Source: an uncultured Acidobacteriota bacterium (lineage in GTDB: Bacteria > Acidobacteriota > JAAYUB01). Taken from it: a DNA stretch of 64,000 bases. The stretch spans positions 160,386 to 224,385 of the forward strand of contig CAYPNP010000003.1 of the NCBI GenBank assembly GCA_964412195.1, written 5' to 3'. Each line of letters opens with the position of its first letter. Within the stretch, counting starts at the first letter, position 1. This document shows, piece after piece, positions 1 to 64,000 of this stretch. The position numbers were made by a program, and so were the translations under genes. The notes beneath the pieces were generated by a model, which saw only the letters and a list, made by a program, of their open reading frames with translations, made no database searches and was not told where the DNA came from.

Positions 1-702
1 TCTGTATGATACCGCCGCCACCGGCACAGGGTAGGTACCCCGACCGGCCGGGAGGGGCGCGAAGGATCCGCCGCTGGGATGATGGGAGTCCGCCGGTCAA
101 CTCCGTCTGATTCCGGTCAGCGTCTCGATCTCCTTCAGGCGGGGGAGGAGATGTTTGCCAGGGACGTGGATGGAATTGTGTCTCGCTCCCCCCGATCCCG
201 GCAGCTGGTCCCGCGCGCCCTGCCTGTCGGGGTACCTCCCGCCTGCCGGTGCTGACGCCGTGCTCGCTGAGAGGGCCTGTGCTCGTCATCATGCTCGACG
301 GATGACCGGTGACGGCTCGTGTTCGTCATCGTCATCGTAATCGTGCTCGTGATCGTACTCATGCTCGGCGATGCTCCCTCACCGCGAAGGCACCAGGTCT
401 GCCAAGCAGAATTCAGCACGGATGAACACGGATGCCCAATCCGATGCAGCCGGATCCATTCAATCGTGATTATGTCTGGCAAGAACATGTCCGACTGCCG
501 GTCCGAACCGGGATGAATAGACCGGGTCCGTGTGAATCGGTCCGTTATCCGTGTAGATCCGTGTTGAATCTCTGGTCATCCTTCACTGGAGCCATGTCAT
601 GCCAGGTTTCCCGTGGGTTGGCCTGACGGGAGTTTCCTCCGTCCGGCACGACCGACAGCGCCGGTTTTGGTACAATGATGCCAGTGATTTCATCCCGCGA
701 GG

Positions 703-1455
703 TTGCCCATGAGTCCAGTCGACGATGATGAGGCCGGGGAGATCGGCCGGCGGTTCCAGGAACTGACCAAATACCACCCGGGGCGGATGCCCGGCGGGCG
801 GCCCCGCCGCAAGGCGCCTCCGGAGCCCTTCAAATCGTATCCGGCCGCGGAGGCGGTCGTGGCACTCCCCCCCGGGCGGCCGGATCTCCGGCACGACCTG
901 TGGGAGGTGATGGAGCGCCGGCGCTCCCGACGGGACTATACGGGAGCGGATTTGCCGCTGGCGGACCTGGGGATGCTGCTGTGGGCCTGCCAGGGAGTGA
1001 CGGGCCGGATGCACGGCTACCGGTTCCGGACGGCCCCCTCCGCCGGGGCGCTTTACCCCATCGAGACCTACGTCTTTGCCCGCGCCGTGGCGGGCCTGGC
1101 GCCCGGCTTCTGGCACCTGGATGTGAAGGAGTGGCGCCTGGAGCTGGTCCGGGCAGGCGACCTGGCCTGGGAGCTGGCCGAGGCGGCGCTGGGGCAGGGG
1201 ATGGTGGCCCAGGCGGCGGCGACCTTCCTGTGGACGGCGGTGGTGGAGCGCTCCGCCTGGAAGTACGGCCAGCGCGCCTACCGGTACATCTACCTGGACG
1301 CCGCCCACATCGCCGCCCACCTCAGTCTGGCGGCTGAAGCCTTGGGCCTGGGCGGCTGCGCAATCGCCGCCCTCTACGACGACGAGGTGAACCGGCTGCT
1401 GGGCGTGGACGGCGTCGAGGAGACGATCCTGTACATGAGCGTCGTCGGCCGCTAG
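703..1455 (+). CDS. SagB/ThcOx-type nitroreductase-family dehydrogenase (standalone)
   Basis: 250-aa ORF with TTG start; nitroreductase-fold motifs RRSRRDY...GALYPIE typical of SagB-type dehydrogenases. Confidence 0.65.
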   Translation: MPMSPVDDDEAGEIGRRFQELTKYHPGRMPGGRPRRKAPPEPFKSYPAAEAVVALPPGRPDLRHDLWEVMERRRSRRDYTGADLPLADLGMLLWACQGVTGRMHGYRFRTAPSAGALYPIETYVFARAVAGLAPGFWHLDVKEWRLELVRAGDLAWELAEAALGQGMVAQAAATFLWTAVVERSAWKYGQRAYRYIYLDAAHIAAHLSLAAEALGLGGCAIAALYDDEVNRLLGVDGVEETILYMSVVGR

Positions 1456-1770
1456 GCCCCGCGCCGCTCCTCAACTCGTGGCCGAAACGGTGAAACGGCG
1501 AAACGGCGAAACGGCGAGGCGGATAAGATCATTCGCCACGGAGTTCACAGAGCAATCCATTTGACATTGGCCATTTGACAATTTTCATTGGTCATTTTCC
1601 AAACCCAATCCGATCGCGGGATCTGGCTTGAAATGAGAAGCGGCAATTGGCATTTGTCCAATGATAAACGGATTGCTCTGTGGCCTCTGTGTCGCTGTGG
1701 TGAATTCTGCCTGAAACTTTTCGCGGCGGAAGAGGTTTAACCGGTCGACGCAGACATTTCGGGAACGGAG

Positions 1771-2262
1771 GTGACCATGACCAAGCGTGTGATCCTGAGC
1801 GCCTTGCTCCTGCTGACCGGGCTGGCGGCCGTGGCGTCGGCCCAGGGCGAGGACCCGGCCTGGGGCGAGCAGCGGAAGGCCATCCTGCTGGGCGATCTGA
1901 AGGCCGGATTGAACCTGTCCGACGATCAGATGGCCGCGCTGGACGCCCTCTGCCTGGCCTACAAGGCGGAGGCCATCGCCAAGGCCCAGGAAATCGGCGA
2001 CATCCTCCTGCAGATCCGCGAATTGAGCCGCGACTGGCAGGCCAATTTCACGGCGATTGTCCACCTGCAGTTCGACCTCTACGTCAAGGAGTTCGAGCTG
2101 AACGAGCTGAAGCGGGCCCTCGCCGACGATGTGGGCGGAGTGCTGGCCGCGGAGCAGGCGGATGCGAAGCCCCTGGTGCTGCACGTCCTGGATGAGGCTT
2201 ATCGCCTCACGCCCAGGCGCCCGGGCCCGCGCACCGGGCAGGAAGGCGGCGACACCGACTGA
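1771..2262 (+). CDS. secreted hypothetical protein with LTxxQ-like motif (CpxP/Spy-like?)
   Basis: N-terminal signal peptide LLLLTGLAAVASAQG; helical, LSDDQ motif; function unknown. Confidence 0.45.
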   Translation: MTMTKRVILSALLLLTGLAAVASAQGEDPAWGEQRKAILLGDLKAGLNLSDDQMAALDALCLAYKAEAIAKAQEIGDILLQIRELSRDWQANFTAIVHLQFDLYVKEFELNELKRALADDVGGVLAAEQADAKPLVLHVLDEAYRLTPRRPGPRTGQEGGDTD

Positions 2263-2317
2263 GCCGGCGGAATCCCAGACGTTCTCCGGGCGGGCGCTCT
2301 CTGGCCCGCCCCTTTTT

Positions 2318-2497
2318 TTTCAAGCTGAACATTGAACATCGAACATTGAACATCGAACATCGAAGGAAAACCCGCGGCAGCAGGGTTTGAACGGACGAAA
2401 ACAGTCTGGAACGGCGGGGTACTTGCTCCAGTCTTCGAATCACTGGATCTACTTCAAAGTTCGATGTTCAATGTTCGATGTTCAATGTTCGCTTTGA
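2318..2497. repeat. inverted pair of CGAACAT heptamer arrays flanking about 90-bp core (MITE-like or hairpin)
   Basis: 2318-2362 aacattgaacatcgaacattgaacatcgaacatcgaa is the reverse complement of 2452-2497 ttcgatgttcaatgttcgatgttcaatgttcg. Confidence 0.7.
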
Positions 2498-2541
2498 CGA
2501 TCTGACTATCCAGCAAAACTCTTCTCTGGGATAATGGCGCC

Positions 2542-3462
2542 ATGGAACTCTACGGCGCCATCGACATCGGGACCAACTCCATCAAGGGTGTGCTGTTGGC
2601 CCGCGACTCCGCCGGCGGCTGGCGGGTGGTGGACGACCGCGTGGAGATCGCCAAGCTGGGGCAGGGGGTCCGGGAGACCGGCTGCCTCCGGGCCGAGGCC
2701 ATGGACCGGGCCGCCGCCGCCGTGGGCCGGCTGGCCGACGTCCTGCGCAGGGCGGGGGCGGGCCGCCTGGTGGCGGTGGGCACCATGGCCCTGCGGAACG
2801 CCGCCAACGCAGGGGAATTTTTAGAGCGGCTCCGAGCGGAATGCGGCCTTGAAGTCGAGGTGGTGTCTGGCGAGGAGGAGGCACGCCTCTCCTTCCTGGG
2901 CGCCGCGGGGGGACGGCCCGGCGCCGGCGGGCCGGTGGCCGTGACGGACATCGGCGGCGGCAGCACCGAGTTGATCCTCGGCCGCGGCGCCGCCCTCGAA
3001 TCGAAGGCGAGCCTGGACCTCGGCGCCCTGCACCTCACCGAGCGGTTCCTGCCCTCGGACCCGCCCGCGGAGGCCGAGGTGGAGGCCGCCCGGGCGCACG
3101 TGGGCGAAGCAGTCGCCGGCTTGCCAGTCCCGCCGGAAAACTCGCTCCTGGTGGCCATCGGCGGCACGGCCACCACCCTGGCGGCGGTCGTCCACCGGCT
3201 GGCCGCGTACGACGCCGCGATCGTCCATGGTACCGTGCTGGCGCGGGCGACGGTCGACGGCCTGATCGAGCGGTTCCGGAGCGTTCCCCTGGCGATGCGG
3301 CGGACCATCCCGGGCCTGCCGCCGGAGCGGGCCGACATCATCCTGGCGGGCAGCCTGATCCTGCGCGGCGTGATGGACCGGGTCGGCGCCGGCGAGGTGA
3401 CGGTCAGCGACTGGGGCCTCCGGCACGGCGTCATCCTCGATCGCTATACCCCTGTCAGTTGA
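2542..3462 (+). CDS. Ppx/GppA-family phosphatase (exopolyphosphatase / pppGpp phosphohydrolase)
   Basis: N-terminal AIDIGTNSIK actin-like ATPase motif of the Ppx/GppA family; 306 aa. Confidence 0.8.
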   Translation: MELYGAIDIGTNSIKGVLLARDSAGGWRVVDDRVEIAKLGQGVRETGCLRAEAMDRAAAAVGRLADVLRRAGAGRLVAVGTMALRNAANAGEFLERLRAECGLEVEVVSGEEEARLSFLGAAGGRPGAGGPVAVTDIGGGSTELILGRGAALESKASLDLGALHLTERFLPSDPPAEAEVEAARAHVGEAVAGLPVPPENSLLVAIGGTATTLAAVVHRLAAYDAAIVHGTVLARATVDGLIERFRSVPLAMRRTIPGLPPERADIILAGSLILRGVMDRVGAGEVTVSDWGLRHGVILDRYTPVS

Positions 3463-3469
3463 GTCGAGG

Positions 3470-3600
3470 CAGATCTCAATTTCCAGAACGCAAACTATTT
3501 GTTATTGGATATTGATTATTTGTTATTTGTTATATCCGAATTGTTTTCCATAGATTGATATAACCAATAACAATTAATCAATAATCATTAACAAATCTTC
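3470..3600. repeat. AT-rich imperfect palindrome (TTGTTAT/ATTGATT repeats) at convergent gene junction; probable bidirectional terminator or MITE-like
   Basis: Arms ttgttattggatattgattatttgttatttgttatat and atataaccaataacaattaatcaataatcattaacaa are near reverse complements; about 25% GC inside a 68% GC genome. Confidence 0.55.
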
Positions 3601-3622
3601 TGCTGATCCCCATTCCCCCGGT

Positions 3623-5530
3623 TCAACCTTTCCCATCCACCCGGGCCTTCCGTTCCTCCAGGTATTCCCAGCGCTCGTACGCGGCGGCCAGTTCCGCTTC
3701 CAGGTCTTGCAGACGGGAGTTGAAGGCGGCGACATCCCGGTTGGCGGTGCGGTACAGACCGGGGTCGACCAAAGCCCGGCAGACGCGCTCCTTCTCCGCT
3801 TCCAGCTCGTGGATCCTGTCCGGCAGGGCTTCCAATTCCCGCTCTTCCTTGTAGCTCATCCTGTTGTCCGGCGGCCGGGATTTGGGAGGCGGTTTTTTCG
3901 CAGGCGGCTTTTCGGCCACGGTTTCGGAAGTGTCCCTCTGACGAAGCCAGTCGTCGTATCCGCCCACGTATTCCTCGATCTTCCCATCCCCGGCAAACAC
4001 CAGGGTGCTGGTCACCACATTGTTCAGGAACGCCCTGTCGTGGCTGACCAGCAGCAGGGTGCCTTCGAATTCGAGGAGCACCTCCTCCAGCAGTTCGAGG
4101 GTTTCGATGTCCAGATCGTTGGTCGGCTCGTCGAGCACCAGCACGTTGGCCGGCTGGGTGAACAGGCGGGCCAACAGCAAGCGGCACCGTTCCCCGCCGG
4201 AGAGGCTCTTCACCTTGGCCCGCGCCTGTTCCGCGGAAAAGAGGAATCGCTGCAGGTAGCCGATCACGTGCTGGCTCACCCCCCGGATCGTCACCGTGTC
4301 GTGGCCGCCGGCCACGTTGTCGAACACGGATTTCTCGCTGTCCAGTTGATTACGCAACTGGTCAAAGTAAAGGACTTCCAGGTTGACTCCATGGCGGACG
4401 CTCCCCTTCTGCGGCGCGAGGTCGCCCAGCAACAGGCGCAGCAGCGTGGTTTTTCCGCAGCCGTTGGGCCCGATGATGCCCACCCGGTCCCGGCGCAGGA
4501 TGGTGGCGGAAAAATCGCGGATCATGGGCTTGTCGGCGTACTGGTAGGAAATGTGCTCCGCCTCGATGACCAGCTTGCCGGATCGCTGTCCGGACTGCAT
4601 GGCCATCCTGACTTGGCCGGGACGCTCCTGCCGCTGCCGCCGCTGTTCCCTCATCTTCATCAGGGCCCGGACGCGGCCCTCGTTCCGGGTGCGGCGGGCC
4701 TTGATGCCCTGGCGGATCCATTCCTCCTCGATGGCCAGCTTCTTGTCGAAGAGCCGGTTCTGGCTCTCTTCCGCGGCCAGGCTTTCCTCCTTGCGCCGGA
4801 GGAAGGTGGCGTAATCGCACGGCCAGTCGAACAGCCGGCCCCGGTCGATTTCCACGATCCGGCTGGCCAGCTTCTGCACGAGCACCCGGTCGTGGGTCAC
4901 CATCACGAGGGTGCCGCCGTATTCCGCCAGGAAGCTCTCCAGCCAGGCGATTGCGTCAATGTCCAGGTGGTTGGTGGGTTCGTCGAGCAGGAGGATGTCC
5001 GGCCCTGAAACCAGGGCTTGGGCCAGCAGGGTGCGACGCTTCAGCCCGGTGGACAGGGTCGTGAATTCCGTGTCGGCCGGCAGCGTCATGCGGGCGATGA
5101 CCGTGTCGACGCGGCGGTGGATTTCCCACCCTTGCTCCGCGTCCAGCTGATGGCTGAGGCGTTCCAGGCGGGCCATCAGCTTAAGTTCATCCCCGCGGTG
5201 CTCCGCCAGCAGGGCGCTGGTCTGATGGTAATCGGCCAGGAGCCGGCCTTTGGCGGCGAGCCCGGAGGTGACGATGTCGAAGACAGTGCCGGCGGTGCCG
5301 GTGGGGATCTCCTGGTCCAGGCGGGCGGTGGTGACACCCTGCCCGCGGCTGACGCTGCCGCTGTCCGGGACGATCTCCCCGTGGATCAGCTTCAACAGCG
5401 TGGTCTTGCCGCTGCCGTTGCGCCCCAGCAAGCAGACCCGCTCGTGGCGTTCGATGTGCATTTGGACGTGGTCCAGCAGCAGATGGCCGCCGTAGCCGAT
5501 GCACGCGTCTTTCACGCTGATGAGCGCCAT
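3623..5530 (-). CDS. ABC-F family ATPase (Uup/EttA-like; two ABC cassettes plus C-terminal coiled coil)
   Basis: Two Walker A motifs (GRNGSGKTTLL, GPNGCGKTTLL) and two LSGGE signatures; basic coiled-coil C-terminus; start MALISVKD chosen downstream of the ORF-track start. Confidence 0.85.
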   Translation of the reverse strand: MALISVKDACIGYGGHLLLDHVQMHIERHERVCLLGRNGSGKTTLLKLIHGEIVPDSGSVSRGQGVTTARLDQEIPTGTAGTVFDIVTSGLAAKGRLLADYHQTSALLAEHRGDELKLMARLERLSHQLDAEQGWEIHRRVDTVIARMTLPADTEFTTLSTGLKRRTLLAQALVSGPDILLLDEPTNHLDIDAIAWLESFLAEYGGTLVMVTHDRVLVQKLASRIVEIDRGRLFDWPCDYATFLRRKEESLAAEESQNRLFDKKLAIEEEWIRQGIKARRTRNEGRVRALMKMREQRRQRQERPGQVRMAMQSGQRSGKLVIEAEHISYQYADKPMIRDFSATILRRDRVGIIGPNGCGKTTLLRLLLGDLAPQKGSVRHGVNLEVLYFDQLRNQLDSEKSVFDNVAGGHDTVTIRGVSQHVIGYLQRFLFSAEQARAKVKSLSGGERCRLLLARLFTQPANVLVLDEPTNDLDIETLELLEEVLLEFEGTLLLVSHDRAFLNNVVTSTLVFAGDGKIEEYVGGYDDWLRQRDTSETVAEKPPAKKPPPKSRPPDNRMSYKEERELEALPDRIHELEAEKERVCRALVDPGLYRTANRDVAAFNSRLQDLEAELAAAYERWEYLEERKARVDGKG

Positions 5531-6057
5531 CCTGGGTGCGTCCTTCCTGGTTGCTTCCGCCGGAGAGTTGTCCGGCTCGTCCCACCGGATCCTCCCCGGA
5601 TCGGCGTTCCCGGACAAGATAATGCATTCCCACCCCGGCGCCAACGGAAAAACAAAAGGCCGGGCCTCCTCCGCCGGAAATCGTTGTCTCCGCGGAGCCG
5701 GTGTCGGGATCAGACGGAGTTGTCCGGCCCGCTCCCGCCCTCGAGGCGACTCCAGCCTTGCGCCCCTCCCGGCCGGTCGGGGTACCTCCCGTGTGCCGGG
5801 GGCGGCGTTGTCGCCTTCGACGGAAATGGCGCCCGCGTCCGGGATTGACTCTGCGATCTCTACGTCTCTGCGTGAATATACTTCGGGGCTCGAAGCCGGG
5901 GGCTTGGGACTCGGCAGACGTTGACAAACAGTAGTGGGGTCGAGACCCGAGCACCGAATCCCGAGACCCGATTACGAGCACGATAACGATTACGAGCACG
6001 AGCACGAGGAGGATCGGTGGATTTCTTTTTTCGAGGGAGCTGGACGGGGAAAAAAAT

Positions 6058-6110
6058 AGCGGCCGGCTTTTCTATCCCCCCTATAGCATAGAAAGGCCGG
6101 CCGCCTTGAG
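6058..6110 (-). terminator. rho-independent terminator (17-bp perfect stem plus T-run) on minus strand
   Basis: GCGGCCGGCTTTTCTAT...ATAGAAAGGCCGGCCGC inverted repeat; minus-strand reading is followed by TTTTTTTCCCC. Confidence 0.5.
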
Positions 6111-6397
6111 AGTTGGGAGAATAATGGTACGCTATCATTTTTTCGGAGCGGGCCGGTCCTGGCAAGCGACAAAAAGCGACAATATGCGACACGGGGCGAA
6201 ACAGCCTGATATCAAATCAGATAGTGACTTGAAAAACCCGCCGAAATATCGCCGGCGGAATTGATTTTTTCAGTCCAGCAGGCCAATGGACGACCGCTTT
6301 GTTGGACGAGGTTCGCCCCCGATGAACAATTGGGGGATCCAAAGATGTTTCCAAGGGAAATTTGGGATTGCTTCCGCCGATCCACCGACTCACCTAT

Positions 6398-7315
6398 TCA
6401 CCGATTCACCGACAACATCTCCCGCAGCGCCGGCTCCAGCTCCGGCCAGCGGAAGGCGTAGCCGGATTCCAGCAGGCGGCGGGGGCGGACATGCGCCCCG
6501 CCCAGCAGGGCCTCGTCGGCCATCTCGCCGAACAGGAGCCGCAGGGCGAAGGCGGGCACCGGCAGGGCCGCCGGCCGGCGCAGCACCCGGGCGAGGGTCC
6601 GGGTCCATTTGGTGTTGTCGGGGATTTCCGGCGCCACGGCGTTGACCGGTCCGTCCATCCCTTCCTGGCGGATCAAGTGTAGCACGATGCGCGGGATTTC
6701 CTCGAGCGCGATCCAGGGGACGGGCTGTCGGCCGTCGCCGATCCGCCCGCCCAGCCCCAGGCGGAAGACCGGCAGCAGGCGTGCCAGCGCGCCGCCGGCC
6801 GGACTCAGCACCATGCCGAAGCGCAGGTGAATTACCCGGATACCTGCGTCCCGGGCCGGATCGGCGGCGGTTTCCCAGGCGCGGCAGACGCGGGACAGGA
6901 ATCCCTCGCCGGGACGGCTGCCCTCGTCGACAGGCTCCTCCGGCGGGCGGCTGCCATAATAGCCGACGGCGGAGGCGGTCAGGAACAGGCGCGGCGGTTC
7001 CCGGAGCCGGAGCAGTGCCTGGGTGAGGGTCTGGGTGCCGGCGACGCGGCTGTGGAGGATCTCGTCCTTGTACCGCGCGCTCCAGCGGCGGCCGGCGATG
7101 CCGGCGCCGGCGAGGTGGATCACCACGTCGGCACCTTCCAACCGGTCGGGCTCCAGCCGGCCCTGGCCGGGGTCCCATGGGATCTCGTCCTGGGCGGCGG
7201 TCTCGGCGGGGCGGCGCACCAGCTTCACGCAGTGGATAGCTGGATCGAGGCCCGGCAGTTCCCGGACGAGGCAGGAGCCGATCAGGCCGGACGCGCCCGA
7301 AATCACGATCCGCAT
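6398..7315 (-). CDS. TIGR01777/YfcH-family NAD-dependent epimerase/dehydratase-fold protein (DUF1731 C-terminus)
   Basis: MRIVISGASGLIGSCL Rossmann motif; YfcH-like length and C-terminal region. Confidence 0.75.
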   Translation of the reverse strand: MRIVISGASGLIGSCLVRELPGLDPAIHCVKLVRRPAETAAQDEIPWDPGQGRLEPDRLEGADVVIHLAGAGIAGRRWSARYKDEILHSRVAGTQTLTQALLRLREPPRLFLTASAVGYYGSRPPEEPVDEGSRPGEGFLSRVCRAWETAADPARDAGIRVIHLRFGMVLSPAGGALARLLPVFRLGLGGRIGDGRQPVPWIALEEIPRIVLHLIRQEGMDGPVNAVAPEIPDNTKWTRTLARVLRRPAALPVPAFALRLLFGEMADEALLGGAHVRPRRLLESGYAFRWPELEPALREMLSVNR

Positions 7316-7512
7316 GACGACCTCCGGCAATCAAACCGCGAAGGCACAAAGGCCGGATAGGCGAACCAAACGCTGAACGTCCAACGTCGAACTCAGAACG
7401 CCGAACAGGAAAAACCGAATCCTAGGCAACAGCCCGGATTGACTTCGACGATCAGCGTTCGATGTTCAATGCTTGACGTTCGGATCCCAGTTCCGGTCAA
7501 ACAGGCCGGCAA

Positions 7513-7674
7513 TCACTCTACTGGTTCGAATTGATCCTTGCCCACGCCGCAGTCGGGGCAGACCCAGTCGTCGGGGAGCTTCTCGAAGGGCGTGCCCGGG
7601 GGAACGCCGTTGTCGGGGTCGCCGACGGCCGGATCGTAGACATAATTGCAGATGATGCAGACGTACTTCTTCAT
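7513..7674 (-). CDS. rubredoxin
   Basis: Hand-translated 53-aa [56 protein letters not shown] with CxxC...CPDCG iron site; RBS GGAGAAAGG; below the 60-aa cutoff of the ORF track. Confidence 0.85.
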
Positions 7675-7695
7675 CGGATTATCCTTTCTCCGGGC

Positions 7696-8907
7696 TCACG
7701 CCGGGGGGCAGATTTCCGCCAGCCGCCGAGCCAGCTCCAGTCCGAGGGCGTAGCACTTGGCGAGGTCATCCTCGTTGGGCACGTAGACGGCCATCACTCC
7801 GTCGGAGACCGGCTCTACGCCCATGTCCTTGAGCAATTCGTTGATCTGGGGCACCGCCTTGGGCGCCCAGCCGTAGGAACCGAACGCGGCTCCGAGGCGC
7901 CCCTTCGGCTTGAGCCCGCGCAGGTAGGTCAGCACGTCGGCCACAGTCGGGAACATCTGGCTGTTGAGGGTAGGCGAGCCCACCGCCAGGACGCCGGCCT
8001 CCAGCATCTCGGTGGCCACCTCGCTGCGGTGGCAGCCGCCCAGCGGCATCACCACCGGTTTGGCGCCACCCGCCTTGAGGCCGTCGGCGACCGCCCGGGC
8101 CATCCGGTCGGTGCTGCCCCACATCGTGTCGAACACCACCACCGCCTTCCGCGTGGGCGCCTGGGCGGCCCAGCGGGCGTAAAGCTCGAGGATCCGCTTC
8201 GGGTTGGCGCGCCACACCGGGCCGTGGTCCGGGGCGATCCGGCGGAAGTCGAGGCCGAGCTGGCCGACCTTTTCCAGCAGCTTCTGGACCAGGTTGGAGT
8301 ACGGCAGGAGGATGTTGGCGTAGTATTTGGCCGCTTCGTACTCCAGGACCCATGGGTCGACCTCGTCGTCGAAGCGCTGGCTGGTGGCCAGGTGCATGCC
8401 GAAGGCGTCCTGAGAGAAGAGCAGCTTCTCCTGTTCGAGGTAGGCGATCATGCTGTCGGGCCAGTGGAGCATGCGGGTCTCGTGGAAGAGCAGGGCGGTG
8501 TCTCCCAGCGGGATCCGGGTCCCATCCGCCACCGCCTCCACCGGCAGGTCGGGCCGGAAATGCTTCTGCAGCGCCTTGACGCCCATGGGCGAGGCGAAGA
8601 CCTTGTCGGGCCGGATGATGTCCATCACCTCCGGCAGGCAGCCGGTGTGGTCCAGCTCGGAATGGTTGGACACGATGTAGCGGACCAGCCGTGGATCGAC
8701 CACGGAGGCGATCCTGGCCAGCAGCTCCTCTTGGAATGGCTTCTTGACCGTGTCGATGAGGGTGACCGGGTCGCCCATCACCAGGAATGCGTTGTAGGTG
8801 GTGCCGCGCTCCGTCGCGTATCCGTGGAAGTCCCGGATGGCCCAGTCGATGGCGCCCACCCAGTAGACCCGGTCCGTGACGGGGATGGCTTTGAATACCT
8901 TTTCCAT
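7696..8907 (-). CDS. flavodiiron protein (FprA/ROO type: metallo-beta-lactamase-like diiron domain plus flavodoxin domain)
   Basis: 403 aa; diiron His/Asp ligand motif HSELDH-type; C-terminal flavodoxin-like region; RBS GGAGAG. Confidence 0.85.
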   Translation of the reverse strand: MEKVFKAIPVTDRVYWVGAIDWAIRDFHGYATERGTTYNAFLVMGDPVTLIDTVKKPFQEELLARIASVVDPRLVRYIVSNHSELDHTGCLPEVMDIIRPDKVFASPMGVKALQKHFRPDLPVEAVADGTRIPLGDTALLFHETRMLHWPDSMIAYLEQEKLLFSQDAFGMHLATSQRFDDEVDPWVLEYEAAKYYANILLPYSNLVQKLLEKVGQLGLDFRRIAPDHGPVWRANPKRILELYARWAAQAPTRKAVVVFDTMWGSTDRMARAVADGLKAGGAKPVVMPLGGCHRSEVATEMLEAGVLAVGSPTLNSQMFPTVADVLTYLRGLKPKGRLGAAFGSYGWAPKAVPQINELLKDMGVEPVSDGVMAVYVPNEDDLAKCYALGLELARRLAEICPPA

Positions 8908-9035
8908 TTCTTCAATACTCTCCGTTCAATTCACACACTCGACCGGGACGGACATCGGAAATCGGATTTCGGACATCGGCCTTTTACAGCCGATCCCCGA
9001 TGTCCGAAGTCCGATGTCCGACAATCGTGCCCGGG

Positions 9036-9581
9036 TTATGCCATCGCCGTGCCGCCGTCAAATCCCGTGCGCTCCTGCTCCCGGAACCAGGCGGCGGGAT
9101 CGGCCAGGAAGGCCTTCATCTCGGACAGGGCGGTGTGATGGCCCGTCTCTTCCTCGATCATCCGCTTGATGAATCCCTTTTCCACCTCCTCGGTGGCGGC
9201 CTTCAGCTGGTCCTCGTAGAAGCGGACCGAATTGAACTCGAAGGTGATGCCCACGTCGAGGGCCTCGAGGTCGCCGGTGCCGGCCTGGATGTTGTGGCCC
9301 TGGGCCGCGGCCAGGTCGCGGAACACCTTGCCGAGGTCGGCGTGGCCTTCGCCGAAGCTCTTCCACTCCTCGGACCAGGTGTGCTGGGTGTTCAGCTGCT
9401 CGTAGATCTTCATAATCCGCTGGACGTGGATGTCCTCGTCCTTCTTCAACATGGTGAATATCTTCACCCCGAGCTGGTTCTTGCAGGTGGTGATGGCCTT
9501 CTCGTAAAACGCCTTGCCCTTCTCCTCCATCTCGAGGGCGGTGCTCAGCATGGCCAGGGCGCGGTTGAAATGATGCGTCAT
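9036..9581 (-). CDS. rubrerythrin-family ferritin-like diiron protein (erythrin domain only), paralog D
   Basis: Two ExxH pairs (EEKGKAFY/DEDIH and EFNSVRFY/EETGHH) give a four-helix-bundle diiron signature. Confidence 0.7.
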   Translation of the reverse strand: MTHHFNRALAMLSTALEMEEKGKAFYEKAITTCKNQLGVKIFTMLKKDEDIHVQRIMKIYEQLNTQHTWSEEWKSFGEGHADLGKVFRDLAAAQGHNIQAGTGDLEALDVGITFEFNSVRFYEDQLKAATEEVEKGFIKRMIEEETGHHTALSEMKAFLADPAAWFREQERTGFDGGTAMA

Positions 9582-9593
9582 GGGATGACCTCC

Positions 9594-10094
9594 TTATGGT
9601 TTTTCCAGTTTCATCAACTCTTCGATCAGGGTGGTGATGTGGGACATCTCCTCCTGGATGATCTTGTCGACTTTGCCTCGGCCCCGGTCGACGGGGACCA
9701 TCTCCTTGATCCCGACATAGAAGGCGATGGACTCCTTCTCCAGGCCGATGGCCGTCTCGAGGATCTGGGCGAGGGATGTGCCGCGCGAGATCGTCTTGCC
9801 GGGGTCCTTGTCCGCGCGGAAGACGTGCTTGTCCACCCAGGCGCGGAGATACCTCAGCGCTTCCTGCCCGGGGTCGTTCAGCGTCTTGAACATGGCGTCG
9901 CCGATGAGGGACTTCCGGAGCGCCTGGAAGGTCATCTCGTGGACGTCCTCCATCGCGGCGAGCTTCTGCAGCAACTCGTTGGCCTGCGCCCCGACGGACT
10001 GGGCGGCGGCGGCCCGGTAGAACTTCGCGCCGTTGCGCTCGAATTGCTCGGCCATTTCAAAGATCTCGTCGGCATTCAGCAAACCGCTCATCAT
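9594..10094 (-). CDS. rubrerythrin-family ferritin-like diiron protein, paralog C
   Basis: ExxH pairs (ERNGAKFY/MEDVHE, LEKESIAFY/EEMSH); start MMSGLL chosen instead of the long N-terminal extension in the ORF track. Confidence 0.7.
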   Translation of the reverse strand: MMSGLLNADEIFEMAEQFERNGAKFYRAAAAQSVGAQANELLQKLAAMEDVHEMTFQALRKSLIGDAMFKTLNDPGQEALRYLRAWVDKHVFRADKDPGKTISRGTSLAQILETAIGLEKESIAFYVGIKEMVPVDRGRGKVDKIIQEEMSHITTLIEELMKLEKP

Positions 10095-10188
10095 AGCCTC
10101 CTTGTGCCAGGGTGCCGGGAACCGGCTGCCGGATCCCCTGGCCGGTTCCCGCCGCCCGAACGGGGCGGGCCGCTTCCCGGAAAGGTCT

Positions 10189-10641
10189 TCAGTTTTCGGG
10201 CTGGACAATCCGGTCGTACTCCAGCTCGAAACGCAGCTTGTGCTTGGCTTCCTCCTGGGCCAGCGCCAGCAGGGTCCGGCCAAGGGCCGGATCGGCGGCG
10301 CGATCGGCCATGTCGGTGTACAGCCGGTAGGCGGCCTTTTCCATCTTCATGGCCAGCACCAGGGCGTCCCCATAGGTCATATCCGGGGACGGATCGCCGA
10401 CGACGGTGTAGTCGGCGATCTTCAGGTCGAGGATCTTCTCGCGGGAGGGCTCCAGCGCCTGCCCCGCCTTGATCTGGAGCAGCTTGGCCTTGTGGCCCAG
10501 CTCCTCCCGGGCGAAATCCTCGAATGCCTGTTTCATCCAGGGTCGGTCCATTCTTTCGGCCAGCCCGTTGTAGAACACGGCCGAGGCGAGTTCCTTGCCG
10601 ATGGCGAAGTCCAGGATCTCGTCGACGGAGTTGAAATTCAT
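10189..10641 (-). CDS. rubrerythrin-family ferritin-like diiron protein, paralog B
   Basis: ExxH pairs (ELASAVFY/EELGHK, MEKAAYRLY/EEAKHK). Confidence 0.7.
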   Translation of the reverse strand: MNFNSVDEILDFAIGKELASAVFYNGLAERMDRPWMKQAFEDFAREELGHKAKLLQIKAGQALEPSREKILDLKIADYTVVGDPSPDMTYGDALVLAMKMEKAAYRLYTDMADRAADPALGRTLLALAQEEAKHKLRFELEYDRIVQPEN

Positions 10642-10653
10642 GGCGGCCCCGGG

Positions 10654-11151
10654 CTAGTACGGCCAGAACTGGTTGTCGTTCCAAACGCTTTCCTGCAGCG
10701 CCCGGTCCAGGGAGGCCAGCAGGTGGAGGTGGGTTTTCTCCCAATCGGCCAGCCACTGGTAAATTTCCTTCTCGACGGGATCGCCGGCGGTGGTCGCGCG
10801 GTCGGAGTAGAACCGCACGGCGCGGTCTTCCATGGCCATCGCGGCCGAGATCGCCGCCGCCTCGTAGCCCGCGGCGGCCACCTTGCCGCGGATCTCCCCG
10901 CTGATGACGGCCTCGGCGAAATCCTCGCCCTTGACGTGCTTGACGGGCTCAAACTGACCGCTTTTGCCCAGGCTCTTCATCTGGCGGGAGAGGATGTCGA
11001 TGTGGCTGTCCTCTTCCGCCGACATGGTCTGGAACACTTTTTTGATCGGGGCGCTGGTGGCTTCGCGGGCGTTGTGCTCGTAGAAGGCCTTGCCTTTCAT
11101 TTCCAGCAGGATCGCGCCTTTGAGGATCTCCATTGCCTTCGACTTGTCCAT
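10654..11151 (-). CDS. rubrerythrin-family ferritin-like diiron protein, paralog A
   Basis: ExxH pairs (EMKGKAFY/EEDSH, MEDRAVRFY/EKTHLH); start MDKSKAMEIL. Confidence 0.7.
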   Translation of the reverse strand: MDKSKAMEILKGAILLEMKGKAFYEHNAREATSAPIKKVFQTMSAEEDSHIDILSRQMKSLGKSGQFEPVKHVKGEDFAEAVISGEIRGKVAAAGYEAAAISAAMAMEDRAVRFYSDRATTAGDPVEKEIYQWLADWEKTHLHLLASLDRALQESVWNDNQFWPY

Positions 11152-11219
11152 GTGCCGTGCTCCTCTGCAAGTATTTGGGCCATTATAGCAGAGGCCGGCG
11201 CGGAGAGCCAACCGGGAAT

Positions 11220-11460
11220 TGCGGGCCGCGGCGTGCCCGGTAATTGATGCCCAATGACCGATGACCGGTGAACGATGACCGGCGACGGGCCATGCCGACT
11301 GCGAAATGGCATGCCTGCTTCATCGATATCGGAGTCGGTTTTCGCAGTCGATTCCAAGATCGGTTCCTGACGGCGATACCGATGCCTCCGGTCCCGAGCC
11401 CCCAGACCCGAGCCCCCAGATCCGATGTCCGACATCCGAATTCCGATGTCCGCACCGGTT
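11220..11460. repeat. intergenic heptamer arrays (CCGGTGA/CCGATGA family and CCGATGT/CCGAAGT family)
   Basis: ccaatgaccgatgaccggtgaacgatgaccggcgacggg and cccagatccgatgtccgacatccgaattccgatgtccg. Confidence 0.7.
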
Positions 11461-11505
11461 GCGGCGGAGCGGGGAATCCGCTACCATGGGGGCGGGAGCG
11501 GCACG

Positions 11506-12789
11506 ATGGAACACGACGAGATCCTGCACTGGCTGACAGAGACCGGCGAAGCGGCGCTGGAGCAGCTCTGGCGCCGGGCCGACGAAGTCCGGCGCCGGCA
11601 CGTCGGCGACGCGGTCCACCTGCGCGGGCTGGTGGAGTTCTCCAACCACTGCGCCCGGCAGTGCGGGTACTGCGGCATCCGGGCCGGCAACACCCGGCTG
11701 GCGCGCTACCGGATGAGCGCCGACGAGATCCTGGAGTGCGCCCGGCTGGCCGCCCGGCTGGGCTACGGCACGGTCGTCCTGCAGTCCGGCGAGGACCCCG
11801 GCACCCGGCGCGCCTGGATGGCGGACGTGGTCCGGCGGATCCGCGCGGAAACGGGGCTGGCGGTGACGCTCAGCCTGGGTGAGCGCAGCGACGCCGACCT
11901 GCGGGCGTGGCGCGAGGCCGGCGCCGGCCGGTACCTCCTGCGGTTCGAGACCTCCAACCCGGTTCTCTTCCGGAAGATCCACCCGCCCCGGCGCGGCCGC
12001 GGGAGCGACCGGATCGCCCTGCTGCGTCGGTTGCGAGGCCTCGGCTACGAGGTCGGCAGCGGGGCCATGATCGGTATCCCCGGCCAGACGTACGGTGACC
12101 TCGCCCGGGACCTCGAGCTGTTCAGGGAGCTGGACCTGGACATGATCGGAGTCGGGCCGTTCCTCCCTCATCCTGCTACGCCTCTGGGTCAACCAGAGGA
12201 CGCGGGGACGGGGGGACGGGGAGACGGGGGGACGAGCCGGATCGAACATCGAACATCGAACATTGAACATCGAACATCGAACTCAATCCGCGATCCGCAC
12301 TCCGCAAACCGGGAACTCACCACAAAGGCACAAAGAACACAAAGACAAGATTGGGATTCCAATTCGAAATCCGCGATCCGCAATCCGAGATCCGATGTCC
12401 GAGATCCGATGTCCGAAGATCGCACTCCGCATTCCGCACTCCGCACTCCGCATGATTCCGAACAGGTTCCCAACTCGGAATTGATGACCTACAAGGTGGT
12501 GGCGCTGGCCCGGCTGATCTGTCCGGACGCCAACATCCCCAGCACCACGGCGCTGGCCACGGTCAACCGGGAGTCCGGACGCGAGCTGGGTCTGCAGCGG
12601 GGCGCCAATGTCGTCATGCCCAACCTGACGCCGCCGCGCTACCGGGCCGGTTACGAAATCTACCCGGCCAAGGCCTGCCTCCAGGAAACGCCGGAGCAAT
12701 GCCACGGCTGCCTGCTGGCGCGCATCGCGTCCATCGGCCGGACCGTGGGCGAGGGGCCGGGGGAGTCTCCCCGATTCAGGAAGCGGTGA
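11506..12789 (+). CDS. radical SAM protein of the HydE/BioB/ThiH family carrying an in-frame insertion of about 97 codons of heptamer-repeat origin (function may be disrupted)
   Basis: EFSNHCARQCGYCGIR CX3CX2C radical SAM motif; HydE-like C-terminus ICPDANIPSTTALAT...GANVVMPNLTP; start MEHDEIL chosen because the first 27 codons of the ORF lie in repeat DNA. Confidence 0.65.
   Translation: MEHDEILHWLTETGEAALEQLWRRADEVRRRHVGDAVHLRGLVEFSNHCARQCGYCGIRAGNTRLARYRMSADEILECARLAARLGYGTVVLQSGEDPGTRRAWMADVVRRIRAETGLAVTLSLGERSDADLRAWREAGAGRYLLRFETSNPVLFRKIHPPRRGRGSDRIALLRRLRGLGYEVGSGAMIGIPGQTYGDLARDLELFRELDLDMIGVGPFLPHPATPLGQPEDAGTGGRGDGGTSRIEHRTSNIEHRTSNSIRDPHSANRELTTKAQRTQRQDWDSNSKSAIRNPRSDVRDPMSEDRTPHSALRTPHDSEQVPNSELMTYKVVALARLICPDANIPSTTALATVNRESGRELGLQRGANVVMPNLTPPRYRAGYEIYPAKACLQETPEQCHGCLLARIASIGRTVGEGPGESPRFRKR
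12190..12480. repeat. intragenic repeat module: CGAACAT, CCGAGAT/CCGATGT, CACAAAG and CACTCCG heptamer arrays inserted in frame in the radical SAM gene
   Basis: atcgaacatcgaacatcgaacattgaacatcgaacatcgaac translates as IEHRTSNIEHRTSN; ccgagatccgatgtccgagatccgatgtccga; cgcactccgcattccgcactccgcactccgca. Confidence 0.8.
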
Positions 12790-12794
12790 GACAC

Positions 12795-12945
12795 TGGATC
12801 GTCTCTCTCGTGTGAATTGATTCAATTGCGGATTGCGGATTGCGAATTGAACGGATTGCGGATTTCGGATTGCGGATTGAAACCTAGGCTTGTCTTTGTG
12901 TCCTTTGTGCCTTCGTGGTGAGTTCCCGGCTTGCGGCTTGAGGTT
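12795..12945. repeat. GCGGATT heptamer array plus CTTTGTG array, inverted relative to the intragenic module
   Basis: ttgcggattgcggattgcgaattgaacggattgcggatttcggattgcggatt; 12893-12930 is the reverse complement of 12311-12350. Confidence 0.7.
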
Positions 12946-12950
12946 TTCCA

Positions 12951-13826
12951 GTGATCTGGCTGCCGCTGGCGCTTCTGTGCGCCTTCTCCCTGGCCACCAG
13001 CGACGCCCTGGTGAAGAAGTTGTTCCCGAGCCGGGACGCCGTCGCCGTGGCCTGGCTGCGCCTGTTGCCGGGGATTCCGCTGCTCTGGACCCTGGTGGCG
13101 CTGCATCGACCGCCGGTGCCCGGACCTGACTTCTACTGGGCCACCGCCCTCGCCGTGCCGCTGGACACCTTCGCGCTGGTCCTCTACATCCGGGCAATCC
13201 AGTCCTCGCCGCTGAGCCTGACCCTGCCGCTGCTCGCATTAACTCCGGCGCTGCTCCTGGTCATCCCCGCCGCGCTCCTGGGGGAACGGCTCTCTCCCGC
13301 CGGCGCCGCGGGCGTCCTGCTGATCAGCCTGGGCTGCTACGCCCTGAACATCGGCTCGGCCCGCTGCGGATTGCTCGAGCCGCTGCGGGCGCTGGCACGC
13401 GAGAAGGGCGCCCGGCTCATGCTGGCGGTGGCGGTGATCTACGGCTGCACCTCCACCCTGGGCAAGATCGGCGTCACCGCGGCCAGCCCGCTGCTCTTCG
13501 GCGCGGCCTACTTCACCGCCATGGGCGCGCTGGTGACGCCGTTCGCGCTGGCGGGAAGGCGGCGGGCCGCCCTGGCGGCGGTCCGGCAGGAGCTGGGGAC
13601 GTCGCGGGCGCTGCTACCCGGCCTGGCGTACGGCGCCATGATCGTGTTCCACATGTTGGCGCTGAGCCTGGCCCCGGTGGCCTACATGATCGCGGTCAAG
13701 CGGCTCAGCCTGCTGATCGGGGTCCTGTACGGCCGCTTCCTGTTCGGCGAGGGGCGCTTCCGCGAACGGATCGCCGGCGCGGTACTGATGCTCGCCGGCG
13801 TCCTGCTCATCGGCCTCTTCCCCTGA
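12951..13826 (+). CDS. EamA/DMT-superfamily transporter
   Basis: About 10 predicted transmembrane helices; duplicated EamA-like halves; GTG start. Confidence 0.7.
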   Translation: MIWLPLALLCAFSLATSDALVKKLFPSRDAVAVAWLRLLPGIPLLWTLVALHRPPVPGPDFYWATALAVPLDTFALVLYIRAIQSSPLSLTLPLLALTPALLLVIPAALLGERLSPAGAAGVLLISLGCYALNIGSARCGLLEPLRALAREKGARLMLAVAVIYGCTSTLGKIGVTAASPLLFGAAYFTAMGALVTPFALAGRRRAALAAVRQELGTSRALLPGLAYGAMIVFHMLALSLAPVAYMIAVKRLSLLIGVLYGRFLFGEGRFRERIAGAVLMLAGVLLIGLFP

Positions 13827-13856
13827 CGCCGACCGCCTTCGGGCAGCGCGGCACCC

Positions 13857-15230
13857 CTAGCCCCGTCGCGGCCGGAATCCGTACTTCTCCATCTTGTAGC
13901 GCAGGTTCTTCTCGCTGATGCCCAGCGTCTCGGCGGCCCGGGTCTGGACCTGGCCGGCGTCCTCCAGCGCCTGCCGGATGCGGGCCTTCTCCAGGGCCTC
14001 CACGGCCTCCGGCAGGGGCATCTGCCGGATCTGCTCCTCCAGCGCATCGCCCGCCGCCGGCTTCAGACCGGGGAAATCCTCCGGCTGCAGCAGGGAGGAA
14101 CGGGTCAGCACCATCGCCCGCTCGACCAGGTTCTCCAGCTCGCGGACGTTGCCGGGGAAGTCGAATCCCATCAGCAGGTGGAGGGCGTCCCGGCTGATGC
14201 CCGTGACCGGGCCGGGGGCGCTGCGGGCGTACTTGCGGATGAAATGGTCCACCAGGGCGGGGATGTCTTCCTTGCGCTCCCGCAGCGGGGGCAGGGCCAG
14301 GGTGATGATGTTCAGGCGGTAATACAGGTCGCTGCGGAAGCGGCCCTCGGCGGCCAGGCGGGCCAGGTCCTGGTTGGTGGCGGTGATGAGGCGGAAGTCC
14401 GCCGGGATGTCCTGGTTGCTGCCGAGGCGCTGTATGATCCGCTCCTGGAGCACCCGCAGCAGCTTGACCTGCAGCCCGGCGGAGATCTCGCCGACCTCGT
14501 CCAGGAACAGCGTCCCCCCGGCGGCTTCCTCGAAACGCCCGATCCGGCGGCGGTCGGCGCCGGTGAACGCCCCCCTTTCGTGGCCGAAGAGCTCGCTTTC
14601 CAGCAGATTCTCGTTGAGGGCGGCGCAGTTCACCGCCACCATCCGGCCGCCGGCGCGGGCCGAGGCCTGGTGGATCGCCCGGGCCACCAGCTCCTTGCCG
14701 GTACCGCTCTCGCCCAGGATCAGGACGGTCGCGCTGGATTGGGCCGCCCGCAGGGCCAGGTTGACCAGCTCCTCCATGGCGTGGCTCTGGAAGAGGATCC
14801 CATCGAAACCGGCGCGGGGGGCGAGCTGCTCCTTGAGGCGGACGTTTTCCTCCAGGATGGTCTTCTGGCGGAGCAGGTTGCGGACCTTGATCTCCACCTC
14901 GTCCAGGTCGAGGGGCTTGGTCAGGTAGTCGGCGGCGCCCTTCTTCATGATCTCCACGGCCCGCTGCACCGAGCTGAAGGCGGTGAACAGCACGAAGGGA
15001 GTCTGTGGGTACTCATGACGGACGAACTCGAGGATCTCCTCGCCGGTCCCGTCCCCCAAGCGGAAGTCCGAGAGCACCAGGTCGGTCCGCTCCTCCTTCA
15101 GCTGAGCCTTGGCTTCGGCCACGGAGGCGGCGCCGCGGGCCCGGTAGCCCAGGTCGCGCAGGTGATCCACCAGCAGTCCGCGCTGGTTCGCTTCATCGTC
15201 CACCACGAGCAGGTTGAAGTCGCTTTCCAT
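13857..15230 (-). CDS. sigma54-dependent response regulator (NtrC/AtoC family: REC plus AAA+ plus Fis HTH)
   Basis: LLVVDDE receiver; GESGTGKE Walker A; GAFTGA sigma54-contact motif; C-terminal Fis-type HTH. Confidence 0.9.
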   Translation of the reverse strand: MESDFNLLVVDDEANQRGLLVDHLRDLGYRARGAASVAEAKAQLKEERTDLVLSDFRLGDGTGEEILEFVRHEYPQTPFVLFTAFSSVQRAVEIMKKGAADYLTKPLDLDEVEIKVRNLLRQKTILEENVRLKEQLAPRAGFDGILFQSHAMEELVNLALRAAQSSATVLILGESGTGKELVARAIHQASARAGGRMVAVNCAALNENLLESELFGHERGAFTGADRRRIGRFEEAAGGTLFLDEVGEISAGLQVKLLRVLQERIIQRLGSNQDIPADFRLITATNQDLARLAAEGRFRSDLYYRLNIITLALPPLRERKEDIPALVDHFIRKYARSAPGPVTGISRDALHLLMGFDFPGNVRELENLVERAMVLTRSSLLQPEDFPGLKPAAGDALEEQIRQMPLPEAVEALEKARIRQALEDAGQVQTRAAETLGISEKNLRYKMEKYGFRPRRG

Positions 15231-15236
15231 CCGGAA

Positions 15237-17333
15237 CTATCCTTCTCCGTCGATTTGAGTCGCCGGCGCCGCCGGAGTTCTTTCTCCGGGCGGATCCTCC
15301 AGGAGGTCGGAGGCAGGGACCGTCACCGTGACCACGGCCCCGCCGCCGGGCCGGTTGGCCAGGGCCAGCTGCCAGCCGTGGGCCTTCAAGATTTCCGCAC
15401 TCAGGCTCAGACCGAGCCCCGTCCCCTGGCGGCGCGTGGTGTAGAACGGTTCCAGGGCCCGCTGCAGCGCCTCGGGGGTGAACCCCGGCCCCGTGTCGGC
15501 CACCTCCAGACGCAGGCGGCTGTCTTCCCTCACCCACCCCAGGGTGATCTCGCCGCCGCCGTCGAGGTTGTCGATGGCGTTCTGAACGAGGTTGATCAGC
15601 ACCCGGAAGAGCTGGTCCTCGTCGGCTGAAAGTCGCAAGGAAACCTCCGCCGATTCCACCTGGAGGCGGATCCCGAGGCGTTCTGCAGTTTCGATGAACA
15701 TCGCCCGGACGCGCTCCAGCAGGGGCGGAAGCGCCACCGGCTCCCGGTGGAGCTGGACCGGCCGGGCGTAGATCAGGAGGTCCTCCACCAGCCGGTTGAG
15801 CCGGCGGGACTCCTCGTCCAGGACCGCCAGGGCGTTGCGGTTCCGCTCGTCCGCCACCGGATCCAGCCGCCGGCGCAACGTCTGCACCGACATGGAAAGG
15901 GCGTTGAGCGGGTTGCGGATCTCGTGGGCCACCGCCGCCACCAGCCGGCCGAGCGCCGCCAGGTGCTCCTCCCGGTGGCTTCTGTTTTCCAGCGCCTTCT
16001 GGCGGGTGACGTCCCGCAGCAGCAGCAGGCGCGCCGGCGGACCTCCGGGTTCTTCCGGGAACGCCTGGCAGCTGGCCAGGAAGAGCCGGTCCCGCCAGGA
16101 CAGGTAGACCGCCTCCGCCGGCGCCGCGGCGTCCTCCGACCGGCAGTCTTCCAAGGCGCCGGTCAGGGCGTGCGGCAGGGCGTCGCCGGCGCGGAGGCCC
16201 AGCTCGGACTCGGCCCGCGGGTTGGCCCGGAGGATGCGCCCGGTCTCATCGACCACCAGCAGGGACTCCACCATCCGCTGGGTGATCCGGTCGGACATGG
16301 ACAGGCTGCGGGCGTAGCGCGAGCGCAGGAACCGGTAGTTCTGGGCCGTGAAAATCAGGCCGAAGAGGATCCCGCCGCCGAGCAGGAGCGCCAGGCTCAT
16401 CCCGGCGTCCCGCCAGGCCAGCTCCCGCAGCCGGTCGTGGTAAAACGTGAGGTCCACGCCCACCCGGAACAGCGCCCGGTACCCCTCCTCCAGCTCGAAC
16501 GGCACCGCCCCTTCCAGCACCTCCCGGCCGCGATGGGTGGTGAAGCGGAAGGTCCGGCGGTTTTCGGCGAAAGCCTCGCGAAGCTCGGGCACGCTGCCGA
16601 TGGAGGCGACCTCCTCCACGCCCGGGGTGGCGCTGATGGGGCCGTCCTCGTCCTGGATGACCGCGTAGACGATGGAAGGGTTGCCGGCCAGGCGGGCCAG
16701 GGCCGGGCCCAGGCCGACCCGCTGCCGGTAGCGGTCGAGCTGCTCCGCCGGGGCAGTCACGACGATGGCGCCACCGCCCGGCCGCGCCACGGCGACGGCG
16801 AACCGGCGGCCTCCTCCGAACCGGGCTTCGCGAAAACCGATGACCAGGTCCGGGACGGTCCCGTCCAGGATGGGGCCGAGGATGTTCCGCCGCTCGGCCG
16901 TTTCCTCGCCGGATCCCGCGGGCGGGGGATCTCCGCTGGACAGGACGCGTCGGCCGTCCCGGTCGAAGAGATGAATCCGCTGGAGGTCGAACCGGGCCGC
17001 GACCGCTCCCAGCCGGGAGGCGGACAGGGGGCCTTCCCCGTCGAGGTGGGCGACGAAGCGGGCGGAAGCGAGCAGCCGGCGGGCGATCTCTTCCTGCAGC
17101 GCGTCGTAGGCGCCCAGGGAGGCCGTGGCGCTTTGGATCAGGGGCTCGGTCAGAACGGCCACGTTGTCCTGGAGGAGCCGCCGCAGTTCCCGCTCCGTGT
17201 TGCGGTAGTCGGAATACCCGTTCCAGGCCAGCAGCAGGGCGAGCGCCAGAAGGCCGGCCGAGGGGAGGATCCACCCGGCCGGGCGGGAGCCGTTCCCCCG
17301 CGGCGTCAGTGGGCGCTGGGTTCGGGCTGCCAT
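15237..17333 (-). CDS. sensor histidine kinase with about 290-aa periplasmic domain, PAS, HisKA and HATPase_c
   Basis: H-box AHEIRNPLN; N and G boxes (LVQNAIDN, GTGLGLS); two transmembrane segments; start MAARTQRPL is uncertain and the ORF-track start at 17960 is rejected. Confidence 0.75.
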   Translation of the reverse strand: MAARTQRPLTPRGNGSRPAGWILPSAGLLALALLLAWNGYSDYRNTERELRRLLQDNVAVLTEPLIQSATASLGAYDALQEEIARRLLASARFVAHLDGEGPLSASRLGAVAARFDLQRIHLFDRDGRRVLSSGDPPPAGSGEETAERRNILGPILDGTVPDLVIGFREARFGGGRRFAVAVARPGGGAIVVTAPAEQLDRYRQRVGLGPALARLAGNPSIVYAVIQDEDGPISATPGVEEVASIGSVPELREAFAENRRTFRFTTHRGREVLEGAVPFELEEGYRALFRVGVDLTFYHDRLRELAWRDAGMSLALLLGGGILFGLIFTAQNYRFLRSRYARSLSMSDRITQRMVESLLVVDETGRILRANPRAESELGLRAGDALPHALTGALEDCRSEDAAAPAEAVYLSWRDRLFLASCQAFPEEPGGPPARLLLLRDVTRQKALENRSHREEHLAALGRLVAAVAHEIRNPLNALSMSVQTLRRRLDPVADERNRNALAVLDEESRRLNRLVEDLLIYARPVQLHREPVALPPLLERVRAMFIETAERLGIRLQVESAEVSLRLSADEDQLFRVLINLVQNAIDNLDGGGEITLGWVREDSRLRLEVADTGPGFTPEALQRALEPFYTTRRQGTGLGLSLSAEILKAHGWQLALANRPGGGAVVTVTVPASDLLEDPPGERTPAAPATQIDGEG

Positions 17334-17902
17334 CGGATGGTTTCCGGGATCGAGTAGTCCGCGGGGAGGTCGGCCTTGCCGAGGCCGGCTTGCAGCAGCT
17401 TGCCCTCCAGGCGCAGGTTCTGGCCGCCGCCCTGGAGCAGGTACCACCGGATCAGGCTGCCGCCCGTGCGGGACCAGGTGAAGAAGATGGTCAGCCGCCG
17501 GCCGTCCTCGAGGGAGTACTGGGCCGGGGCAGACACGGGGAACTTGCCGTCCAGTTCCTTCTGCTGCTCCTTGGGAAGGCCGGGAATGTCCGACGCTTTC
17601 CTGACCAGCCGGGTTTCCGAATCCGGCGGCAGGCGGAGGGCCGTGTTCATGCTGCCACGGAGGGATTCCGCAAGCTTCTGGAGCTGGCGCTGCTGGTGGC
17701 GGGCCTGGAACCGGTCGTCGATGCCGTCGCCGTCCTGGTCCACGTAAGGCTGGGAGTCCCAGCCGCCCCGGTACTGCCCCCCGCCGTGCGAACCGCCCCC
17801 CCCGCCCCCGCCCCCGCGGCGCCCCTGGCCCGGAAGGTCCGCCACGGCCGTCCCGAGCAGGGCCACCATCACCAGGATTTGAGGGAAACTTCGTCTCATC
17901 AT
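17306..17902 (-). CDS. periplasmic accessory protein of the two-component system (DUF4390-like?)
   Basis: Signal peptide MMRRSFPQILVMVALLGTAVA; Gly-rich linker; overlaps the kinase start. Confidence 0.5.
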   Translation of the reverse strand: MMRRSFPQILVMVALLGTAVADLPGQGRRGGGGGGGGSHGGGQYRGGWDSQPYVDQDGDGIDDRFQARHQQRQLQKLAESLRGSMNTALRLPPDSETRLVRKASDIPGLPKEQQKELDGKFPVSAPAQYSLEDGRRLTIFFTWSRTGGSLIRWYLLQGGGQNLRLEGKLLQAGLGKADLPADYSIPETIRWQPEPSAH

Positions 17903-18248
17903 GCCTCCCCGATCTTACCATTGAATGGATTCGCAATAAAGGTGCCAGTCTGGAGTCCATCCGCGCCGCCGGTGCGCGACGGCGGAAATCCCCGTCCGGC
18001 GGAAGGTTCGGCGGGGGCGGTCGGGCGCTGGAGGACCTACGGCGGGTTCCGTTTCGGCAAAATGGACGAATGCGGGGGGCAGAAAAGTCGAATTTTCATC
18101 TCATTTAAAATCAATTAAATACGGGGTTGATGCGGGCGAACGCACGGTCGCCGTGCGATTTTGCCCCCCGATCCGGCCTCTATCGGGCGATGGCGCAACT
18201 AACTCGTATATTTCTAAATTTCAATGAATTAAGTTGTATATGACAGAT

Positions 18249-18264
18249 TGGCACGGGCGGTGCA
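18249..18264 (+). promoter_or_regulatory. sigma54 -24/-12 promoter TGGCACG-N4-GTGCA
   Basis: tggcacgggcggtgcaa fits the TGGCACG-N4-TTGCA consensus, about 40 nt upstream of the ATG at 18307 and next to a divergent sigma54 activator gene. Confidence 0.55.
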
Positions 18265-18306
18265 ATACAGGGCGGCGTGCAAGAGAAAATTTCTTGGAGG
18301 TGTTCG

Positions 18307-19218
18307 ATGAAACGTTCTTATCTCACCCTGATCCTGATGGCGTTGATGGGCTCGGGCGCATTCCTGGCCGCACAAACCGGCCCGATCCACCTGGATCCCT
18401 CCCAGTTGCACCATTTTGAGGGCATGGTCGCCTCGATCCAGGCCGCGCCGGGCCATGGCACTCCCCTCTTCGTCCTGCGGACCGCGGACGGCGGCGAGGT
18501 GACCTTCCAGACCGGTCCGTACTGGTTCTTCGACGTGGCCGGCTTCATCCTGGCGGAAGGGGACGATGTGACCGTGGACGCGTTTGCTTCCATCGATCCT
18601 GCCATTTCTTTATATTACGCCGCGCGCATCCAGAATTTGGACACCGGCGCGCTGGTCGTCCTGCGCGATGATGCGGGCGTGCCCCAGTGGACCGGCGGGC
18701 GGCAGTTCGGAGGGCAGGGGAACGGCGGCCCGTCCGGCCAGAACCCCGGCAACGGCAGCGGCGGTGAAGGCGGGCAGGGCCAAGGGAACCCCGGAGGCGC
18801 CGGCGATTCCGGCGGCGGCTCGGGTAACGGTTCCTGCGACGGCTCCGGGCGGGGCGGGGCGCGCGGCAACGGACAGGGCGGCGACGAAAACGGCCCGTCC
18901 GGCCCGGCCGGCTATGCTCTCGAGAATATCCAGGTGGTGACGGGCACGGTGGCCGTCACGTCCCTGGCGCTGGGACAGAAAGACTCCTCGTTCATCCTGA
19001 TGGACGGTTCCGGCGCTGCCTGGGATATCCGTGTCGGCCCGATCTGGTTCCTCGCGGCCAACGGCTTCACCCTCAGCGTCGGCGACGGCGTGGAGGCCAC
19101 CGTGGCCAGCCGCGCTTCCGACCCGCTGCATCTCTTCGCCCTGCAGATCCGGAACCTGACCACCGGCGCCACCATCGTCCTGCGGGATGACAACGGCTTC
19201 CCGCTGTGGCGGCGCTGA
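18307..19218 (+). CDS. secreted protein with two tandem homologous domains of about 90 aa joined by a Gly/Asn-rich linker
   Basis: RBS GGAGG then ATG; signal peptide; internal duplication FQTGPYWFFDVAGF...LVVLRDDAGVPQW and RVGPIWFLAANGF...IVLRDDNGFPLW. Confidence 0.6.
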   Translation: MKRSYLTLILMALMGSGAFLAAQTGPIHLDPSQLHHFEGMVASIQAAPGHGTPLFVLRTADGGEVTFQTGPYWFFDVAGFILAEGDDVTVDAFASIDPAISLYYAARIQNLDTGALVVLRDDAGVPQWTGGRQFGGQGNGGPSGQNPGNGSGGEGGQGQGNPGGAGDSGGGSGNGSCDGSGRGGARGNGQGGDENGPSGPAGYALENIQVVTGTVAVTSLALGQKDSSFILMDGSGAAWDIRVGPIWFLAANGFTLSVGDGVEATVASRASDPLHLFALQIRNLTTGATIVLRDDNGFPLWRR

Positions 19219-19280
19219 CCCGTTTGAAAACGTCCCTGACGAGTAAGATCGTGCATAGAGAAATCCAAAGGAGGAAGACC

Positions 19281-19691
19281 ATGAAAAAGATCCTGGCAAT
19301 CCTGAGTGTGATGATGGTGTTCGGAATCGCGGCCCTGGCGGGCGATGCGCCGGCGGCGGCCCCGGCCCAGACCCAGGCGGCGGTGCAGACCCCGGCCCAG
19401 GCGCAGACCCAGGCCGTCGCGCAGGCGCAGGCCAAGGCCCGGCAGGGCACCCGGTACGTCGACGCCAACGGCAACGGGGTGTGCGACAACTTCGACAACG
19501 GGACGCCGCAGGGGCGGATAAACCGGGGCGGCCAGGGCAAGGCCGGCCAGGGGGCCGGAAACGGCGTCAAGGCCCGGGACGGTTCCGGCAGCGGTCAGCG
19601 CCACGGGTGGGGCAAGGGTGGCGGCGCCGGACGCGGCACCGGCCAGGGCGGCGGCCAGCGGCTCCGCGACGGTTCGTGCGGGAAGCGGTAG
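19281..19691 (+). CDS. small secreted Gly/Gln-rich protein
   Basis: RBS AAAGGAGGAAGACC then ATG; signal peptide MKKILAILSVMMVFGIAALA; low-complexity QAQ and GQG repeats. Confidence 0.5.
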   Translation: MKKILAILSVMMVFGIAALAGDAPAAAPAQTQAAVQTPAQAQTQAVAQAQAKARQGTRYVDANGNGVCDNFDNGTPQGRINRGGQGKAGQGAGNGVKARDGSGSGQRHGWGKGGGAGRGTGQGGGQRLRDGSCGKR

Positions 19692-19840
19692 GCGCGCTGA
19701 CGCAGCGGAACACTTCAGCCACGGTTCTCAAAACCCCGTCCTTCCGGACGGGGTTTTCTTATTGCGAGAGAATGCCGAATCGAAAAAAAAAGGCTTGCAA
19801 TATTCTGAGCATATGCTCATAATAAGGTCCGGAGGTTGCG

Positions 19841-20245
19841 ATGCCCAGGCCCTGCTGCCGGAAACGGATATCCGCAGAACCGCTGCTGCCGGTGTTTCAG
19901 CCGGCGGGAATCCCCGCGGCCAGCCTGTCCGAAGTGGTCCTGACCCTGGACGAGTTCGAGGCGGTCCGCCTGGTGGACCTGCTGGGGCTCTACCAGGAGG
20001 AAGCCGCGGCGTGGATGAACGTCTCCCGGCCCACCGCCGGGCGGGTGCTGGAGCGGGCCCGCCGGAAGATCGCCGACGCGCTGGTCCACGGCCGGATCCT
20101 GCGGATCGAGGGGGGCGCCGTGGAACGGTTCCCGGAGAACCCGGCGGAATGCCCCCGCTGCCACTGCCCCCTGCTGCCGGGGGAGAAACCGGCCGGGGCC
20201 TGCCTGCGGTGCCGGCGGCGGGGCGGCGGGCAAAGGAACACCTGA
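19841..20245 (+). CDS. DUF134 (UPF0251) family predicted DNA-binding protein
   Basis: LTLDEFEAVRLVDLLGLYQEEAAAWMNVSRPTAGRVLERARRKIADAL sigma region-4-like HTH; C-terminal CPRCHCP...CLRCRRR cysteine cluster; RBS GGAGG. Confidence 0.7.
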   Translation: MPRPCCRKRISAEPLLPVFQPAGIPAASLSEVVLTLDEFEAVRLVDLLGLYQEEAAAWMNVSRPTAGRVLERARRKIADALVHGRILRIEGGAVERFPENPAECPRCHCPLLPGEKPAGACLRCRRRGGGQRNT

Positions 20246-20267
20246 AATGCGGAAAGGAGATCGAACA

Positions 20268-20678
20268 ATGAATGTTTGCGTACCCATCAACCAGGACGAA
20301 GGACTGAACAGCCCGGTGTGCGGCCATTTCGGCTCCGCGCCGGCTTTTCTGCGGGTCGATACGGAGTCCGGTTCCTGCGAAGTCATCTCGAACAACAACA
20401 GCCATCATGCCCACGGCATGTGCCAGCCGCTCCAGGCGCTGGCGGGGGCCTCACCCGACGCGATCATTGTCGGGGGCATCGGCATGGGCGCGCTGCTCAA
20501 GCTCAACGCCGCCGGGATCCGTGTCTTCCTGGCCGTCGCGCCGACCGTGGCGGAGAACCTGGCCGCCCTGCGGGAGGGCCGGCTGTCGGAGGCCCGTCCG
20601 GAGACGTCCTGCGGTCATCACGGCCACGGCGGGGAGCATGCCCACGGCGGCGGCTGCGGCCACGGCGGGCACCACTGA
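20268..20678 (+). CDS. NifX/NifB-type dinitrogenase FeMo-cofactor-binding-domain protein with His/Gly-rich C-terminal tail
   Basis: MNVCVPINQDEGLNSPVCGHFGSAPAF start of the Nitro_FeMo-Co fold; tail CGHHGHGGEHAHGGGCGHGGHH; RBS GGAAAGGAG. Confidence 0.75.
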   Translation: MNVCVPINQDEGLNSPVCGHFGSAPAFLRVDTESGSCEVISNNNSHHAHGMCQPLQALAGASPDAIIVGGIGMGALLKLNAAGIRVFLAVAPTVAENLAALREGRLSEARPETSCGHHGHGGEHAHGGGCGHGGHH

Positions 20679-20703
20679 TTTCCTCTTCGACTGGAGGTCC
20701 GGG

Positions 20704-21084
20704 ATGGAAGGCGAGACCCACTGGCAGTGGCGCCTGCGGAAGGCGCGGGAGCTGGCCGCGGCGCTGGAGCCCACCCGCTTCGGGGTGCGGGCCCTCTACC
20801 TGATCGGCAGCACGAAGAACGTCACCGCCGGCCCCGAGAGCGACCTCGACCTGGTGGTGCATTTCGCCGGGACCGGGGAACAGCGCGCGGACCTGCTGGA
20901 CTGGTTCCGGGACTGGGACGCGCGGCTGGTGGCGGAGAACGAGGCGCGCACCGGACGGCGCTGTGACACCATCCTGGACCTCCACCTGGTCAACGACGAG
21001 GAAGTCGCCCGCCGCGGCGGCTTCGCCGTGCGGATCGGCGCGGTGGACGATCCCGCCTGGCCCCTCCCCCTGGGGGGAAATTAA
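20704..21084 (+). CDS. nucleotidyltransferase-domain protein (minimal Pol-beta-type NTase)
   Basis: GS...DLDL motif LYLIGSTKNVTAGPESDLDLVVHF; RBS GGAGGT. Confidence 0.65.
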   Translation: MEGETHWQWRLRKARELAAALEPTRFGVRALYLIGSTKNVTAGPESDLDLVVHFAGTGEQRADLLDWFRDWDARLVAENEARTGRRCDTILDLHLVNDEEVARRGGFAVRIGAVDDPAWPLPLGGN

Positions 21085-21099
21085 TCTCAGCTCAAAGTA

Positions 21100-21235
21100 C
21101 GCCGGGCAAACCATTTGTCATTTGTCATTGGCCAATTGCCATTTTCCATTTTTCCTTAACGGCCGGATCCTGACTCCGATTTTCTGAAATGAACAATGAC
21201 AACTGGCAAATGGCAAATGACAAATGGATTGCTTA
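21100..21235. repeat. AT-rich palindromic ATTTGTC/ATTGGCC heptamer element at convergent junction
   Basis: gtcatttgtcattggccaattgccatttt ... aacaatgacaactggcaaatggcaaatgacaaatgg, inverted arms; the same family recurs at 1555-1608. Confidence 0.65.
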
Positions 21236-21262
21236 CCGGACTTTGCGACTTTGCAGTGGACG

Positions 21263-22144
21263 TTACAGAAGAGTACGGGTAGCGGTAGAGGGATCGTCGA
21301 GGTCCAGCCGGACCAGCGCCAGCTCCGGCCCGTCGTGGGCGGCCGACAGGCAGGCCGTCCGCCCGACAGACTCCCGCCATGAACCCGTTAAGCGCGCCGA
21401 CTCGTGGACGTGCCCGTGCAGGGTCAGCATCGGCTGGCGCTTCTCGATGAACCGGCGGATGGCGATGCTGCCCACGTGGACGTCCAGCGGCGCGTGGTCC
21501 ACCATCTTCCCGTCCAGCGCGGCCCGGTCCAGCGCCGTGTCGTAGGGCGGGGCGTGGAACAGCCACACCGCGCGGGACTGGTCGGCGCCGCCGGCCAGCT
21601 CCTGCAGGTCGCGGGCGATGGTGCGCTGCTCGACCTCGTGCGGGTCCGCCGGGACCGTGCGGAAGCCTTCGTCCGGCGGGACGCAGCCCGGGTCCACGAA
21701 GCGCGACACGTCGTAGCGCTCCCAATCCTTGAGCTGGAACGGTGTGGGGGGGACGTAGGCGTAGCCATACACCCGGACTGCTCCCAGATCGAACTGCCGG
21801 GCGTGGGCGTATTCCCAGAGCCCTTCCGACTCCAGGTCCCGGATGGCGGGCTCCTCGCCGCGGGCGTCGTCGTTGCCCAGGATCAGGAACAGCCGGGGAT
21901 AGGCGCTTTCCAGCGCCAGGCGGAGCCGCTCCAGCTCTTGGGCGAGGAAATCCCGGATGAAGTGGTCGCCCTCCGGCAGGCCCGCCGCGGCAAAGAGGCC
22001 GGAGGGCAGCAGGTCGCCGCCGAGGAACACTGCCGCCGGCCGCTCCGCCTCTACGGCGGCAAAGAGTTTGCGGTAGCGGTCCACCCGCCCGTGCAGATCG
22101 GAAACGAAGAGAGCTTTTGTCACCCGGCCACCTCGCCGATTCAA
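21263..22144 (-). CDS. metallophosphoesterase (calcineurin-like)
   Basis: FVSDLHG, GGDLL, GNDD, GHVHE phosphoesterase motifs. Confidence 0.75.
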   Translation of the reverse strand: MNRRGGRVTKALFVSDLHGRVDRYRKLFAAVEAERPAAVFLGGDLLPSGLFAAAGLPEGDHFIRDFLAQELERLRLALESAYPRLFLILGNDDARGEEPAIRDLESEGLWEYAHARQFDLGAVRVYGYAYVPPTPFQLKDWERYDVSRFVDPGCVPPDEGFRTVPADPHEVEQRTIARDLQELAGGADQSRAVWLFHAPPYDTALDRAALDGKMVDHAPLDVHVGSIAIRRFIEKRQPMLTLHGHVHESARLTGSWRESVGRTACLSAAHDGPELALVRLDLDDPSTATRTLL

Positions 22145-22548
22145 AGCGGGTATGCAAGAACACCCAGTTTTTGAAAATCCTTCTGATTGAATGTCGCGAC
22201 GGCATCAGTCCCGGACAGCAGTGCGTTGGCGGCGACATAGGCGTCAGCGAATTCGCCGCCGCTGTTCCGGGCCAACTCCAGTGCCTTGATCACCAGGTCC
22301 TCGTCGGTCACCGTCATCCCGGGGAAGGCCAGGATCCGCTCCAGTACGTCTACTACCCGGTCCGGTTTCTGCTTGTAGGCCGACCGCAGGGTCCAGGCCA
22401 ATTCGAAGCAGACCGGCGGTCCAGTGATCAGCTCGATCTGACCGCCCTCCGCGTCCAGGAACAACCGGGTGGCCTTCTCGTGCTGACCCTGGTCGTCCCG
22501 GGTGAAAAAGCGCAGGAACACGTTTGTGTCGACGAACACCTTCTTCAT
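22141..22548 (-). CDS. PIN-domain toxin VapC
   Basis: MKKVFVDTNVFLRFF with conserved acidic residues; overlaps the downstream gene by 4 nt. Confidence 0.8.
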   Translation of the reverse strand: MKKVFVDTNVFLRFFTRDDQGQHEKATRLFLDAEGGQIELITGPPVCFELAWTLRSAYKQKPDRVVDVLERILAFPGMTVTDEDLVIKALELARNSGGEFADAYVAANALLSGTDAVATFNQKDFQKLGVLAYPL

Positions 22549-22550
22549 CG

Positions 22551-22778
22551 CTAGCCTCGCGACTTCCGGCTCGCGGCCCGGATCATCAGCTCCTTCTCCC
22601 GGGGATTGGATTTTCCGAGGAAGCCCTTCAGGGAGAGAAAGCTCTCGGTCGGCCGGATGAGAATGCCATGCTCCCCGACTTCAATGATCACCCGGTCGTG
22701 GGGCTTGATGCCGACGGCGTTCCGGGCCTCGACGGGCAGAGTGACCTGACCTTTGGACGACACCTTGGAATATTTCAT
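22551..22778 (-). CDS. AbrB/MazE/SpoVT-family antitoxin (VapB)
   Basis: 75 aa; swapped-hairpin motif KGQVTLPVEARNAVGIKPHDRV; 2 nt upstream of vapC. Confidence 0.75.
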   Translation of the reverse strand: MKYSKVSSKGQVTLPVEARNAVGIKPHDRVIIEVGEHGILIRPTESFLSLKGFLGKSNPREKELMIRAASRKSRG

Positions 22779-22880
22779 CGTTACTTCTCCCTGTTTTCTT
22801 TACTGTGTCATCAAGGTAAAGATAACACGGAAATGAAAAGATTTCAAGGGAAGGTCGGATTCGATGATGAGACGTGCCGT

Positions 22881-23423
22881 TCAGCGCAGGAGGGACGGCT
22901 GCTCGCCGAGGCGCTCGCCGGCCATCCGCAGGGTGCGGTCCAGGGACTCGGCCGGATCGATCAGCAGGCGGAAAGCCAGGCGGGCGAAGGGATTGGCGAT
23001 GGAGCCGCGCTCGGTGAGAGTCAGGCGGCTGCCGCCGGGGGTGGGGGCGATCTCCACGCTGCGGCAGCCGGTGACAACACCGTCCTCGTCGCAGATGCGG
23101 CGGACCAGCCGGCAGGGCGGCACGGACTCGAGAGTCTCCAGGGTGATGGTCCGCCCGTTGCGGTAGACCTCCCGCACCAGGGCGTGGCCGGAGGCGTCGC
23201 AGACATCTTCGACCCGCTGCAGGTCGGTGCGCCAGCAGGGACCGGAGCTCTCGTCGGTGAACATCTTCCACAGCACCTCGGGATTCTGTCGAAAGGAGGC
23301 GCTGCGAACGGCGGTGTACTCGCCGGGCATGGACGCGCCGATGGCGGCCGTCAGCAGGACCACGGCGGCGATGCCCAGGCTGGCGCCCAGCACCCATCGT
23401 ATGGTAATCACGCGGTCGGACAT
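22881..23423 (-). CDS. membrane-anchored SRPBCC (polyketide cyclase/START-like) domain protein
   Basis: N-terminal transmembrane helix then about 150-aa region with SRPBCC-like pattern; start MSDRVITIRW chosen with RBS GAGGAG. Confidence 0.45.
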   Translation of the reverse strand: MSDRVITIRWVLGASLGIAAVVLLTAAIGASMPGEYTAVRSASFRQNPEVLWKMFTDESSGPCWRTDLQRVEDVCDASGHALVREVYRNGRTITLETLESVPPCRLVRRICDEDGVVTGCRSVEIAPTPGGSRLTLTERGSIANPFARLAFRLLIDPAESLDRTLRMAGERLGEQPSLLR

Positions 23424-23539
23424 GACCGGAAGTTTCTTCTCCTCTTCGGCTCCCGCGCCTCCCGGGGGGCACGACAAAGGCGGGATTATACGCCTCGTTT
23501 TCCAAAAATCAAGTAGGAGGATTGGCATGAATTATGACC

Positions 23540-23930
23540 GGTGAGGGGTGACGGGTGACGGGTGACCGATAACCGGTGCCGTCGCTGTTCGTGCTCGTAA
23601 TCGTAATCGAAACAATGAATTACACACAGAATCGCAGATTCCGCGGCGTTTTCATGAGCAATGCGTTGCCACAAGCAAGCGGGAAGTACCCTGCCGGTCG
23701 GGGTACCTCCATCCTGCCGGTTTTGAGGTCGTGCCCGTTGAGCGGGATCGTTCTGATGGTCGTGTACGCAGCTGGATCTCGGGTCTCGGGACTCGGGGCT
23801 TGGAATCAGGGCTCCGGATCCAGCCCCAAGCCCCCGGTCTCCTGTACTGAGCTCCGAGCCCCGAGCCCCGAGCCTCCAGCCTCGAACCCCGAGTCCCCAA
23901 ACCCGAGCCTCGTGGTAGAATACGCCGGCC
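23540..23930. repeat. composite intergenic repeat region: CCGGTGA array, CGTAATC array, TCGGGGTACCTCC core and CCCGAGC array
   Basis: gtgacgggtgacgggtgaccgataaccggtg; gtgctcgtaatcgtaatcg; 23698-23710 tcggggtacctcc; ccgagccccgagccccgagcc. Confidence 0.75.
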
Positions 23931-23960
23931 GGCCGACGGGCCGCGGAAGGAGAGAACGCG

Positions 23961-25139
23961 ATGAAACGGGTCGTGGTGAAGGCACAGGCGGTGAAGAAGG
24001 TCCGCAACTACTACCTCTGGGTGTACGCCGACGAGGTCCAGGAGCGGCCGAAGCAGGGCTACCCCGGCGAGGTGGTCGCTGTGGTCGCCCCCGACGGGAC
24101 GCCGCTCGGCGCCGCCTTCCACCATCCCGAGGCCCGCATCGCCCTGCGCCTGTTCCACCCCGCGCCGGTGCTGCCCGACGCGGCCTTCTGGCGCCACAAG
24201 CTGGAGCAGGCCGTCACCCGGCGAAGCCCGCTGCGGGCCGAGACCGACGCCCTGCGGCTGGTCTACGCCGAGGGCGACTACCTGCCGGGCCTGATCGTGG
24301 ACGACTTCGCCGGCCACCTGGTGCTGCAGAGCCGCTGCGCCGGCATCGAGGCCGTCAAGCCGCTGCTGGTGGGCCTGCTGGCGGACCTGTGCGCGCCGAA
24401 GTCCATCTACGAGCGCAGCGACGTGCCCGCCCGAGCGGAGGAGGGGCTGCCGCTCACCCGCGGGCAACTTCGGGGCGAGACGCCGGCGCGGGTCGAGGTC
24501 CGCGAGAACGGCCGCCGCTTCCTCGTGGATATCCGGGAAGGCACCAAGACCGGCTACTTCACCGACCAGCGCGACGCCCGTCGCCACATCGCCGGGCTGA
24601 TCCAGCCGGGCATTCGGGTGCTGGACGCCTTCAGCTACACCGGCGGCTTCGGGATCTACACGGCTACGGCCGGCGCCCGGGCAACGGCGGTGGACAAGGA
24701 CGAGGCCGCCCTGGCTCTGGCGCGGGAAAACGCGGCCCTCAACGGGGTGGCCGACCGGTTCGAGACGGTGGCGGCGGACCTGTTCGCGTGGCTCCCGGCG
24801 CAGGCCGCCGCCGGGACGCGCTTCGACCTCATTTGCATCGACCCGCCGGCCCTGATCAAGTACAAGAACCAGGCCGCCAAGGGCCGGGGCCTCTTCCTGG
24901 ACCTGGTGCGGCCCTGCCTGCGGATGCTCGGGGCGGGGGGGCGGCTGCACGTGTCCAGCTGCGCCTACCATATGGGTGGGGACCTGCTGCGCGAGGCCAT
25001 CCGGATCGCCGCCGGCGAAACCGGCAAGCGGCTGCTCACCATCGGCGAAACCGTCCAGGCCCCCGATCATCCATACTCCCTGCAGATGCCGGAGACGCTG
25101 TACCTGAAGGGCTACACGTTGCAAATTGCCAGCGAATAA
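23961..25139 (+). CDS. class I SAM-dependent rRNA methyltransferase, RlmI/YccW-like (PUA plus MTase)
   Basis: 392 aa; RlmI-like architecture; SAM motif VLDAFSYTGGFG; DPP catalytic motif ICIDPPAL. Confidence 0.75.
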   Translation: MKRVVVKAQAVKKVRNYYLWVYADEVQERPKQGYPGEVVAVVAPDGTPLGAAFHHPEARIALRLFHPAPVLPDAAFWRHKLEQAVTRRSPLRAETDALRLVYAEGDYLPGLIVDDFAGHLVLQSRCAGIEAVKPLLVGLLADLCAPKSIYERSDVPARAEEGLPLTRGQLRGETPARVEVRENGRRFLVDIREGTKTGYFTDQRDARRHIAGLIQPGIRVLDAFSYTGGFGIYTATAGARATAVDKDEAALALARENAALNGVADRFETVAADLFAWLPAQAAAGTRFDLICIDPPALIKYKNQAAKGRGLFLDLVRPCLRMLGAGGRLHVSSCAYHMGGDLLREAIRIAAGETGKRLLTIGETVQAPDHPYSLQMPETLYLKGYTLQIASE

Positions 25140-25418
25140 GATGGCTCGATAATGCGGAGTGCGGAGTGCGGAATGTGGAGTGCGCGCAGTAGAGAAGTTG
25201 TCACTCGAAATCCGAGTCGAGTCAGGCAGTTGCGTTTTCCACCGGATGGATGGTGCTCCTGACAGATACTCTAGATTTAATTCCCGCTTTGCACTCCGCA
25301 TTCCGCACTCCGCACTCCGCATTATGGGAGATCCCATCAACCGCCGATTCGTGGTGAATTGACATCCTGCAAGATTTTCGGTAGAGTGCGGCCTGCAAAA
25401 TCGACGAGGTGAGACGCC

Positions 25419-25888
25419 ATGCCAACCTACATGATCCAGAGCACCCTGGACCGGCTGCGCATCCGGTTGCAGGACATCCAGAAGGAGAAATACGACGTCG
25501 CCAAGGAGCTGCAGCAGGCGGCCGGCCACGGCGACTTTTCCGAGAACGCCGAGCTGGACGCGGCTCGCGAGAAGAAGGAAATGCTGGCCCTCGAGGAGCT
25601 GCGCATCAAGGGCTGGCTCAGCGAGGCCCAGCTCATCGAGCACCTCAAGCTGCCGCCCGACGTGGTCACCGTGGGCAAGAAGCTGAAGGTCCAGGACCTC
25701 GACACCGGAGAGGAGCAGACCTTCGCCATCCTGGGCGAGATGGACAAGTGGGAAGGGATGCCGGTGCTGTCCATCACCGCGCCTTTGGCCGCCGGGCTGC
25801 TCAACAAGAAGAAGGGGCGCACGGCGGAAGTGCAGCTGCCCCGCCAGGTCAAGCGCTACAAGATCCTCGAGTTGGAAAACCTGTTCGG

Positions 25889-25892
<4 letters not shown>
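25419..25892 (+). CDS. greA: transcription elongation factor GreA
   Basis: N-terminal coiled coil with GDFSENAELDAAREK; C-terminal FKBP-like domain; 157 aa. Confidence 0.8.
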
Positions 25893-28714
<2,822 letters not shown>

Positions 28715-28900
28715 TTGCGAATTGCGAATTGCGAATTGAGTCCGTGCTTACTCGAAAATAGAAACTTCCGATCGTACTCGTCGATCGTAATCGTGCTCGT
28801 AATCGTAATCGTAATCGCAACAATCAATTACACGCAGAGACGCAGAGTCCGCAGAGACAATCCCTAACGCGGATGAACACGGATTCCCGCCGATCCGGCC
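28715..28900. repeat. composite repeat: GCGAATT array, CGTAATC array, CGCAGAG array
   Basis: ttgcgaattgcgaattgcgaattg; cgtgctcgtaatcgtaatcgtaatcg; cacgcagagacgcagagtccgcagagac; homologous to the module at 23580-23650. Confidence 0.75.
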
Positions 28901-29057
28901 GGTAAGCCTGAACTCCGAAAGTTGTAATACTTTCATCTCCGGTTGTGTGCATTGGAACATTTTCACTCGTGCTCAAATCGAAATCACGGTAGGAATAAAT
29001 CAGGGAGAGATTGGCCGATCTTTCGGTCTCCGCTGTATAATATAATGGGGGTGTCAG

Positions 29058-29273
29058 ATGAAAAGAGAATTCAGCGTGATCATCGAAAGGGATCGCAAGG
29101 GATTGTTCATCGCATCCGTTCCAGAATTGAAAGGATGTTTCACTCAAGCCAAATCATTGGATACATTGATGAAAAGGGTGCGGGAGGCCATCGAATTGTG
29201 CCTTGAAGTGGAAGGCGAGCCAATCACCGCGGTCGATTTCATCGGCGTTCAGCGGGTGGCCATCGGTTCATGA
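29058..29273 (+). CDS. HicB-family antitoxin (UPF0150)
   Basis: 71 aa; FSVIIERDRKGLFIASVPELKGCFTQAKSLDTLMKRVREAIELCLE HicB/UPF0150 pattern; low local GC. Confidence 0.7.
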   Translation: MKREFSVIIERDRKGLFIASVPELKGCFTQAKSLDTLMKRVREAIELCLEVEGEPITAVDFIGVQRVAIGS

Positions 29274-29494
29274 CCAGGATGCCCCGAATCACCGGCAAGA
29301 CCCTGGTGCGGGCGCTCGGAAAAGCCGGTTTCCTGGTGATCCGGACGAAGGGTAGCCACCATTACCTCAGTCATCCGGACGGCCGTTGGGTTGTGGTGCC
29401 TGTCCACACCCGGGAGAATTTAGGCCCCGGTTTGATCTCCAAAATAATCCACATCTGCGACTTGTCTATGGGGGAGTTACGCAAACTTCTGTAG
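29270..29494 (+). CDS. HicA-family mRNA interferase toxin (YcfA-like)
   Basis: 74 aa; ITGKTLVRALGKAGFLVIRTKGSHHYLSHPDGRWVVVPVH HicA signature; 4-nt overlap with hicB. Confidence 0.75.
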   Translation: MTRMPRITGKTLVRALGKAGFLVIRTKGSHHYLSHPDGRWVVVPVHTRENLGPGLISKIIHICDLSMGELRKLL

Positions 29495-29615
29495 TTTCAG
29501 TGTCCCGTCGTTCTGACAGGTTCCTGTCACTCTCTTCAGTCACCTCGTGGGGCGGTATAGTCGGTGCGATTCTCGCGATTGAGCCAGGTCTACTGGCGGG
29601 GAAACGATCGAAGTT

Positions 29616-30278
29616 GTGAAACGCCAATACCTGGGAGATTCCAAGGACAGCTTCAAGTGGGACTACCACGACTTCCTGGCGGCGGCGCTGGGCCTGCCCC
29701 GGCTGCACGTGGCGCTCATGCTCACGCCGGACGACGGGGGCACGGACGGCCGGTCGGACCCGGCGCGGTTCCCCGCCCGCGCGCCGGTGCTGGACTTCTG
29801 CCGGGACCTGCGGGCCCGCCGGGACATCGGAAGAATTACCGGCCTGCCGGAGCGAACGGGCGCGCCGTACCGATTGACGTTGCACCGGGGCGAATCACTC
29901 TTCACCGGGACGGATCGGACCGGGTACTTTTCCGGCTTCGACGGGGATGGGGGCGCGCTGGTCTTCCTCGATCCGGACAACGGCTTCGAGCCGGAACGGT
30001 CCTGCTCGGACAAGCACGTGCGCTACGGCGAGGTGGCGCGAGTCCTGGAGCAGCTGTCCGAGGATTCCGTCGTCAGCGTGTTTCAGCACTTCCGGCGGGT
30101 GTCGTTCCCGGACGATTTCGCCCGGATCCGGCATAGACTGGGAGCGATCCATTCCACCGCGGTCTGTTGGCACTCGCTGATGTTCGTGGCGGCAGGCAGG
30201 TCGGAGCGGGCGATCCGGCGGGTGGCCGCGGCGAACCGGGACTACGCGCGGCGGCACCCGGTCCGGGTGCTGGTCTAG
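29616..30278 (+). CDS. uncharacterized 220-aa protein adjacent to HicBA
   Basis: GTG start; no recognised motif; acidic DxD-containing core (FLDPDNGFE); high-GC codon bias supports coding. Confidence 0.45.
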   Translation: MKRQYLGDSKDSFKWDYHDFLAAALGLPRLHVALMLTPDDGGTDGRSDPARFPARAPVLDFCRDLRARRDIGRITGLPERTGAPYRLTLHRGESLFTGTDRTGYFSGFDGDGGALVFLDPDNGFEPERSCSDKHVRYGEVARVLEQLSEDSVVSVFQHFRRVSFPDDFARIRHRLGAIHSTAVCWHSLMFVAAGRSERAIRRVAAANRDYARRHPVRVLV

Positions 30279-30389
30279 ACCCGGCACCCGACATCAAGCC
30301 ATGACGGAACTATGACTCCCTCGCGCTTGACTCTGCTGGGCGCGCAAGTATAATCAAAACAACAGAATCTCGAAAAGGGATCTTAAGGC

Positions 30390-31238
30390 ATGCTCCCCGT
30401 CGCCGGCGAGTTGTGGGGCCTCCCGATTTACAGTTACGGCCTGGCCGTGTCGGTGGCCCTGCTCGTCTGCCTGCCGCTGGCCTGGCGGATCCGGGAGCGC
30501 GCCGGGCTCACGCCGGGTGACCTGCTGAATCTCTGCCTGCTGGGAATCGCGTCGCTGCTGTTCGTCCCCAAGCTCTGGACCATGATCCTGGCCCGGGATT
30601 TCAGCCCGGGGGCGTGGCGCCTGCTGCTATCGCCTTGGCGGCAGGAGGGCTTCGCGCTTGGGCCCGTGGCCGTCGTCGCCGCGCTGGGCTGGGCGGCTTA
30701 CGGCCGGTGGAAGCGGATCCCGCTCCTGCCCGCCATCGACGCCTTCCTGCCGGTGCTGCTGCTGGGCCTGGCGATCCAGCGCCTCGGATGCTTCCTGGCC
30801 GGCTGCTGCTACGGCCGGCCCACCGGGTTGCCCTGGGGCATCCGTTTCCCGGCGGACTCCCCGGCCGGCCGAGCCTTTCCGGGCGAGGCCGTCCACCCCA
30901 CCCAGTTGTACTACCTGCTGGTGTTCCTGTTGGTGGCGGGCCTGTTGTGGCTGGGGCGGGGATTCCTCCGGCGGCAGGGTGCGGCCACGGCCGCCGGTCT
31001 CCTGGGCACGGGAATCGCCTTTGTCGCCATTACCACCCTGCGCGGTGACCTGGAGCCGGGAGCCCGCTCCCTGGCTGCCATGGCCTCCCCGCTGGTGGCG
31101 CTCGGGCTCGCCGTCGCGGGCCTGGTCCTGGGCGCATGCATCGCCTGGCAAAAATACCGGAACGATCGGAAGTCGGAATCCACCGCTGGCCGGAACCGTC
31201 CGCCGCCAGCCTTGAACTCAGGGAGGAGGAACCCATGA
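30390..31238 (+). CDS. lgt: prolipoprotein diacylglyceryl transferase
   Basis: Lgt signature region GCCYGRPT...HPTQLY; multiple transmembrane helices. Confidence 0.85.
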   Translation: MLPVAGELWGLPIYSYGLAVSVALLVCLPLAWRIRERAGLTPGDLLNLCLLGIASLLFVPKLWTMILARDFSPGAWRLLLSPWRQEGFALGPVAVVAALGWAAYGRWKRIPLLPAIDAFLPVLLLGLAIQRLGCFLAGCCYGRPTGLPWGIRFPADSPAGRAFPGEAVHPTQLYYLLVFLLVAGLLWLGRGFLRRQGAATAAGLLGTGIAFVAITTLRGDLEPGARSLAAMASPLVALGLAVAGLVLGACIAWQKYRNDRKSESTAGRNRPPPALNSGRRNP

Positions 31239-33304
31239 AAAACGCGTGGCAGATCGCTCTCCTGATCGCCTTCGCCGCGGCGATCCCCTACATCGGATCG
31301 GGCTGCTCCAGCACGTCGTCCGGCAAGCTGGGCAACAGCGCGGCCATCTATCCGGACGGCAGCGGGCGCATGACCCTCTGGATGGGCGGCACCAAGCCCG
31401 CGGTGATCGATGAGTGGGAGACAGAAACGGTGTCCGGTTCCTACTCGTTCGTCGACTACCACCAGGACGACGCCACTTACGACGTCACCGCCCGGATCAC
31501 GGCCGTTGGACTGACTCCCGCAGGTGTCGGCGGGGTAGGCATCCTGCAGTTTCCCTCCGACGCCTCCGGTTTCAGCGCCACCTACAACGACTACCAAGGG
31601 CATTCCGGAACGCTGACGGTGACGGCGGGCCTGGCCTCGGTGCCGATCACCCCCACCCGCACCCTGACGGCCGAGGCCGGCCAGCAGCTCGTGGTCGTCC
31701 AGGTCCCGCCCGCACTGGTGCCGGAAAACGGTCAGCCCGAGAAGTGGTATGAGAACCAGCTCAACTTCACCGTCAATCCCACTCGGACGATCCAAGTCAA
31801 GGCGGTCATGGCGGCCACGGTGAGCCAAGGCGGAACCCTCTACTACCTGCCGGTGTGCCCGGTGGTCTCCTCGCTGGCGGACGTGCCGGCCATGGACATC
31901 GAGCTGGGCAACGGGCCGAAGGAATTCCGGTTCCCCCACCTCCAGGACCTGCCCCACCCCGGCGGCATCCAGGTCTACGACGTGAAGCACGACCAGGTGT
32001 ACGCGGCGCGCTACTTCCCGCGGCTGGGCTACACCCCGGGCACCAGCACCGAGGGGCTCGGCTTCGTCAACACCGGCAGCCAGGCGATCCAGGCCACGTT
32101 CCAGGCCTACGATGCCGCGGGGAATTCGGCGGGGACGTCGGCGCCCATGACGTGGCCGGCGCAGAACCAGGGGGCCTACCAGGCGGAGGGGGTGCTCGGG
32201 TTGACTCAGGCCACCGACGGCTGGGTGGAGGCGCGGCTGTCGCGCGGGGAGATGCTGGGCTTCTTCCTCACCCAGTGGTTCCCGGGCGGGGTCCTGTCCG
32301 GCCTGGATGGCGCCAGCGTGTTCACCCGGGCCATGACCCGGGGGATCATCCCGCGGATCCAGATGCTGAACGGGTACTCCACCGAGGTGCGGATCGTCAA
32401 CACCAGCGGAATGGGCTACAATGTGGGTTATCAACGGATCCCCGGCACCGCGTTCGGCTTTTGCGGCAGCCTGCCCATTCCGGCCCGCGGGATGGCGACG
32501 GCGGATCTGGCAGGCTGCGGCGCGTACGACGGCGCCTTATTCCTCGAGGGCACCAGCCAGTTCATCGCGAACGCCACGATCCGCTACGGGAACGACTGCC
32601 TCAGCTCGGTCAATGTCATACCCTTTGAGGAGGCCGCCGAGTCGCTCTACGCCCCGCACATCGTCCTCTTCCCGGGAATATATTTCACCTCGATCAACCT
32701 GTACAACACGGCAGCGACTGATGCCACGGTCCAGATCAGCCCCTTCAACGCCGACGGCACGCCCATGGCCAGCCCATTCAACACGACCATTGAAGGCCAG
32801 CATGTCGTGACCTTGACCGACACCCAGCTGGGCCTGCCGGCGGGGGTCAACAGCGACGGCTGGCTGAAGGTCACGTCGCCCGGCAAGCCCCTCATCGGGT
32901 GCATCACCTTCGGCGACCCGACGAACCACCGGTACGAGTCCACCTTGCCTCTGCAGCGCGAGGGGACCACCGATTTCTATTACGCCCAGGTGGCCACCGG
33001 CGACGTCGGCGGGGTGGTCTACGGCACCGGCATCGCCATCGTCAATCCGAGCGAAACCGCGTCAGTCCAGGTCACCATCGAGGTGCACAGGAGCGACGGC
33101 TCGTCCAACGGCAACCAGGTGGTCCGCACCCTGGCGCCCAAGGAGAAGTACGTCCGCCAGCTGTCGCAGATCGAGGGCATCGGCGCCCTGCAGAACCAGG
33201 CCAGCGGCTACATCCACGTTTCGGCCACCGGGCCGGTCCTGTCGTTCGAGCTGTTCTTCGACCAGAGCGTGAACTTCCTGAGCGCCGTCGAGGCGCAGCA
33301 CTGA
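31235..33304 (+). CDS. large secreted lipoprotein (689 aa), beta-rich, function unknown
   Basis: RBS GGGAGGAGG then ATG; signal peptide with lipobox-like IGSGC; ATGA overlap with the lgt stop. Confidence 0.6.
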   Translation: MKNAWQIALLIAFAAAIPYIGSGCSSTSSGKLGNSAAIYPDGSGRMTLWMGGTKPAVIDEWETETVSGSYSFVDYHQDDATYDVTARITAVGLTPAGVGGVGILQFPSDASGFSATYNDYQGHSGTLTVTAGLASVPITPTRTLTAEAGQQLVVVQVPPALVPENGQPEKWYENQLNFTVNPTRTIQVKAVMAATVSQGGTLYYLPVCPVVSSLADVPAMDIELGNGPKEFRFPHLQDLPHPGGIQVYDVKHDQVYAARYFPRLGYTPGTSTEGLGFVNTGSQAIQATFQAYDAAGNSAGTSAPMTWPAQNQGAYQAEGVLGLTQATDGWVEARLSRGEMLGFFLTQWFPGGVLSGLDGASVFTRAMTRGIIPRIQMLNGYSTEVRIVNTSGMGYNVGYQRIPGTAFGFCGSLPIPARGMATADLAGCGAYDGALFLEGTSQFIANATIRYGNDCLSSVNVIPFEEAAESLYAPHIVLFPGIYFTSINLYNTAATDATVQISPFNADGTPMASPFNTTIEGQHVVTLTDTQLGLPAGVNSDGWLKVTSPGKPLIGCITFGDPTNHRYESTLPLQREGTTDFYYAQVATGDVGGVVYGTGIAIVNPSETASVQVTIEVHRSDGSSNGNQVVRTLAPKEKYVRQLSQIEGIGALQNQASGYIHVSATGPVLSFELFFDQSVNFLSAVEAQH

Positions 33305-33317
33305 GGATCCCGTCTGA

Positions 33318-33352
33318 CGGGGAGGGCCACCCGCGCGGACGGCCCTCCCCGC
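33318..33352 (+). terminator. stem-loop terminator after the lipoprotein gene
   Basis: GGGGAGGGCC-N12-GGCCCTCCCC perfect 10-bp stem. Confidence 0.5.
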
Positions 33353-33482
33353 GGATTTACGCCGGCAAGTTTCAGCATAAAATGTTGTATATCAACAAAT
33401 CATAAAATCCCTGAAAAGTTGTATCCGCCCGCATCAGGTGTCATCCAACCCCCGCAGAGTACTCTGAACCAAAGGAGGTTCC

Positions 33483-33941
33483 ATGAAAGCCAAGATGCTG
33501 ATGTCACTGGTTTTCCTGGCGGCGTTGGCCGTCCTGCCGCTCGGCAGTGACGCCAAATCCAAGGGGGCCGTGGCCAGTTCCGATAAATCGTCCGGCAAGA
33601 TCCTCGCCGAGAAGTGCACGTCCTGCGGAAAGAGCGTGCAGATGAAGCACCTGTCCGGGGACGAGTGGGAGATCCTGTGCCCCACCTGCAATCAGCCGAT
33701 GACCATGACCAAGCTTGCGGCCAACAATTTCTCCGCCCGGTGCGAGGGCTGCCGCAAGGAGATCGCCCTGGAGAAGCAGCAAAACGGGACCATGATGCTG
33801 AAGTGCCCCGGCTGCGGTCACGAGATGGCCATGAAGTGCCCGGATTGCGGCGACAAAGGCACCCTGAAAGTCGCCAGCCTCTACGGCGGCACGACCCGCC
33901 TGGAGTGCGCCAATTGCCACAGGCAAGTCGACGTGAAGTAG
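33483..33941 (+). CDS. secreted cysteine-rich protein with six CxxC motifs (three zinc-ribbon-like pairs), paralog 1
   Basis: Signal peptide; CTSCGK, CPTCNQ, CEGCRK, CPGCGH, CPDCGD, CANCHR; RBS AAAGGAGG. Confidence 0.6.
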   Translation: MKAKMLMSLVFLAALAVLPLGSDAKSKGAVASSDKSSGKILAEKCTSCGKSVQMKHLSGDEWEILCPTCNQPMTMTKLAANNFSARCEGCRKEIALEKQQNGTMMLKCPGCGHEMAMKCPDCGDKGTLKVASLYGGTTRLECANCHRQVDVK

Positions 33942-33984
33942 CGTCGATCCGTCTCCAGCCCCGCGGAAAGCGCGGGGGCCGGCC

Positions 33985-34022
33985 GGGCTCATTGCGCCCG
34001 GCCATTTTTTTTACCTTCCTGG
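33985..34022 (+). terminator. rho-independent terminator
   Basis: GGCCGGGCTCATTGCGCCCGGCC followed by ATTTTTTTT. Confidence 0.7.
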
Positions 34023-34168
34023 GCGTGCCGCATGGCTGGAATCCCGGGTCCGAGCAAGGAGAAGGCCCCGTCGATAATAATCTTTCGAAAAGATATAGAT
34101 TTTGGGGATCCCTCCCGGCCGGCCTTCATCCAATGCCAACAGTTAACTCGGCTGCACAAGGAGGGGCT

Positions 34169-34621
34169 ATGAAGATCAATGCATGGAAGATCGTGTTGTT
34201 CACGTTGGCGATGGGGATCCTGGCGCTCGGGGGGGACTCCGGCCAGATCACACCAGTGGCTTCCCATTCCGCGGTGTCGGCCGTCCGGACCGAAAAGTGC
34301 CCGGACTGCGGCCAGACCATCAAGATGCGGCAGATCGACCACGAGACCTGGGAGTTCTTTTGCCCGAAGTGCGGGGAAGCGATGCGGACGGAGCCGACCA
34401 GCGTCAGCACCCTCACCGCGAGGTGCCCGTCCGGCGACATGGAAATCCGGCTGACCAGGGTGCGGAAAGACACAGTGAATTTCGAGTGTCCGGGGTGCAA
34501 GCACCTGATGGTCCTGAAATGCCCGGATTGCGGCCAGGGGGTGCTGAAGTATCAGAAGGTGTCCGGGGAATCCACCAGCGCGCAGTGCGCCAGTTGCCAC
34601 AAGGCGGTGGACGTGAAGTGA
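34169..34621 (+). CDS. secreted cysteine-rich CxxC-repeat protein, paralog 2
   Basis: RBS AAGGAGG; signal peptide; CPDCGQ, CPKCGE, CPGCKH, CPDCGQ, CASCHK; same C-terminus as paralog 1 (...VDVK); the ORF-track start at 33614 is rejected. Confidence 0.6.
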   Translation: MKINAWKIVLFTLAMGILALGGDSGQITPVASHSAVSAVRTEKCPDCGQTIKMRQIDHETWEFFCPKCGEAMRTEPTSVSTLTARCPSGDMEIRLTRVRKDTVNFECPGCKHLMVLKCPDCGQGVLKYQKVSGESTSAQCASCHKAVDVK

Positions 34622-34770
34622 ACCGGCCCGCCCGGCGGCGCGGCTGGAGAGGCACGGAAGGGCCGGGGTTTGCGCCCCGGCCCTCTTATTTCCGGTGGTT
34701 GCGGGCCGGGAGGGGCGATGTATAATGGGAGCTGTTCTCGATCAATCCTGCCCGCACCGGATGGAAGCGC

Positions 34771-35892
34771 ATGGCCGGCGACAAGCCCCCCTCGATGGAC
34801 GAACCCGGCGGGGACCCCAACCTGCTCCGGGTTCTGTGGCGGGACCTGGTCCACGGCGATTTTGACCGGATGTTCCGCCGCGACCTGAAGGATTTTTACT
34901 ACTTCTATCTCGACGACGACCAGCGCCGCCGCCTGATGAACATGTCGCGCTTCAAGCAGGTGCTGTTCGTCCTGGGCTGGGTCGCACGGGAACTCTTCCT
35001 CCGTTTGGCGCCCGCCCGGCGGATCCTGTTGGTCGCCTGCCTGCTGGTTTTCCTCTGGGGGAGCGTCCGGGTCACCATGGGCGACACTCGCGTCACCATC
35101 GACCTCCGGATCCTCAGCTTCGCCGGCCTGCTCTTCGTCTTGATGCTGGAGCTGAAGGACAAGCTGCTGGCCCGCGACGAGCTGGCGGTGGGACGCGCCG
35201 TCCAGCTGGCCCTCCTGCCGGACCGGAACCCGGAACTGGCCGGCTGGTCCATCTGGCTCTACACGCGGCCGGCCAACGACGTCGGCGGTGACCTGGTGGA
35301 TTACCTGGCCCTCCCCGGCGGGCGCCTCGGGCTGATGCTCGGGGACGTGGCCGGCAAGGGGCTGGGGGCCGCCCTGCTGATGGCCAAGCTCCAGGCGACC
35401 CTGCGGGCGCTCGCCCCCGAGGCGGCGGCGCTGGGGGGGCTCGGCGGGCACCTCAACGCGATCTTCTGCCGCGACGGCCTGCCGAACCGCTTCGCCACGC
35501 TGGTCTACCTGGAGCTGCACCCCGGCTCGGGGACCGTCCACCTACTGAACGCCGGGCATCTCCCCCCGCTGGTCCTGGGCGCCGACGGCCCCTCGGAGAT
35601 GGAACCGGTGGCGCCTCCGCTGGGAATCCTGCCGGAGGCCGAGTATCCGGAACAGCGCCTGGTGATCGGCCCCGGCGACAGCCTGGTGGCGTACTCCGAC
35701 GGGGTGACCGACGCCCGCAACGCCGCCGGCGAGATGTTCGGCGACGACCGCCTGCGCGCCCTGCTGGCCGAATCGCGGGCGCTCGGCCCGGCCGACCTGG
35801 GCATGCGGCTGCTGTCGGAGATCCTGAAGTTCGCTGGCAACGAGCGCCTGCCCGACGACCTGTCGCTCATCATCCTGCAAAGACTGGACTAG
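34771..35892 (+). CDS. membrane-anchored PP2C-family Ser/Thr phosphatase (SpoIIE-type domain)
   Basis: N-terminal region with two transmembrane helices; PP2C motifs GGDLVDY, GDVAGKG, YSDGVTD. Confidence 0.8.
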   Translation: MAGDKPPSMDEPGGDPNLLRVLWRDLVHGDFDRMFRRDLKDFYYFYLDDDQRRRLMNMSRFKQVLFVLGWVARELFLRLAPARRILLVACLLVFLWGSVRVTMGDTRVTIDLRILSFAGLLFVLMLELKDKLLARDELAVGRAVQLALLPDRNPELAGWSIWLYTRPANDVGGDLVDYLALPGGRLGLMLGDVAGKGLGAALLMAKLQATLRALAPEAAALGGLGGHLNAIFCRDGLPNRFATLVYLELHPGSGTVHLLNAGHLPPLVLGADGPSEMEPVAPPLGILPEAEYPEQRLVIGPGDSLVAYSDGVTDARNAAGEMFGDDRLRALLAESRALGPADLGMRLLSEILKFAGNERLPDDLSLIILQRLD

Positions 35893-36132
35893 GTGAGTCG
35901 ATTCGGAGTGCGATTCCGGACCTCGGACCTCGGGTTTCGGACCTCGGCGGAACGCCCCACAACCGATCTTCGATAATTGACGCCGGCATCCACGGTTTGA
36001 TGCCCGATGTCCGACATCCGAAGTCCGATGTCCGAAACCCGCTGGATTCGGGATCATCAAGAAAAAACAGTTGACAGCATGGGGCCGGATCTGTAATATT
36101 CTTCGTTCTTGTCGACGAATTCTGGAGGAATC

Positions 36133-36339
36133 ATGTCCAAGGTTTGTGATATCTGCGGCAAAGGCCCCATGTTCGGGCACAACGTCAGCCACGCCCACAA
36201 CCTGACCAAGCGGCGCTTCAATCCGAACCTGCACAAGATGCGCGCCCAGGTCGGCGGCGACGTGAAGCGGATCCAGGTCTGCACCCGCTGCCTGCGCTCG
36301 GGCAAGGTGCAGAAACCGGTCGTCTCCCCCAAGCCGTAA
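36133..36339 (+). CDS. rpmB: 50S ribosomal protein L28
   Basis: [33 protein letters not shown] canonical L28 N-terminus; RBS GGAGG. Confidence 0.85.
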
Positions 36340-36480
36340 ACCATTCACCACAAAGACACAAAGAGCACAAAGAAATCCTTTCTGAGGTAAGCAGCTCAGA
36401 AAGGATTTGTGTTTTATTCAACGAGTGCATCTCGGCAGCTGCCTGCCTTTGTGTCCTTTGGGCCTTTGTGGTGAATCCTA
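36340..36480. terminator. rpmB terminator hairpin flanked by inverted CACAAAG heptamer arrays
   Basis: aaatcctttctgaggtaagcagctcagaaaggattt hairpin followed by tgtgtttt; caccacaaagacacaaagagcacaaag upstream and its inverse ctttgtgtcctttgggcctttgtggtg downstream. Confidence 0.65.
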
Positions 36481-38643
36481 CTGGCGGTTTTTTTCGACGC
36501 GCTCGACGTCCCGCACATTCTTGATGGACTTGATCGTCCGGATGATCTTGGCCAGGTGGTCGAGGTCGCGGATGTCCAGCGACACTTGGAAGACACCCTC
36601 CATTTTCGACGTCGCATGAGCGCGGAAGTCACGGATGTTCACGTCCATCTTGGTGATCTTGTTGGAGATGTCGGCGATCATGCCCTTCCGGTCGTCGGTA
36701 TAGATCAGCAGGGCAATGGGGTAGGTCTCGTCCTTGACCTGCTTGCCCCAGGAGACCTCGATCCGCTTCTCGGGGTTGTTGAGGAGCCGCTCGATGTTGG
36801 CGCAGGTTTTGGTGTGGACGATGATGCCGCGGCCGCGGGAGATGTAGCCGACGATCTCCTCTCCCGGGATCGGGCTGCAGCACTTGGCGCGGCTGATCAG
36901 GATGTTGCTCATGCCGCTGACCTCGAACTTGGCTGCGCCGAGGTGCAGGGCGTCCCTGACCTTCTGCTTGAGCGCGGCCACGGCGGTCTTGTCCTCGGGC
37001 TCCTCGACGGTGGTCTGCAGCAGGTTTTCCAGAAAGCTGCGGGCCGACATCTTGCCGAAGCCGATCTGGGCGTACAGGTCCTCTTCCTTGTGCTGGCCGG
37101 CGTCCTGCAGCTGTTCCGCGAACTTGGGGTGCCCGAGCACGTTCTTGAGCGATACCTTGAAGCGCTGGGCCTCCTTCTCCAGCATCTTGCGGCCCAGCTC
37201 GACGGCCTGCTGGCGCTCGTACTTGTTGAGCCACTGCCGGACCTTGTTCCGCGCCTTGGCGGTCTTGAGGAACGCCAGCCAGTCCCGGCTGGGGTGGCGG
37301 TTCTTGTCGGTGACGATTTCGACGATCTCGCCGTTGCGGAGCTGGTACTTCAGCGGGACGATCCGGCCGTTGACCTTGGCCTGGGTGCAATGGTGGCCGA
37401 TGTCGGTGTGGATGTCGTAGGCAAAGTCCACCGGCGTGGCGCCCTTGGGCAGGGTTACGACGCGGCCCTTGGGGGTGAAGGCGTAGACCTCCTCCGGGAA
37501 GAGGTCGATCTTGAGGGAGGTCATGAAGTCGTGCGGGTCCTGCTCCTTGTGCCACTCCAGCAGATGGCGCAGCCAGGTGAACCGCTGGTCGCCCTCGTCC
37601 TCGGTGTACTTGCCCTCCTTGTACATCCAGTGCGCCGCGATGCCTTCCTCGGCGATGCGGTGCATCTCCTCGGTCCGGATCTGGATCTCGAAGGGGATGC
37701 CCGACTCGTGCATCACCGTGGTGTGCACCGACTGGTAGCCGTTGGGGCGGGGCATGGAGATGTAGTCCTTGAACCGGCCCGGCACCAGTCGCCAGTAGCT
37801 GTGGGCGATGCCGAGGATGCCGTAGCAGTCCTTGACCGTCCCGGTGATGATCCGCAGGGCCAGGAAGTCGTAGACCTCATCGAAGGAGATCTTCTGGCGC
37901 TTCATCTTGGCAGAGATGCTGGAGACGCGCTTGATCCGGCTCTGGAACCGGACGTCGGGCACCTGGTCGTCGAGGAGCTTCCGCAGCTTCGCCTCGGCGT
38001 CCTTCAGCACGCGCTCGCCGGCGGCGCGGCGCTTCTCGATCAGGGCGATGACCTCCTGGTACTTCTCCGGCTCGAGGTGGTAGAAAGCCAGGTCTTCCAG
38101 CTCGCCCTTGATCTTGCCCATGCCCAGCCGGTTGGCCAGGGGCACGTAAATGTCCAGCGTCTCCCGGGCGATGCGCTCTTTCTGGTCCGGCCGCAGGTGC
38201 TGCAGGGTGCGCATGTTGTGGAGCCGGTCGGCCAACTTGACCAGGATGACCCGCAGGTCGTTGGCCATGGCCAGGAGCAGCTTGCGGAAGTTCTCCGCCT
38301 GGCGGTGCTCGGTGGAGGTGAAGGGGATCTGGCTGATCTTGGTGACGCCGTCCACGATGGCGGCCACGTCATCGCCGAAGAACTTCCGCAGGGTGTCGAC
38401 GTCGGTGATGGTGTCCTCGACCACGTCGTGCAGCAGGCCGACGGAGACCGAGACCACGTCCAGCCCCATGTCGGCGAGGATGTGGGCCACCTCCAGCGGA
38501 TGGGTCAGGTACGGCTCGCCGTTCTTGCGGAACTGGTTGGCGTGCTCCCGGGCCGAGAACACGTAGGCCCGGCGGAGGAGTTCGACGTCGGCCTTGGGAT
38601 AGTTCTTCTGGACGGTTTCCGCGATGTCTTCGATGCGGATCAT
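36478..38643 (-). CDS. relA: bifunctional (p)ppGpp synthetase/hydrolase RelA/SpoT (Rel)
   Basis: 721 aa; HD hydrolase domain (HPLEVAHILADMGLD...HD), synthetase domain, TGS and ACT-like C-terminus. Confidence 0.9.
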   Translation of the reverse strand: MIRIEDIAETVQKNYPKADVELLRRAYVFSAREHANQFRKNGEPYLTHPLEVAHILADMGLDVVSVSVGLLHDVVEDTITDVDTLRKFFGDDVAAIVDGVTKISQIPFTSTEHRQAENFRKLLLAMANDLRVILVKLADRLHNMRTLQHLRPDQKERIARETLDIYVPLANRLGMGKIKGELEDLAFYHLEPEKYQEVIALIEKRRAAGERVLKDAEAKLRKLLDDQVPDVRFQSRIKRVSSISAKMKRQKISFDEVYDFLALRIITGTVKDCYGILGIAHSYWRLVPGRFKDYISMPRPNGYQSVHTTVMHESGIPFEIQIRTEEMHRIAEEGIAAHWMYKEGKYTEDEGDQRFTWLRHLLEWHKEQDPHDFMTSLKIDLFPEEVYAFTPKGRVVTLPKGATPVDFAYDIHTDIGHHCTQAKVNGRIVPLKYQLRNGEIVEIVTDKNRHPSRDWLAFLKTAKARNKVRQWLNKYERQQAVELGRKMLEKEAQRFKVSLKNVLGHPKFAEQLQDAGQHKEEDLYAQIGFGKMSARSFLENLLQTTVEEPEDKTAVAALKQKVRDALHLGAAKFEVSGMSNILISRAKCCSPIPGEEIVGYISRGRGIIVHTKTCANIERLLNNPEKRIEVSWGKQVKDETYPIALLIYTDDRKGMIADISNKITKMDVNIRDFRAHATSKMEGVFQVSLDIRDLDHLAKIIRTIKSIKNVRDVERVEKNRQ

Positions 38644-38699
38644 GGGGATCCCTCACAATACCTTGATGATGATACCGTTTCAGGCCCCAAGTTTCAACC

Positions 38700-38900
38700 T
38701 TCAAACGCTCGAAGAGGGGCTCGGGACTCGGGGCTCGGGATTCGAGGCTTGGGTCTGGGTGCATCGTATTCCAAACCCAAACCCTGCATATCGATCTCCG
38801 CATACTCAACTCCGACATATTCCAACCCCAACCTCCAACCCCGAGCCCCGAGTCCCGAGCCCCGAACCCCGAGTCCCGAGACCCGCCTCGACTCCTCATG
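38700..38900. repeat. CCCGAGC/CCCGAGT heptamer arrays in inverted orientation around an AT-richer core
   Basis: gggctcgggactcggggctcgggattcgagg ... ccccgagccccgagtcccgagccccgaaccccgagtcccgagacc. Confidence 0.75.
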
Positions 38901-38981
38901 TGACGCAGCCCACAGCCGCCCCTCTTTTCCCTTGCCGGGGCCCGGTTCGGCGCTATAATTGAGCCCTCAGGAACAACCGGC

Positions 38982-40157
38982 ATGAAGATCCTTTTCCTCA
39001 GCGCATACCTCCCCGGCCGCGGGCTCCACGGCGGCAGCAGCCGCATCTTCGAGATCTTCCACCACCTGCACCGCTTCCACGAGCTGACGCTGGTCTCCTT
39101 CAAGAACCGCAACGACGACGACTCCCGCATCAATGAGCTCAAGCAGATGTGCGCCAAGCTGCACATCGTCTCCATGCCGGAGAAGCGCCCCTTCTACTGG
39201 TTCCCCTTCGAGCCTTTCATCGACTACGTCTCAGACGATTTCCGCAGCCGGCTCGGCAAGGTCCTGAAGAAAGAAAAGTTCGACCTGGTCCAGTTTGAGT
39301 ACGTCCAGACCGGGATCTATCGACGCCACATCCCGGCGGGCGTCCCGTGCCTCCTGACCGAGCACGAGGTCAACTTCCTGGCCCACCGCAAGAACATCCC
39401 CTTCCTGCACAGCCCGTTCCAGAAGCTCAAGACCTACTACGACTCCCTCCAGCTCATGAAGCGGGAGCTGGAGATCATGCAGACCATGGACAAGGTCATC
39501 TGCATGAACCAGCCGGAGGCCGAGGCCCTGCGGGACTACCTGCCCGAGGAGCGGCTGGCGGTCCTGCCGCACGGCGTCGACACCACCTACTTCCAGCCCG
39601 TGGCTGACCCGCCGCCGGAGCCCTTCTCGCTGGGCTTCTTCGGCGCCTACCACCACTACCCCAACATCGACGCGGTGTTTTACTTCGTCGACAAGATCTT
39701 CCCCCAGATCAAGGAGCGCGTGCCCGAGGCCCGGTTCTACATCATCGGCATCCACCCGCCGCCGGAGATCGTGGCCCTCGGCGAGCGCCCGGACATCACC
39801 GTCACCGGCTTCGTCCCCGACATCCGGCCCTGGCTGGCCCGCTGCCAGGTGATCATCGCGCCGATCCGGCAGGGCCTGGGCATGCGGGTCAAGATGCTGG
39901 AGGCCATGGCCATGGCCAAGCCGCTGGTGGCCACCGACCTGGCCTGCGCCGGCCTGGACATCGTGGACGGCCAGCACGGCATGATCGCCAACACCGACGA
40001 GAGCTTCGCCGAGAGCGTCTGCTACTTGCTGCAGGACCGGACCTGCGCCGAGGGGTTCGGGCGGGCCGCCCGGCAGCTGGTGGAGGAGAACTTCAACTAC
40101 ACCTCCGTCGGGAAGCGTCTCGAGGAACTCTACCTCTCGATGATCCACAAGAAATGA
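38982..40157 (+). CDS. GT4-family glycosyltransferase
   Basis: GT-B fold; C-terminal EX7E-like motif region (MRVKMLEAMAMAKPLVATD). Confidence 0.8.
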   Translation: MKILFLSAYLPGRGLHGGSSRIFEIFHHLHRFHELTLVSFKNRNDDDSRINELKQMCAKLHIVSMPEKRPFYWFPFEPFIDYVSDDFRSRLGKVLKKEKFDLVQFEYVQTGIYRRHIPAGVPCLLTEHEVNFLAHRKNIPFLHSPFQKLKTYYDSLQLMKRELEIMQTMDKVICMNQPEAEALRDYLPEERLAVLPHGVDTTYFQPVADPPPEPFSLGFFGAYHHYPNIDAVFYFVDKIFPQIKERVPEARFYIIGIHPPPEIVALGERPDITVTGFVPDIRPWLARCQVIIAPIRQGLGMRVKMLEAMAMAKPLVATDLACAGLDIVDGQHGMIANTDESFAESVCYLLQDRTCAEGFGRAARQLVEENFNYTSVGKRLEELYLSMIHKK

Positions 40158-40235
40158 GGCGGTCCCCTACCCGCAATTGGGGTTGAATCCCCAGTGGAAT
40201 TCCCGTATACTTCCGTCGATTTCGGCGAGGTGACC

Positions 40236-40559
40236 ATGCTGGACGCCAAGACCAAGAAGTATCTCCGCGGAAAGGCCAACGGCCTGTCGACGGCGGTGAC
40301 CGTGGGCAAGGAGGGCGTCACGGAGTCGGTCGCCGCCGAAATCGAGCGGACGGCCGAGACCGCGGAGCTGGTGAAAATCCGGCTCCTGCCGAGCGCGCCC
40401 GTGGACCGGAAGGAAGCCGAGCAGGCCCTGTCCGGGATGCTCCGCGGCGAGTTCGTCGGCGGCATCGGCCGGGTGCTCGTTTACTTCCTCCCGGGCAAGA
40501 ACCCCTCGCGCTACTTCCCGGCCGGCGGCGTGGCCGGCGGACGCACAGAGCATGATTGA
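40236..40559 (+). CDS. YhbY-family RNA-binding protein (CRM domain)
   Basis: KKYLRGKANGLSTAVTVGKEGVTESV...ETAELVKIRL YhbY pattern; GKxG motif. Confidence 0.7.
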   Translation: MLDAKTKKYLRGKANGLSTAVTVGKEGVTESVAAEIERTAETAELVKIRLLPSAPVDRKEAEQALSGMLRGEFVGGIGRVLVYFLPGKNPSRYFPAGGVAGGRTEHD

Positions 40560-41310
40560 CCAGCCCCGCCCCTGGTACATCAAGAAGCGTTTTTACGCCG
40601 GCGTCATCCTGCTGGTGCTGGCTCTGCTGCTGGCTTTCAATTACCACACCGTAAAGCAAACCCTCCGTGACACCGGGAAAAACGTGGTCGCCTACGCCGA
40701 GCACGGGAACCCGTGGCTCGGCGGCTTGATATTGGGCTTGGTGGGTGTTGGGGACTCATCGTTCCTCTCCCTCCCGGAGGGGAACGATTTTTTAATTGTC
40801 TTTTACTCCATCCACCGCCCCGAGATGATGCCCTATTTCGTGCTGGTCAGCGCCCTCGGGTCGCTGATCGGATCGCTCATGCTGTTCTACCTGGGACGCA
40901 AGGGGGGCGGCGCATTCCTCCAGAAGCGCTTCTCCCCGGAGAGCGCGGAGCGCATCCAGACCTGGTTCCACAAGTACGGCATCTGGGCCATCCTGGTCCC
41001 CTGCATCGTGCCGCCGCCCATGCCGTTCAAGCTGTTCGTGCTCTCGGCGGGGCTGCTGCACTTCCGCTATTCCCGCTTCATCCTGGCCACCACCATCGGC
41101 CGGATCATCCGCTACGGCATCTGGGGGGTGCTGGCGGTGCTCTTCAAGGATGACATCAAGTATTTCATGCAGCACCACCTGCTGAAGGTCGGCATCGTCA
41201 TCCTGGCCGTGCTGGCGCTGGGCTGCCTGGGTGGCTACTTTTACGCCCTGCGCAAGCGGCGCAGCCAGCGCGCCGGGGCCGCCGCCCCGACTCCCGCCGC
41301 GACGGAATAA
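40552..41310 (+). CDS. DedA/YqaA (VTT-domain) family membrane protein
   Basis: VTT-like core F/YxxxR...G motifs; five or six transmembrane helices; overlaps the yhbY end by 8 nt. Confidence 0.65.
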   Translation: MIDQPRPWYIKKRFYAGVILLVLALLLAFNYHTVKQTLRDTGKNVVAYAEHGNPWLGGLILGLVGVGDSSFLSLPEGNDFLIVFYSIHRPEMMPYFVLVSALGSLIGSLMLFYLGRKGGGAFLQKRFSPESAERIQTWFHKYGIWAILVPCIVPPPMPFKLFVLSAGLLHFRYSRFILATTIGRIIRYGIWGVLAVLFKDDIKYFMQHHLLKVGIVILAVLALGCLGGYFYALRKRRSQRAGAAAPTPAATE

Positions 41311-41317
41311 TCTCAAT

Positions 41318-41490
41318 CAATTGCGGATTGCGGATTGCGGATTGAGGATTGAACCGCAAACCGCGCAAAGGATGCAAAGCGGAATTCAACGCTGATCCAC
41401 GCAGATTGATTATGATCTGATATGATCATTTAACAGGTTTGGATCATAAAGATCATAAAATATCCGCGTGAATCTGCGTTGAATGAGATC
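41318..41490 (+). mobile_element. composite MITE-like dispersed element, copy 1: GCGGATT array, CAAAG-rich segment, about 100-bp AT-rich core with terminal inverted repeats
   Basis: Core ttcaacgctgatccacgcagattgattatgat...ggatcataaagatcataaaatatccgcgtgaatctgcgttgaat is homologous over its whole length to 55441-55545 (second copy, opposite orientation). Confidence 0.75.
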
Positions 41491-41570
41491 CGGATGGAAG
41501 ATGGGGAACGGCGGGATCCGCGACCGGGTCCCGGGGGTGTTCGACGACTTTCAGGGCGGTGGCAGCGGTC

Positions 41571-42548
41571 TCAGGGGACGCAGCCGACCAGGGACAGGTT
41601 GGCGGTGGAGTTGGTGCCGCCGCCCAGGTAGCAGAGGGTGAAATTTCCGTAACCGGAATTGGGCCGGTAGAGGTACCAATCCTCCCCTGTCCCGGAACCG
41701 GCGCTCAGCCGGGAATAATCGCCAATGATCTGTTTCGACGTCGAATCGACGGTGAGATAGGCTCCCATCGCTTCCCTGGTGACCCCTGCGTTTCCTGAAT
41801 TGCACGAGGCGGTGACCCTGGAGTTTGTCAGAGTGACGACGGCAGTAGAATCCGCCGCGTCAGCCTCCATGTAGATCCCCGCCGTCGTGGTGCTGGTATC
41901 GCTCGGGGCCCACTGCTGGGTTGCCACGATCTGGGTGTTGTATAGTTTCAGGTCGACCACGCCGACGGAGAAGATTCCCGCTCCGAAAGAAACACTCTGT
42001 TCCATCCGGATGGAGCAGTCCCGCAGCTCGGAAAAGTAGCAGCCGTCGTTGTAGATCGCCGCGGAAAAATTCACCCCGCCGTGCCCATGGTTGAGTTGGA
42101 GGCTCTCGATAGCGCCGCACCAGGTTCCGCTCAGCACCACGAGGGCGCCATAGGGAGGTGCTGCCTCCCCTCCGGTACGATAGAAGACTGTGTTGGTTGG
42201 ACCGTACCCGCGCAGGGTGGTATAGCTGGGTAGCGTGATGGGCCGGGTCAGCGTGTACGAGCCGGGCGCCACGAGGATCACGAAGCGGTTGACGTTTGTT
42301 GGAAACTGGGTGGCCACCCAGTCCGCGGCGTCGGCGGGATCGGTGAAATCGCCGCCCTGCTTCGCTACCACAACGATGCTCTCCAGGTTGAATTCGGAGG
42401 CGTCGAGATTGCCGGCCAGGATGTTGGCCAGGCAGACGCTGTCGGCCGCGTTCACCGCCCGGTCGGCGTTGACGTCGGCCCGGTTGCCGGCCGCGGCCGG
42501 GCCGGCGCACAGCATGATCACCGCGATCAGGGTCATAGCGTTTTTCAT
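41571..42548 (-). CDS. secreted right-handed beta-helix-like protein with N-terminal dockerin-like Ca-binding repeat, paralog 1
   Basis: Signal peptide; ADVNADRAVNAADSVCLANILAGNLD dockerin/EF-hand-like repeat; Thr/Ser/Gly/Asn-rich beta-helix-like body. Confidence 0.55.
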   Translation of the reverse strand: MKNAMTLIAVIMLCAGPAAAGNRADVNADRAVNAADSVCLANILAGNLDASEFNLESIVVVAKQGGDFTDPADAADWVATQFPTNVNRFVILVAPGSYTLTRPITLPSYTTLRGYGPTNTVFYRTGGEAAPPYGALVVLSGTWCGAIESLQLNHGHGGVNFSAAIYNDGCYFSELRDCSIRMEQSVSFGAGIFSVGVVDLKLYNTQIVATQQWAPSDTSTTTAGIYMEADAADSTAVVTLTNSRVTASCNSGNAGVTREAMGAYLTVDSTSKQIIGDYSRLSAGSGTGEDWYLYRPNSGYGNFTLCYLGGGTNSTANLSLVGCVP

Positions 42549-42882
42549 GGCGTGCTCCTAATGAAGGCCGAAAGATAATTCCACGGGAAAAGCCAACAAC
42601 CCCGCGTGGATGAAAAAGAATAATGGCGGCAACTTGTTCTCATCGTATTCTTCTGGACCGAGGATTTCAACCGGGGAAAATCAAAGAAATTCCCGGGTGG
42701 ATCGAAGGAGGAGGAGGGGAACGAGATCCGGGCCGCCGGTCGAATGAAAAATGCCGTTCCAGTTCCGGCGGACCCGGAATATGGGCGGGCGGACTTGGGA
42801 ACGAGTGTGGAAATCTCCCTGAACGCGTTGGATCTGGAATTGATCGTAGAACCCGTCAAGCCCGCAAGTGTCTGAATTCCGA

Positions 42883-43863
42883 TCAGGGTATGTTGCACAT
42901 GATCCGCGTTATTCCTTCTTCGAAATTTGTACAGTTGAGGAGATAACAGTAAGCCAGCCAAGCAGATCCGTCCTCATCCCGATAGAGATAGAATGCATCG
43001 CTTGTGAGGCGGGCCTGGGACCAGATAAATGAATATCTGGCGAGCAGACTTTCATCGACTCCATCAACGTTTAAGACAACTCCATAGGCGTACTTGTGGA
43101 GTTCAACAGTACTGCTCATGTTATGTGTCCTGATTTCCGAGTAGAACAACCGGACTTGCGCACCATGATATGCACCCTGAGCCTCCAGATAAACGCCCGC
43201 CACCGAATTATCGAGATCCTCCGGGGCGTCACTGCCCCCGGCATAGATGTAAGATCCGTTAATATCGATGTAACTCGTTCCCAATGAGTATATTGCAGCC
43301 CCGAAAGTGACGGAGCTGGATAAGGAGACGTCGCAATTCTCGATGCGGACAGTCGAGCTCAAAACATACACGGCCGCCGTGTTGGTCGTCCCTCCGGAGT
43401 CTTTTTGCAAGCTGAGATCCTCGATCGCGCTGTCGGTGGTGCTGTTCAACACGACGATGGCTCCAAAGGGCGGGCTCGGCGCGCCCCCGGTACGGATGAT
43501 GACCGTGTTCTTTCTCCCGTATCCCCGCAAGGTGGTGTAGCTCGGAAGCCAGACGGCCCGGGTCAGCAAGTATCCGCCGGGCGCCACAAGGATAACGAAG
43601 CGATGGGTGGCGGAGGGGGACTGCGCCGCCACCCAGTCGGCGGCGTCGGCGGGATTGGTGAAGTCGCCGCCCTGGGGCGCGACGACCACGACGTTCTCGA
43701 GGTTGAACTCGGAGGCGTCGAGGTTGCCGGCCAGGATGTTGGCGAGGCAGACGCTGTCGGCGGCGTTTACGGCCCGGTCGGCGTTGACGTCGGCCCGGTT
43801 GCCCGCCGCCGCCGGGCAGACGCAGAGCGGCAGCAAGGCGAGCAGGAACAGTGCATTTTTCAT
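42883..43863 (-). CDS. secreted beta-helix-like protein with N-terminal dockerin-like repeat, paralog 2
   Basis: Same N-terminal module; about 95% nucleotide identity to paralog 1 over about 110 bp; RBS AGGAGC; the ORF-track start at 43983 is rejected. Confidence 0.55.
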   Translation of the reverse strand: MKNALFLLALLPLCVCPAAAGNRADVNADRAVNAADSVCLANILAGNLDASEFNLENVVVVAPQGGDFTNPADAADWVAAQSPSATHRFVILVAPGGYLLTRAVWLPSYTTLRGYGRKNTVIIRTGGAPSPPFGAIVVLNSTTDSAIEDLSLQKDSGGTTNTAAVYVLSSTVRIENCDVSLSSSVTFGAAIYSLGTSYIDINGSYIYAGGSDAPEDLDNSVAGVYLEAQGAYHGAQVRLFYSEIRTHNMSSTVELHKYAYGVVLNVDGVDESLLARYSFIWSQARLTSDAFYLYRDEDGSAWLAYCYLLNCTNFEEGITRIMCNIP

Positions 43864-44165
43864 AGGGTGCTCCTTGACAGCCCGATGACCCCATTGCCGG
43901 GACCGGAAGTTGCCGGACCCGCAAGAGGTGGGTAGATATGGAAAACTTGGTTCCATTGTGGCCCCGTGGAGCGGCGATTGCAACAGGGGATAATCACAGA
44001 TTCTCAGGGAGGGATCAAAGGTGGCGGGACGCGGGGGATATGATCTTCAGGAGAAATGGAAACCCGTACCGGGGCGGGCCGGCCCGGACTACGGGAAGGT
44101 TGGATTCGGTGAACCGGCGGGGCTGTTGTATAATCGAAACGTTTTGATCCTGCGCGGGATGCCGG

Positions 44166-47100
44166 ATGCCGATGGCCAAACGGACCTGGAAACGGAAACT
44201 AACTCGGTTGTTTCTCCGCCTGATGCTCTACGTGGGCCTCCCGGTGGGGCTGCTGCTGGCGTTCATCCACACCCCGCTGGTCAAGTCACTCGTCTTTGAC
44301 GCCCTCAGCCGGTACGCCCTCAAGAAGTACTCCCTCCAGCTCACGGTCCGCTCCTGGGACTACTCGCTGCTCACGGGCTGGGTGAAGGCCCGCGACCTCA
44401 CCGTGTCCACGCCGCAGGGGGCCTTTTTCTGCCGGGTGCCGGCCGTGGACTTCCGCTTCTCGACCATGCAGCTGGTCCGGGGGGAGCTGCTGCCCCAGTC
44501 CCTCCGCCTGGACGGCGTGCAGCTGGTGCTGACCCTCCCCTCGGAGGAACTCAAGCTCCAATCGGAGGACAGCGGGCCCGTCGACATCCACTTCCGCCGG
44601 ATCGCCGTGCGCCGGGGCACCCTGCGCATCAAGGACCTGGAGATCCCCCTCGATTTCGACGCCGGCCGCTTCGACTGGGTCCTGTCCCGGTCCGGCGCCG
44701 ACCCCAACTACGGCCTGGACCTGTCCCTGCGCGATGCCGTCCTCCGCCAGGGGACGGGCCGGGTCGCCATCGACCGGCTGCAGGTGACCGGCGACTGGAC
44801 GCCGTCCCACGTGCTCCTCCACGACATCCAGATGGATTCCCCGCTGCTGGCCTGGCGGGGCAGCGGCGGCGTGGCCACCACCGGCACCGGGCGCTACCAT
44901 GTGGATGGCAAGGGCCGGATTCACTTGGCACGGCTGCGCGATGTCCTGCCGGCGCTGCCGGTGGAGCTGTCCGGGGACGTGGGCGTCAGCGTGCTGCTGG
45001 CGGGCGAGGGAGGCTCGCCTCCGCTGCTTTCCGGCATGGTCCAGGGGGAAGAGGTGTACCTCAACCGGCAGCGGATCCGGAGCCTCTCAGCCAAACTGTC
45101 CATGTCCGGGCCGGATTACTCCTGCGACGACCTGCACGTGGAGGTGGACCCGGACGGCACCCTGTCCGGCCGCCTGACGGTCTCGATGGCCGAGAAAAGG
45201 GTCCGGTTCTCCGCCCAGATGATGGACTTCGCCTTGGCCGTGTTCCGGACCGGCCGGTTTTTCGATCACCCGCTCGACGGGCTGGTGGAAGGCACCGTGG
45301 AAGGGGAGGTGCCCTTCAGCGGGCCTCCCTCGGTACGCTGGGACGGCCAGATCGCCGACCTGAGGGTCCTGCTCCCCAACGGCCGCGATTACTACCGCGG
45401 GGAGTTCATCCGCGGGCGGGTGTCCCTGGAGAAGGAGACCCTGCGCTTCGAGGTGGACCAGGCCCTGGGCGAGGGAGTTCTGGTGGACGGAGCCGGCCGG
45501 GTGGCCGGCGGGGAATTGTGGCTCGACCGGCTGAACGTGCAGGTCCCCATCCAGGAGGAGGCGCGCGATCTGATCGAACGGGTCGCCCGCCTCTCCCCCG
45601 GGCTGCTGGAAAAGCTCGAGGACATGACCATCCGCGGCCAGACCGAATTCACCGGCCGCCTGCACCTGAAGGGATCGTTTCCGGAGGTCAGCGGCACCCT
45701 CTCGGTCCGGGACATCGCCCTGGCCGGCGTGGGTTGGGACGAGGTCCGGCTTCCGTTCGACCTCGACCGGAACCGGATCCAGCTCCGGGATGCCCTCCTG
45801 CGGCGGGGCCAGAGCCGGGTTGACATGGATCTGGACCTGCGCCTGGAACCGGACACCCACCTGGATGCCGTCGATGCCCGCGTGCAGGACATGGATTGGG
45901 CGAAGGTCGAAAAGACCCTGAACTTCGTGGGCGTGGACTTCGGCGACGTGCACCCCGCCCGGCTGATCAGCGCCGACATTTCCGGCCGGCTGCGGCTGGC
46001 CCTCCCGGCCGGCGGTCCGTGGGAGGGCGAGTGGGCGCTGGCCGCTGACCATCTCTACCACAAGGGCGTGGGATTCGGCCGCCTCAGCGTCGATGGCCGG
46101 CTGGACGGCAAAACCGTCCGGCTGGAGCGGGTGACGCTGCAGGGCGATCAGGGCGAAGTCACCGGCCGCGGGGAATGGGACACGGAATCGGACCGCATCG
46201 GCGGGAGCGGGGAGATCCGCCGCCTGTCGCTCGACCGGATCGACGAGACCAGGAACGCAGGGCTGCAGGGCATGTTCGAGGGCACCTATCGCCTGCAGGG
46301 CACCCTCGCCAGGCCGGATCTGCAGGTCGAGGCAAGGTCCCCCAAGATCGCCTTCCAGGGCGAGTCCTTCGGCGATCTTCAGCTGAAAGGCCGCCTGATC
46401 GGCGAAACGGTGTCCTACAACCTGCGGGCCGTCTTCCGGCGGAACCTCTATCACGCTCTCGGCACCCTGACGCTGGGCGAGCACCCGGTCCTGGAGAGCA
46501 CCCTGCTGCTGGACGGGGTGAAAATCCGGCCGTTCCTGAGGCAGTTCCACTTCCCCCTGGCCCAGGAGATCCAGGGCACGGTGAAGGGCGAGATCATCGT
46601 CGTCTATCCCTTCGACCAGCCGGAGAAACTGGAGGTGGACGCCCGGCTCCAGGAGTTCGGCCTGCAATTCCGCCACCTGGACCTGAAAAGCACCCAGACG
46701 ATCTACGTGAAAGTAGCCAACCGGCGGCTGTCGCTGGACGGGGCGACGCTGCTGCTCAACGGCGACCCCGTCTCGATCCGCGGCAGCCTGGGCGTGTTTC
46801 CCCTGAGCAAGCTCCAGGTGGACCTCCAGGGCACGATCCGGGCGGACCTCCTGGAGCCGTTTTATCCGGACCTGCACCCCGGCGGCAAGCTGATCATCCA
46901 GAGCGCCATCCAGGGCGATCCGGCCAATCCGACGCTCTCGGGCCGGGCGGAGCTGAAAGACGCCTCCCTGAAGATCCGCTCGCCGGAGCTGACCCTTAGC
47001 AAGATCAACGGCGTTTTCGAGCTGTCCAGCCGGTCGATCCGGACGGAACGGGTGACGATCGACACGCCCTACGGGCCGGCGGTGCTGTCCGGGGAATGCC

Positions 47101-48089
47101 TCCTCAGGAACCTGGAGCCCGCCCGCTGGTCGGCCAACCTGACCGCCAACCGTCTCTATATCCCCTACCCGAAAGGGTTCATTTCCCAGGTGTCGACCTC
47201 GCTCCGGTTCCAGGGGCAGAACGGCGGACGGTCTCTCCTGTCCGGGGACGTCTGGATCGACAAATCCGCCCCGGCCGCCGAGCTGGACCTGCCCGGCTTC
47301 GCCGCCATGGTCTCCAGCCTGGGGATCGGTGGGGAGGACGGCGGCGGACCAACCCTGCCGGGATTGGTCCTGAACCTCAACGTCAAGGGGGACCGGTCGA
47401 TCCTGATCGAATCCAAGGCCATGGAGATCACCGGGAGCATCGACCTCCAGATCACCGGCTCCGTCGACGAGCCGGCCATCCGCGGGTCGCTCCTGGTGAA
47501 CAGCGGCGAGCTGAAGTTCAAGGTGAACCGCTTCCAGGTGGATCGGGGGGTGGTGTCGTTCGTCAATCCCTCCCGGATCGATCCGGAGATCAACCTGCAG
47601 CTCTCCTGCAACATCAAGGATTACCAGGTGATGATCACCCTGGAGGGAGCCGTCTCGCGGCTGCGGACGCGGTTCTCCTCGATCCCGAGCCTGCCCACCG
47701 TGGACGTGGTCCGGCTGATCACCACCGGCGAGCTGCCCTCGGGGTATTCCCACACCTCGCCGGAGTACCGCACCGCCGACACCACCGGGCTGCTCAGCCA
47801 GATGCTGTCCGAGACCGTGCGGGAGCGGCTCGGGCGGGTCATCGGCGTCGACACGTTCTCCGTGGACACCTCCGGTGTGGGCGCGGAAGCCTCAGGCAAG
47901 ACCCGCGTCACGGTGGGGGAGCAGGTCTCGCGCGACCTGTTCGTGACCTACTCCAAAAGCTTCTCCAGCGAGGAGGAGGACCTGATTTTCATCGAGTACC
48001 GGCTGTCCCCGCGGGTGACCGTCATGGCGTCGCGGGACGAGAAAGGATACTTCGGCTTGGACATCCGCTTCCGCAGAAAGATCCGGTAA
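44166..48089 (+). CDS. tamB: translocation and assembly module protein TamB (DUF490 family)
   Basis: 1307 aa; N-terminal transmembrane anchor; long repetitive beta region; C-terminal DUF490-like end ...YRLSPRVTVMASRDEKGYFGLDIRFRRKIR. Confidence 0.8.
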   Translation: MPMAKRTWKRKLTRLFLRLMLYVGLPVGLLLAFIHTPLVKSLVFDALSRYALKKYSLQLTVRSWDYSLLTGWVKARDLTVSTPQGAFFCRVPAVDFRFSTMQLVRGELLPQSLRLDGVQLVLTLPSEELKLQSEDSGPVDIHFRRIAVRRGTLRIKDLEIPLDFDAGRFDWVLSRSGADPNYGLDLSLRDAVLRQGTGRVAIDRLQVTGDWTPSHVLLHDIQMDSPLLAWRGSGGVATTGTGRYHVDGKGRIHLARLRDVLPALPVELSGDVGVSVLLAGEGGSPPLLSGMVQGEEVYLNRQRIRSLSAKLSMSGPDYSCDDLHVEVDPDGTLSGRLTVSMAEKRVRFSAQMMDFALAVFRTGRFFDHPLDGLVEGTVEGEVPFSGPPSVRWDGQIADLRVLLPNGRDYYRGEFIRGRVSLEKETLRFEVDQALGEGVLVDGAGRVAGGELWLDRLNVQVPIQEEARDLIERVARLSPGLLEKLEDMTIRGQTEFTGRLHLKGSFPEVSGTLSVRDIALAGVGWDEVRLPFDLDRNRIQLRDALLRRGQSRVDMDLDLRLEPDTHLDAVDARVQDMDWAKVEKTLNFVGVDFGDVHPARLISADISGRLRLALPAGGPWEGEWALAADHLYHKGVGFGRLSVDGRLDGKTVRLERVTLQGDQGEVTGRGEWDTESDRIGGSGEIRRLSLDRIDETRNAGLQGMFEGTYRLQGTLARPDLQVEARSPKIAFQGESFGDLQLKGRLIGETVSYNLRAVFRRNLYHALGTLTLGEHPVLESTLLLDGVKIRPFLRQFHFPLAQEIQGTVKGEIIVVYPFDQPEKLEVDARLQEFGLQFRHLDLKSTQTIYVKVANRRLSLDGATLLLNGDPVSIRGSLGVFPLSKLQVDLQGTIRADLLEPFYPDLHPGGKLIIQSAIQGDPANPTLSGRAELKDASLKIRSPELTLSKINGVFELSSRSIRTERVTIDTPYGPAVLSGECLLRNLEPARWSANLTANRLYIPYPKGFISQVSTSLRFQGQNGGRSLLSGDVWIDKSAPAAELDLPGFAAMVSSLGIGGEDGGGPTLPGLVLNLNVKGDRSILIESKAMEITGSIDLQITGSVDEPAIRGSLLVNSGELKFKVNRFQVDRGVVSFVNPSRIDPEINLQLSCNIKDYQVMITLEGAVSRLRTRFSSIPSLPTVDVVRLITTGELPSGYSHTSPEYRTADTTGLLSQMLSETVRERLGRVIGVDTFSVDTSGVGAEASGKTRVTVGEQVSRDLFVTYSKSFSSEEEDLIFIEYRLSPRVTVMASRDEKGYFGLDIRFRRKIR

Positions 48090-48098
48090 GGGGGGCGC

Positions 48099-50792
48099 GT
48101 GGTTCGTGCCCGACTCGCACTCTGGCTGTTGGTCGCCGCCGGGCTGCCCGTCCTGGCGGGCGGTCCGCCGCGGGCGGGCTCGGTCCGTTTCGAGTTCACG
48201 TCGGCCGATCCGGTATACCTCGGCCGGGACGACGTGGCCCGGGTGGCCGGCATACGGCCCGGCGATCCGGTCGGCCCCGACGACCTCCAGTACGCCATCC
48301 AGAACCTTTATGCGCTGAACGTGTTCCGGTCGGTGGAAGTCTATACCGACGACGCGGCGGCGCCACAGGTGGTGTTCCGGCTGGACCCATTCCCGATGGT
48401 GGACGGCCTGCGCTGGGAGGGCGTCCGCTCGATCAAGCGGCGGGAGCTGGCCCGGACAGCCAACGTCGTGCGGCGGATGCTGCTTACCGACGACATGTCG
48501 GACAGCATCCGCGCCAAGATCGTCGACCTCTATCAGGAGCAGGGTTTCCTGGACGCGTCGGCCAGCCTGAAGCTGCAGCCGGCTCCGCAGGGATACGACC
48601 TGACGGTGGCCGTGGACGAGGGGCGGCGCTACCGCTGCCGCCGGCCCGATGCGGAAATGCTGGACGGCCAGCTGCTGCCGGAGGCCCGCGCCCTCCTCGG
48701 GCGGCTGGTCAACCGCTTTTACGCGCGGCAGGCGCTGGACAAGGCCCAGAAGGAGATCCGCAAAATATACCAGCAGAAGGACTATCCCGCGATCCGGGTA
48801 GAGTATTTCATCGACCCCGACCCGGACGCCGCGACGGTCACTCCGGTATTCCTGCTCGACGTCGGCCCCCGACTCGGGGTGCGGGTGGAGGGGCACCGCG
48901 TCGGCCGCGACGACCTGCAGAAGACGCTGGCCATCTACCGGCTGGCCGATGTCTCGCCGTTCGCGGAGGAGATCAGCCGCGACGATCTGGCCTCCTTCCT
49001 GAAGAACGAAAACGTGCCGGTGGCGGCGGTCCGCTCGACCCGCCGGGCCGCCCCCGAAGGTGCCGGAGAGGAAATCGTGTTCACCGTGGAGAAGGGAGAG
49101 CGGCGCCGGGTCCCCCTCCGGGTGGAGGGCATCGAGGCCCTGTCGCGGCGGTCTGTCCTGCGAGGGGCGGACGTCCCCGACGAGCTGGGCGGCACGGACC
49201 CCGCCGTCCTCGCTCCGGTGAAGGGCCGGATCGAGAAGTACTATCAGCAGCGCGGCTACATGGACGCGGTGGTGAACTTCCAGGTGAGCCAGAAGCACGG
49301 GCAGGATCGGATCCTGGCCCAGGTCAGCGAAGGGGCGCTCCTCCGGCTGGGCGGGGTGGCGGTGATCACCGGGGACGTGGCCATGCCGGACGGCCTGGCG
49401 GACCGGCTGGGCGCCGACCGCGGCCAGCCGTTCACGGCCGACCTGGTGGAGAAGATCCGCGCCGAGGTCTCCGACCGGTTTTCGGCCGGGGGATACCTGG
49501 TGGAGAGCATCGAGGTGCGGCAGACCCGCAGCGGCGAACAGGTCGACCTGGAGGTCACCCCCCGCCTGGGCGGGCCGTATGAGCTGGACAACGTGGTGGT
49601 GATCGGGCGGTTTTCCACCCGGCCGTCGGTGATGCGGCGCCTGATTCCGCTTCAGGGGGACCGGCCGCTGGACATGAACGGCGTATACCGCGCCGAGAGC
49701 GGGCTGTACTCCTCCGGCATCTTCGAGAACGTGTCCATCGAGGTGCCGGCCGTCTATGGCCGGGAGAACGCCCGCAACGCCGTCTTCAACCTGCGGGAGG
49801 CGCCCCGGTTCACCTTCGGCTACGGCCTGGGCTACCAGGAGTGGGAAAAGGTGCGGGGCCTCGTGGAGATCAACGACGGCAACTTCCTGGGGCGCGGCTG
49901 GAACGCCGGCCTCCTCTTCCGCCTCAGCGAGAAGAAGGCGCTGGTACAGTTGTCCTTCTTCGACGAGCAGATCCTGCTGGGGAAATACCCCTTCACCCTG
50001 TCCATCTATGCCCTCCAGGAAGATCAGATTTCGTACAAGTCGCAGCAGCTGAGCATCTTCGCCCAGACCAGCAAGCCGCTCAATCCCATCTCCACTCTGT
50101 TCTTCCGGCTGGGATTCGAGAACATCAAGAACTACGACCTGCAGGCCAGCTACGATCCTTCCGAGCTCACCCGCGAGGAGGAGCCGTTGACCCTGACCTC
50201 CTTCTCCGTCAACTATCTGCGGGACACCCGCGACAGCCTGGTGGATCCGGAGAGGGGCACCGTCGGTTCGGTCTCGGTGGCGGTGGCGCCGAACATCTTC
50301 GGGGTGAACACCGGCTTCGTCAAGTTGTTCTGCCAGGAGCAGTACTACCGCATGCTGGTGGATTCGGTCGTCCTGGCCGCGTCGTTCCGGCTGGGCTGGA
50401 TCGCTCCCTTCGGCGGGGACGATCCGGTGCCCATCAGCGAGCGGTTCTTCGCCGGCGGCTCCAACACGCTGCGCGGCTTCGCCGTGGACCGCGCCGGGCC
50501 GCTGGATCCGGAAACCCACGAGCCGCTGGGCGGCAACGCCCTGGTGATCGGCAACCTGGAGCTCCGCTTCCCGATCTACAAGGTCGTCCAGGGAGCGGTG
50601 TTCTACGACGTCGGGAATGTGTTCGTCGACTTCGCGTCGGCGCGGTGGGAGGACGTCTCCCACTCGGTGGGGGCGGGCCTGCGGCTGAAGACGCCGTTCG
50701 GCCCGATCCGCCTGGATTTCGGCTACTCGCTGAAGGATCTGCCGTACGACAAGCGGAACCAGTTCTTCATCACCATCGGGAACCCATTCTGA
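48099..50792 (+). CDS. bamA: Omp85-family outer membrane protein assembly factor BamA (POTRA repeats plus beta-barrel)
   Basis: Signal peptide; multiple POTRA-like segments; C-terminal surface-antigen barrel with GNLELRFPI and terminal aromatic residue (F). Confidence 0.85.
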   Translation: MVRARLALWLLVAAGLPVLAGGPPRAGSVRFEFTSADPVYLGRDDVARVAGIRPGDPVGPDDLQYAIQNLYALNVFRSVEVYTDDAAAPQVVFRLDPFPMVDGLRWEGVRSIKRRELARTANVVRRMLLTDDMSDSIRAKIVDLYQEQGFLDASASLKLQPAPQGYDLTVAVDEGRRYRCRRPDAEMLDGQLLPEARALLGRLVNRFYARQALDKAQKEIRKIYQQKDYPAIRVEYFIDPDPDAATVTPVFLLDVGPRLGVRVEGHRVGRDDLQKTLAIYRLADVSPFAEEISRDDLASFLKNENVPVAAVRSTRRAAPEGAGEEIVFTVEKGERRRVPLRVEGIEALSRRSVLRGADVPDELGGTDPAVLAPVKGRIEKYYQQRGYMDAVVNFQVSQKHGQDRILAQVSEGALLRLGGVAVITGDVAMPDGLADRLGADRGQPFTADLVEKIRAEVSDRFSAGGYLVESIEVRQTRSGEQVDLEVTPRLGGPYELDNVVVIGRFSTRPSVMRRLIPLQGDRPLDMNGVYRAESGLYSSGIFENVSIEVPAVYGRENARNAVFNLREAPRFTFGYGLGYQEWEKVRGLVEINDGNFLGRGWNAGLLFRLSEKKALVQLSFFDEQILLGKYPFTLSIYALQEDQISYKSQQLSIFAQTSKPLNPISTLFFRLGFENIKNYDLQASYDPSELTREEEPLTLTSFSVNYLRDTRDSLVDPERGTVGSVSVAVAPNIFGVNTGFVKLFCQEQYYRMLVDSVVLAASFRLGWIAPFGGDDPVPISERFFAGGSNTLRGFAVDRAGPLDPETHEPLGGNALVIGNLELRFPIYKVVQGAVFYDVGNVFVDFASARWEDVSHSVGAGLRLKTPFGPIRLDFGYSLKDLPYDKRNQFFITIGNPF

Positions 50793-51448
50793 TGCGCAGG
50801 AAGACTCTTACCCTATGGCGGACGGTGTGGCTGGCGGCCCTGCTGGCGGCGGGCGGTGGCGCGGCGGGCGCGGCCGGGCTGTCGCTGCGGGACCGGGTCG
50901 TGGCCGACGTGGCGGGGGAGCCCGTCACCCTCCGCCAGGTGCTCATCCTGGCCAGCCTGGAAGCCGGCCGGAAGGTCGACCCGTCGGAAGGGGGGCTCGT
51001 GGCGGCCGCGGTCCAGCGGGAGATCACCCAGGTCATCATCATGCGGGACATCGCCCGGAATCCGTCCTACGAGGAGGAGAAACCCGACGAGGCCGCGATG
51101 CGGCAAGCCCTCGAGCAGAAGTGCGGCGGGCCGGAGGCATTGCGCCGGCTGCAGGAGGAGCTCCAGCTGAAAGACGAGACGCTCGAGAGCTTCCTGCAGC
51201 GGCAGGCCCTGGCGGTCGCCTTTGTCCGGCTGCATTTCAATCCGTTCGTCTATGTGTCCGAGGAGGAGGCCCGGAAATACTATGCGGAGGTGTTCCTGCC
51301 CCGCCTCGGCGCCGGCGCCGCGCCGCCGGACTTTGAGAGCGTGCAGGCGAAAATCGTGGAGATCCTGCAGCAGCGCAAGATCAACGCCGAGTTCGACCAG
51401 TGGCTGGAGCGGCAGAGGAAGGAACTTCGAGTCAAGATCATTGAATGA
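50792..51448 (+). CDS. periplasmic protein downstream of bamA (SurA-N/Skp-like chaperone?)
   Basis: ATGA overlap with the bamA stop; signal peptide; helical; position equivalent to skp in Omp85 operons. Confidence 0.45.
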   Translation: MRRKTLTLWRTVWLAALLAAGGGAAGAAGLSLRDRVVADVAGEPVTLRQVLILASLEAGRKVDPSEGGLVAAAVQREITQVIIMRDIARNPSYEEEKPDEAAMRQALEQKCGGPEALRRLQEELQLKDETLESFLQRQALAVAFVRLHFNPFVYVSEEEARKYYAEVFLPRLGAGAAPPDFESVQAKIVEILQQRKINAEFDQWLERQRKELRVKIIE

Positions 51449-51560
51449 TTGCGAATTTCGAATTGCGAATTGCGGATTGTGGATTGCGGATTGCGGATTT
51501 TAAATTTCAAATCCTCAAACTCTTTTTCTCTGAATCCACCCCGTCCACCCGTCCACCCCG
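51449..51560. repeat. GCGAATT/GCGGATT heptamer array plus CCACCCG array
   Basis: tgcgaatttcgaattgcgaattgcggattgtggattgcggattgcggatt; ccaccccgtccacccgtccaccccgtccactctgtccacccggtcc. Confidence 0.75.
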
Positions 51561-51587
51561 TCCACTCTGTCCACCCGGTCCTCCGCT

Positions 51588-51628
51588 TCAAGATAAAGCC
51601 CCGGATCCCAACAGGAATCCGGGGCTTC
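51588..51628. terminator. bidirectional stem-loop terminator between convergent genes
   Basis: GCCCCGGATCCCAACAGGAATCCGGGGC hairpin with T-rich flank on the minus-strand reading. Confidence 0.55.
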
Positions 51629-51679
51629 GGAATTTCAACCGGCCGGCGGACTGGCTCGGACCACACTACCGGTTGAATG

Positions 51680-52459
51680 TCACCGCTGCAGCTTCTTGAC
51701 GTCCGCGTCGGTGAGCAGTTCGTTGGTCACGCCGAGGCAGAGCACCCGGGTGCGCACCTGGGTCTCGGCGATCCGCTTTTCCACCGCGGTCTGCACGAAG
51801 CCCTTCAGCAGCACCTTGTTGCCCTTCACGATGATGTGGATCGGGGGCAGCGCCCGGTTCGCGTAGCGCTCGAATCCGGGGTAGCCGTAGATCGCCCGGG
51901 CGGCGGCGGCCCGGATGGCGTCGTCGGACTGGGACAGCGGCAGCACCTCGATCTGGTTGTCGATCTGCCGGACGCCCGGCACGTCCTCGACCCGCTTCTC
52001 GTAGTCGGACTTGCGCCAGGGCTCGCGGGCGTAGCCGGTCAGGGTGACCACGCCGTTGACCACCCGGCCGTCCACCCAGTCGAAGATGTCGTAGAGGGCG
52101 TAGTTCCGGATGGCCTTGCCCACCTCGTCGGCGATGGCCTGGTCGCCCAGGTTCGACGGAGTGATGGTCACGTTGTCCACCACTTGCTGGATGTCGTCCA
52201 CGCCGTCCGTGGTCTCCTTCACCTGCCGGTGGGCGGCGAGGGTGGGGACGGCGCCGGACAGGGTGACCACGCCGTCGGCGACGGTCACCGTGACGTTGGC
52301 TCCCTTCAGATCCAGCTTGGCGATGCGGCGTTCGACGATGGACTTGATGGTGTCGTCGGACAGGCTGGCCTGCTTGTTCTGGGCCAGGGCGGGCAGGCTG
52401 AAGATGGCGATCGCGGTCAATCCAAAGAGCAGTAGCTGGGTGATGTTTCGTTTGAACAT
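51680..52459 (-). CDS. BON-domain periplasmic protein (OsmY-like, three BON repeats)
   Basis: Signal peptide; repeated VxVxVxxGVVTLxGxV BON motifs. Confidence 0.8.
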   Translation of the reverse strand: MFKRNITQLLLFGLTAIAIFSLPALAQNKQASLSDDTIKSIVERRIAKLDLKGANVTVTVADGVVTLSGAVPTLAAHRQVKETTDGVDDIQQVVDNVTITPSNLGDQAIADEVGKAIRNYALYDIFDWVDGRVVNGVVTLTGYAREPWRKSDYEKRVEDVPGVRQIDNQIEVLPLSQSDDAIRAAAARAIYGYPGFERYANRALPPIHIIVKGNKVLLKGFVQTAVEKRIAETQVRTRVLCLGVTNELLTDADVKKLQR

Positions 52460-52584
52460 GGTGTCCTCCTCATTCGTCAGAAACCATTGGACGCCGATTC
52501 GGCGTCATTGGTTCAAGATTTCGTAGATGGGCAAAGGTTTCACCGCCTCCGGCGGCCGGGAGCGGCGGAGGAAAGCCTTTCCGA

Positions 52585-54873
52585 TCAAGGGGTAAGCTTC
52601 AGCAGGACCACGCCGTGGGCGGGCACCGTGACCTCCAGCCCGCCGGTGGCCCGTCCCAGGCCCTTCTGCCGCCAGAGGTCCCGGGCGGCGGCTGCCTCGG
52701 GCAAGCCGGCGGCAGCGAAAGGCAGGCGGTAGGCGGCCGCCTTCGCCCCCAGGTTGAAGATCCCCACCGCCGTGCCGCCGTCCGCCAGCTCCTTCACCCA
52801 CACCTGGATGTCTCCCTGCCGGATCTTTGGGACGGCCTGTTTCCCCAGGGGGTCCTGGTCCAGGGCCAGCACCTCGTCGTTGGTCAGGAGGTTGAGGGTG
52901 AACGGGTCGAGCCGGGTCAGGTCGCAGCCGATCAGGAGGGGCGCCGACAAAAGGCACCAGAGGCTGATGTGGGCGTACTGCTCGTCGGGGGTGAGCCGGG
53001 TGGGGTGCAGGCTGGGGCCCCAGCCGACCCAGCCCACCACCAGCATGTCGGGGTCGTTCCAGTGCCCGGGGCCGGCGAACGGGGCGTTCTCCACCTGCGC
53101 GAAGCCGATGTCGCGCATGCTCTCCCAGCTGTCGGTGATATCGCCGGTGGTCCGCCAGAGGTTCCCGCCGACGGAGGCGCCCCATTCCCAGACCTTGCCC
53201 ATGCCGTACTGGCACAGGCTGTAGACGATGTCGCGGCCGGCTTCGTCGAGGGCGGCGCGCATGACCCGGTAGGGCGCCTGCAGCTCCGGCAGGGACTGGT
53301 CCCTGGCGATCTTCTCGTAGGAGCACCAGTCGTACTTCAGGTAGTCGACGCCCCACGCGGCGAACGAGCGGGCGTCGTTCCGCTCGTGCTGCCAGCTGGC
53401 CGTGTAGCCGCCGCAGGTGAGCGGCCCCGGCGAGCTGTAGATGCCGAACTTCAGCCCCAGGGCGTGGAGCTGGTCCCCCATCGCCTTCATGTCGGGGAAC
53501 TTCTCGTTGGTGAGGATGTTGCCGGCGGGGTCGCGCTTCGGCCGGTCCGAGTCCCCCTTGATTTCCCAGCCGTCGTCCACGTTGATGAAGGACCAGCCGT
53601 GGTCGAGCAGGCCCATCTCCCGGAAGACCCGGGCGCTGGCCAGCACCTTCTCCTGGTCCACCGCCAGGCCCCAGCAGTTCCAGCTGTTCCAGCCCATGGG
53701 CGGGGTGAGGGCGATGCGGTCGCCGATCTCCAGCCGGATGGTTTTCCGGGCCCGGCCGTACCGGTTCTGGGCGGTGAGGGCCACCGGATAGGACCCGGCT
53801 TTTTCCACCTTGCCGCGGATGATGCCGGTCTTCTTGTCGATGCGCAGGCCTTTGGGCAGGTGCTTGGCGGAAAAGGACATGGGGCGCTCGCCGGTGGCGG
53901 GCACGGCGAAGAGGAAGGGGCGGCCCGGCCGGGCGCCGTAGACCGCGGGGCCGTTGATCCGCGGCTCGTCGGGCGGCAGGGGCGTCAGGATGTAAGGCAC
54001 TTCCTCCGTGATGGAGACCGTCTCGGCCGTGCCGTCGAAGGCGAAATCGTAGTGGATGACGAAGGTCTGGAACGGCTCCAGGAGGTCCACTTTGAGCGGC
54101 ATGGACGCCCCCGGCTTCAGGTCCACCGGCGTGAGCTTCTCCATGACCACTTTCCCGTCACAAGGGGTCTCCGCCCGGATGCGCAGGGTGCCGGCCAGGG
54201 GGTGGTTGCCGCTGGTGTTGCGGGCGGAGAACTCTTTCGCCACCCGTCCGGCGACGTGGATGAAGGGCTGCCGGGCGCAGTCGACGTCGAGGTAGTCGGA
54301 CAGGGCCACCATGCGCAGGTGGGCGGTGCCCGACCAGAGGCCGCCCTGGCCGCCTTCGTCGTAGACGCGGACGGCGAGGACGTTCTCCTGGTCCCAGCGC
54401 AGGCGGGGGTCGTCGGGCGGGAGGATGTAGACGCGCTCCACGTTCCACAGGCTGGAGTCCGCCTTGAGGAAACCGGTGTCCGCCGGAGTTGAGGCCGGCA
54501 CGACCTTCCCGTTGACGCCGAACAGTGCGCCGTTGAGGTAGGATTGGTCGAAATTATTGATCTTGCCCAGGCAGAGGCGCAGGCCGTCCTGCAGGCGGGC
54601 CCGCTCCTTCAGGTGCGCCGGGAGGGTGAACCGCAGGCGGAACCAGGCGAAGCCGTCCAGCTTCTCGTAGCCCTGGTCCTCCCAGATCTTGTCCACCCGG
54701 ATGGGGACCCAGGCGGCGTCGTCGAACTCCGGCGCCGCCCAGGCCGGGTTGTCGCCGGGCTGGAACTTCCAGCCCTCGGTCAGGGGGATCGCTTCCTCGG
54801 CGGCCTTGGGAAGCCCGGTCGCGGCGGCCAACAGCAGGGCGAGGAGGACGCAGGTGCGTACGGCAGGGTGCAT
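52585..54873 (-). CDS. secreted GH27-family alpha-galactosidase with N-terminal accessory domains
   Basis: TPPMGWNSWNCWG and DYLKYDWC GH27 catalytic motifs; signal peptide. Confidence 0.8.
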   Translation of the reverse strand: MHPAVRTCVLLALLLAAATGLPKAAEEAIPLTEGWKFQPGDNPAWAAPEFDDAAWVPIRVDKIWEDQGYEKLDGFAWFRLRFTLPAHLKERARLQDGLRLCLGKINNFDQSYLNGALFGVNGKVVPASTPADTGFLKADSSLWNVERVYILPPDDPRLRWDQENVLAVRVYDEGGQGGLWSGTAHLRMVALSDYLDVDCARQPFIHVAGRVAKEFSARNTSGNHPLAGTLRIRAETPCDGKVVMEKLTPVDLKPGASMPLKVDLLEPFQTFVIHYDFAFDGTAETVSITEEVPYILTPLPPDEPRINGPAVYGARPGRPFLFAVPATGERPMSFSAKHLPKGLRIDKKTGIIRGKVEKAGSYPVALTAQNRYGRARKTIRLEIGDRIALTPPMGWNSWNCWGLAVDQEKVLASARVFREMGLLDHGWSFINVDDGWEIKGDSDRPKRDPAGNILTNEKFPDMKAMGDQLHALGLKFGIYSSPGPLTCGGYTASWQHERNDARSFAAWGVDYLKYDWCSYEKIARDQSLPELQAPYRVMRAALDEAGRDIVYSLCQYGMGKVWEWGASVGGNLWRTTGDITDSWESMRDIGFAQVENAPFAGPGHWNDPDMLVVGWVGWGPSLHPTRLTPDEQYAHISLWCLLSAPLLIGCDLTRLDPFTLNLLTNDEVLALDQDPLGKQAVPKIRQGDIQVWVKELADGGTAVGIFNLGAKAAAYRLPFAAAGLPEAAAARDLWRQKGLGRATGGLEVTVPAHGVVLLKLTP

Positions 54874-54924
54874 GGCTTCTCCTTCTCTTTCATCCCCCCG
54901 GGGGGGTATGCCAGTTAGATTGGC

Positions 54925-55398
54925 TCAACGGGCGGCCAGGATCCGGGCCAGGTCCTTTTCCAGTGACTGCTTCGGGGCCTCCACGATGCGGCCGATCTCC
55001 CGGCCGGACTGGAAGAAGAGGAATGTGGGCACCCGCTCGATGCCCATGCCCGCCGTGAGCCCGTCGGGATCCTGCTTGGAACGGTCGACGGCGATCCAGT
55101 GCACGCGGGACTCCGGCACGCGCAGGCGGTCCAGGAGCTTCATCAGCTTCGGGACCTGCTCCAGGCTGTCGTCGCACCAGGAGCCGAACACGGCGTAGAC
55201 CTCCAGCTCGGCGGGCAGGGCGGGGAAATCCTTCAGCGCCGCCTCTTCGGGCGCGTAGGCGTCGAAGCGCTCCTGGTAGGGCGGGAGCTGGGCCAAGATC
55301 TCCGCGCGGGGCAGCTCGCCCTCCAGCAGCGGCAGATCCGTCGCCAGGACCGCCCCCCCCAGCATCATCAAGGCCAACAACAAAGCAGATATTCTCAT
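54925..55398 (-). CDS. secreted thioredoxin-fold protein with monothiol WCDDS motif
   Basis: Signal peptide; VFGSWCDDS in place of WCxxC; start MRISALLL with RBS GGAGG. Confidence 0.55.
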   Translation of the reverse strand: MRISALLLALMMLGGAVLATDLPLLEGELPRAEILAQLPPYQERFDAYAPEEAALKDFPALPAELEVYAVFGSWCDDSLEQVPKLMKLLDRLRVPESRVHWIAVDRSKQDPDGLTAGMGIERVPTFLFFQSGREIGRIVEAPKQSLEKDLARILAAR

Positions 55399-55439
55399 TT
55401 GTTCTCCTCTCCGTGTCCTCCGTGCCTCCGTGGCCCGAT

Positions 55440-55630
55440 CCATTCAACGCAGATCCACGCTGATCTATTATGATTAATTAGGATCATTTAAAAGGTCTGG
55501 ATCATAAATGATCTTAAAAAGTCTGCGTCCATCTGCGTCGAATTCCCCTTTGCGTCCTTCGCGCCTTTGCGGTTCGATTCGAAATTCGCAATTCGCAATC
55601 CGCAATCCGCAATCCGCAATCCGCAATCCC
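55440..55630 (-). mobile_element. composite MITE-like dispersed element, copy 2 (inverted relative to copy 1)
   Basis: ttcaacgcagatccacgctgatctattatgattaattaggatcatttaaaaggtctggatcataaatgatcttaaaaagtctgcgtccatctgcgtcgaat followed by cgcaatccgcaatccgcaatccgcaatcc. Confidence 0.75.
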
Positions 55631-55633
55631 CAA

Positions 55634-56785
55634 TCAGAGGGAGCGCTCTAAAATCTCTGCCAATTCAGCCGGGGTCAGCGCCACCGGATTGCCCTGCATG
55701 CTGCTGGCCACCCGGGCGCGGTCCACCAGCGTGGGGATGTCGGTGGCGGTGACTCCGTAGGAGCGCAGGGGCGGGATCCGCAGGTCCCGGCACAGGCCGT
55801 CCACCCAGGCGATGGCCTTGGCGGCGCCGGGCGCCTGGCCGGTCAGGAGCCGGCCGAGCGAATCCATCCGGCGCAAGGCGTCGCTGCCGGGATCCCGCTC
55901 CCGCAGCGCCCGGTGGTTGGCTTCCAGCACCCGCGGCAGCAGCCGGGCGCACGCGGCGCCGTGGGGCGCCGGAAACATGCCGCCGAGGGGCGCCGCCAGG
56001 CCGTGCACCGCCCCCAGCCGGGCGTTGGCCAGGGCCATCCCGCCCTCGAGGCTCGCCAGGGAGAGGTCCTCGCGGGCGGCCGCGTCGTAACCGTCGAGGC
56101 AGGCGCGGCGCAGGCTGCGGGACACCCGGGGGATGCCGTCGCGGCACAGCCCGTCGACGAGCGGATTGGGGCGGTTGCAGAGGAACGGCTCCACCAGTTG
56201 AGTCAGGGCGTCTAGGCCGGTGCTGGCGGTGATCTCCGGGGGCAGGCCGTAGGTCAGTTCGGGGTCCACCAGGGCCACCCGGGGCAGCATCAGCGGGCTG
56301 CGCAGGCTGACCTTGACTTTGTGCTCCGGCGAGGCAAGCACGGCGTTGCGGGTGGCTTCCGATCCGGTGCCAGCGGTGGTCGGGACGGCAATCAGGGGAA
56401 CGGATGGCTTGACCAGCGGCCGGCCCTGGCCGACGACTTCGAGATACTCGAGCGGATCGCCGCCGTTGGCCAGCAGGGCCGCGACCGCTTTGGCCGTGTC
56501 CAGCGCGCTGCCGCCGCCGAAGCCGATGACCAGGTCGGTCCCTTCCGCGTCGGCCTGCGCCAGCGCCGTCCGGACCGTGTTCACCGACGGCTCGCCGGCG
56601 GACGAGAACACGGCGGCGGGCAGGCCGGCCTCCCGGAGCAGGGCCAGGAGCCGGCCGGCCCGGTCCGGCGAGGCGCCCGTGACCACCAGCGGCTTCCGCC
56701 CGAGGGAAGCGGCCAGCGGCCCGATTTCCTTCAAAGAGCCGGCCCCGAACAGGATCCGTTGCGCGGTGGCGAATTCGAATGGCAT
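55634..56785 (-). CDS. iron-containing (group III) alcohol dehydrogenase
   Basis: GGGSALDTAK NAD-binding motif; conserved His metal ligands; 383 aa. Confidence 0.85.
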   Translation of the reverse strand: MPFEFATAQRILFGAGSLKEIGPLAASLGRKPLVVTGASPDRAGRLLALLREAGLPAAVFSSAGEPSVNTVRTALAQADAEGTDLVIGFGGGSALDTAKAVAALLANGGDPLEYLEVVGQGRPLVKPSVPLIAVPTTAGTGSEATRNAVLASPEHKVKVSLRSPLMLPRVALVDPELTYGLPPEITASTGLDALTQLVEPFLCNRPNPLVDGLCRDGIPRVSRSLRRACLDGYDAAAREDLSLASLEGGMALANARLGAVHGLAAPLGGMFPAPHGAACARLLPRVLEANHRALRERDPGSDALRRMDSLGRLLTGQAPGAAKAIAWVDGLCRDLRIPPLRSYGVTATDIPTLVDRARVASSMQGNPVALTPAELAEILERSL

Positions 56786-56786
56786 G

Positions 56787-57098
56787 TTACCCCCAGCCGG
56801 CGTCGTCCGGAAACACGTTGGCGTATTTCACACTGGTGCGCGGCTCGGCCATCATCCCGGCCACGGCGTCGCGCCAGGCGGGATAGTGGGCCGTCTCCTT
56901 GTGGCGGGCGGCGTCCTCTGGGGTGCGGTAGACCTCCACCAGCAGGAAGCGGGCCGGGTCGCCGGCCTGCTGCAGCACGTCGAACCGGGCCACCCCCGGC
57001 TCGCGGCGGCTGGCCCGCGCGTTGGCCAGGGTGGCCTCGCAAAAGGCGTCGATGCTGTCGGCTTTCACGTGGACATTAACCATGACGATGAACATCAT
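56787..57098 (-). CDS. ABM-domain (antibiotic biosynthesis monooxygenase / quinol monooxygenase-like) protein
   Basis: 103-aa ferredoxin-like fold pattern [14 protein letters not shown]...[23 protein letters not shown]. Confidence 0.65.
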
Positions 57099-57099
57099 G

Positions 57100-57290
57100 C
57101 CTCCTCGGACCGGTGACGGATGACCGGTGACCGATCATGCTCACTCAAAAATAGAGAGCTTTCAACCAGCTTCGTGCTCGTGCTCGTATGGTACTCGTAA
57201 TCGTACTCGGGCCCGACGATCTGATCGATGACCGTTGACCGGTCACCCGTCATCCGTCATCGGTCATCTGTCACCGGTCCGGTTTCCCCA
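57100..57290. repeat. CCGGTGA/CCGATGA arrays (inverted pair) flanking a CGTGCTC/CGTAATC array
   Basis: ggtgacggatgaccggtgaccgatc ... cgtgctcgtgctcgtatggtactcgtaatcgtactcg ... gaccggtcacccgtcatccgtcatcggtcatctgtcaccggtcc. Confidence 0.75.
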
Positions 57291-58677
57291 TCGCGCTCCG
57301 CCGGAAGCCGTACAGGAAATAGATCAGCAGCCCGATCGCCATCCAGCCCAGGAACCGGTACCAGGTGATGAGCGGCAGGCTCAGCATCAGATAGGCGCAC
57401 AGGACGATGCCCAGCGCCGGCAGCACGGGGAAGAGCGGCACGAGGAAGGGGCGGTGGATGTCCTTCCGGGTGTAGCGCAGGACGATCACGCCGGCGCAGA
57501 CGATGATGAAGGCGAAGAGCGTGCCGATGGAGCACAGCTCCGCAGAGACGTCGATGGGGGTCATCGCCGCGAAAGCCGCTACGATGCAGCCGGTGAGAAT
57601 CGTGCTGAAGATCGGGGTCTTGAACCGGGCGTGGACGTTGGAGAGGAAGGGCGGCAGGAGACGGTCCCGCGACATGGCGAACAGGATGCGCGGCTGACCC
57701 AGCAGCAGCACCAGCAGGACGCTGGTGATGCCGGCGATGGCGCCCACACTGATCAGGGCCGACGCCCAGGGCAGGTCCAGCCGGTTGAGCACCAGCGCCA
57801 CTGGGTCGGCCACGTCGAGCTCCTTGTACGGGACGACTCCCGTCATGATGGCGGCGACGACCACGTAGAGCACCGTGGCCACGACCAGCGAGCCCATGAT
57901 CCCGATGGGCATGTCGCGTTGCGGATTGATGGCCTCCTCCGCGGTGGTGGAGACAGCGTCAAACCCCACGTAGGCCAGGAAGACGATGGCCGCCGCGGTC
58001 ATCACCCCCGCGAAGCCGAACGGCATGAACGGGTGCCACTTGGCCGGGTCCACATGCCACACCGCCAGCAGGATGAAGAAGAGGATCACGAAGATCTTGA
58101 CCAGGACGATCCCGAGGTTGACCCGGCTGCTCTCCTTGATCCCGCGGACCAGCAGCGCCGTCAGCAGCAGGACGATGGCCACCGCCGGCAGGTTGAAAAG
58201 CCCGGGGGTTTTGTCCCAGGGCGAGGCGACGAGGGCCTGCGGCAGCTGGATGCCCACCCCTGCCTGGAGCATGTTGACGAAGTAAGCGCTCCAGCCGGTG
58301 GACACCAGGACGGCGGCCACCATGTACTCCAGGATCAGGTCCCAGCCGATGATCCAGGCGAAGATCTCGCCCAGCGTGGCGTAGCCGTACGTGTAGGCGC
58401 TGCCGGCCACCGGGATCATGGCCGCCAGTTCGGCGTAGCACAGGGCGGAGCAGGCGCAGGCGGCCGCGGCGATGGCGAACGAGAGGATGATGCCCGGGCC
58501 GGCGTTCTTGGCCGCCTGGACGCCGGGCAGGACGAAGATGCCCACCCCGATGATGCAGCCGATGCCGATGGCCACCAGGTCCACGGCCCGCAGCGTCTTT
58601 TTGAGCCGGTGCCCCTCCTCCTGGGTTTCCTCGAGCAGGACCGCCAGCGGCTTGGTCCGGAGCAGGGGGTGGTTCAT
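57271..58677 (-). CDS. APC-superfamily amino acid permease
   Basis: 12 transmembrane helices; APC signature region AIGIGCIIGVGIFVLPG; start MNHPLL. Confidence 0.85.
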   Translation of the reverse strand: MNHPLLRTKPLAVLLEETQEEGHRLKKTLRAVDLVAIGIGCIIGVGIFVLPGVQAAKNAGPGIILSFAIAAAACACSALCYAELAAMIPVAGSAYTYGYATLGEIFAWIIGWDLILEYMVAAVLVSTGWSAYFVNMLQAGVGIQLPQALVASPWDKTPGLFNLPAVAIVLLLTALLVRGIKESSRVNLGIVLVKIFVILFFILLAVWHVDPAKWHPFMPFGFAGVMTAAAIVFLAYVGFDAVSTTAEEAINPQRDMPIGIMGSLVVATVLYVVVAAIMTGVVPYKELDVADPVALVLNRLDLPWASALISVGAIAGITSVLLVLLLGQPRILFAMSRDRLLPPFLSNVHARFKTPIFSTILTGCIVAAFAAMTPIDVSAELCSIGTLFAFIIVCAGVIVLRYTRKDIHRPFLVPLFPVLPALGIVLCAYLMLSLPLITWYRFLGWMAIGLLIYFLYGFRRSAMGKPDR

Positions 58678-58781
58678 TCTGAAATCCTCCACTGAGCGTA
58701 ATCAGGATCGTCGGATGATTTTTCAATTATACAGGCTTTCCCGCCCCATCGGTAGAGGCAGGCAACCGGGAAGATCCGGTC

Positions 58782-60884
58782 TCAACGATGAATTTGAGCT
58801 CGGAGGATGGATAGGTCCACACTGCCTACTTTCCCATCCTGATCAAGATCTGCTTCTCCTTGGCTGACGTCTTCGGGAAAGTTGCCATTTTCAGACAGGA
58901 TGGCGCTGAGCAGCGCCAGGTCGGTGTCATCCACCGAACCGTCATGATTTAAATCTCCGGCTGGGATTTCAGACCAGGCGAACACCCCGTCTAGTGTTCC
59001 GGCATATACGGTTTTTGGAGGATTGGGATCGAAGGCCAGGAAGATGACATTCGATTCCGTAAGCCCTTGGTTCATGGCAGCCCAGGTTTGGCCTCCGTTC
59101 AGGCTTTGGTACATACCCTGTTCGTAGGTCCCAGCATAGACATGGCTCGGATCAGTAGGATCAAGGGTCACGTAACGGCCGAGGACATTCGTGCTCTGCC
59201 AGGAGGTTCCCCCGTCGGTGCTTTTGAAAAGCCACGAGGTGGTCCCGGCATAGAGTTCCCTTGTGTTCAATGGATTGATCGCAATGGAGCGAACCCGAAG
59301 AGACAAGAATCTGAGGTAATTCCAATTGATCCCGCCATCCGTGCTCTTGTAGAGGCCGCTGTCCGTTCCGGCATAAAGAGTGGATGGAGAATTCGGATCT
59401 GCAACGATCTCCCAGACGCTCAAATTTCCAAGACCGGAATTGATGGGTGTCCAAGTATATCCGCCATCGGGGCTTTTCCAAATTCCTGTGCCATCCGTAC
59501 CAATGTAAAGGATCTCCGGATCGACTGGATCGACAGCCAAACAAAGAATAAATCTCTCAGCATACGACAGGGAAGCCCACGTTGCTCCCTCATCTTCGCT
59601 CTTCAACAATTCATTCCCCATGCTTGCATATGTGGTGTTGTTCCTGGGATCATGGAGGGCATCCTGGTGGTGGATGAGGTCATACATGAAGTTCCCCGCG
59701 TGTCGGAGATTAATGTGCACCAATTTCCAATGGTTGCCCCTATCGTGGCTGAGAAACACGCCCGTATGATTCGTCGCCAATACAAAACCGGGGCGAGTGA
59801 CCTCGCAGGAAATTCCGAATACATCATCCAGCACGTAGCAACTTTCTCTCAAGCCGCGGTTCAAGGAGGTCCAATTTTCCCCACCATCATCGGATCGAAA
59901 CACTCCGGCGCCGCATGTTCCAGCAAAGATGACATTCGGTGAGTTCTGATCGATGACGATTTTCATCACAGCGGTATTCTGATAGCCCAGATTGATCTCC
60001 TGCCAGCTAAGACCTCCATCGAAGCTCCTATAAAATCCCTTCGTCGTACCCATGAATAGAAGATTCGGGGAGGTGGGGGAGACGGCCAGGGTCTGGATAG
60101 ACCCAGGGAACTCTTCCTGGATGGACTCGAAGGAATCCCCCCAATCGTAACTCCGGTTCAACCATGAAGTATCGGATCCTCTTGCGAAATATAGGATGTT
60201 GGGAGAAGAGGGATCGGCCACCAATGTCCATAAACTGTGCTGGATGTCATCGAACGTGATTCCGCCATCACGGCTACGACAGATCCTGTACAGACCACCG
60301 GCATAGATGGTGGAGGGATGAGTGGGCAAGATGCTGAGTGAAAGGATCTCAGCCGCATAGCTCTCATGGCTTGGAGCGCATAATGACCAAGTGAAGCCTC
60401 CGTCCGTACTTTTTTGGAGATTGAAACTAGTTGCAGCGTACACATGGCCGTTATCTGGGTCCACCGCGAGATCGTAGATCGAGGCGGCGATTCGTTGAGG
60501 TGTCGTGATGAACCAACTCTCCCCTCGATCCGTGCTCTTGAGCACATAACCTTGGGAAGCTGCCGCGTAGAGAATAGATGGATCCGTCGGATCATAAGCG
60601 AGGGCGAAAATATTGTGGAGAGGCGCCTCGTCCATCAGCGGCGTCCAATGCCATCCTCCATCCATCGACCGAAAGACTCCGCCTTCCGCGCACGGAGACG
60701 TGGTCAGATCGGCTGTTGCGGCCAGCAGCTCGCGTGAATTGAATGGATTCACTGCCATCGCCCGGATGATCAGATTCGGCGGGCCGGTCCTGGTCCACAC
60801 GCGATTTCCAGCGATCAGCGTGAACGGCGAAGAAACCAACCAGAGGAATAATAATGCGCGGGAATAAGTTGATGGCAGCCTCAT
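58782..60884 (-). CDS. secreted BNR/Asp-box (Sxdxgxxw) repeat beta-propeller protein with C-terminal type I dockerin
   Basis: More than 10 S-x-D-G-G-x-(T/S)-W motifs (STDGGFTW, SDDGGENW, SPDGGYTW, STDGGINW, STDGGTSW); C-terminal GDLNHDGSVDDTDLALL...DLDQDGKVGSVDLSIL; markedly lower GC than the surrounding DNA. Confidence 0.7.
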   Translation of the reverse strand: MRLPSTYSRALLFLWLVSSPFTLIAGNRVWTRTGPPNLIIRAMAVNPFNSRELLAATADLTTSPCAEGGVFRSMDGGWHWTPLMDEAPLHNIFALAYDPTDPSILYAAASQGYVLKSTDRGESWFITTPQRIAASIYDLAVDPDNGHVYAATSFNLQKSTDGGFTWSLCAPSHESYAAEILSLSILPTHPSTIYAGGLYRICRSRDGGITFDDIQHSLWTLVADPSSPNILYFARGSDTSWLNRSYDWGDSFESIQEEFPGSIQTLAVSPTSPNLLFMGTTKGFYRSFDGGLSWQEINLGYQNTAVMKIVIDQNSPNVIFAGTCGAGVFRSDDGGENWTSLNRGLRESCYVLDDVFGISCEVTRPGFVLATNHTGVFLSHDRGNHWKLVHINLRHAGNFMYDLIHHQDALHDPRNNTTYASMGNELLKSEDEGATWASLSYAERFILCLAVDPVDPEILYIGTDGTGIWKSPDGGYTWTPINSGLGNLSVWEIVADPNSPSTLYAGTDSGLYKSTDGGINWNYLRFLSLRVRSIAINPLNTRELYAGTTSWLFKSTDGGTSWQSTNVLGRYVTLDPTDPSHVYAGTYEQGMYQSLNGGQTWAAMNQGLTESNVIFLAFDPNPPKTVYAGTLDGVFAWSEIPAGDLNHDGSVDDTDLALLSAILSENGNFPEDVSQGEADLDQDGKVGSVDLSILRAQIHR

Positions 60885-61243
60885 GATTCTTTTCTTTCCT
60901 GGAATGATACTGAAATGAAACGAATGGGATTATATCAGATAAGGGAACACAGGAGAGGTGTCAGGCTCTTTCACGACCCCGAGGCCGGCAGGCGGTCAGT
61001 ACCGGCAGGCGTAAGCCGCCGGCGGGCAGCGTAGCTCGCGACGTCCCGGCGCGTGTGGGCGGAAACGGCGAAGCGGCGGTGGGGCGACACGGTGAAACGC
61101 AGCAAAACAGGCCAGAGGTCAGTACCGGCGGGCGTCAGAGGCTGTGCCGCACTGGCTGGTTGGCCCTGCGGGCCCTCCGGCCGTTGCGACATTATCGCAC
61201 CCGCCTCGGGCGAAGAGGGAACAGGATCGCTCGGAGGGAGGCT

Positions 61244-61948
61244 TCACAGGTGCTTCAGCCCGTCGTCGGGCGGCTCCTTCCGGGACAGCAGGTGCTCCTC
61301 CAGGATCCGGCGGGCCACGCCGCGGCCGCCCAGGCCGAAGGCGATGGCCAGGCCCATCATGACCGCGCCGAAGGCGATGGCGAAGGCCGTGGTGACGATG
61401 GCGCTGGCGATCTGGAGTTGCTCCAGGGCCATGGCGAAGGCCAGGATGGTGATGAGATACCGTACCAGGGTGCCCAAGGTGTGAGGCGATGGGACGTGGG
61501 CGTTCACCGCGGCCAGGAGGGCGGCCCGGGAGAGGAAGTTGCCGATCAGGAAGCCGGCCAGCAGGATGAGCAGGGCGGAGAAAATCCGGGGCAGGTAGAG
61601 AAAGAATCCGCTGATGAGTTCCTGGAAGAACTCCAGGTGGAGCGCGCTGACGCCCGACATGAAGAAGGTCAGGAACACCAGCCAGAACACCAGCCGACCG
61701 GCCAGCCGCGTCGGCGGGGACTGAATGTCGGCCCGCGCCAGCATCTGGGTGAAGCCGGCGTCCGAGCAGCGGCGGTCGAACCGGGCGGCTTTCAGGAGCA
61801 TGTGGATGATCTTGGAGAGGATCCAGGCGATCACCACCCCGGCCGCGATGATGAGCGCCGCCGCCAGCACCCCCGGCAGGAAATGGGCGACTCCGGCGGA
61901 AAAGTCCCGCCAGACCGCTTGCAGAACTTCCATGATGGTCGTGGCCAT
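61244..61948 (-). CDS. integral membrane protein (conserved transmembrane helix repeats; MscS-N-terminal-like)
   Basis: Five or six hydrophobic helices; no catalytic motif. Confidence 0.45.
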   Translation of the reverse strand: MATTIMEVLQAVWRDFSAGVAHFLPGVLAAALIIAAGVVIAWILSKIIHMLLKAARFDRRCSDAGFTQMLARADIQSPPTRLAGRLVFWLVFLTFFMSGVSALHLEFFQELISGFFLYLPRIFSALLILLAGFLIGNFLSRAALLAAVNAHVPSPHTLGTLVRYLITILAFAMALEQLQIASAIVTTAFAIAFGAVMMGLAIAFGLGGRGVARRILEEHLLSRKEPPDDGLKHL

Positions 61949-61961
61949 GGCTGCCTCCTGG

Positions 61962-63227
61962 TCAGGAATCCCATCGATCGATGAGGTCCTGTTTTTGGCG
62001 TTCGTACTCCTGGCAGAGGTTCTCCAGGATCTGCTCGACCTCGCCCGCCCCGGCCGTTTCCGTCTCGAGGACGAAGGAGGCGGTCCGGCCCAGGTAGAGC
62101 GGCGTGAGGGACTTCAGCAGGTGGTCGCGGTGGATCACCCGCCGGTGGTGGGCGACGGCGAAGTCGTAGATGGTCCGCACCCACAGCTCGGGGGAGTAGC
62201 GGAAGCCGCCGTCGGGCGCCGCGGCGAGCTCCCGGATCCCGGCGAGGGTCGCCGGGTCGAGGATCCGGGCCCAGATCGATTCGAGTTCCGCCAGGCCGGC
62301 GCGGAACCGCTCCAGCATCCGCCCCACGTTCACCGCCACCGGCTCCAGGCCGACGGTGAACTCGAAGCCGTACACCGGCACCGTCTCGGAGCCCCGCACC
62401 GCCTTCCAGCGGGATTGTTCCGTTTCCATCAGCTGGAAGACCGCGCCGACGACCTGCATGAGCATGGCGCTCAGGTCCACGGAGGGGTCCTTGGCGTCGT
62501 GGATCTTCGCCCCGAGGAACGACTGGCACGTCTGGAAGCCGCCGGTGATGGCCGTAGTCGTCATCCAGATGTCGATCCCGAAACGGGCCACGTCGGTGTG
62601 CCAGACGTCCTGGTCCAGCCAGTGGCGGGCCAGCCGGCCGGAGAAACCGAAGTCGCCCCCGATGGGCTGGCGCACCCGCTGGCCGTACAGCGCCCGGGTC
62701 AGGGGATAGACGATGCTGTTGGTGATGGTGCCGTCGTACTTGTGCCGGTGGTACAGCGGGGCCACGAAATCCATGCCTTCCCGAAGGAGCGGGCTCAGCA
62801 GCAGGTCCAGCCATTCCGGGGTGACGCTCCGCAGGTCGGCGTCGAGGACGGCGCAGGCCGACGCGTCCAGCTCGGCGGCGATCCGGAACACCGTCCGCAG
62901 GGCGCTACCCTTGCCGGGAAGCCCGTGGTACGGCGTGATGATCTTGTGGATGGGGTGGAGGGGGTGGGCGGTCAGGAGGGGGCGGTACTCCTGGATGGCC
63001 GTGCGGCGGACGACTTCCGGGGTGTCGTCGCGGGAGCCGCCGTCCGAGTTCACCAGGATGGCGCGCCGGTCCGGAAAGTACTTGGCCAGCCCGGCGTTGA
63101 TCGCGCGGACCACCTGGGCGATGGTGCCGGCGTTGTTGTAGCTGGGGACGCCCACGACGATGTCGGCGCGTCGGATCCGCCGGACCTCCTTCCGGGCGTC
63201 GTCGTTCAGAGGAAAATCATCGCGCAT
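61962..63227 (-). CDS. GT-A fold glycosyltransferase of the glucosyl/mannosyl-3-phosphoglycerate synthase (GT81/GT78-like) type
   Basis: IVVGVPSYNNAGTIAQVV; DAD motif (DADL); QPIGGDFGF and FGIDIW regions resembling the MGS/GpgS family. Confidence 0.55.
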   Translation of the reverse strand: MRDDFPLNDDARKEVRRIRRADIVVGVPSYNNAGTIAQVVRAINAGLAKYFPDRRAILVNSDGGSRDDTPEVVRRTAIQEYRPLLTAHPLHPIHKIITPYHGLPGKGSALRTVFRIAAELDASACAVLDADLRSVTPEWLDLLLSPLLREGMDFVAPLYHRHKYDGTITNSIVYPLTRALYGQRVRQPIGGDFGFSGRLARHWLDQDVWHTDVARFGIDIWMTTTAITGGFQTCQSFLGAKIHDAKDPSVDLSAMLMQVVGAVFQLMETEQSRWKAVRGSETVPVYGFEFTVGLEPVAVNVGRMLERFRAGLAELESIWARILDPATLAGIRELAAAPDGGFRYSPELWVRTIYDFAVAHHRRVIHRDHLLKSLTPLYLGRTASFVLETETAGAGEVEQILENLCQEYERQKQDLIDRWDS

Positions 63228-64000
63228 CCTGACTCTCCCAGACGGGCTTGTCCGACCACCCGGCGGATGCCCACTCCTCCAGCAGGCCGAGGACCGCCTG
63301 GTTCCATCCGTCCGGGCCGATCCCGGGCGCCTGCCGGGCGGCCGGCAGTTCCCGGACCAGCTCGGGATGGCACCCGCCGTCCGGGCGTCGGACGATGACG
63401 GCGCGGCCGACCGCCCGCAGCATCGGCAGGTCGTTGGGGCTGTCGCCCAGTCCGGCGGTGAGGATCGGGCCGAACCGGCGCCGCAGCAGGTGGTCCAGCA
63501 CCGCCACGGCCCGCCCCTTGTCTGAACCGCCGGACAGGTGGAGGAACCGGCCGCCCGAACTCACGGTCAAGCCCAGCCGGCGGGCTTCTTCCTCGACGGC
63601 GCGGCGGGCGCCGGGAGTGTCGGGCGTCACGCTGAACGGCTCGTCGAATTCGCGCCGCTTGGCCCGCCGGGCTTCCGCCACGGACAGGCCGCAGGCGGAG
63701 GCGACCGCCCGGGGCGACATGTCCTGGAATCCCGTCAGCTTCAGGCCGGTGGTCCGCTGGATGTCCCGCAGCCGCCGGATCAGGGAGCGGTGCGGCACGC
63801 CCAGGGACACCTTGAGCCAATCCGCGACCGGGATGCCGTCCCACCAAGGCTGGCGCGCGTCGCCCGCCGGCAGGTAAATGGCGCCGCCGTTCTCGATGAT
63901 GAACGGATGGTAGATTTCCAGCCGCTGCTGGACGACCTCGACCTCCGCCCGCGTCTTGCTCGTGCAAAGGACCAGCACGACCGGCCGGCTGCGGATCCTC
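63217..64000 (-). CDS. HAD-IIB phosphatase, mannosyl-3-phosphoglycerate phosphatase/YedP-like (partial; N-terminus beyond window end)
   Basis: LVLCTSKTRAEV aligns with YedP VILCSSKTSAEM; GLGDSPNDLPML HAD motif III; reading frame is open to the window edge and no DxDGT motif is visible. Confidence 0.65.
   Translation of the reverse strand, partial: RIRSRPVVLVLCTSKTRAEVEVVQQRLEIYHPFIIENGGAIYLPAGDARQPWWDGIPVADWLKVSLGVPHRSLIRRLRDIQRTTGLKLTGFQDMSPRAVASACGLSVAEARRAKRREFDEPFSVTPDTPGARRAVEEEARRLGLTVSSGGRFLHLSGGSDKGRAVAVLDHLLRRRFGPILTAGLGDSPNDLPMLRAVGRAVIVRRPDGGCHPELVRELPAARQAPGIGPDGWNQAVLGLLEEWASAGWSDKPVWESQDAR

Follow-up and report, generated by a model that had tools for sequence, protein, structure and literature searches.

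We identified, in a 64,000-nucleotide stretch of DNA from an uncultured Acidobacteriota bacterium (hereafter, the window), a hydE gene that carries, in frame, a mosaic of short tandem repeats (12198-12453) in which a single 8-mer array and four 7-mer arrays are combined with a 65-nt core. In our assessment, this insert is probably a lineage-specific composite module that has long been lodged in a loop of HydE, is translated through and was spread by homology-driven copying.

The host gene (427 aa; 11506..12789, + strand) encodes a radical SAM [FeFe]-hydrogenase maturase with an intact CX3CX2C motif and C-terminal Cys triad. The original prediction, made from the nucleotide sequence, had already pointed to HydE, and this assignment is confirmed by the curated equivalog model TIGR03956 (306.6 bits, with a cut-off of 254.6), which matches the product in two stretches split at the insert; PDB 3ciw is likewise matched in two stretches (E = 1.3e-90). 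C49, C53 and C56 are invariant across the homologue alignment, and the AF2 model, a full (beta-alpha)8 barrel, superimposes on 3cix (TmHydE) with a target-normalised TM of 0.88 and an rmsd of 2.6 A, the radical SAM barrel being modelled confidently and residues 232-312 with pLDDT < 50. The gene starts at ATG 11506 (MEHDEIL...), the Met at which every orthologue begins, and there is an NCBI record for the exact 427-aa product and none for a 454-aa version; a longer ORF of 454 aa from ATG 11425 was rejected on these grounds. Thus, the 27 repeat-derived first codons that had been attributed to the gene are upstream intergenic DNA, an artefact of taking the longest ORF, and the spurious ATG lies in arrays of CCCGAGCCCCCAGA (x2.4) and CCGATGT (x4.6) at 11393..11452 (+ strand). 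The neighbours of hydE encode rubrerythrins, a flavorubredoxin-like protein, EamA and a sigma-54 regulator, and no hydG, hydF or hydA was found among the approximately 20 larger ORFs scanned in the 64-kb window. A promoter scan of 11000-13200 returned a single promoter-like match, located on the minus strand upstream of hydE (11182-11211), and nothing resembling a terminator was found in the same region; a promoter or intrinsic terminator within the insert was rejected because the scan gave neither there.

The loop segment between HPATPLG and QVPNSELMTYK spans 91 codons (273 nt; 12190..12462, + strand) and is translated, stop-free, as ...HPATPLG-QPEDAGTGGRGDGGTSRIEHRTSNIEHRTSN...RTPHSALRTPHDSE-QVPNSELMTYK.... 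Tandem Repeats Finder recovered the arrays where they had been reported (12198-12452), all on the + strand. The conserved 5' end of the module is a G-rich octamer array, GGACGGGG x4.6 (12198..12234; peptide AGTGGRGDGG), which could possibly form a G-quadruplex, followed by CGAACAT (= ATCGAAC) x6.0 with 94% matches (12241..12282), read as IEHRTSN IEHRTSN. Next comes the upstream arm of an inverted repeat (12283..12387), in which AATCCGC-type heptamers stand on both sides of the 65-nt core (12295-12359), itself containing CACAAAG units and a CACAAAGAA x2.9 array (12321-12345). The 3' part consists of CCGAGAT/CCGATGT arrays (a 14-mer x2.6, 95%; 12365..12421), read as RNPRSDVRDPMSE, which have a direct-repeat relative upstream of hydE (11401-11455, family D1), and of the heptamer array CGCACTC x4.6 (12421..12452), read as RTPHSAL RTPH. 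Across these arrays, units are 7 and 8 nt long and matches range from 72 to 95%. The insert had been described as approximately 97 codons; the segment is indeed built of repeats, but about 17 of these codons represent the native loop, so that the excess is approximately 80 codons. Nor does the proposal that 7-nt units preserve the frame by themselves (3 x 7 = 21) hold: only the summed length, 273 nt, is divisible by 3. In the coding frame, the insert peptide is hydrophilic (mean Kyte-Doolittle hydropathy -1.7, 10% hydrophobic residues), predicted to be disordered, devoid of Cys and of net charge 0, whereas the reverse-strand frames have a hydropathy of -0.2 to +0.4, 36-43% hydrophobic residues and 4-8 Cys. 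Two further ORFs, a 94-aa antisense one (12189-12473) and a 73-aa one in the +1 frame (12263-12484), were rejected as genes, being by-products of stop-free arrays.

Alignment to the structure, one of the checks proposed with the original prediction, places the insert between TmHydE residues 241 and 248, in a variable loop that connects barrel strand 6 to helix 6 and coincides with the segment of pLDDT < 50. In 56 of 58 other HydEs, namely the loci with a delimitable loop among the matches listed in unbiased genome and metagenome scans, this loop is 11-28 aa long, compared with 97 aa here, and its sequence is unconserved. Many relatives at 55-68% identity carry other inserts, of 40-100 aa, at the same site; no relative above 71% identity was found among the GTDB species representatives scanned, so that this lineage is missing from them, and the best named RelA hits are Acidobacteriota at 54-56% identity. 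Judging from its variability and the low pLDDT, the loop would be exposed at the surface. These observations support a hypervariable and permissive HydE loop in which the insert leaves the enzyme otherwise intact.

Four syntenic orthologues carry inserts of 213, 324, 228 and 201 nt at the same site, compared with 273 nt here. The length of each of the five inserts is divisible by 3 and frame 0 is open throughout, whereas the other forward frames are open in 4 of 10 cases, and dN/dS is 0.11-0.27 upstream of the insert and 0.07-0.20 downstream. By these measures, hydE is under purifying selection, which is strong downstream of the insert, and is not a pseudogene, and the suggestion of a recently inactivated gene has to be abandoned, given that five lineages keep the frame and constraint persists beyond the insert. 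It is hardly credible that a pseudogene happens to be open by chance; the same applies to readings of the insert as an intein, an intron, a segment bypassed in translation or an artefact of assembly. Repeats do break assemblies, with two contigs, L001 and L085, ending in or near arrays, and stop-free heptamers leave several frames open; however, the site and the frame are common to five independent assemblies from different samples. An intein was rejected because Pfam reports Radical_SAM only on HydE, with no intein domains, and an intron or another known RNA family because the insert has no Rfam match at the gathering threshold or even at E <= 1. A segment removed by bypassing or splicing, moreover, need not be a multiple of 3 or stop-free.

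The octamer and CGAACAT block aligns in all five orthologues, whereas the middle and 3' parts differ; the octamer array is present in five of six orthologues, and the CGAACAT copy number is 4-6 in all of them, at dS from 0.14 to approximately 0.9. Because this 5' block is common to lineages separated by dS up to about 0.9, the insert is not recent. It had been proposed that orthologues carrying the same segment without repeat character would speak against a repeat insertion; a segment is indeed present in them, but it is repeat-built there too and differs in length and content, so that the repeat origin stands and recent colonisation does not. The insert is old yet remodelled, the 5' block being kept while the rest turns over. 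This block is steadier than would be expected of a neutral, slippage-prone array, and the loop or its nucleic-acid structure could be functional.

The same comparisons make it very improbable that gain and loss of 7-nt units by slippage switches HydE off and on as a form of phase variation. Several arrays of 4.6-6 units do lie within the ORF, and a change of one unit would shift the downstream frame while leaving the peptide of the array itself unchanged, since 7 and 3 are coprime. Furthermore, in one additional relative (L160), hydE is broken by 1-nt indels and is out of frame at the insert end. However, all five clean assemblies are in frame, the 4-6 CGAACAT units are near constant across dS 0.14-0.9, and the arrays, besides being short, contain interruptions. 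The L160 indels also hit conserved non-repeat sequence, and the contig name suggests a long-read assembly; we read them for these reasons as assembly errors, although they may represent real decay.

Each array family of the insert, as originally claimed, also occurs between genes of the same window, which contains 16 arrays of period 7 with 4 or more copies, compared with none in 50 shuffles; periods 6 and 8 are represented by 2 arrays each and the other periods from 4 to 12 by none. CGAACAT is found at 2327-2364 and, inverted, at 2453-2490; CCGATGT at 8949, 8997, 11421 and 35999; CACTCCG, the counterpart of CGCACTC, at 25153-25184 (inverted) and 25291-25321; AATCCGC at 12825, 41320, 51448 and 55583; and CACAAAG at 36349 and 36445. 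Within this system, a spacer typically holds one heptamer family as an inverted pair: inverted array pairs separated by 8-120 nt occur in at least seven intergenic spacers, and some of these hairpin-forming pairs adjoin intrinsic terminators (2289-2320 with 2320-2497; 36345-36477). No other long array was seen, by inspection, inside the recognised genes of the window. To our knowledge, the repeats of this lineage have not been described.

Related composites were found inside other genes of related organisms, another point that the original prediction had proposed to check. A word-indexed protein search with the insert peptide gave no match, and the relatives were found by exhaustive phmmer; most of the 55 database proteins matching the peptide are probably mis-called intergenic arrays. 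Compared at the peptide level only, a PMT_2 glycosyltransferase (P0273) aligns colinearly over 66 aa with the insert of the window (59% identity, E = 3e-18), and the order of CGAACAT array, AATCCGC units, core and AATCCGC array is common to both, the PMT_2 insert sitting between hydrophobic segments. In a GDP-mannose 4,6-dehydratase (Gmd, P0313; 516 bits to E. coli Gmd), a 128-aa insert takes the place of a 9-residue loop (290-298 of 1db3) and opens with the same octamer/CGAACAT junction as in HydE; a second Gmd insert (P0269) has this peptide junction as well. The core occurs twice in the window, and the composite also in P0273 and Gmd. In a HydE from a Sumerlaeota MAG (L086), the corresponding loop is occupied by a heptamer module of another kind, an inverted pair with 34-nt arms that are 97% complementary and form a hairpin (z = -6.6); in the Sumerlaeota copy, the sole codon that would be TGA reads TTA.

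Such recurrence might alternatively be explained by a discrete non-autonomous mobile element, similar to MITEs or Rickettsia palindromic elements (RPEs), that is open in frame by chance and for which hydE, gmd and the PMT_2 gene were independent targets. The recurrence of a block junction across three unrelated host genes, including the composite order common to HydE and P0273 and the octamer/CGAACAT junction common to HydE and Gmd, is explained equally well by such an element and by gene conversion, and the hairpin-forming Sumerlaeota module and a reverse-complement copy of the core and AATCCGC part in the spacer downstream of hydE (12814-12943) are also in favour of the element. Nevertheless, we regard this explanation as unlikely. 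The window insert folds alone no better than shuffles (z = +0.17), which led us to reject a palindromic element within it; a repeat search found no inverted repeats inside 12190-12480, and both insert ends lack terminal inverted repeats on inspection. Furthermore, the ends and internal content vary across the five orthologues, only sub-blocks recur, no transposase was found beside hydE or among the approximately 20 larger ORFs scanned against NCBIfam, and the hydE copy is ancestral and not a recent hop.

The spacer between hydE and eamA harbors the partner of the upstream arm. In the downstream arm (12814..12943, + strand), an ATTGCGG array (12825-12879) precedes a reverse-complement copy of the core (12879-12943), and the arm ends 8 nt before the GTG start codon (12951) of eamA. 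The core (12295-12359) pairs with 12879-12943 over 65 nt at 85%, and 12357-12387 pairs with 12852-12882 at 84%, and no inverted repeat of the window is longer; no other array-based one encloses a coding spacer, here of 450-520 nt. Insert-spacer inverted repeats are present in the window and in two orthologous loci, L002 and L003, and, in a weaker form, in L160. In the window and L002, but not in L003, the insert is closest to the spacer of its own genome. Four core positions are changed on both arms within a genome, compared with 0 arm-specific differences, so that the two arms change in concert.

The insert might instead be kept for this pairing, with an RNA helix or DNA cruciform around the last third of hydE controlling expression through mRNA stability, RNase III processing or the translation of hydE or eamA, and with coding capacity as a side constraint. 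The length and unique placement of the repeat, its occurrence in other genomes, the position of the 3' arm immediately before eamA and the four double changes that retain complementarity are all compatible with such a role, and the predicted folds are strong (z = -11.6, -14.1 and -5.4, the first for an RNA fold of 12270-12950 that joins both arms). We find this role doubtful, however: gene conversion from arm to arm gives the same pattern of double changes, a further orthologous locus (L004) keeps the insert without the inverted-repeat arrangement and without eamA, the spacer also pairs with itself in L003 and L160, and the upstream arm would be melted by translating ribosomes. Sequestration of the eamA ribosome-binding site was rejected as a conserved mechanism because the sequence just upstream of the eamA start in L003 lies within the local inverted repeat of the spacer. 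A switch that works by inverting the 3' end of hydE was also rejected, there being no nearby recombinase gene, no alternative C-terminus and a single orientation in all assemblies.

In the scenario that we favor, the one hypervariable surface loop of HydE, which follows strand 6 and precedes helix 6, would have acquired a copy of a lineage-specific module in the distant past. This module combines G-rich octamers with CGAACAT heptamers, AATCCGC-type arrays that flank a unique core, and additional heptamer arrays. Transcription and translation through the insert, for which the argument is evolutionary, would yield an 80-residue, hydrophilic, Cys-free and presumably disordered loop that leaves the barrel intact and would be nearly neutral for the enzyme. 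Purifying selection on HydE would act as a filter, retaining inserts with a length that is a multiple of 3, no stops and the strand orientation that gives polar residues. Units and whole blocks would be gained and lost, and the loop copy would swap sequence with the spacer that follows the stop codon; together the two make up an inverted repeat of 65-150 nt. This exchange, as well as the spread to Gmd and PMT_2, could proceed through copying between arrays, by gene conversion or by template switching at stalled forks, and we would attribute it to homology and not to a transposase. A bolder version, to which we give little credence, is that an active copy-and-paste system driven by homology, made up of the heptamer modules, installs disordered loops into conserved enzymes of this uncultured lineage, and that the hydE arm and its spacer partner are kept as a functional long-range RNA or DNA structure around the last third of hydE.

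With respect to known systems, the insert is a further form of intragenic repeat colonisation. Each RPE family has a conserved consensus, and its members are discrete and palindromic (PMC10969869). As with RPEs, a dispersed repeat of non-coding type and approximately 100-250 nt lies in frame within unrelated conserved enzymes (PMC10969869), at fold-compatible sites (the HydE loop, the Gmd loop, PMT_2), adding a peptide and leaving the gene intact in several hosts. The RPE analogy drawn in the original prediction thus applies to the outcome, an in-frame repeat in a tolerant loop, but not to the element, which is not palindromic and in which no terminal inverted repeats were found: unlike an RPE, the insert is pieced together from tandem 7- and 8-nt arrays and varies in both its ends and its content, it lacks self-complementarity in the window (z = +0.17), and its complementary partner is outside the gene, in the 3' spacer. 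Self-complementarity of the RPE or MITE type is absent from the window insert and present in the L086 module.

Heptamer repeats are known from Xanthomonas (GGGAATC) and from the STRRs of Nostoc and Calothrix (GGGGA(C/T)T), which share one G-rich consensus and overlap ORFs in 7-11% of cases in Xanthomonas and about one-third in Nostoc (PMC4692102). The repeats described here are similarly over-represented, chiefly intergenic, often arranged as close convergent pairs and variable in length between relatives (PMC4692102), but many unit sequences coexist, one family per spacer, and a multi-array composite is found in the middle of an enzyme, conserved across species and paired with a spacer copy. 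Borg aaTRs, in which the ORF repeats are perfect and have unit lengths divisible by three (PMC9879509), come from genomes with intergenic repeats as well and resemble the insert in that fast-evolving ORF repeats give mostly disordered, Cys-poor repeat peptides (PMC9879509). In contrast to aaTRs, the units here are 7 or 8 nt, imperfect and old, so that the frame is held only by the sum of several arrays.

The intergenic members, being hairpin-forming inverted pairs between genes, are comparable to REP/BIME, but their arms are tandem heptamers of many families without a REP consensus, REPs are extragenic by definition, and no RAYT-type transposase was found among the ORFs scanned. Contingency loci have in common with the insert tandem units within a coding sequence that are not a multiple of 3, but the five clean orthologues show no length variation that shifts the frame, and the arrays are neither long nor pure. 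Such loci usually reside in surface or restriction-modification genes, whereas the host here is a metabolic maturase.

To conclude, non-triplet repeats with 7- and 8-nt units appear to have been domesticated as protein in conserved enzymes (HydE, Gmd and a glycosyltransferase), and the HydE insert is old enough to display the selective filter on frame, stops and strand orientation. Insertions of 40-110 residues are tolerated in the HydE loop that joins strand 6 to helix 6, which may be useful for tagging or engineering this hard-to-study maturase, and inserts of this kind split genes in assemblies and mislead ORF callers. If the bolder version were true, a long-range structure would regulate hydE, and eamA along with it, and coding sequence and regulatory hairpin arm would be the same DNA. 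Furthermore, the insert exposes an undescribed intergenic repeat system in this lineage, on which the hydE copy provides a natural handle through its two arms, one inside the gene and the other in the spacer.

The repeat-built segment resides in a real, intact hydE gene. The product scored 306.6 bits against TIGR03956 (cut-off 254.6), matching in two stretches, and aligned with T. maritima HydE (3ciw/3iiz; E = 1.3e-90) such that query residues 18-230 correspond to chain residues 32-241 and residues 327-419 to 248-339, which places the extra residues between TmHydE 241 and 248. An AlphaFold model that drew on 28 homologues and superposes on 3cix (target-normalised TM 0.88, rmsd 2.6 Å) has a confident barrel, with residues 232-312 at pLDDT < 50, and positions the insert past the sixth strand (E213-218) and ahead of helix 325-338. 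The mapping onto HydE structures suggested in the original prediction thus leads to a variable loop. The true start is ATG 11506: NCBI holds the 427-aa sequence and not the 454-aa form, and all orthologues begin with MEHDEIL or MDHDEIL, so the 27 first codons originally taken as repeat-derived are upstream spacer DNA. An intein and an intron were rejected by Pfam and Rfam searches, respectively. hydE (11506-12789) adjoins an oxidative-stress cluster (7696-11211) encoding a flavorubredoxin-like protein and several rubrerythrins, a synteny kept in the related contigs L001, L004 and L160; hydG, hydF and hydA were not found among the larger window ORFs scanned. The source lineage is uncultured, Gram-negative and 65% G+C; its best named RelA relatives are Acidobacteriota (54-56% identity), and no HydE above 71% identity was found among GTDB representatives.

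Positions 12190-12480 are a run of consecutive short tandem arrays, open in the surrounding frame, as originally described. Tandem Repeats Finder called GGACGGGG x4.6 (12198-12234), ATCGAAC (= CGAACAT) x6.0 with 94% matches (12241-12282), CACAAAGAA x2.9 (12321-12345), CCGAGAT/CCGATGT (12365-12421) and CGCACTC x4.6 (12421-12452), and the stop-free translation reads ...HPATPLG QPEDAGTGGRGDGGTSRIEHRTSNIEHRTSN...RTPHSALRTPHDSE QVPNSELMTYK.... The coding strand of 12198-12234 carries four or more G4-6 runs (GGGGACGGGGGGACGGGGAGACGGGGGGAC), which could fold into a G-quadruplex in the DNA or mRNA of hydE; five of six orthologues retain this block, and it opens the Gmd insert described below as well. 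A 94-aa antisense ORF (12189-12473, minus strand) and a 73-aa +1 ORF (12263-12484, plus strand) are by-products of stop-free arrays. Measured from the HPxTPL motif to the ELMTYK helix, the loop spans 97 residues here. Among matches listed from unbiased genome and metagenome scans, 58 HydE loci had a delimitable loop, which was 11-28 residues long and unconserved in sequence in 56 of them, and 41 and 57 residues in the remaining two; other inserts of 40-100 residues occupy the same loop in many HydEs of 55-68% identity. HydE tolerates extra sequence in this loop.

The four closest relatives (78-90% identity) share the gene order rubrerythrins, hydE, eamA and sigma-54 regulator, with eamA missing from L004, and all carry repeat-built inserts at the same site (213, 324, 228 and 201 nt, versus 273 nt in the window). 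All five lengths are multiples of 3 and frame 0 is stop-free throughout, whereas only 4 of 10 alternative forward frames are open. With dS among orthologues ranging from 0.14 to about 0.9-1.1, Nei-Gojobori dN/dS is 0.11-0.27 over 228 codons 5' of the insert and 0.07-0.20 over 100 codons 3' of it; the latter implies that all lineages share one reading frame across the C-terminal third of HydE. Given these frames and purifying selection on both sides, we rejected a pseudogene, the alternative raised originally, and likewise an artefact. DNA alignment revealed a 5' block common to all five, consisting of G-rich octamers and then 4-6 CGAACAT units, and middle and 3' parts varying in cores and arrays. 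The octamer and CGAACAT block was already present in the common ancestor, and the insertion is not recent; the proposed comparison of orthologues therefore bore out the repeat character of the segment but pointed to an old insert with an ancestral 5' block. This architecture is also that of a sixth relative, L160, where 1-nt indels split the hydE call (L160 2028-3315) into three ORFs. As these indels also occur in conserved non-repeat sequence and the name of the 55.7-kb contig suggests long-read assembly, they are probably assembly errors, with real decay as the alternative.

Since 7 shares no factor with 3, a pure heptamer array encodes one and the same 7-residue repeat whichever frame is used, and unit number sets only the downstream frame. 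The stop-free 7-residue repeats predicted originally are indeed present, but what preserves the frame is the combined length of the arrays, not any single array. A phase-variation switch, graded among the less likely readings, seems very improbable alongside these conserved frames. In its coding orientation the insert encodes a polar peptide (mean hydropathy -1.7, hydrophobic residues 10%, net charge 0, no Cys), compared with -0.2 to +0.4, 36-43% and 4-8 Cys in the three reverse-strand frames. A 228-nt insert of different units occupies the same loop in HydE of Sumerlaeota MAG GCA_026398575.1 (contig L086); there, arrays of ATTGACG (x4.4) and AATCGTC (x5.1) are inverted relative to each other, with 34-nt arms that are 97% complementary and lie 104 nt apart (z = -6.6), and an ATCCGCA x5.6 array comes after them. 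Every 21 nt, an ATTGACG array should contain one in-frame TGA; the one would-be TGA (L086 3691-3724) reads TTA, the unit there being ATTTACG, which is consistent with selection against a stop. In a further HydE from a metagenome, this loop holds a CTGCCTA array.

A scan of the whole window for periods 4 to 12 (>=4 copies, >=85% self-match) found 16 period-7 arrays, two each of periods 6 and 8, and none of the other periods; 50 shuffles gave none. Every array family of the insert recurs in window spacers, as the original prediction held: CGAACAT at 2327/2453, CCGATGT at 8949/8997/11421/35999, CACTCCG at 25153/25291, AATCCGC at 12825/41320/51448/55583 and CACAAAG at 36349/36445. Many spacers (2320-2497, 8949-9021, 21093-21245, 25149-25325, 35917-36035, 36343-36476, 38709-38891 and 57106-57281) hold inverted array pairs 8-120 nt apart, the unit family differing from spacer to spacer (for example, GAACATC, CGGACAT, CCATTTG, TGCGGAG, CACAAAG, GGGACTC and GACCGGT); sharing of one unit by both arms of a pair implies that an array was duplicated in inverted orientation or that one arm corrects the other. 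Hairpins that resemble intrinsic terminators and carry T-runs lie beside or between heptamer arms (2289-2320 and 36374-36420), a hint that array pairs flank transcript ends. The spacers also contain two opposite-orientation copies (41320-41490 and 55440-55640; 76-83% identity) of a palindromic composite element of about 180 nt, in which an ATTGCGG array and 8-mers of the CGCAAAGG type accompany an AT-rich core carrying GATCATAAA repeats; the element had no match in Rfam. Another dispersed spacer family, hexamer arrays (ATCGTA/CTCGTA) followed by the conserved block AACAATSAATTACACRCAGA, occurs at 23590-23640, 28770-28858 and 57172-57209 and on L004 (7735-7800). In contrast to the heptamers, a GGCCCA-type hexamer/18-mer repeat (19358-19440; 13.8 copies at 62%) is ordinary, with a period that is a multiple of three; it encodes an Ala/Gln/Thr-rich stretch (APAQTQAAVQTPAQAQTQAVAQAQAKA) in a small protein with a signal-peptide-like N-terminus.

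In addition, we found the insert to be complementary to DNA beyond the gene, the two forming the arms of a long inverted repeat. Over 65 nt, positions 12295-12359 pair at 85% with 12879-12943 in the hydE-eamA spacer; next to this core, AATCCGC units of the insert face the ATTGCGG array at 12825-12882. No inverted repeat in the window is longer, and no other array-based one encloses coding sequence (here a spacer of 450-520 nt); the other array pairs (2320/2445, 8949/8989, 21093/21187, 25149/25291, 36343/36447, 38709/38841 and 57108/57236) have 8-120-nt spacers within intergenic DNA. Counterparts exist in L002 (arms 975-1122 and 1609-1749, 87-89%), L003 (69 nt, 83%) and L160 (32-36 nt), but not in L004, which lacks eamA and has a spacer with its own hairpin. 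From insert through spacer, the predicted RNA fold pairs the arms (z = -11.6 in the window, -14.1 in L002 and -5.4 in L003, versus shuffles), while the insert alone gives z = +0.17. The own genome's reverse-complemented spacer is the best match to the insert in the window and L002, with L003 as the exception. A four-way comparison of the core (two arms, two genomes) comprised 39 invariant columns, four in which both arms of one genome carry the change (AAAG to AGAG), 11 singletons and no arm-specific columns, implying concerted evolution of the arms. With two genomes, this pattern fits gene conversion and selection for pairing equally well; a selected long-range RNA or DNA structure was graded less likely and appears improbable as an explanation of the insert.

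The module also appears to extend beyond hydE, judging from peptide similarity. Searched exhaustively with phmmer, the 91-residue peptide of the insert matched 55 proteins at E <= 1e-3, of which 3 have real Pfam domains. One, P0281, is a fragment of an L160-type HydE. The second, P0273 (532 aa), is a membrane glycosyltransferase of the PMT_2 family on a 188.5-kb NCBI contig and is colinear with the insert over residues 367-429 (EHRTSNIEH..ANQQLTTEAQRTQ..NPQSAIRNP; 59% identity over 66 residues, E = 3e-18, at the peptide level). In GDP-mannose 4,6-dehydratase (P0269/P0313; full-length form 490 aa, 516 bits against E. coli Gmd), a 128-residue insert replaces the 9-residue loop 290-298, in frame and with conserved flanks; its start, GGTGGRGDGGKESERRTSNVERRTP, reproduces at the peptide level the octamer/CGAACAT junction of HydE, which reads GDGGKENERRTSNINHRTP in L004. 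Intragenic copies, which the original prediction sought elsewhere in the genome, thus appear at the peptide level in two further database enzymes. The remaining matches are low-complexity ORFs lacking a recognised domain, most likely ORF calls over intergenic arrays. Block junctions shared by three host genes could point to a discrete mobile element, but we consider this unlikely: neither termini at the insert ends nor a transposase among the window ORFs scanned were found, content varies block by block, and the arms change together. For these reasons, we favour homology-driven copying over transposition.

The Rickettsia palindromic elements (PMC10969869), invoked in the original prediction, resemble the insert in outcome, but the insert departs from their defining features: in the window it is not palindromic and does not appear to be a discrete element. 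Unit lengths of intragenic Borg aaTRs are divisible by three (PMC9879509), unlike those of the heptamers. The system matches the heptameric SSRs/STRR of Xanthomonas and Nostoc, which are mainly intergenic, frequently form inverted pairs and in a minority of cases overlap ORFs (PMC4692102), but differs in its many unit families and in a conserved multi-array composite within an enzyme.

The insert is best read as a composite module of a lineage-specific intergenic repeat system, long resident in the one tolerant loop of HydE. The module would have entered this loop long ago, spreading by gene conversion or template switching between arrays, and is predicted to be translated as a disordered polar loop. 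It may be continually reshaped by gain and loss of units and by exchange with the neighbouring spacer, while selection on HydE would purge out-of-frame, stop-containing or hydrophobic versions.

Follow-up and report, generated by a model that had tools for sequence, protein, structure and literature searches.

Where a sigma-54 promoter lies between a gene for a secreted protein and a divergent two-component system, three questions follow: whether the promoter is real, whether the neighbouring regulator serves it, and what the secreted products do for the cell. Such a locus is found in an uncultured bacterium of the Acidobacteriota, a phylum with few characterised regulatory systems. It was analysed here within a stretch of 64,000 nucleotides (the window, to which all positions refer) and compared with related loci, which carry L numbers below. 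Overall, it is probable that the locus constitutes a sigma-54 two-component divergon with autoregulation, whose outputs are a tandem OB-fold protein and a small protein.

A conserved sigma-54 promoter

The promoter and the gene that follows it are these:

18249..18264, plus strand: sigma-54 -24/-12 element TGGCACGGGCGGTGCA, found by consensus scan, with GG at 18250-18251 and GC at 18262-18263
18307..19218, plus strand: 303-aa secreted tandem OB-fold protein, recognised by its internal duplication, its AlphaFold model and a MamS match

The scan scored TGGCAC-N5-TTGCW and required GG and GC exactly 10 nt apart. The element has one mismatch to this consensus, its GG/GC spacing is correct, and it is kept in related loci, all of which bears out the first-pass annotation, where a correctly spaced -24/-12 match was described about 40 nt upstream of the 18307 gene; the measured gap to the ATG is 42 nt. 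A GGAGG ribosome-binding site (18296-18300) precedes this ATG. Sigma-54 transcription starts about 12 nt downstream of the GC, and the start is predicted near 18275, with a 5' UTR of about 32 nt. The rpoN gene (RpoN box) is not encoded within the 64-kb window.

Could the match be due to chance, or be a binding site for another protein, with a sigma-70-type promoter serving the gene? In the window as a whole, sites with at most one mismatch are no more numerous than shuffled sequence would give (only two, against 1.39 expected), and the AT-rich tract upstream could conceal a weak -10 element. It is, however, the placement of the two sites and not their number that is unusual, given a background of about 0.0085 per 100-nt one-strand window measured in related loci. 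An element with at most two mismatches lies 27-63 nt upstream of the orthologous tandem gene in 11 of 12 related loci, and in the twelfth, L017, it is aligned with three mismatches. Its position, orientation and core are the same in the 12 loci, across three gene orders and tandem-protein identities down to about 26%. Moreover, a second element is paired with it in the opposite direction, a simple scan of the intergenic region predicted no sigma-70-like promoter, and an activator gene containing the GAFTGA loop is always adjacent in the related loci. A chance match is barely credible against these observations, and comparison of sequences confirms the -24/-12 element as originally reported.

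A second promoter and the divergent sensor operon

The opposite strand carries the sensory half of the locus:

17932..17947, minus strand: second sigma-54 -24/-12 element TGGCACCTTTATTGCG, one mismatch
17306..17902, minus strand: 198-aa secreted accessory protein, first gene of the sensor operon
15237..17333, minus strand: sensor histidine kinase, 698 aa (Pfam HisKA 2.3e-16, HATPase_c 3.5e-24)
13857..15230, minus strand: NtrC-type enhancer-binding response regulator, 457 aa (Pfam Response_reg 3.3e-21, Sigma54_activat 1.9e-69)

As their positions indicate (18249-18264 on the plus strand, 17947-17932 on the minus strand), the two elements share one 404-bp intergenic region and point outward. The minus-strand element, which the first-pass annotation does not mention, is separated from the start of the 198-aa gene by 29 nt. 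The GCAAnAAAGGTGCCA block at this promoter is invariant in L016, L017 and L018, and an analogous minus-type sigma-54 site is found in L012. Transcription is predicted to start near 17921, and the element presumably drives the accessory-kinase-activator operon. Since the sensor operon thus has a conserved sigma-54 promoter, the system is probably autoregulated.

The divergent genes had been described as encoding an NtrC-type enhancer-binding protein, a histidine kinase with a periplasmic domain of about 290 aa and a periplasmic accessory protein, and all three are found. The regulator combines a receiver, in which D55 can be read from the translation, with an AAA+ domain carrying the GAFTGA loop (nt 14573), AAA_lid_14 and a C-terminal Fis-type HTH (HTH_8), while the kinase has HisKA and HATPase_c, which is the composition of an NtrC-family two-component system. 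The kinase runs from TM1 (about aa 18-38) through the periplasmic part and TM2 (about aa 310-332) to a PAS-like region, HisKA, with the H-box HEIRNPL readable in the translation, and HATPase_c. Its periplasmic part is large, as described, but hydropathy gives it about 270 aa; it has a weak match to sCache_3_2 (Pfam, 6.2e-5). The start of the kinase gene overlaps the end of the 198-aa gene by 28 nt, and the kinase gene call is identical in L001. In NCBIfam, AtoS/AtoC outscore ZraS/ZraR for the kinase and activator, yet stay below their own cut-offs; the activator lies below both the AtoC and the ZraR equivalog cut-offs.

The accessory protein consists of a signal peptide, a Gly-rich stretch, a DxDGDGIDDRF motif, a helix and a beta-rich C-terminal region, and belongs to no Pfam or NCBIfam family. 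The motif, of the Dx[DN]xDG type, is invariant among orthologues, which directly precede the kinase gene in L002, L004, L006, L009-L011 and L016-L018, and the protein is a candidate co-sensor. Word-based homologue searches gave five matches each for the accessory and the small protein. The structure model of the accessory protein, built on a 6-sequence alignment, is poor (pLDDT 49) and unusable.

The shared intergenic region

Between the two promoters lie three further elements:

18053..18093, no strand assigned: candidate enhancer (UAS), repeats conserved among close relatives
18109..18121, plus strand: IHF-like site AATCAATTAAATA, one mismatch to WATCAANNNNTTR
18219..18231, plus strand: IHF-like site TTTCAATGAATTA, one mismatch to the IHF consensus

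Sites for sigma-54 activators typically lie about 80-200 bp from the promoter, and the repeats at 18053-18093 stand at a suitable distance from both: about 110-130 bp for the minus promoter, about 160-190 bp for the plus promoter. They comprise TTCG-N10-CGAA (18053-18070) and the direct repeats GGCAAAATGGACGAAT (18056-18071) and GGCAGAAAAGTCGAAT (18078-18093), spaced 22 bp apart. In alignment A6 this is the best-conserved non-promoter block among close relatives. Repeats of the form G(A/T)CGAA(T) with 21-22 bp spacing also occur in L002 and L004-type loci, and the arrangement of half-sites varies between clades. Elsewhere in the 64-kb window the motif does not recur, except for a site at 59804 missing three positions. 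Conservation thus makes these repeats a candidate activator-binding enhancer. An inverted repeat of the kind for which the first-pass annotation had proposed a scan does occur, the perfect palindrome CGCACGG-TCG-CCGTGCG (18141-18157), and at first seemed the natural enhancer, but it is not conserved in L016-L018 and was therefore dropped in favour of the repeats.

The first IHF-like site lies in a tract of about 75% A+T, its AATCAA core is invariant in A6, and in L017 it is a perfect IHF match. The second, in a tract of about 78% A+T directly upstream of the -24 element, keeps its TCAAT core and AT-rich tract in all orthologous loci. An Rfam scan of the 64-kb window found no RNA families, so that a riboswitch or sRNA reading of the conserved intergenic blocks is unsupported.

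Secreted output proteins

The product of the 18307 gene has, as annotated, a signal peptide and two homologous domains. The signal peptide is cleavable, cut after about LAAQ, and the domains (aa 29-128, nt 18391-18690; aa 205-303, nt 18919-19215) are 39% identical to each other (E = 1e-17). The linker between them (aa 133-202) is disordered, rich in Gly, Gln and Asn, and contains a conserved CDGSGRG motif. Structure prediction of the tandem domains, also proposed at first pass, gives two OB-folds: in the AlphaFold model both domains have pLDDT of about 90-96 and the topology beta1-3/helix/beta4-5 (E-E-E-H-E-E), that is, the five-stranded barrel with a helix between strands 3 and 4 by which an OB-fold was recognised. 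The Foldseek matches listed are all OB-fold proteins (Teb1, SSB, the LysRS anticodon domain, CcmE and IF-1), and every one of these matches is weak (E about 1e-3 or above).

The outputs had been described as having no known function. This holds for the domain itself, but the output domains are not orphans, since they are OB-folds of the MamS/MamX type: NCBIfam MamS matches aa 231-302 with E = 7.6e-8, and PF26390 (MamS_MamX) is precomputed for nearly all homologues, though marked 'faint' for the window's tandem protein. A Pfam scan with E up to 10 gave no match for the three secreted proteins; the scanned set apparently lacks PF26390, and the assignment therefore rests on the precomputed PF26390 and NCBIfam matches. 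Nine of 25 members of the tandem family match NCBIfam MamS, one matches MamX and one ExtJ (4.3e-7). At E <= 0.001, a profile of the family matched 5,400 cluster representatives, the best of them annotated only as 'hypothetical protein' and derived from Acidobacteriota MAGs. Searching PDB sequences with the accessory family, the tandem family or the periplasmic domain of the kinase gave no meaningful match, just low-complexity linker matches, and no literature was found on MamS-like or MamX-like domains outside magnetotactic bacteria. The family is thus large and, as far as could be found, entirely uncharacterised. The invariant residues of the OB domains are Gly, Pro, Trp and Arg. A metal site of His, Cys or Met within these domains was considered, but none of the three residues is conserved, which leaves a classical side-chain metal site in the OB-fold unsupported.

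The tandem gene is followed, again as annotated, by a gene for a small Gly-rich secreted protein:

19281..19691, plus strand: 136-aa small secreted protein with a signal peptide, directly after the tandem gene

With a gap of 62 nt and no predicted terminator between the genes, it is probably co-transcribed with 18307. The protein has a YVDANGNGVCDNF motif, a Gly/Gln/Arg-rich tail and the ending QRLRDGSCG, and carries DANGNG, which resembles Dx[DN]xDG without strictly fitting it. Its family is loose, marked by (F/Y)VDAxxDGVCDN(Y/F) and RLRDGSG, and one member carries PF20130. Orthologues stand directly after the tandem gene in L004, L006, L009-L011 and L016-L018; the protein is absent in L002, L007 and L012, and hence is not essential to the module.

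Gene order and conservation of the cassette

The tandem gene is linked to a sigma-54 kinase/activator pair in a divergent layout in the window, L002, L012 and L016-L018, and in a colinear layout in L004, L006 and L009-L011, while L007/L008 have the order kinase-activator-FecR-tandem. For the locus search, alignment A1 was too diverse, and the narrower A3 gave three genome loci. The adjacency persists at 26-32% tandem identity, with wholly different flanking genes. These observations bear on the idea that the -24/-12 element is real but served by a non-adjacent activator, the neighbouring two-component system having other targets. Enhancer-binding proteins are able to act on far promoters, and the binding site of the neighbouring activator is, from sequence, only a candidate; however, the linkage survives three gene orders and complete turnover of the flanks, and the 64-kb window contains only one sigma-54 activator gene, so that a distant activator is very unlikely. 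To call the locus a self-contained sensing-response module, as the first-pass annotation did, is fair, since the tandem gene is linked to the sigma-54 two-component system, with the element just upstream, across these gene orders. By comparison of loci, the cassette is conserved in uncultured anaerobic Acidobacteriota.

The neighbours of the cassette in the window include rubrerythrins, HydE, EamA and DUF134. Just downstream (19841-20678), outside the conserved cassette, are Nitro_FeMo-Co and DUF134 genes, of the kind present in the orp clusters considered below.

Proposed mechanism and physiological role

Sequence and comparison establish that the promoters are present and conserved, which domains and which fold the proteins have, and that the genes stay linked; from this we infer which protein binds where, the autoregulation and the signal. 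The kinase would sense a periplasmic signal through its extracytoplasmic domain of about 270 aa, the 198-aa secreted protein probably sharing in the sensing, and would phosphorylate the NtrC-type activator. The activator may then bind the conserved repeats at about 18053-18093 and, with the DNA bent at the AT-rich IHF-like sites, remodel sigma-54 RNA polymerase at both promoters. The 17947-17932 promoter would re-express accessory protein, kinase and activator, in positive autoregulation, and the 18249-18264 promoter would express the tandem OB-fold and small Gly-rich proteins.

What this circuit achieves is a matter for a guess, and the one put forward here, tentatively, is an inducible periplasmic metal- or cation-binding system. 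The OB-fold protein and the small proteins rich in Dx[DN]xDG or Gly/Cys motifs could bind or buffer metal or other cationic species, and the accessory protein could report occupancy to the kinase, as ZraP does to ZraS. This suggestion draws on periplasmic OB-folds induced by two-component systems, on the invariant Dx[DN]xDG of the accessory protein and on L007, which adjoins a CzcB/OEP/ACR_tran efflux operon. Among such OB-folds, PA14_04180 is induced about 4000-fold by Fe(II)/cations (PMC4358008), CarO by Ca2+ (PMC10574481) and VCA0732 by polymyxin (PMC5636140), while Ca2+ binding is a general property of the Dx[DN]xDG motif (PMC3123361).

The same circuit could instead serve periplasmic electron transfer or metal(loid) redox chemistry, with the MamS/MamX-type OB-fold as an adaptor or substrate-binding partner for cytochromes, insoluble or metalloid substrates and not as an ion buffer or stress protein. 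Distant members of the tandem family are the first genes of cytochrome b/Rieske/dihaem cytochrome c operons on three unrelated contigs (L013-L015), P0029 joins a MamS_MamX-type domain to cytochrome c domains, and in L012 the sigma-54 site is followed by a small Gly-rich gene, then by a single-domain MamS_MamX gene and CcmH. The ExtJ and MamX matches within the family point the same way, as ExtJ, small and periplasmic, is encoded in the Geobacter ext cluster together with Rieske, cytochrome b and multihaem cytochrome genes (PMC5877670, PMC6148476), and MamX has cytochrome-like domains and a proposed role in an iron oxidoreductase complex (PMC3905215). However, in the window, L002 and L004-type loci the cassette neither contains nor adjoins a cytochrome, Rieske or haem-maturation gene, and the tandem protein has no CXXCH and a single Cys. 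Further, the cytochrome-linked members are membrane-anchored, about 25-27% identical and without sigma-54 sites. The occurrence of the distant members in cytochrome b/Rieske operons, without such sites, speaks for a redox-linked role at least as much as for ion buffering; as a reading of the cassette, a redox role is unlikely.

A general envelope-stress response without ion specificity would also fit the circuit, the output being a BOF-like (YgiW/VisP/SipA) or ZraP-like chaperone; a BOF-like OB-fold would bind antimicrobial peptides or cell-wall components. The fold is indeed that of a periplasmic OB-fold (AlphaFold, Foldseek), and MamS has been modelled on YgiW (PMC3905215). Under polymyxin or cation stress, two-component systems act on BOF proteins (PMC5636140, PMC4358008), and ZraP, which is under divergent sigma-54 control, works as a chaperone in the periplasm (PMC4987338). 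This reading is nevertheless quite improbable, as none of the three secreted proteins has a Pfam BOF, CpxP or ZraP-type match at E up to 10, and the conservation of Dx[DN]xDG and of Gly-rich motifs with Cys suggests ions, not peptides, as ligands.

Significance

A sigma-54 divergon with autoregulation and a periplasmic output is a textbook circuit, and the promoter call is therefore unsurprising; the wiring is already known, and the output proteins are the new part. The interest lies in what the circuit controls, namely an output domain common to the magnetosome proteins MamS and MamX, and in a possible connection between this domain and metal or redox chemistry in the periplasm of anaerobic Acidobacteriota. 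Conservation of a dedicated sensor and switch implies a specific inducer, and reporter screens for it could thus give access to the function of the domain.

A bolder and rather doubtful proposal is that MamS/MamX-type OB-folds form a widespread periplasmic module for handling metals, metalloids or minerals beside respiratory cytochrome complexes. Its basis is circumstantial: the magnetochromes of MamX, ExtJ in the conduit clusters of Geobacter, and tandem members heading cytochrome b/Rieske operons. Were it true, the module would have its first dedicated sensor and switch in the Acidobacteriota cassette, which might govern periplasmic metal sequestration or mineral nucleation with its Gly/Cys-rich partners, and would offer a regulator-linked route to the biochemical function of MamS/MamX outside magnetotactic bacteria.

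Comparison with known systems

Judged by layout and family models, the circuit is ZraPSR-like or orp-like, and none of its proteins belongs to those families. In ZraPSR of E. coli and Salmonella, a system for zinc-responsive envelope stress, two divergent sigma-54 promoters, one for zraP and one for zraSR, are under the control of ZraR (PMC4987338), and the cassette similarly sets a periplasmic-protein gene against a kinase/activator operon. The Gly-richness of the cassette's secreted proteins was counted as a likeness, and in NCBIfam the kinase and activator have ZraS and ZraR among their best-matching models. However, the scores are far from the cut-offs (167.2 bits against 479 for ZraS; 417.4 against 760 for ZraR), and the secreted proteins match no ZraP/CpxP (LTXXQ) family in Pfam (E up to 10) or NCBIfam. 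Here, moreover, the output is a tandem OB-fold protein, the sensor operon encodes an extra secreted protein, and the periplasmic domain of the kinase is much larger.

The divergent orp promoters of Desulfovibrio vulgaris require sigma-54, OrpR and two IHF sites (PMC3897727, PMC8359166), an architecture echoed here by the promoter pair, the repeat block between them and the two IHF-like sites. In contrast, OrpR is a one-component redox-sensing activator outside any two-component system, and the orp products are cytoplasmic.

A membrane kinase that senses a periplasmic cation or stress, with a signal-peptide OB-fold as the main output, is also seen in BqsRS/CarSR-PA14_04180/CarO, QseBC-YgiW and VC1639-VCA0732/SipA (PMC4358008, PMC10574481, PMC5636140, PMC5053249). 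Their regulators, however, are OmpR-type and sigma-70-dependent, and their outputs are single-domain BOF proteins, whereas two MamS/MamX-type domains are found here and the tandem protein has no Pfam match to BOF (YgiW/YdeI) at E up to 10. The resemblance is limited to fold and location.

ExtJ, of the Geobacter extHIJKL(MNOPQS) cluster, is related through the one tandem-family member that matches its model and through clustering with Rieske and cytochrome b genes (PMC5877670), as in L013-L015. It differs in being a single domain of 104 aa, the window's tandem protein itself does not match the ExtJ model, and a LysR-family regulator stands upstream of clusters homologous to extHIJKL (PMC6148476).

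Finally, MamS and MamX are set apart from the tandem protein by several features: it has a cleavable signal peptide and no membrane anchor, two domains and no magnetochrome, no magnetosome genes lie nearby, its host is represented by an anaerobic-digester Acidobacteriota MAG, and its 32.7 bits compare with a MamS equivalog cut-off of 200. The likeness is one of domain and fold, as the alignment of domain 2 covers positions 111-182 of the NCBIfam MamS model and the predicted OB-fold agrees with the OB-fold predictions published for MamS and MamX (PMC3905215).

Organisation of the module

Two sigma-54-type -24/-12 elements share a single 404-bp intergenic region of the window, each facing its neighbouring gene, with a sensor operon on one side and secreted output proteins on the other.

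Genes of the module
13857-15230, minus strand: response regulator, 457 aa (Response_reg, Sigma54_activat at 1.9e-69, AAA_lid_14, HTH_8; GAFTGA loop)
15237-17333, minus strand: histidine kinase, 698 aa (HisKA, HATPase_c, weak single-Cache match)
17306-17902, minus strand: secreted accessory protein, 198 aa, no Pfam or NCBIfam family
18307-19218, plus strand: tandem protein, 303 aa, signal peptide and two related domains
19281-19691, plus strand: small secreted Gly-rich protein, 136 aa, next gene after the tandem gene

The first-pass annotation had described a divergent NtrC-type activator, a histidine kinase and a periplasmic accessory protein, and the domain content agrees with it; the large periplasmic domain of the kinase is likewise present, although transmembrane segments near residues 18-38 and 310-332 put it at about 270 aa and not about 290. 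The kinase gene start overlaps the accessory gene by 28 nt, and wherever this kinase type occurs, an accessory gene lies directly 5' of the kinase gene. The motif DxDGDGIDDRF is invariant among accessory-protein orthologues; the structure model of this protein was unusable. The best NCBIfam matches of kinase and regulator are AtoS/AtoC and ZraS/ZraR, all far under the equivalog cut-offs.

The sigma-54 match annotated before the 18307 gene also holds. This plus element (TGGCACGGGCGGTGCA, 18249-18264, plus strand) departs from the consensus TGGCAC-N5-TTGCW at one position, keeps the required GG/GC spacing and is separated by 42 nt from the ATG. The longest ORF in this frame opens at GTG 18277; we take 18307 as the true start because it follows a GGAGG ribosome-binding site (18296-18300) and every homologue begins MKR. 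Missed earlier was the minus element (TGGCACCTTTATTGCG, 17947-17932, minus strand), a second site 29 nt ahead of the start codon (17902) of the 198-aa gene. These are the only two consensus sites at one mismatch or fewer in the whole 64-kb window, against 1.39 in shuffles; their number is not above expectation, and it is their placement that is the signal. No sigma-70-like promoter was predicted in the 404-bp region, and no Rfam RNA families were found across the window.

Conservation across loci

On contigs encoding homologues of the tandem protein (the L-numbered loci), the gene adjoins a sigma-54 kinase/activator pair in three arrangements: divergent, as in the window (L001, which is identical to it, L002, L016, L017, L018 and the distant L012); colinear, in the order tandem, small protein, accessory, kinase, activator (L004, L006, L009, L010, L011); and in the order CHASE2 kinase, activator, FecR-domain protein, tandem (L007/L008). 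The flanking genes are entirely different between these loci while the cassette is kept together; judged by gene order, it is therefore self-contained, as had been claimed. Because L002, L007 and L012 lack the small protein, the core of the module comes down to the tandem OB-fold gene and the sigma-54 two-component system.

In 11 of the 12 activator-linked loci a -24/-12 element with at most two mismatches stands 27-63 nt 5' of the tandem ATG, against a background rate in the same sequences of 0.0085 per 100-nt strand window; the plus element of L017 occupies the same alignment column with three mismatches. The minus element is invariant as GCAAnAAAGGTGCCA in L016-L018, its equivalent lies 21 nt before the kinase gene in L012, and L002 has a weaker candidate. 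Near the distant, membrane-anchored tandem members of L013-L015 neither an activator nor a -24/-12 element was found, so sigma-54 control appears to track the activator and not to be a trait of the whole domain family.

Several loci have features of their own. The L007 locus abuts an OEP/CzcB/ACR_tran efflux operon (L007:1-2483) and carries a one-mismatch sigma-54 site (TGGCACGGTGGATGCA, 4723-4738) within the kinase-gene 3' end, about 70 nt ahead of the activator gene, which looks split in L007 and intact in L008. A third sigma-54-like site in L012 (TGGCCGCAGGCTTGCA, 8902-8887, minus strand) heads an operon within 7787-8902, convergent with the tandem gene and adjoining the divergent kinase/activator pair, for an 84-aa secreted Gly/Gln/Arg-rich Cys-containing protein, a single-domain MamS_MamX protein (137 aa) and a CcmH-family protein. 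On the unrelated, lower-G+C contigs of L013-L015, the membrane-anchored tandem MamS_MamX gene heads a cytochrome b/Rieske/dihaem cytochrome c operon (L013:7001-10901, L014:7001-11026, L015:2421-6468) with no sigma-54 site 5' of it. ExtJ occurs together with Rieske and cytochrome b genes in the Geobacter ext cluster (PMC5877670), and gene neighbourhood suggests a recurrent link of the MamS_MamX domain to respiratory complexes.

Intergenic repeats and the proposed circuit

Aligning the window with L016-L018 defined the following blocks between the two promoters, all conserved.

Conserved intergenic blocks
18053-18070: TTCG-N10-CGAA
18056-18071: direct repeat GGCAAAATGGACGAAT
18078-18093: direct repeat GGCAGAAAAGTCGAAT
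18109-18114: AATCAA core of the first IHF-like site
18221-18225: TCAAT core of the second IHF-like site, in a tract of about 78% A+T just 5' of the -24 element

At the equivalent place, L002 and the colinear loci have G(A/T)CGAA(T) repeats spaced 21-22 bp apart. The distances of the window's repeats, about 110-130 bp to the minus and about 160-190 bp to the plus promoter, suit a shared enhancer to which the activator would bind. The inverted-repeat scan proposed in the first-pass annotation does return a perfect palindrome (18141-18157), but it is not conserved and is rejected as the enhancer; the repeats at 18053-18093 are conserved instead.

By established sigma-54 biology, holoenzyme bound at a -24/-12 promoter stays in a closed complex until an activator on an enhancer hydrolyses ATP to open it; the window has a single activator gene, that of the adjacent response regulator. 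A periplasmic signal would reach the kinase, with the accessory protein as probable co-sensor given the overlap of their genes; the kinase would phosphorylate the activator, which would assemble on the intergenic repeats and turn on both promoters, so that the sensor operon would be positively autoregulated and the tandem OB-fold and small proteins would be made. We hold this circuit to be probable.

The output proteins

As annotated, a signal-peptide protein with two homologous domains (39% mutual identity, E = 1e-17) is followed by a small Gly-rich secreted protein. An AlphaFold model of the tandem protein, built from a 25-sequence alignment, supplies the structure prediction first proposed for these domains: both are modelled with confidence as OB-folds (pLDDT about 90-96; strand-strand-strand-helix-strand-strand), joined by a disordered Gly/Gln/Asn-rich linker of about 70 residues. 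The matches listed by Foldseek against the PDB were all OB-fold proteins and all weak (tandem-OB proteins such as Teb1 and Deinococcus SSB, then LysRS anticodon domains, CcmE and IF-1), and a PDB search found no solved structure related by sequence. The C-terminal domain matches NCBIfam MamS (E = 7.6e-8); among 25 family members, 9 match MamS, one MamX and one ExtJ, and PF26390 (MamS_MamX) is precomputed for nearly all homologues. OB-folds have been predicted for MamS, modelled on YgiW, and for the MamX C-terminus (PMC3905215). Fold, sequence matches and these predictions together mark the product as a secreted protein with two predicted OB-folds of the MamS/MamX type. At 32.7 bits, where the cut-off is 200, it does not count as MamS itself, nor is it a member of Pfam BOF, which gave no match in the Pfam scan.

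This is a large family: a profile search returned 5,400 representatives at E <=0.001 and 199 at E <=1e-30, mostly 250-300 aa with both domains; named members are 'hypothetical protein' and the organism, where given, is an Acidobacteriota MAG. The small protein falls within a loose family marked by (F/Y)VDAxxDGVCDN(Y/F) and RLRDGSG/C motifs. At 18790-18830 the tandem linker keeps a conserved GSCDGSGRGG motif, including CDGSGRG, resembling the LCDGSGKG/RLRDGSCG of that family (members P0182-P0186, one with PF20130; at 19650-19691 in the small protein), and so may be functional and not a simple spacer.

Neighbouring features of the window

Downstream on the same strand (19795-21084) lie DUF134 (19841-20245), Nitro_FeMo-Co/NifX-like with a His-rich tail (20247-20678) and NTP_transf_2 genes, with a sigma-70-like promoter predicted 5' of DUF134 (19795-19823). 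The DUF134/Nitro_FeMo-Co pair is also kept downstream in L001, L016 and L017; the orp cluster of Desulfovibrio, which is under sigma-54 control, contains similar genes, and read-through co-regulation with the cassette is possible. On its other side, beyond an EamA transporter and HydE, a flavodiiron-type protein (ODP and flavodoxin) and three rubrerythrin-domain genes (7696-11211, minus strand) form a typical anaerobe oxygen/ROS defence.

The radical-SAM ORF (11425-12789) matches HydE (1.2e-91) in two stretches, broken in frame at 12198-12452 by about 85 codons of short tandem-repeat arrays (GGACGGGG, ATCGAAC x6, AATCCGAGATCCGC, CGCACTC) through which it stays open. The window is rich in short arrays (4-9 copies) of varied 7-nt repeats, including ATTGCGG, GAACATC, GAGCCCC, CCCCGAG and AATCCGC, most apparently intergenic (for example 2327-2364, 2453-2490, 12825-12879, 23535-23566, 23849-23909, 28714-28738, 38839-38885, 41320-41351, 51448-51499 and 55583-55635); similar arrays lie 5' of the cassette in L004 (6500-6680) and L006. 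We take them to resemble cyanobacterial STRR heptamer repeats.

Physiological role

We tentatively favour a system that is induced to handle metals or cations in the periplasm. Elsewhere, periplasmic OB-fold proteins are induced by two-component systems that respond to Fe(II), Ca2+ or cationic peptides (PMC4358008, PMC10574481, PMC5636140); calcium-loop-like and Cys/Gly-rich motifs occur in the accessory and small proteins, Dx[DN]xDG being a general calcium-binding motif across many structural contexts (PMC3123361); and L007 lies beside a CzcB-type efflux operon. Two observations speak against this role: none of His, Cys or Met is conserved in the OB domains, and distant relatives sit inside cytochrome b/Rieske operons. 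The same two observations keep in play a redox or electron-transfer role, which we consider unlikely, and a general envelope-stress role, which seems a little less likely still.

Comparison with known systems

By its domains and promoter elements, the system is assigned to the NtrC-family two-component systems with sigma-54 promoters. Closest in function for the circuit are ZraPSR and the orp divergon: the arrangement of zraP/zraSR (PMC4987338) is mirrored here, and so is the characterised orp divergon, where one activator serves a pair of sigma-54 promoters with two IHF sites (PMC3897727), in the two predicted promoters, the candidate enhancer repeats and the two IHF-like sites. It is not ZraPSR itself, the ZraS/ZraR matches being too low. 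Among two-component systems that govern an OB-fold protein of the periplasm, BqsRS/CarSR-CarO, QseBC-YgiW and VC1639-SipA come closest. A literature search found no paper on MamS/MamX-type domains outside magnetotactic bacteria, or on their sigma-54 control. As a circuit this is unremarkable; its output family is uncharacterised and could shed light on MamS and MamX.

Follow-up and report, generated by a model that had tools for sequence, protein, structure and literature searches.

A tandem pair of rare, predicted exported proteins with three zinc-ribbon repeats in an apparently anaerobic Acidobacteriota lineage

Two short genes lie in tandem on the forward strand of the 64-kb stretch of Acidobacteriota DNA that we analyzed, referred to here as the window. 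Gene A (33483..33941) is an open reading frame for a 152-residue precursor, with orthologues P0001-P0007, and gene B (34169..34621) encodes a 150-residue paralogue of the same architecture, with orthologues P0008-P0011. An initial annotation of the locus had assigned 150 residues to each product, which is right for B and wrong for A; both reading frames are real where it had placed them. Its estimate of about 35% identity between the two agrees with the BLASTP alignment, which runs over the full length at 37% identity with an E-value of 4e-38, and by sequence A and B are tandem paralogues. GC3 in the called frame is 0.87-0.88 for these genes. Two antisense reading frames, at 33400-34005 and 33989-34600, were considered and rejected as high-GC artefacts, since GC3 favors the forward strand.

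Immediately downstream, on the same strand, lies the gene for a 373-residue PP2C (SpoIIE-type) Ser/Thr phosphatase (34771..35892; PF07228, E-value 3e-49), in which hydropathy marks two hydrophobic stretches, roughly residues 84-102 and 112-128, as expected from its earlier description as a two-transmembrane protein. Genes A, B, and PP2C look like three separate transcription units, because terminators follow both A and B and a promoter-like site precedes the PP2C gene. A consensus scan found a candidate promoter for gene A, TTTACG-16-TAAAAT (33356..33383, forward strand, 9 of 12 positions matching), downstream of a terminator-like hairpin that comes after the gene for a 689-residue lipoprotein. 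Each of the two small genes has its own ribosome-binding site, as had been noted: the sequence AAGGAGG stands four nucleotides ahead of the ATG in both, at 33472..33478 for A (ATG at 33483) and at 34158..34164 for B (ATG at 34169), and the orthologues of B use the same Met as their start. The strong terminator reported between A and B was recovered by the terminator scan at 33959..34012 on the forward strand; it consists of two GC hairpins, the second of which (33981-34003) is followed by T8, and RNA folding gives a minimum free energy of -35.3 kcal/mol. The hairpin 3' of gene B (34659..34684, forward strand), found by the scan and by RNA folding, is terminator-like, with 11 bp, nine of them GC pairs, and a weak U tract. 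A probable PP2C promoter, TTGCGG-16-TATAAT at 34699..34726 on the forward strand, with TG directly upstream of the -10 element (an extended -10), was picked out by eye and falls below the -35 threshold of the scan. A search of Rfam over 28-42 kb of the window returned zero matches.

The A protein contains twelve cysteines and six CxxC motifs, at residues 45, 66, 87, 108, 119, and 142. B has eleven cysteines, with five CxxC motifs and a third knuckle degenerated to C86-P-S-G-D, so the six motifs originally claimed for each protein are present in A only. Spacing between successive knuckles is 21-21-21-11-23 residues in both, and both share the C-terminus C-x2-C-H-x-V-D-V-K that had been pointed out, reading CANCH in A and CASCH in B. 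The knuckle loss is no peculiarity of one gene, as each of the four B-type orthologues (P0008-P0011) retains the CxxG-D variant; with the third knuckle so reduced, the middle site of B would consist of three cysteines and a nearby Asp. In A, a signal peptide (about residues 1-22/24) and a disordered linker to about residue 39 precede three tandem zinc-ribbon repeats of roughly 34 residues, which hhalign finds mutually homologous at 93-97% probability. An AlphaFold (AF2) model of A is all-beta, with eleven strands and pLDDT above 90 over residues 40-152, and places every knuckle between two strands; the model of B has the same strand order at a mean pLDDT of 71. In these predicted structures pairs of CxxC knuckles flank a beta hairpin, as they do in zinc ribbons. 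Foldseek against the PDB gave nothing convincing (best E-value 0.08). Relatives as distant as 28% identity retain every cysteine position, and this conservation, together with the GC3 of 0.87-0.88, means that the cysteine pattern cannot be put down to chance.

Profile searches place neither protein in a characterized family. The best Pfam match of A is to PF13717 (Zn_ribbon_4), at 27.2 bits against a cut-off of 30.3, and a match to PF12773 (DZR) reaches 24.0 against 27.3. The sole Pfam match of B above its cut-off is to PF17848 (Zn_ribbon_ACC, 26.6 against 24.5), and covers 15 residues, that is, one knuckle. All NCBIfam matches of either protein fall below cut-off, and neither Pfam nor NCBIfam gives a match to a model for cytochromes, rubredoxins, or metallochaperones. 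What weak likeness there is, to Zn_ribbon_4, DZR, eS27, Csl4, ACC-beta, and aS21/DUF1610, hardly extends beyond Cys4 zinc ribbons and other zinc fingers rich in cysteine (LIM-type CRP); PDB sequences searched by profile likewise gave weak zinc-ribbon matches only, and PADLOC and PHROGs gave knuckle-level noise. The HMM searches recommended with the initial annotation thus yielded essentially sub-threshold, generic zinc-ribbon matches, and its phrase "rubredoxin-like zinc ribbons" is half right: the knuckles are of zinc-ribbon type, but PF00301, the model for rubredoxins with their aromatic core about a single Fe(Cys)4 site, is absent from the matches, and the nearest approach is 14.5 bits to the rubredoxin-like knuckle of rubrerythrin. 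Readings of A and B as metallothioneins or as anti-sigma-type zinc fingers were rejected. We also set aside the DUF1610 "translation" label that JGI attaches to P0006, P0009, and P0010 as misleading automatic annotation, since an exported protein cannot act in translation. As far as our literature searches reached, no exported zinc-ribbon family has been described.

The family is very rare on sequence criteria and has no characterized member. Word-index protein searches recovered seven A-type and four B-type clusters, and an exhaustive profile search among billions of proteins added the full-length P0012, P0013, P0014, P0016, and P0021 and one 70-residue fragment, for about 15 sequence clusters; the matches inspected beyond this core were generic multi-ribbon repeat proteins. 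Scanning with the family alignment found no match among GTDB species representatives and, in metagenomes, one short contig from the same clade as the source of A and B. With no tblastn match in plasmids or phages, nothing points to a mobile element. P0014 belongs to a tandem pair in another lineage that arose independently of A and B, and local duplication would account for the pair described here as well. No metal-resistance genes occur around P0013, P0014, or P0067, nor in the 64-kb window; the contexts of P0012, P0021, P0067, and P0016 (apart from an efflux-factor fragment beside the last) are too short or uninformative. The nearest genomes are metagenome-assembled, isolate names point to anaerobic digesters, and the host lineage appears to be anaerobic.

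Both N-termini have the parts of a predicted Sec signal peptide, in keeping with the earlier description of A and B as signal-peptide proteins: a Lys-rich start, 14-16 hydrophobic residues, and small residues, followed by an invariant Asp23. All 13 aligned relatives begin in the same way, first rich in Lys/Arg, then hydrophobic, then with small residues ahead of a conserved Asp, so that a predicted three-part signal peptide (n-, h-, and c-regions, the residues at -1 and -3 being small) is conserved across homologues. Other exported-looking proteins encoded in the window have similar signal sequences. Lipoprotein boxes occur in the divergent P0016 and P0021 and in the weaker matches P0044 and P0067 (AAGC, LILGC, LVGC, and LAGC). 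Since divergent relatives carry either signal peptides or lipoprotein boxes, the domain is best regarded as extracytoplasmic, and we infer that A and B are exported and cleaved.

The interpretation we tentatively prefer is that A and B are Sec-exported mini-proteins stabilized by metal-thiolate sites, probably binders of soft metals in the periplasm, with the PP2C a neighbor and not a partner. The two genes would be transcribed separately, and their products of about 13-14 kDa exported through Sec from the cytoplasm of an anaerobic acidobacterium. The mature proteins would have a short flexible N-terminal linker and then a compact all-beta domain of three zinc-ribbon repeats of about 34 residues, in each of which two CxxC knuckles would pair up into a four-cysteine site. 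Such sites, three in A and two Cys4 plus one Cys3/Asp in B, may hold metal, most likely Zn2+ or another soft (thiol-loving) metal, and would not all be oxidized to disulfides. In the periplasm the proteins might then serve as binding modules stabilized by metal, or might buffer or chaperone soft metals. Several patterns are consistent with metal occupancy and a metal-handling role. B-type proteins retain an odd number of cysteines, eleven, which we count for metal over disulfide. In every orthologue of B the lost Cys90 is accompanied by a change of Arg91 to Asp, the pattern expected if a ligand were being replaced, and this favors metal in B. Bacteria that form disulfides are recognizable by a bias toward even cysteine numbers in their exported proteins, a bias that anaerobic Deltaproteobacteria mostly lack (PMC2823432). 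Among nine proteins of the window that look exported, the cysteine counts are 1, 2, 6, 12, 7, 2, 1, 9, and 1 and reveal no such bias. The mature proteins are enriched in Met (5.5% in A and 7.8% in P0012). In the divergent lipoprotein P0016 Met reaches 12.5%, with MIMMM at the very end, and its gene lies directly upstream of one for an outer-membrane efflux factor (PF02321, 22.9 bits), a single case from a distant relative on a 1.4-kb contig. This metal model assigns no function to the invariant His that follows the last CxxC.

The competing interpretation that carries most weight, though we think it unlikely, keeps the ribbon scaffold and removes the metal: the cysteine pairs would be oxidized, and A and B would be disulfide-stapled secreted mini-proteins whose basic, stable beta domains serve either in binding, for instance to inhibit envelope or secreted hydrolases, or as antimicrobial or adhesive factors. 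A signal peptide implies folding outside the cytoplasm, and P0016 has exactly one Cys per knuckle, hence two per ribbon, in ribbons 1 and 2, a pattern that a single disulfide staple per ribbon explains equally well, while P0021 has extra cysteines at strand positions. Across the family only the cysteines are conserved, with surfaces evolving fast at 28-40% identity, and net charge runs from +3 to +6. Peptidases are frequent neighbors (M16/M28 by P0013, a PDZ protease by the P0014 pair), S9/M28 peptidases occupy the A/B slot in L011 and L013, and tandem duplication has occurred independently in two lineages. The peptidase neighborhoods vary from locus to locus, however, and lie on different strands; the odd cysteine count of the B orthologues, with its Cys-to-Gly and Arg-to-Asp changes, is conserved, and both the apparently anaerobic host lineage and the window's exported proteins without even-Cys bias argue against oxidation. 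It may be observed more generally, against the metal-thiolate interpretation, that Sec substrates fold outside the cytoplasm, where Cys-rich proteins are usually disulfide-bonded. A different objection concerns topology. If the N-terminus were an uncleaved anchor and the ribbons faced the cytoplasm, A and B would be membrane-tethered intracellular zinc-ribbon proteins, in line with the overwhelmingly cytoplasmic location of zinc ribbons, with the weak matches P0034 and P0068, in which an N-terminal membrane segment and then positive charges precede the ribbons, and with the lysines that also follow the hydrophobic core in A. We regard this as very unlikely, given that the charges cluster at the very N-terminus (MKAK / MKINAWK), that an acidic Asp follows the hydrophobic core, that small residues stand at -1 and -3, and that a lipoprotein box, in those homologues that have one, requires export.

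It is highly improbable, in our judgment, that the C-terminal CxxCH is a heme c site and that A and B are small periplasmic mono-heme cytochromes built on a ribbon scaffold for electron transfer. The motif is kept in 12 of 12 aligned core sequences, down to 28% identity, where other non-Cys positions drift; the Sec signal is like those of apocytochromes c; the motif lies seven residues from the C-terminus, similarly close to it as in class II cytochromes c; and Met115, conserved in most members, could be a distal ligand. Yet Met115 gives way to Leu in both P0014 and P0012, the motif reads CTGCR in the divergent P0016, and AF2 models CxxCH, paired with CPDC, as a ribbon knuckle like any other. 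When the repeats are aligned, the His falls opposite the Gly of "CPGCGH", and MJ0042-type ribbons often have a His near their second knuckle. Pfam and NCBIfam give no cytochrome match, nor is there one among the Foldseek matches in the PDB; a count of CxxCH motifs over predicted genes and Pfam scans of selected neighbors made no cytochrome c maturation (ccm/ccs) genes, multi-heme genes, or other cytochromes evident in the 64-kb window. Judged by sequence, A and B would thus share export and CxxCH with c-type cytochromes, and lack their family or fold similarity and a conserved distal ligand. A more elaborate version, to which we give scarcely any credence, makes A and B small periplasmic cytochromes of a new fold class, with heme beside metal-thiolate (Zn or Fe) ribbon sites, which could form a heterodimeric redox relay or sensor. 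The initial annotation, for its part, had proposed a metal/redox-sensing extracytoplasmic module coupled to the PP2C, in which A and B would signal to the two-pass phosphatase and so control Ser/Thr dephosphorylation. The three genes are adjacent on one strand, and the order A-B-PP2C is kept in the close relatives L001-L003 and L072, in L003 even though the upstream lgt-lipoprotein pair is absent. The nearest genomes without A and B (L011-L013) also have no PP2C in that slot, so the three vary as a block, among genomes all closely related to each other. The loci with this adjacency all come from one narrow clade, however. PP2C orthologues form over 100 clusters at 50-58% identity, and the family of approximately 373-residue proteins gives 4752 matches at E<=1e-20, thousands against about 15 clusters for A and B. 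The suggested co-occurrence analysis went against the proposal: four loci with PP2C orthologues (L073-L076) have no A/B homologue, and no PP2C lies near P0013 or the P0014 pair, relatives from two other lineages. An operon of A and B with PP2C was rejected on account of the terminators, the separate probable promoter, and the want of conserved co-occurrence across lineages. The outside loop between the PP2C membrane segments is only about 10 residues, which leaves no docking domain outside the membrane, and the proteins scanned within about 12 kb included no STAS protein, anti-sigma kinase, or Ser/Thr kinase. Coupling of A and B to PP2C is therefore not supported, and we consider it highly improbable.

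The accepted view places Cys4 zinc ribbons in the cytoplasm. Consistent export of a fixed three-ribbon domain, some versions of it as lipoproteins, would demonstrate that anaerobes can put metal-thiolate ribbons to use in their envelope. By sequence A and B match no characterized family; their fold is predicted with confidence, Foldseek offers no convincing counterpart in the PDB, and they would represent a new type of small domain outside the cytoplasm. Should the sites bind soft metals, the family would provide members of digester communities with metal buffers or chaperones of a new kind in the periplasm; digester sludge often carries heavy metals. The practical weight of such a finding is limited by the extreme rarity of the family and by its having no conserved genomic partners.

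Among known systems, the neighboring phosphatase resembles membrane PP2Cs of the RsbU/SpoIIE family in its PF07228 domain and N-terminal membrane anchor, and differs in having no adjacent partner-switching genes and no extracytoplasmic sensor domain; its family also occurs in many genomes that lack A and B. CusF, SilE, and PcoE are comparable to the A/B family by analogy only, as small, Sec-exported, beta-rich or Met-rich periplasmic proteins. The cusF gene sits within the cusCFBA operon, and P0016, Met-rich and encoded directly upstream of an outer-membrane efflux-factor gene, may recall that arrangement; the core family, unlike the cus layout, has no efflux genes nearby, and CusF itself uses Met, His, and Trp ligands on an OB fold instead of Cys4 ribbons, with no sequence or fold similarity to A and B. 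Proteins of the DUF1610/archaeal aS21/HVO_2753 group are likewise small and have several CxxC knuckles, but they are cytoplasmic, ribosome- or RNA-associated, and about 60 residues long, and the matches of A and B to PRK14890, HVO_2753, and PDB entries 6skf and 9fhl are weak (23-31 bits against cut-offs of 61-80). Closest are the MJ0042 and double-zinc-ribbon types (PF13717 and PF12773, clan Zn_Beta_Ribbon), which provide the best, though sub-threshold, Pfam matches: as in A and B, two CxxC knuckles, often CPxCG, enclose a beta hairpin of about 17-20 residues, and tandem repetition of the unit is common. Most known members of these types are cytoplasmic, whereas A and B are distinguished by a fixed three-repeat domain of about 115 residues, a predicted cleavable signal peptide, and an invariant C-terminal CxxCH.

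Genes A (33483-33941, + strand) and B (34169-34621, +) encode proteins of 152 and 150 amino acids, and the sequence places each open reading frame where the initial annotation had put it, with a ribosome-binding site of its own: AAGGAGG at 33472-33478 (+) for A and at 34158-34164 (+) for B, in both cases four bases 5' of the ATG. The called frames have a GC3 of 0.87-0.88; long antisense ORFs opposite the two genes were discarded as customary artefacts of a 65% GC genome. BLASTP aligns the proteins over their full length at 37% identity (E 4e-38; about 35% had been claimed), which identifies them as diverged tandem paralogues, and their mature domains are 39% identical. Six CxxC motifs, here called knuckles, had been ascribed to each protein. 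This is true of A, whose 12 Cys residues include motifs at residues 45, 66, 87, 108, 119, and 142; B, with 11 Cys, has five motifs and a degenerate third knuckle, C86-P-S-G-D. All four B-type orthologues show CP[STA]GD or CPSDG at this position, and the loss therefore is not a sequencing slip. With this one correction, the earlier description of the pair is essentially right.

Spacing from knuckle to knuckle is 21-21-21-11-23 residues. The family alignment was split into three modules of about 34 residues, and in pairwise comparison by hhalign each pair of modules matched with a probability of 93-97%. Each protein is therefore built from a single unit repeated three times in tandem, whose pattern is [KR]-C-x2-C-x(17-20)-C-x2-C-x3-h-x-h, where h is a hydrophobic residue. 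The grouping of knuckles as (1,2), (3,4), and (5,6) is backed by the divergent relative P0016, in which paired Cys loss affects knuckles 1+2 and 3+4 while 5+6 are intact. An AlphaFold2 model of A, built from an alignment no deeper than 10 sequences, has 11 strands and pLDDT above 90 for residues 40-152, with each knuckle flanked by a strand on either side and residues 1-36 disordered. The model of B repeats this strand order with less confidence (mean pLDDT 71).

A word-index search of 5.8 billion clusters returned seven A-type and four B-type entries, and nine proteins reached E<=1e-10 when 1.84 billion representatives were searched exhaustively by HMM. No A/B matches were found in GTDB species representatives, plasmids, or phages, and the one short contig matched in a metagenome scan belongs to A/B's own clade. 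The host is assigned to Acidobacteriota by RelA similarity (72%); the nearest genomes are the MAGs AnMBR.bin219 and Go_SlDig_bin_198, whose isolate names suggest an anaerobic bioreactor or sludge-digester habitat. In the ENA contig region L003:9938-12437, the homologues of A, B, the phosphatase, and RelA contain frameshifts that are probably long-read assembly errors, and the 170-residue A-type entry P0007, with missing knuckles, was rejected as a real variant because it is an artefact of these frameshifts. Full-length relatives outside the A/B clade are P0012, P0013, P0014 with its tandem partner (L008:7277-7729), P0016, and P0021. The tandem pair to which P0014 belongs (L008:7277-8450, also L009 and L010) comes from another high-GC lineage and lies beside a PDZ-domain protease gene, with a mobB-like gene upstream. 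Its two proteins, 150 and 149 residues long, are complete, with six CxxC and CxxCH. They are 55% identical to each other, versus 28-33% to A or B, and the tandem duplication is therefore independent in the two lineages. This hints that two diverged copies may be advantageous, for example as a heterodimer or for two specificities.

The strong terminator reported between A and B proved to be a canonical intrinsic terminator of two GC hairpins (MFE -35.3 kcal/mol), the second at 33981-34003 (+) and followed by T8. An 11-bp GC-rich hairpin with a weaker U tract follows B (34659-34684, +). A sequence scan found a promoter-like site 5' of A (33356-33383, +), and by eye we recognized TTGCGG-16-TATAAT, with TG directly before the -10, at 34699-34726 (+), 45 nt 5' of the start of the next gene. 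The simplest reading of these signals would be three separate transcription units.

That next gene (34771-35892, +) does encode the SpoIIE-type PP2C phosphatase described earlier (PF07228, E 3e-49), with two membrane segments and, between them, an outside loop about 10 residues long. The proposal that A and B are sensors coupled through it to Ser/Thr dephosphorylation is not supported, and we regard it as very unlikely. In its favor, the two flanks (GT-RelA-L28 and 689-residue lipoprotein-Lgt) are syntenic in the nearest genomes (L011-L013), where A-B-PP2C differ as a block: genes for an S9-like alpha/beta hydrolase and an M28-like peptidase, both called by reading the sequences, without Pfam, replace them at L011:10488-13669 and L013:10486-13667. 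L003 keeps the block, yet lacks the upstream lgt and lipoprotein genes. A-B-PP2C thus move together within one narrow clade only, which is weak evidence for a link. Against coupling stand the separate terminators and promoter, and the sheer size of the PP2C family (4752 matches at E<=1e-20; over 100 clusters, with members of about 373 residues, at 50-58% identity), of which four orthologue loci (L073-L076) contain no A/B homologue by HMM. Conversely, PP2C is absent from the locus of the P0014 pair and from that of P0013, a single copy between an Lhr helicase gene and genes for peptide binding and peptidase functions.

Several features of the surroundings deserve mention in their own right. The slot between rpmB and the 689-residue lipoprotein gene in L011 and L013 appears to be a clean block replacement within conserved synteny. 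The lipoprotein itself (31235-33304, +; predicted lipobox IGSGC) had no Pfam, NCBIfam, or PADLOC match; its gene adjoins lgt (30390-31238), which encodes lipoprotein diacylglyceryl transferase, as it also does in the nearest Acidobacteriota genomes, at 56-61% identity. Nearby toxin-antitoxin genes encode a PIN-domain toxin (PF01850) with a MazE/AbrB-type antitoxin (PF04014) at 22141-22778 (-) and a HicA toxin (PF07927) at 29270-29494 (+), the latter followed by a 220-residue ORF (29616-30278) that matches no family and is conserved in L003. Short intergenic tandem arrays of 7-bp units, 4-8 copies each, are scattered over the window (2327-2491, 8949-9021, 12198-12453, 12814-12881, 21111-21227, 25153-25321, 28714-28817, 35917-36035, 38716-38885, 41320-41351, 51447-51581, and 55583-55635). 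Many are paired as mutual reverse complements 20-120 bp apart, such as GAACATC...GATGTTC, TGCGGAG...CTCCGCA, and GGGGCTC...CCCCGAG; the heptamer varies by site while the period stays at 7. One pair separates the PP2C stop from the L28 promoter, and a related genome has a similar array (L013:13674-14111). We know of no described element that resembles them.

The argument for export is drawn from comparison of relatives. All 13 aligned N-termini begin with one or two Lys/Arg, followed by a 14-16-residue hydrophobic core, small residues, and a nearly invariant Asp (23 in A), an arrangement that fits signal-peptidase cleavage of A at about residue 22-24. Closely similar signal sequences occur in other exported-looking proteins of the window. 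In place of a plain signal, the divergent relatives P0016 (AAGC; E 1e-12) and P0021 (LILGC; E 1e-8), both colinear over their full length and with E values from a search of 1.8 billion proteins, have a lipoprotein box, as do the weaker matches P0044 and P0067. Because lipoproteins are exported by definition, the ribbon domain of the family should lie outside the cytoplasmic membrane, and it is highly improbable that the hydrophobic stretch is an uncleaved anchor with the ribbons in the cytoplasm.

What the cysteines do outside the membrane is a matter of graded likelihood. Metal-bound ribbons are our tentative reading, at a little short of even odds, with soft-metal binding in the periplasm as the best guess for a role. 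Proven Cys4 sites have knuckles of the same CPxCG type, the odd Cys number is conserved in B, the host is seemingly anaerobic, and the mature proteins are enriched in Met; all were counted for metal. Every B orthologue has lost Cys90 and changed the adjoining Arg to Asp, as if one ligand had replaced another. Disulfides alone would be an unlikely though appreciable alternative: Sec substrates fold outside the cytoplasm, and in ribbons 1 and 2 of P0016 exactly one Cys remains in every knuckle (four of six knuckles in all). An even-Cys bias is characteristic of bacteria that form disulfides in their periplasm and is mostly missing in anaerobic Deltaproteobacteria (PMC2823432). The nine exported-looking proteins of the window, with 1, 2, 6, 12, 7, 2, 1, 9, and 1 Cys, have no such bias. 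Haem binding is very doubtful. The core family keeps its C-terminal CxxCH without exception, and on an exported protein this is the attachment motif for haem c; however, AlphaFold2 models it as an ordinary knuckle, Pfam, NCBIfam, and Foldseek found no cytochrome similarity, the candidate distal ligand Met115 is not universal among relatives, and maturation genes were not found within the window.

Returning to metal-bound ribbons, the lipoprotein P0016, in the region L077:627-1391, has 12.5% Met and MIMMM as its C-terminus. On its contig of only 1.4 kb, an outer-membrane efflux-factor fragment (TolC/CusC-type; PF02321, 22.9 bits, barely over the cut-off) lies 45 bp 3' of it. This order resembles that of cusF, the accessory gene within the metal-efflux operon cusCFBA.

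Pfam and NCBIfam scans of A and B gave many zinc-ribbon models, essentially all sub-threshold, and no other kind; cytochrome, rubredoxin, and metallochaperone families were not among the matches. The initial view of the proteins as unusual is borne out, and labelling them exported zinc-ribbon proteins is reasonable. Foldseek gave no PDB match better than E 0.08, with two-ribbon RNA polymerase subunits among the top matches, and a profile search of PDB sequences gave nothing beyond weak matches, for the most part with Cys4 ribbons or Cys-rich zinc fingers of another kind (eS27, the LIM-type cysteine-rich protein CRP2, Csl4, ACC-beta, aS21). A and B, without conserved partners and with a confidently predicted fold that lacks a convincing PDB match, are curious in structure and may represent a new extracytoplasmic domain, probably a new exported version of the zinc-ribbon repeat theme that is very rare.
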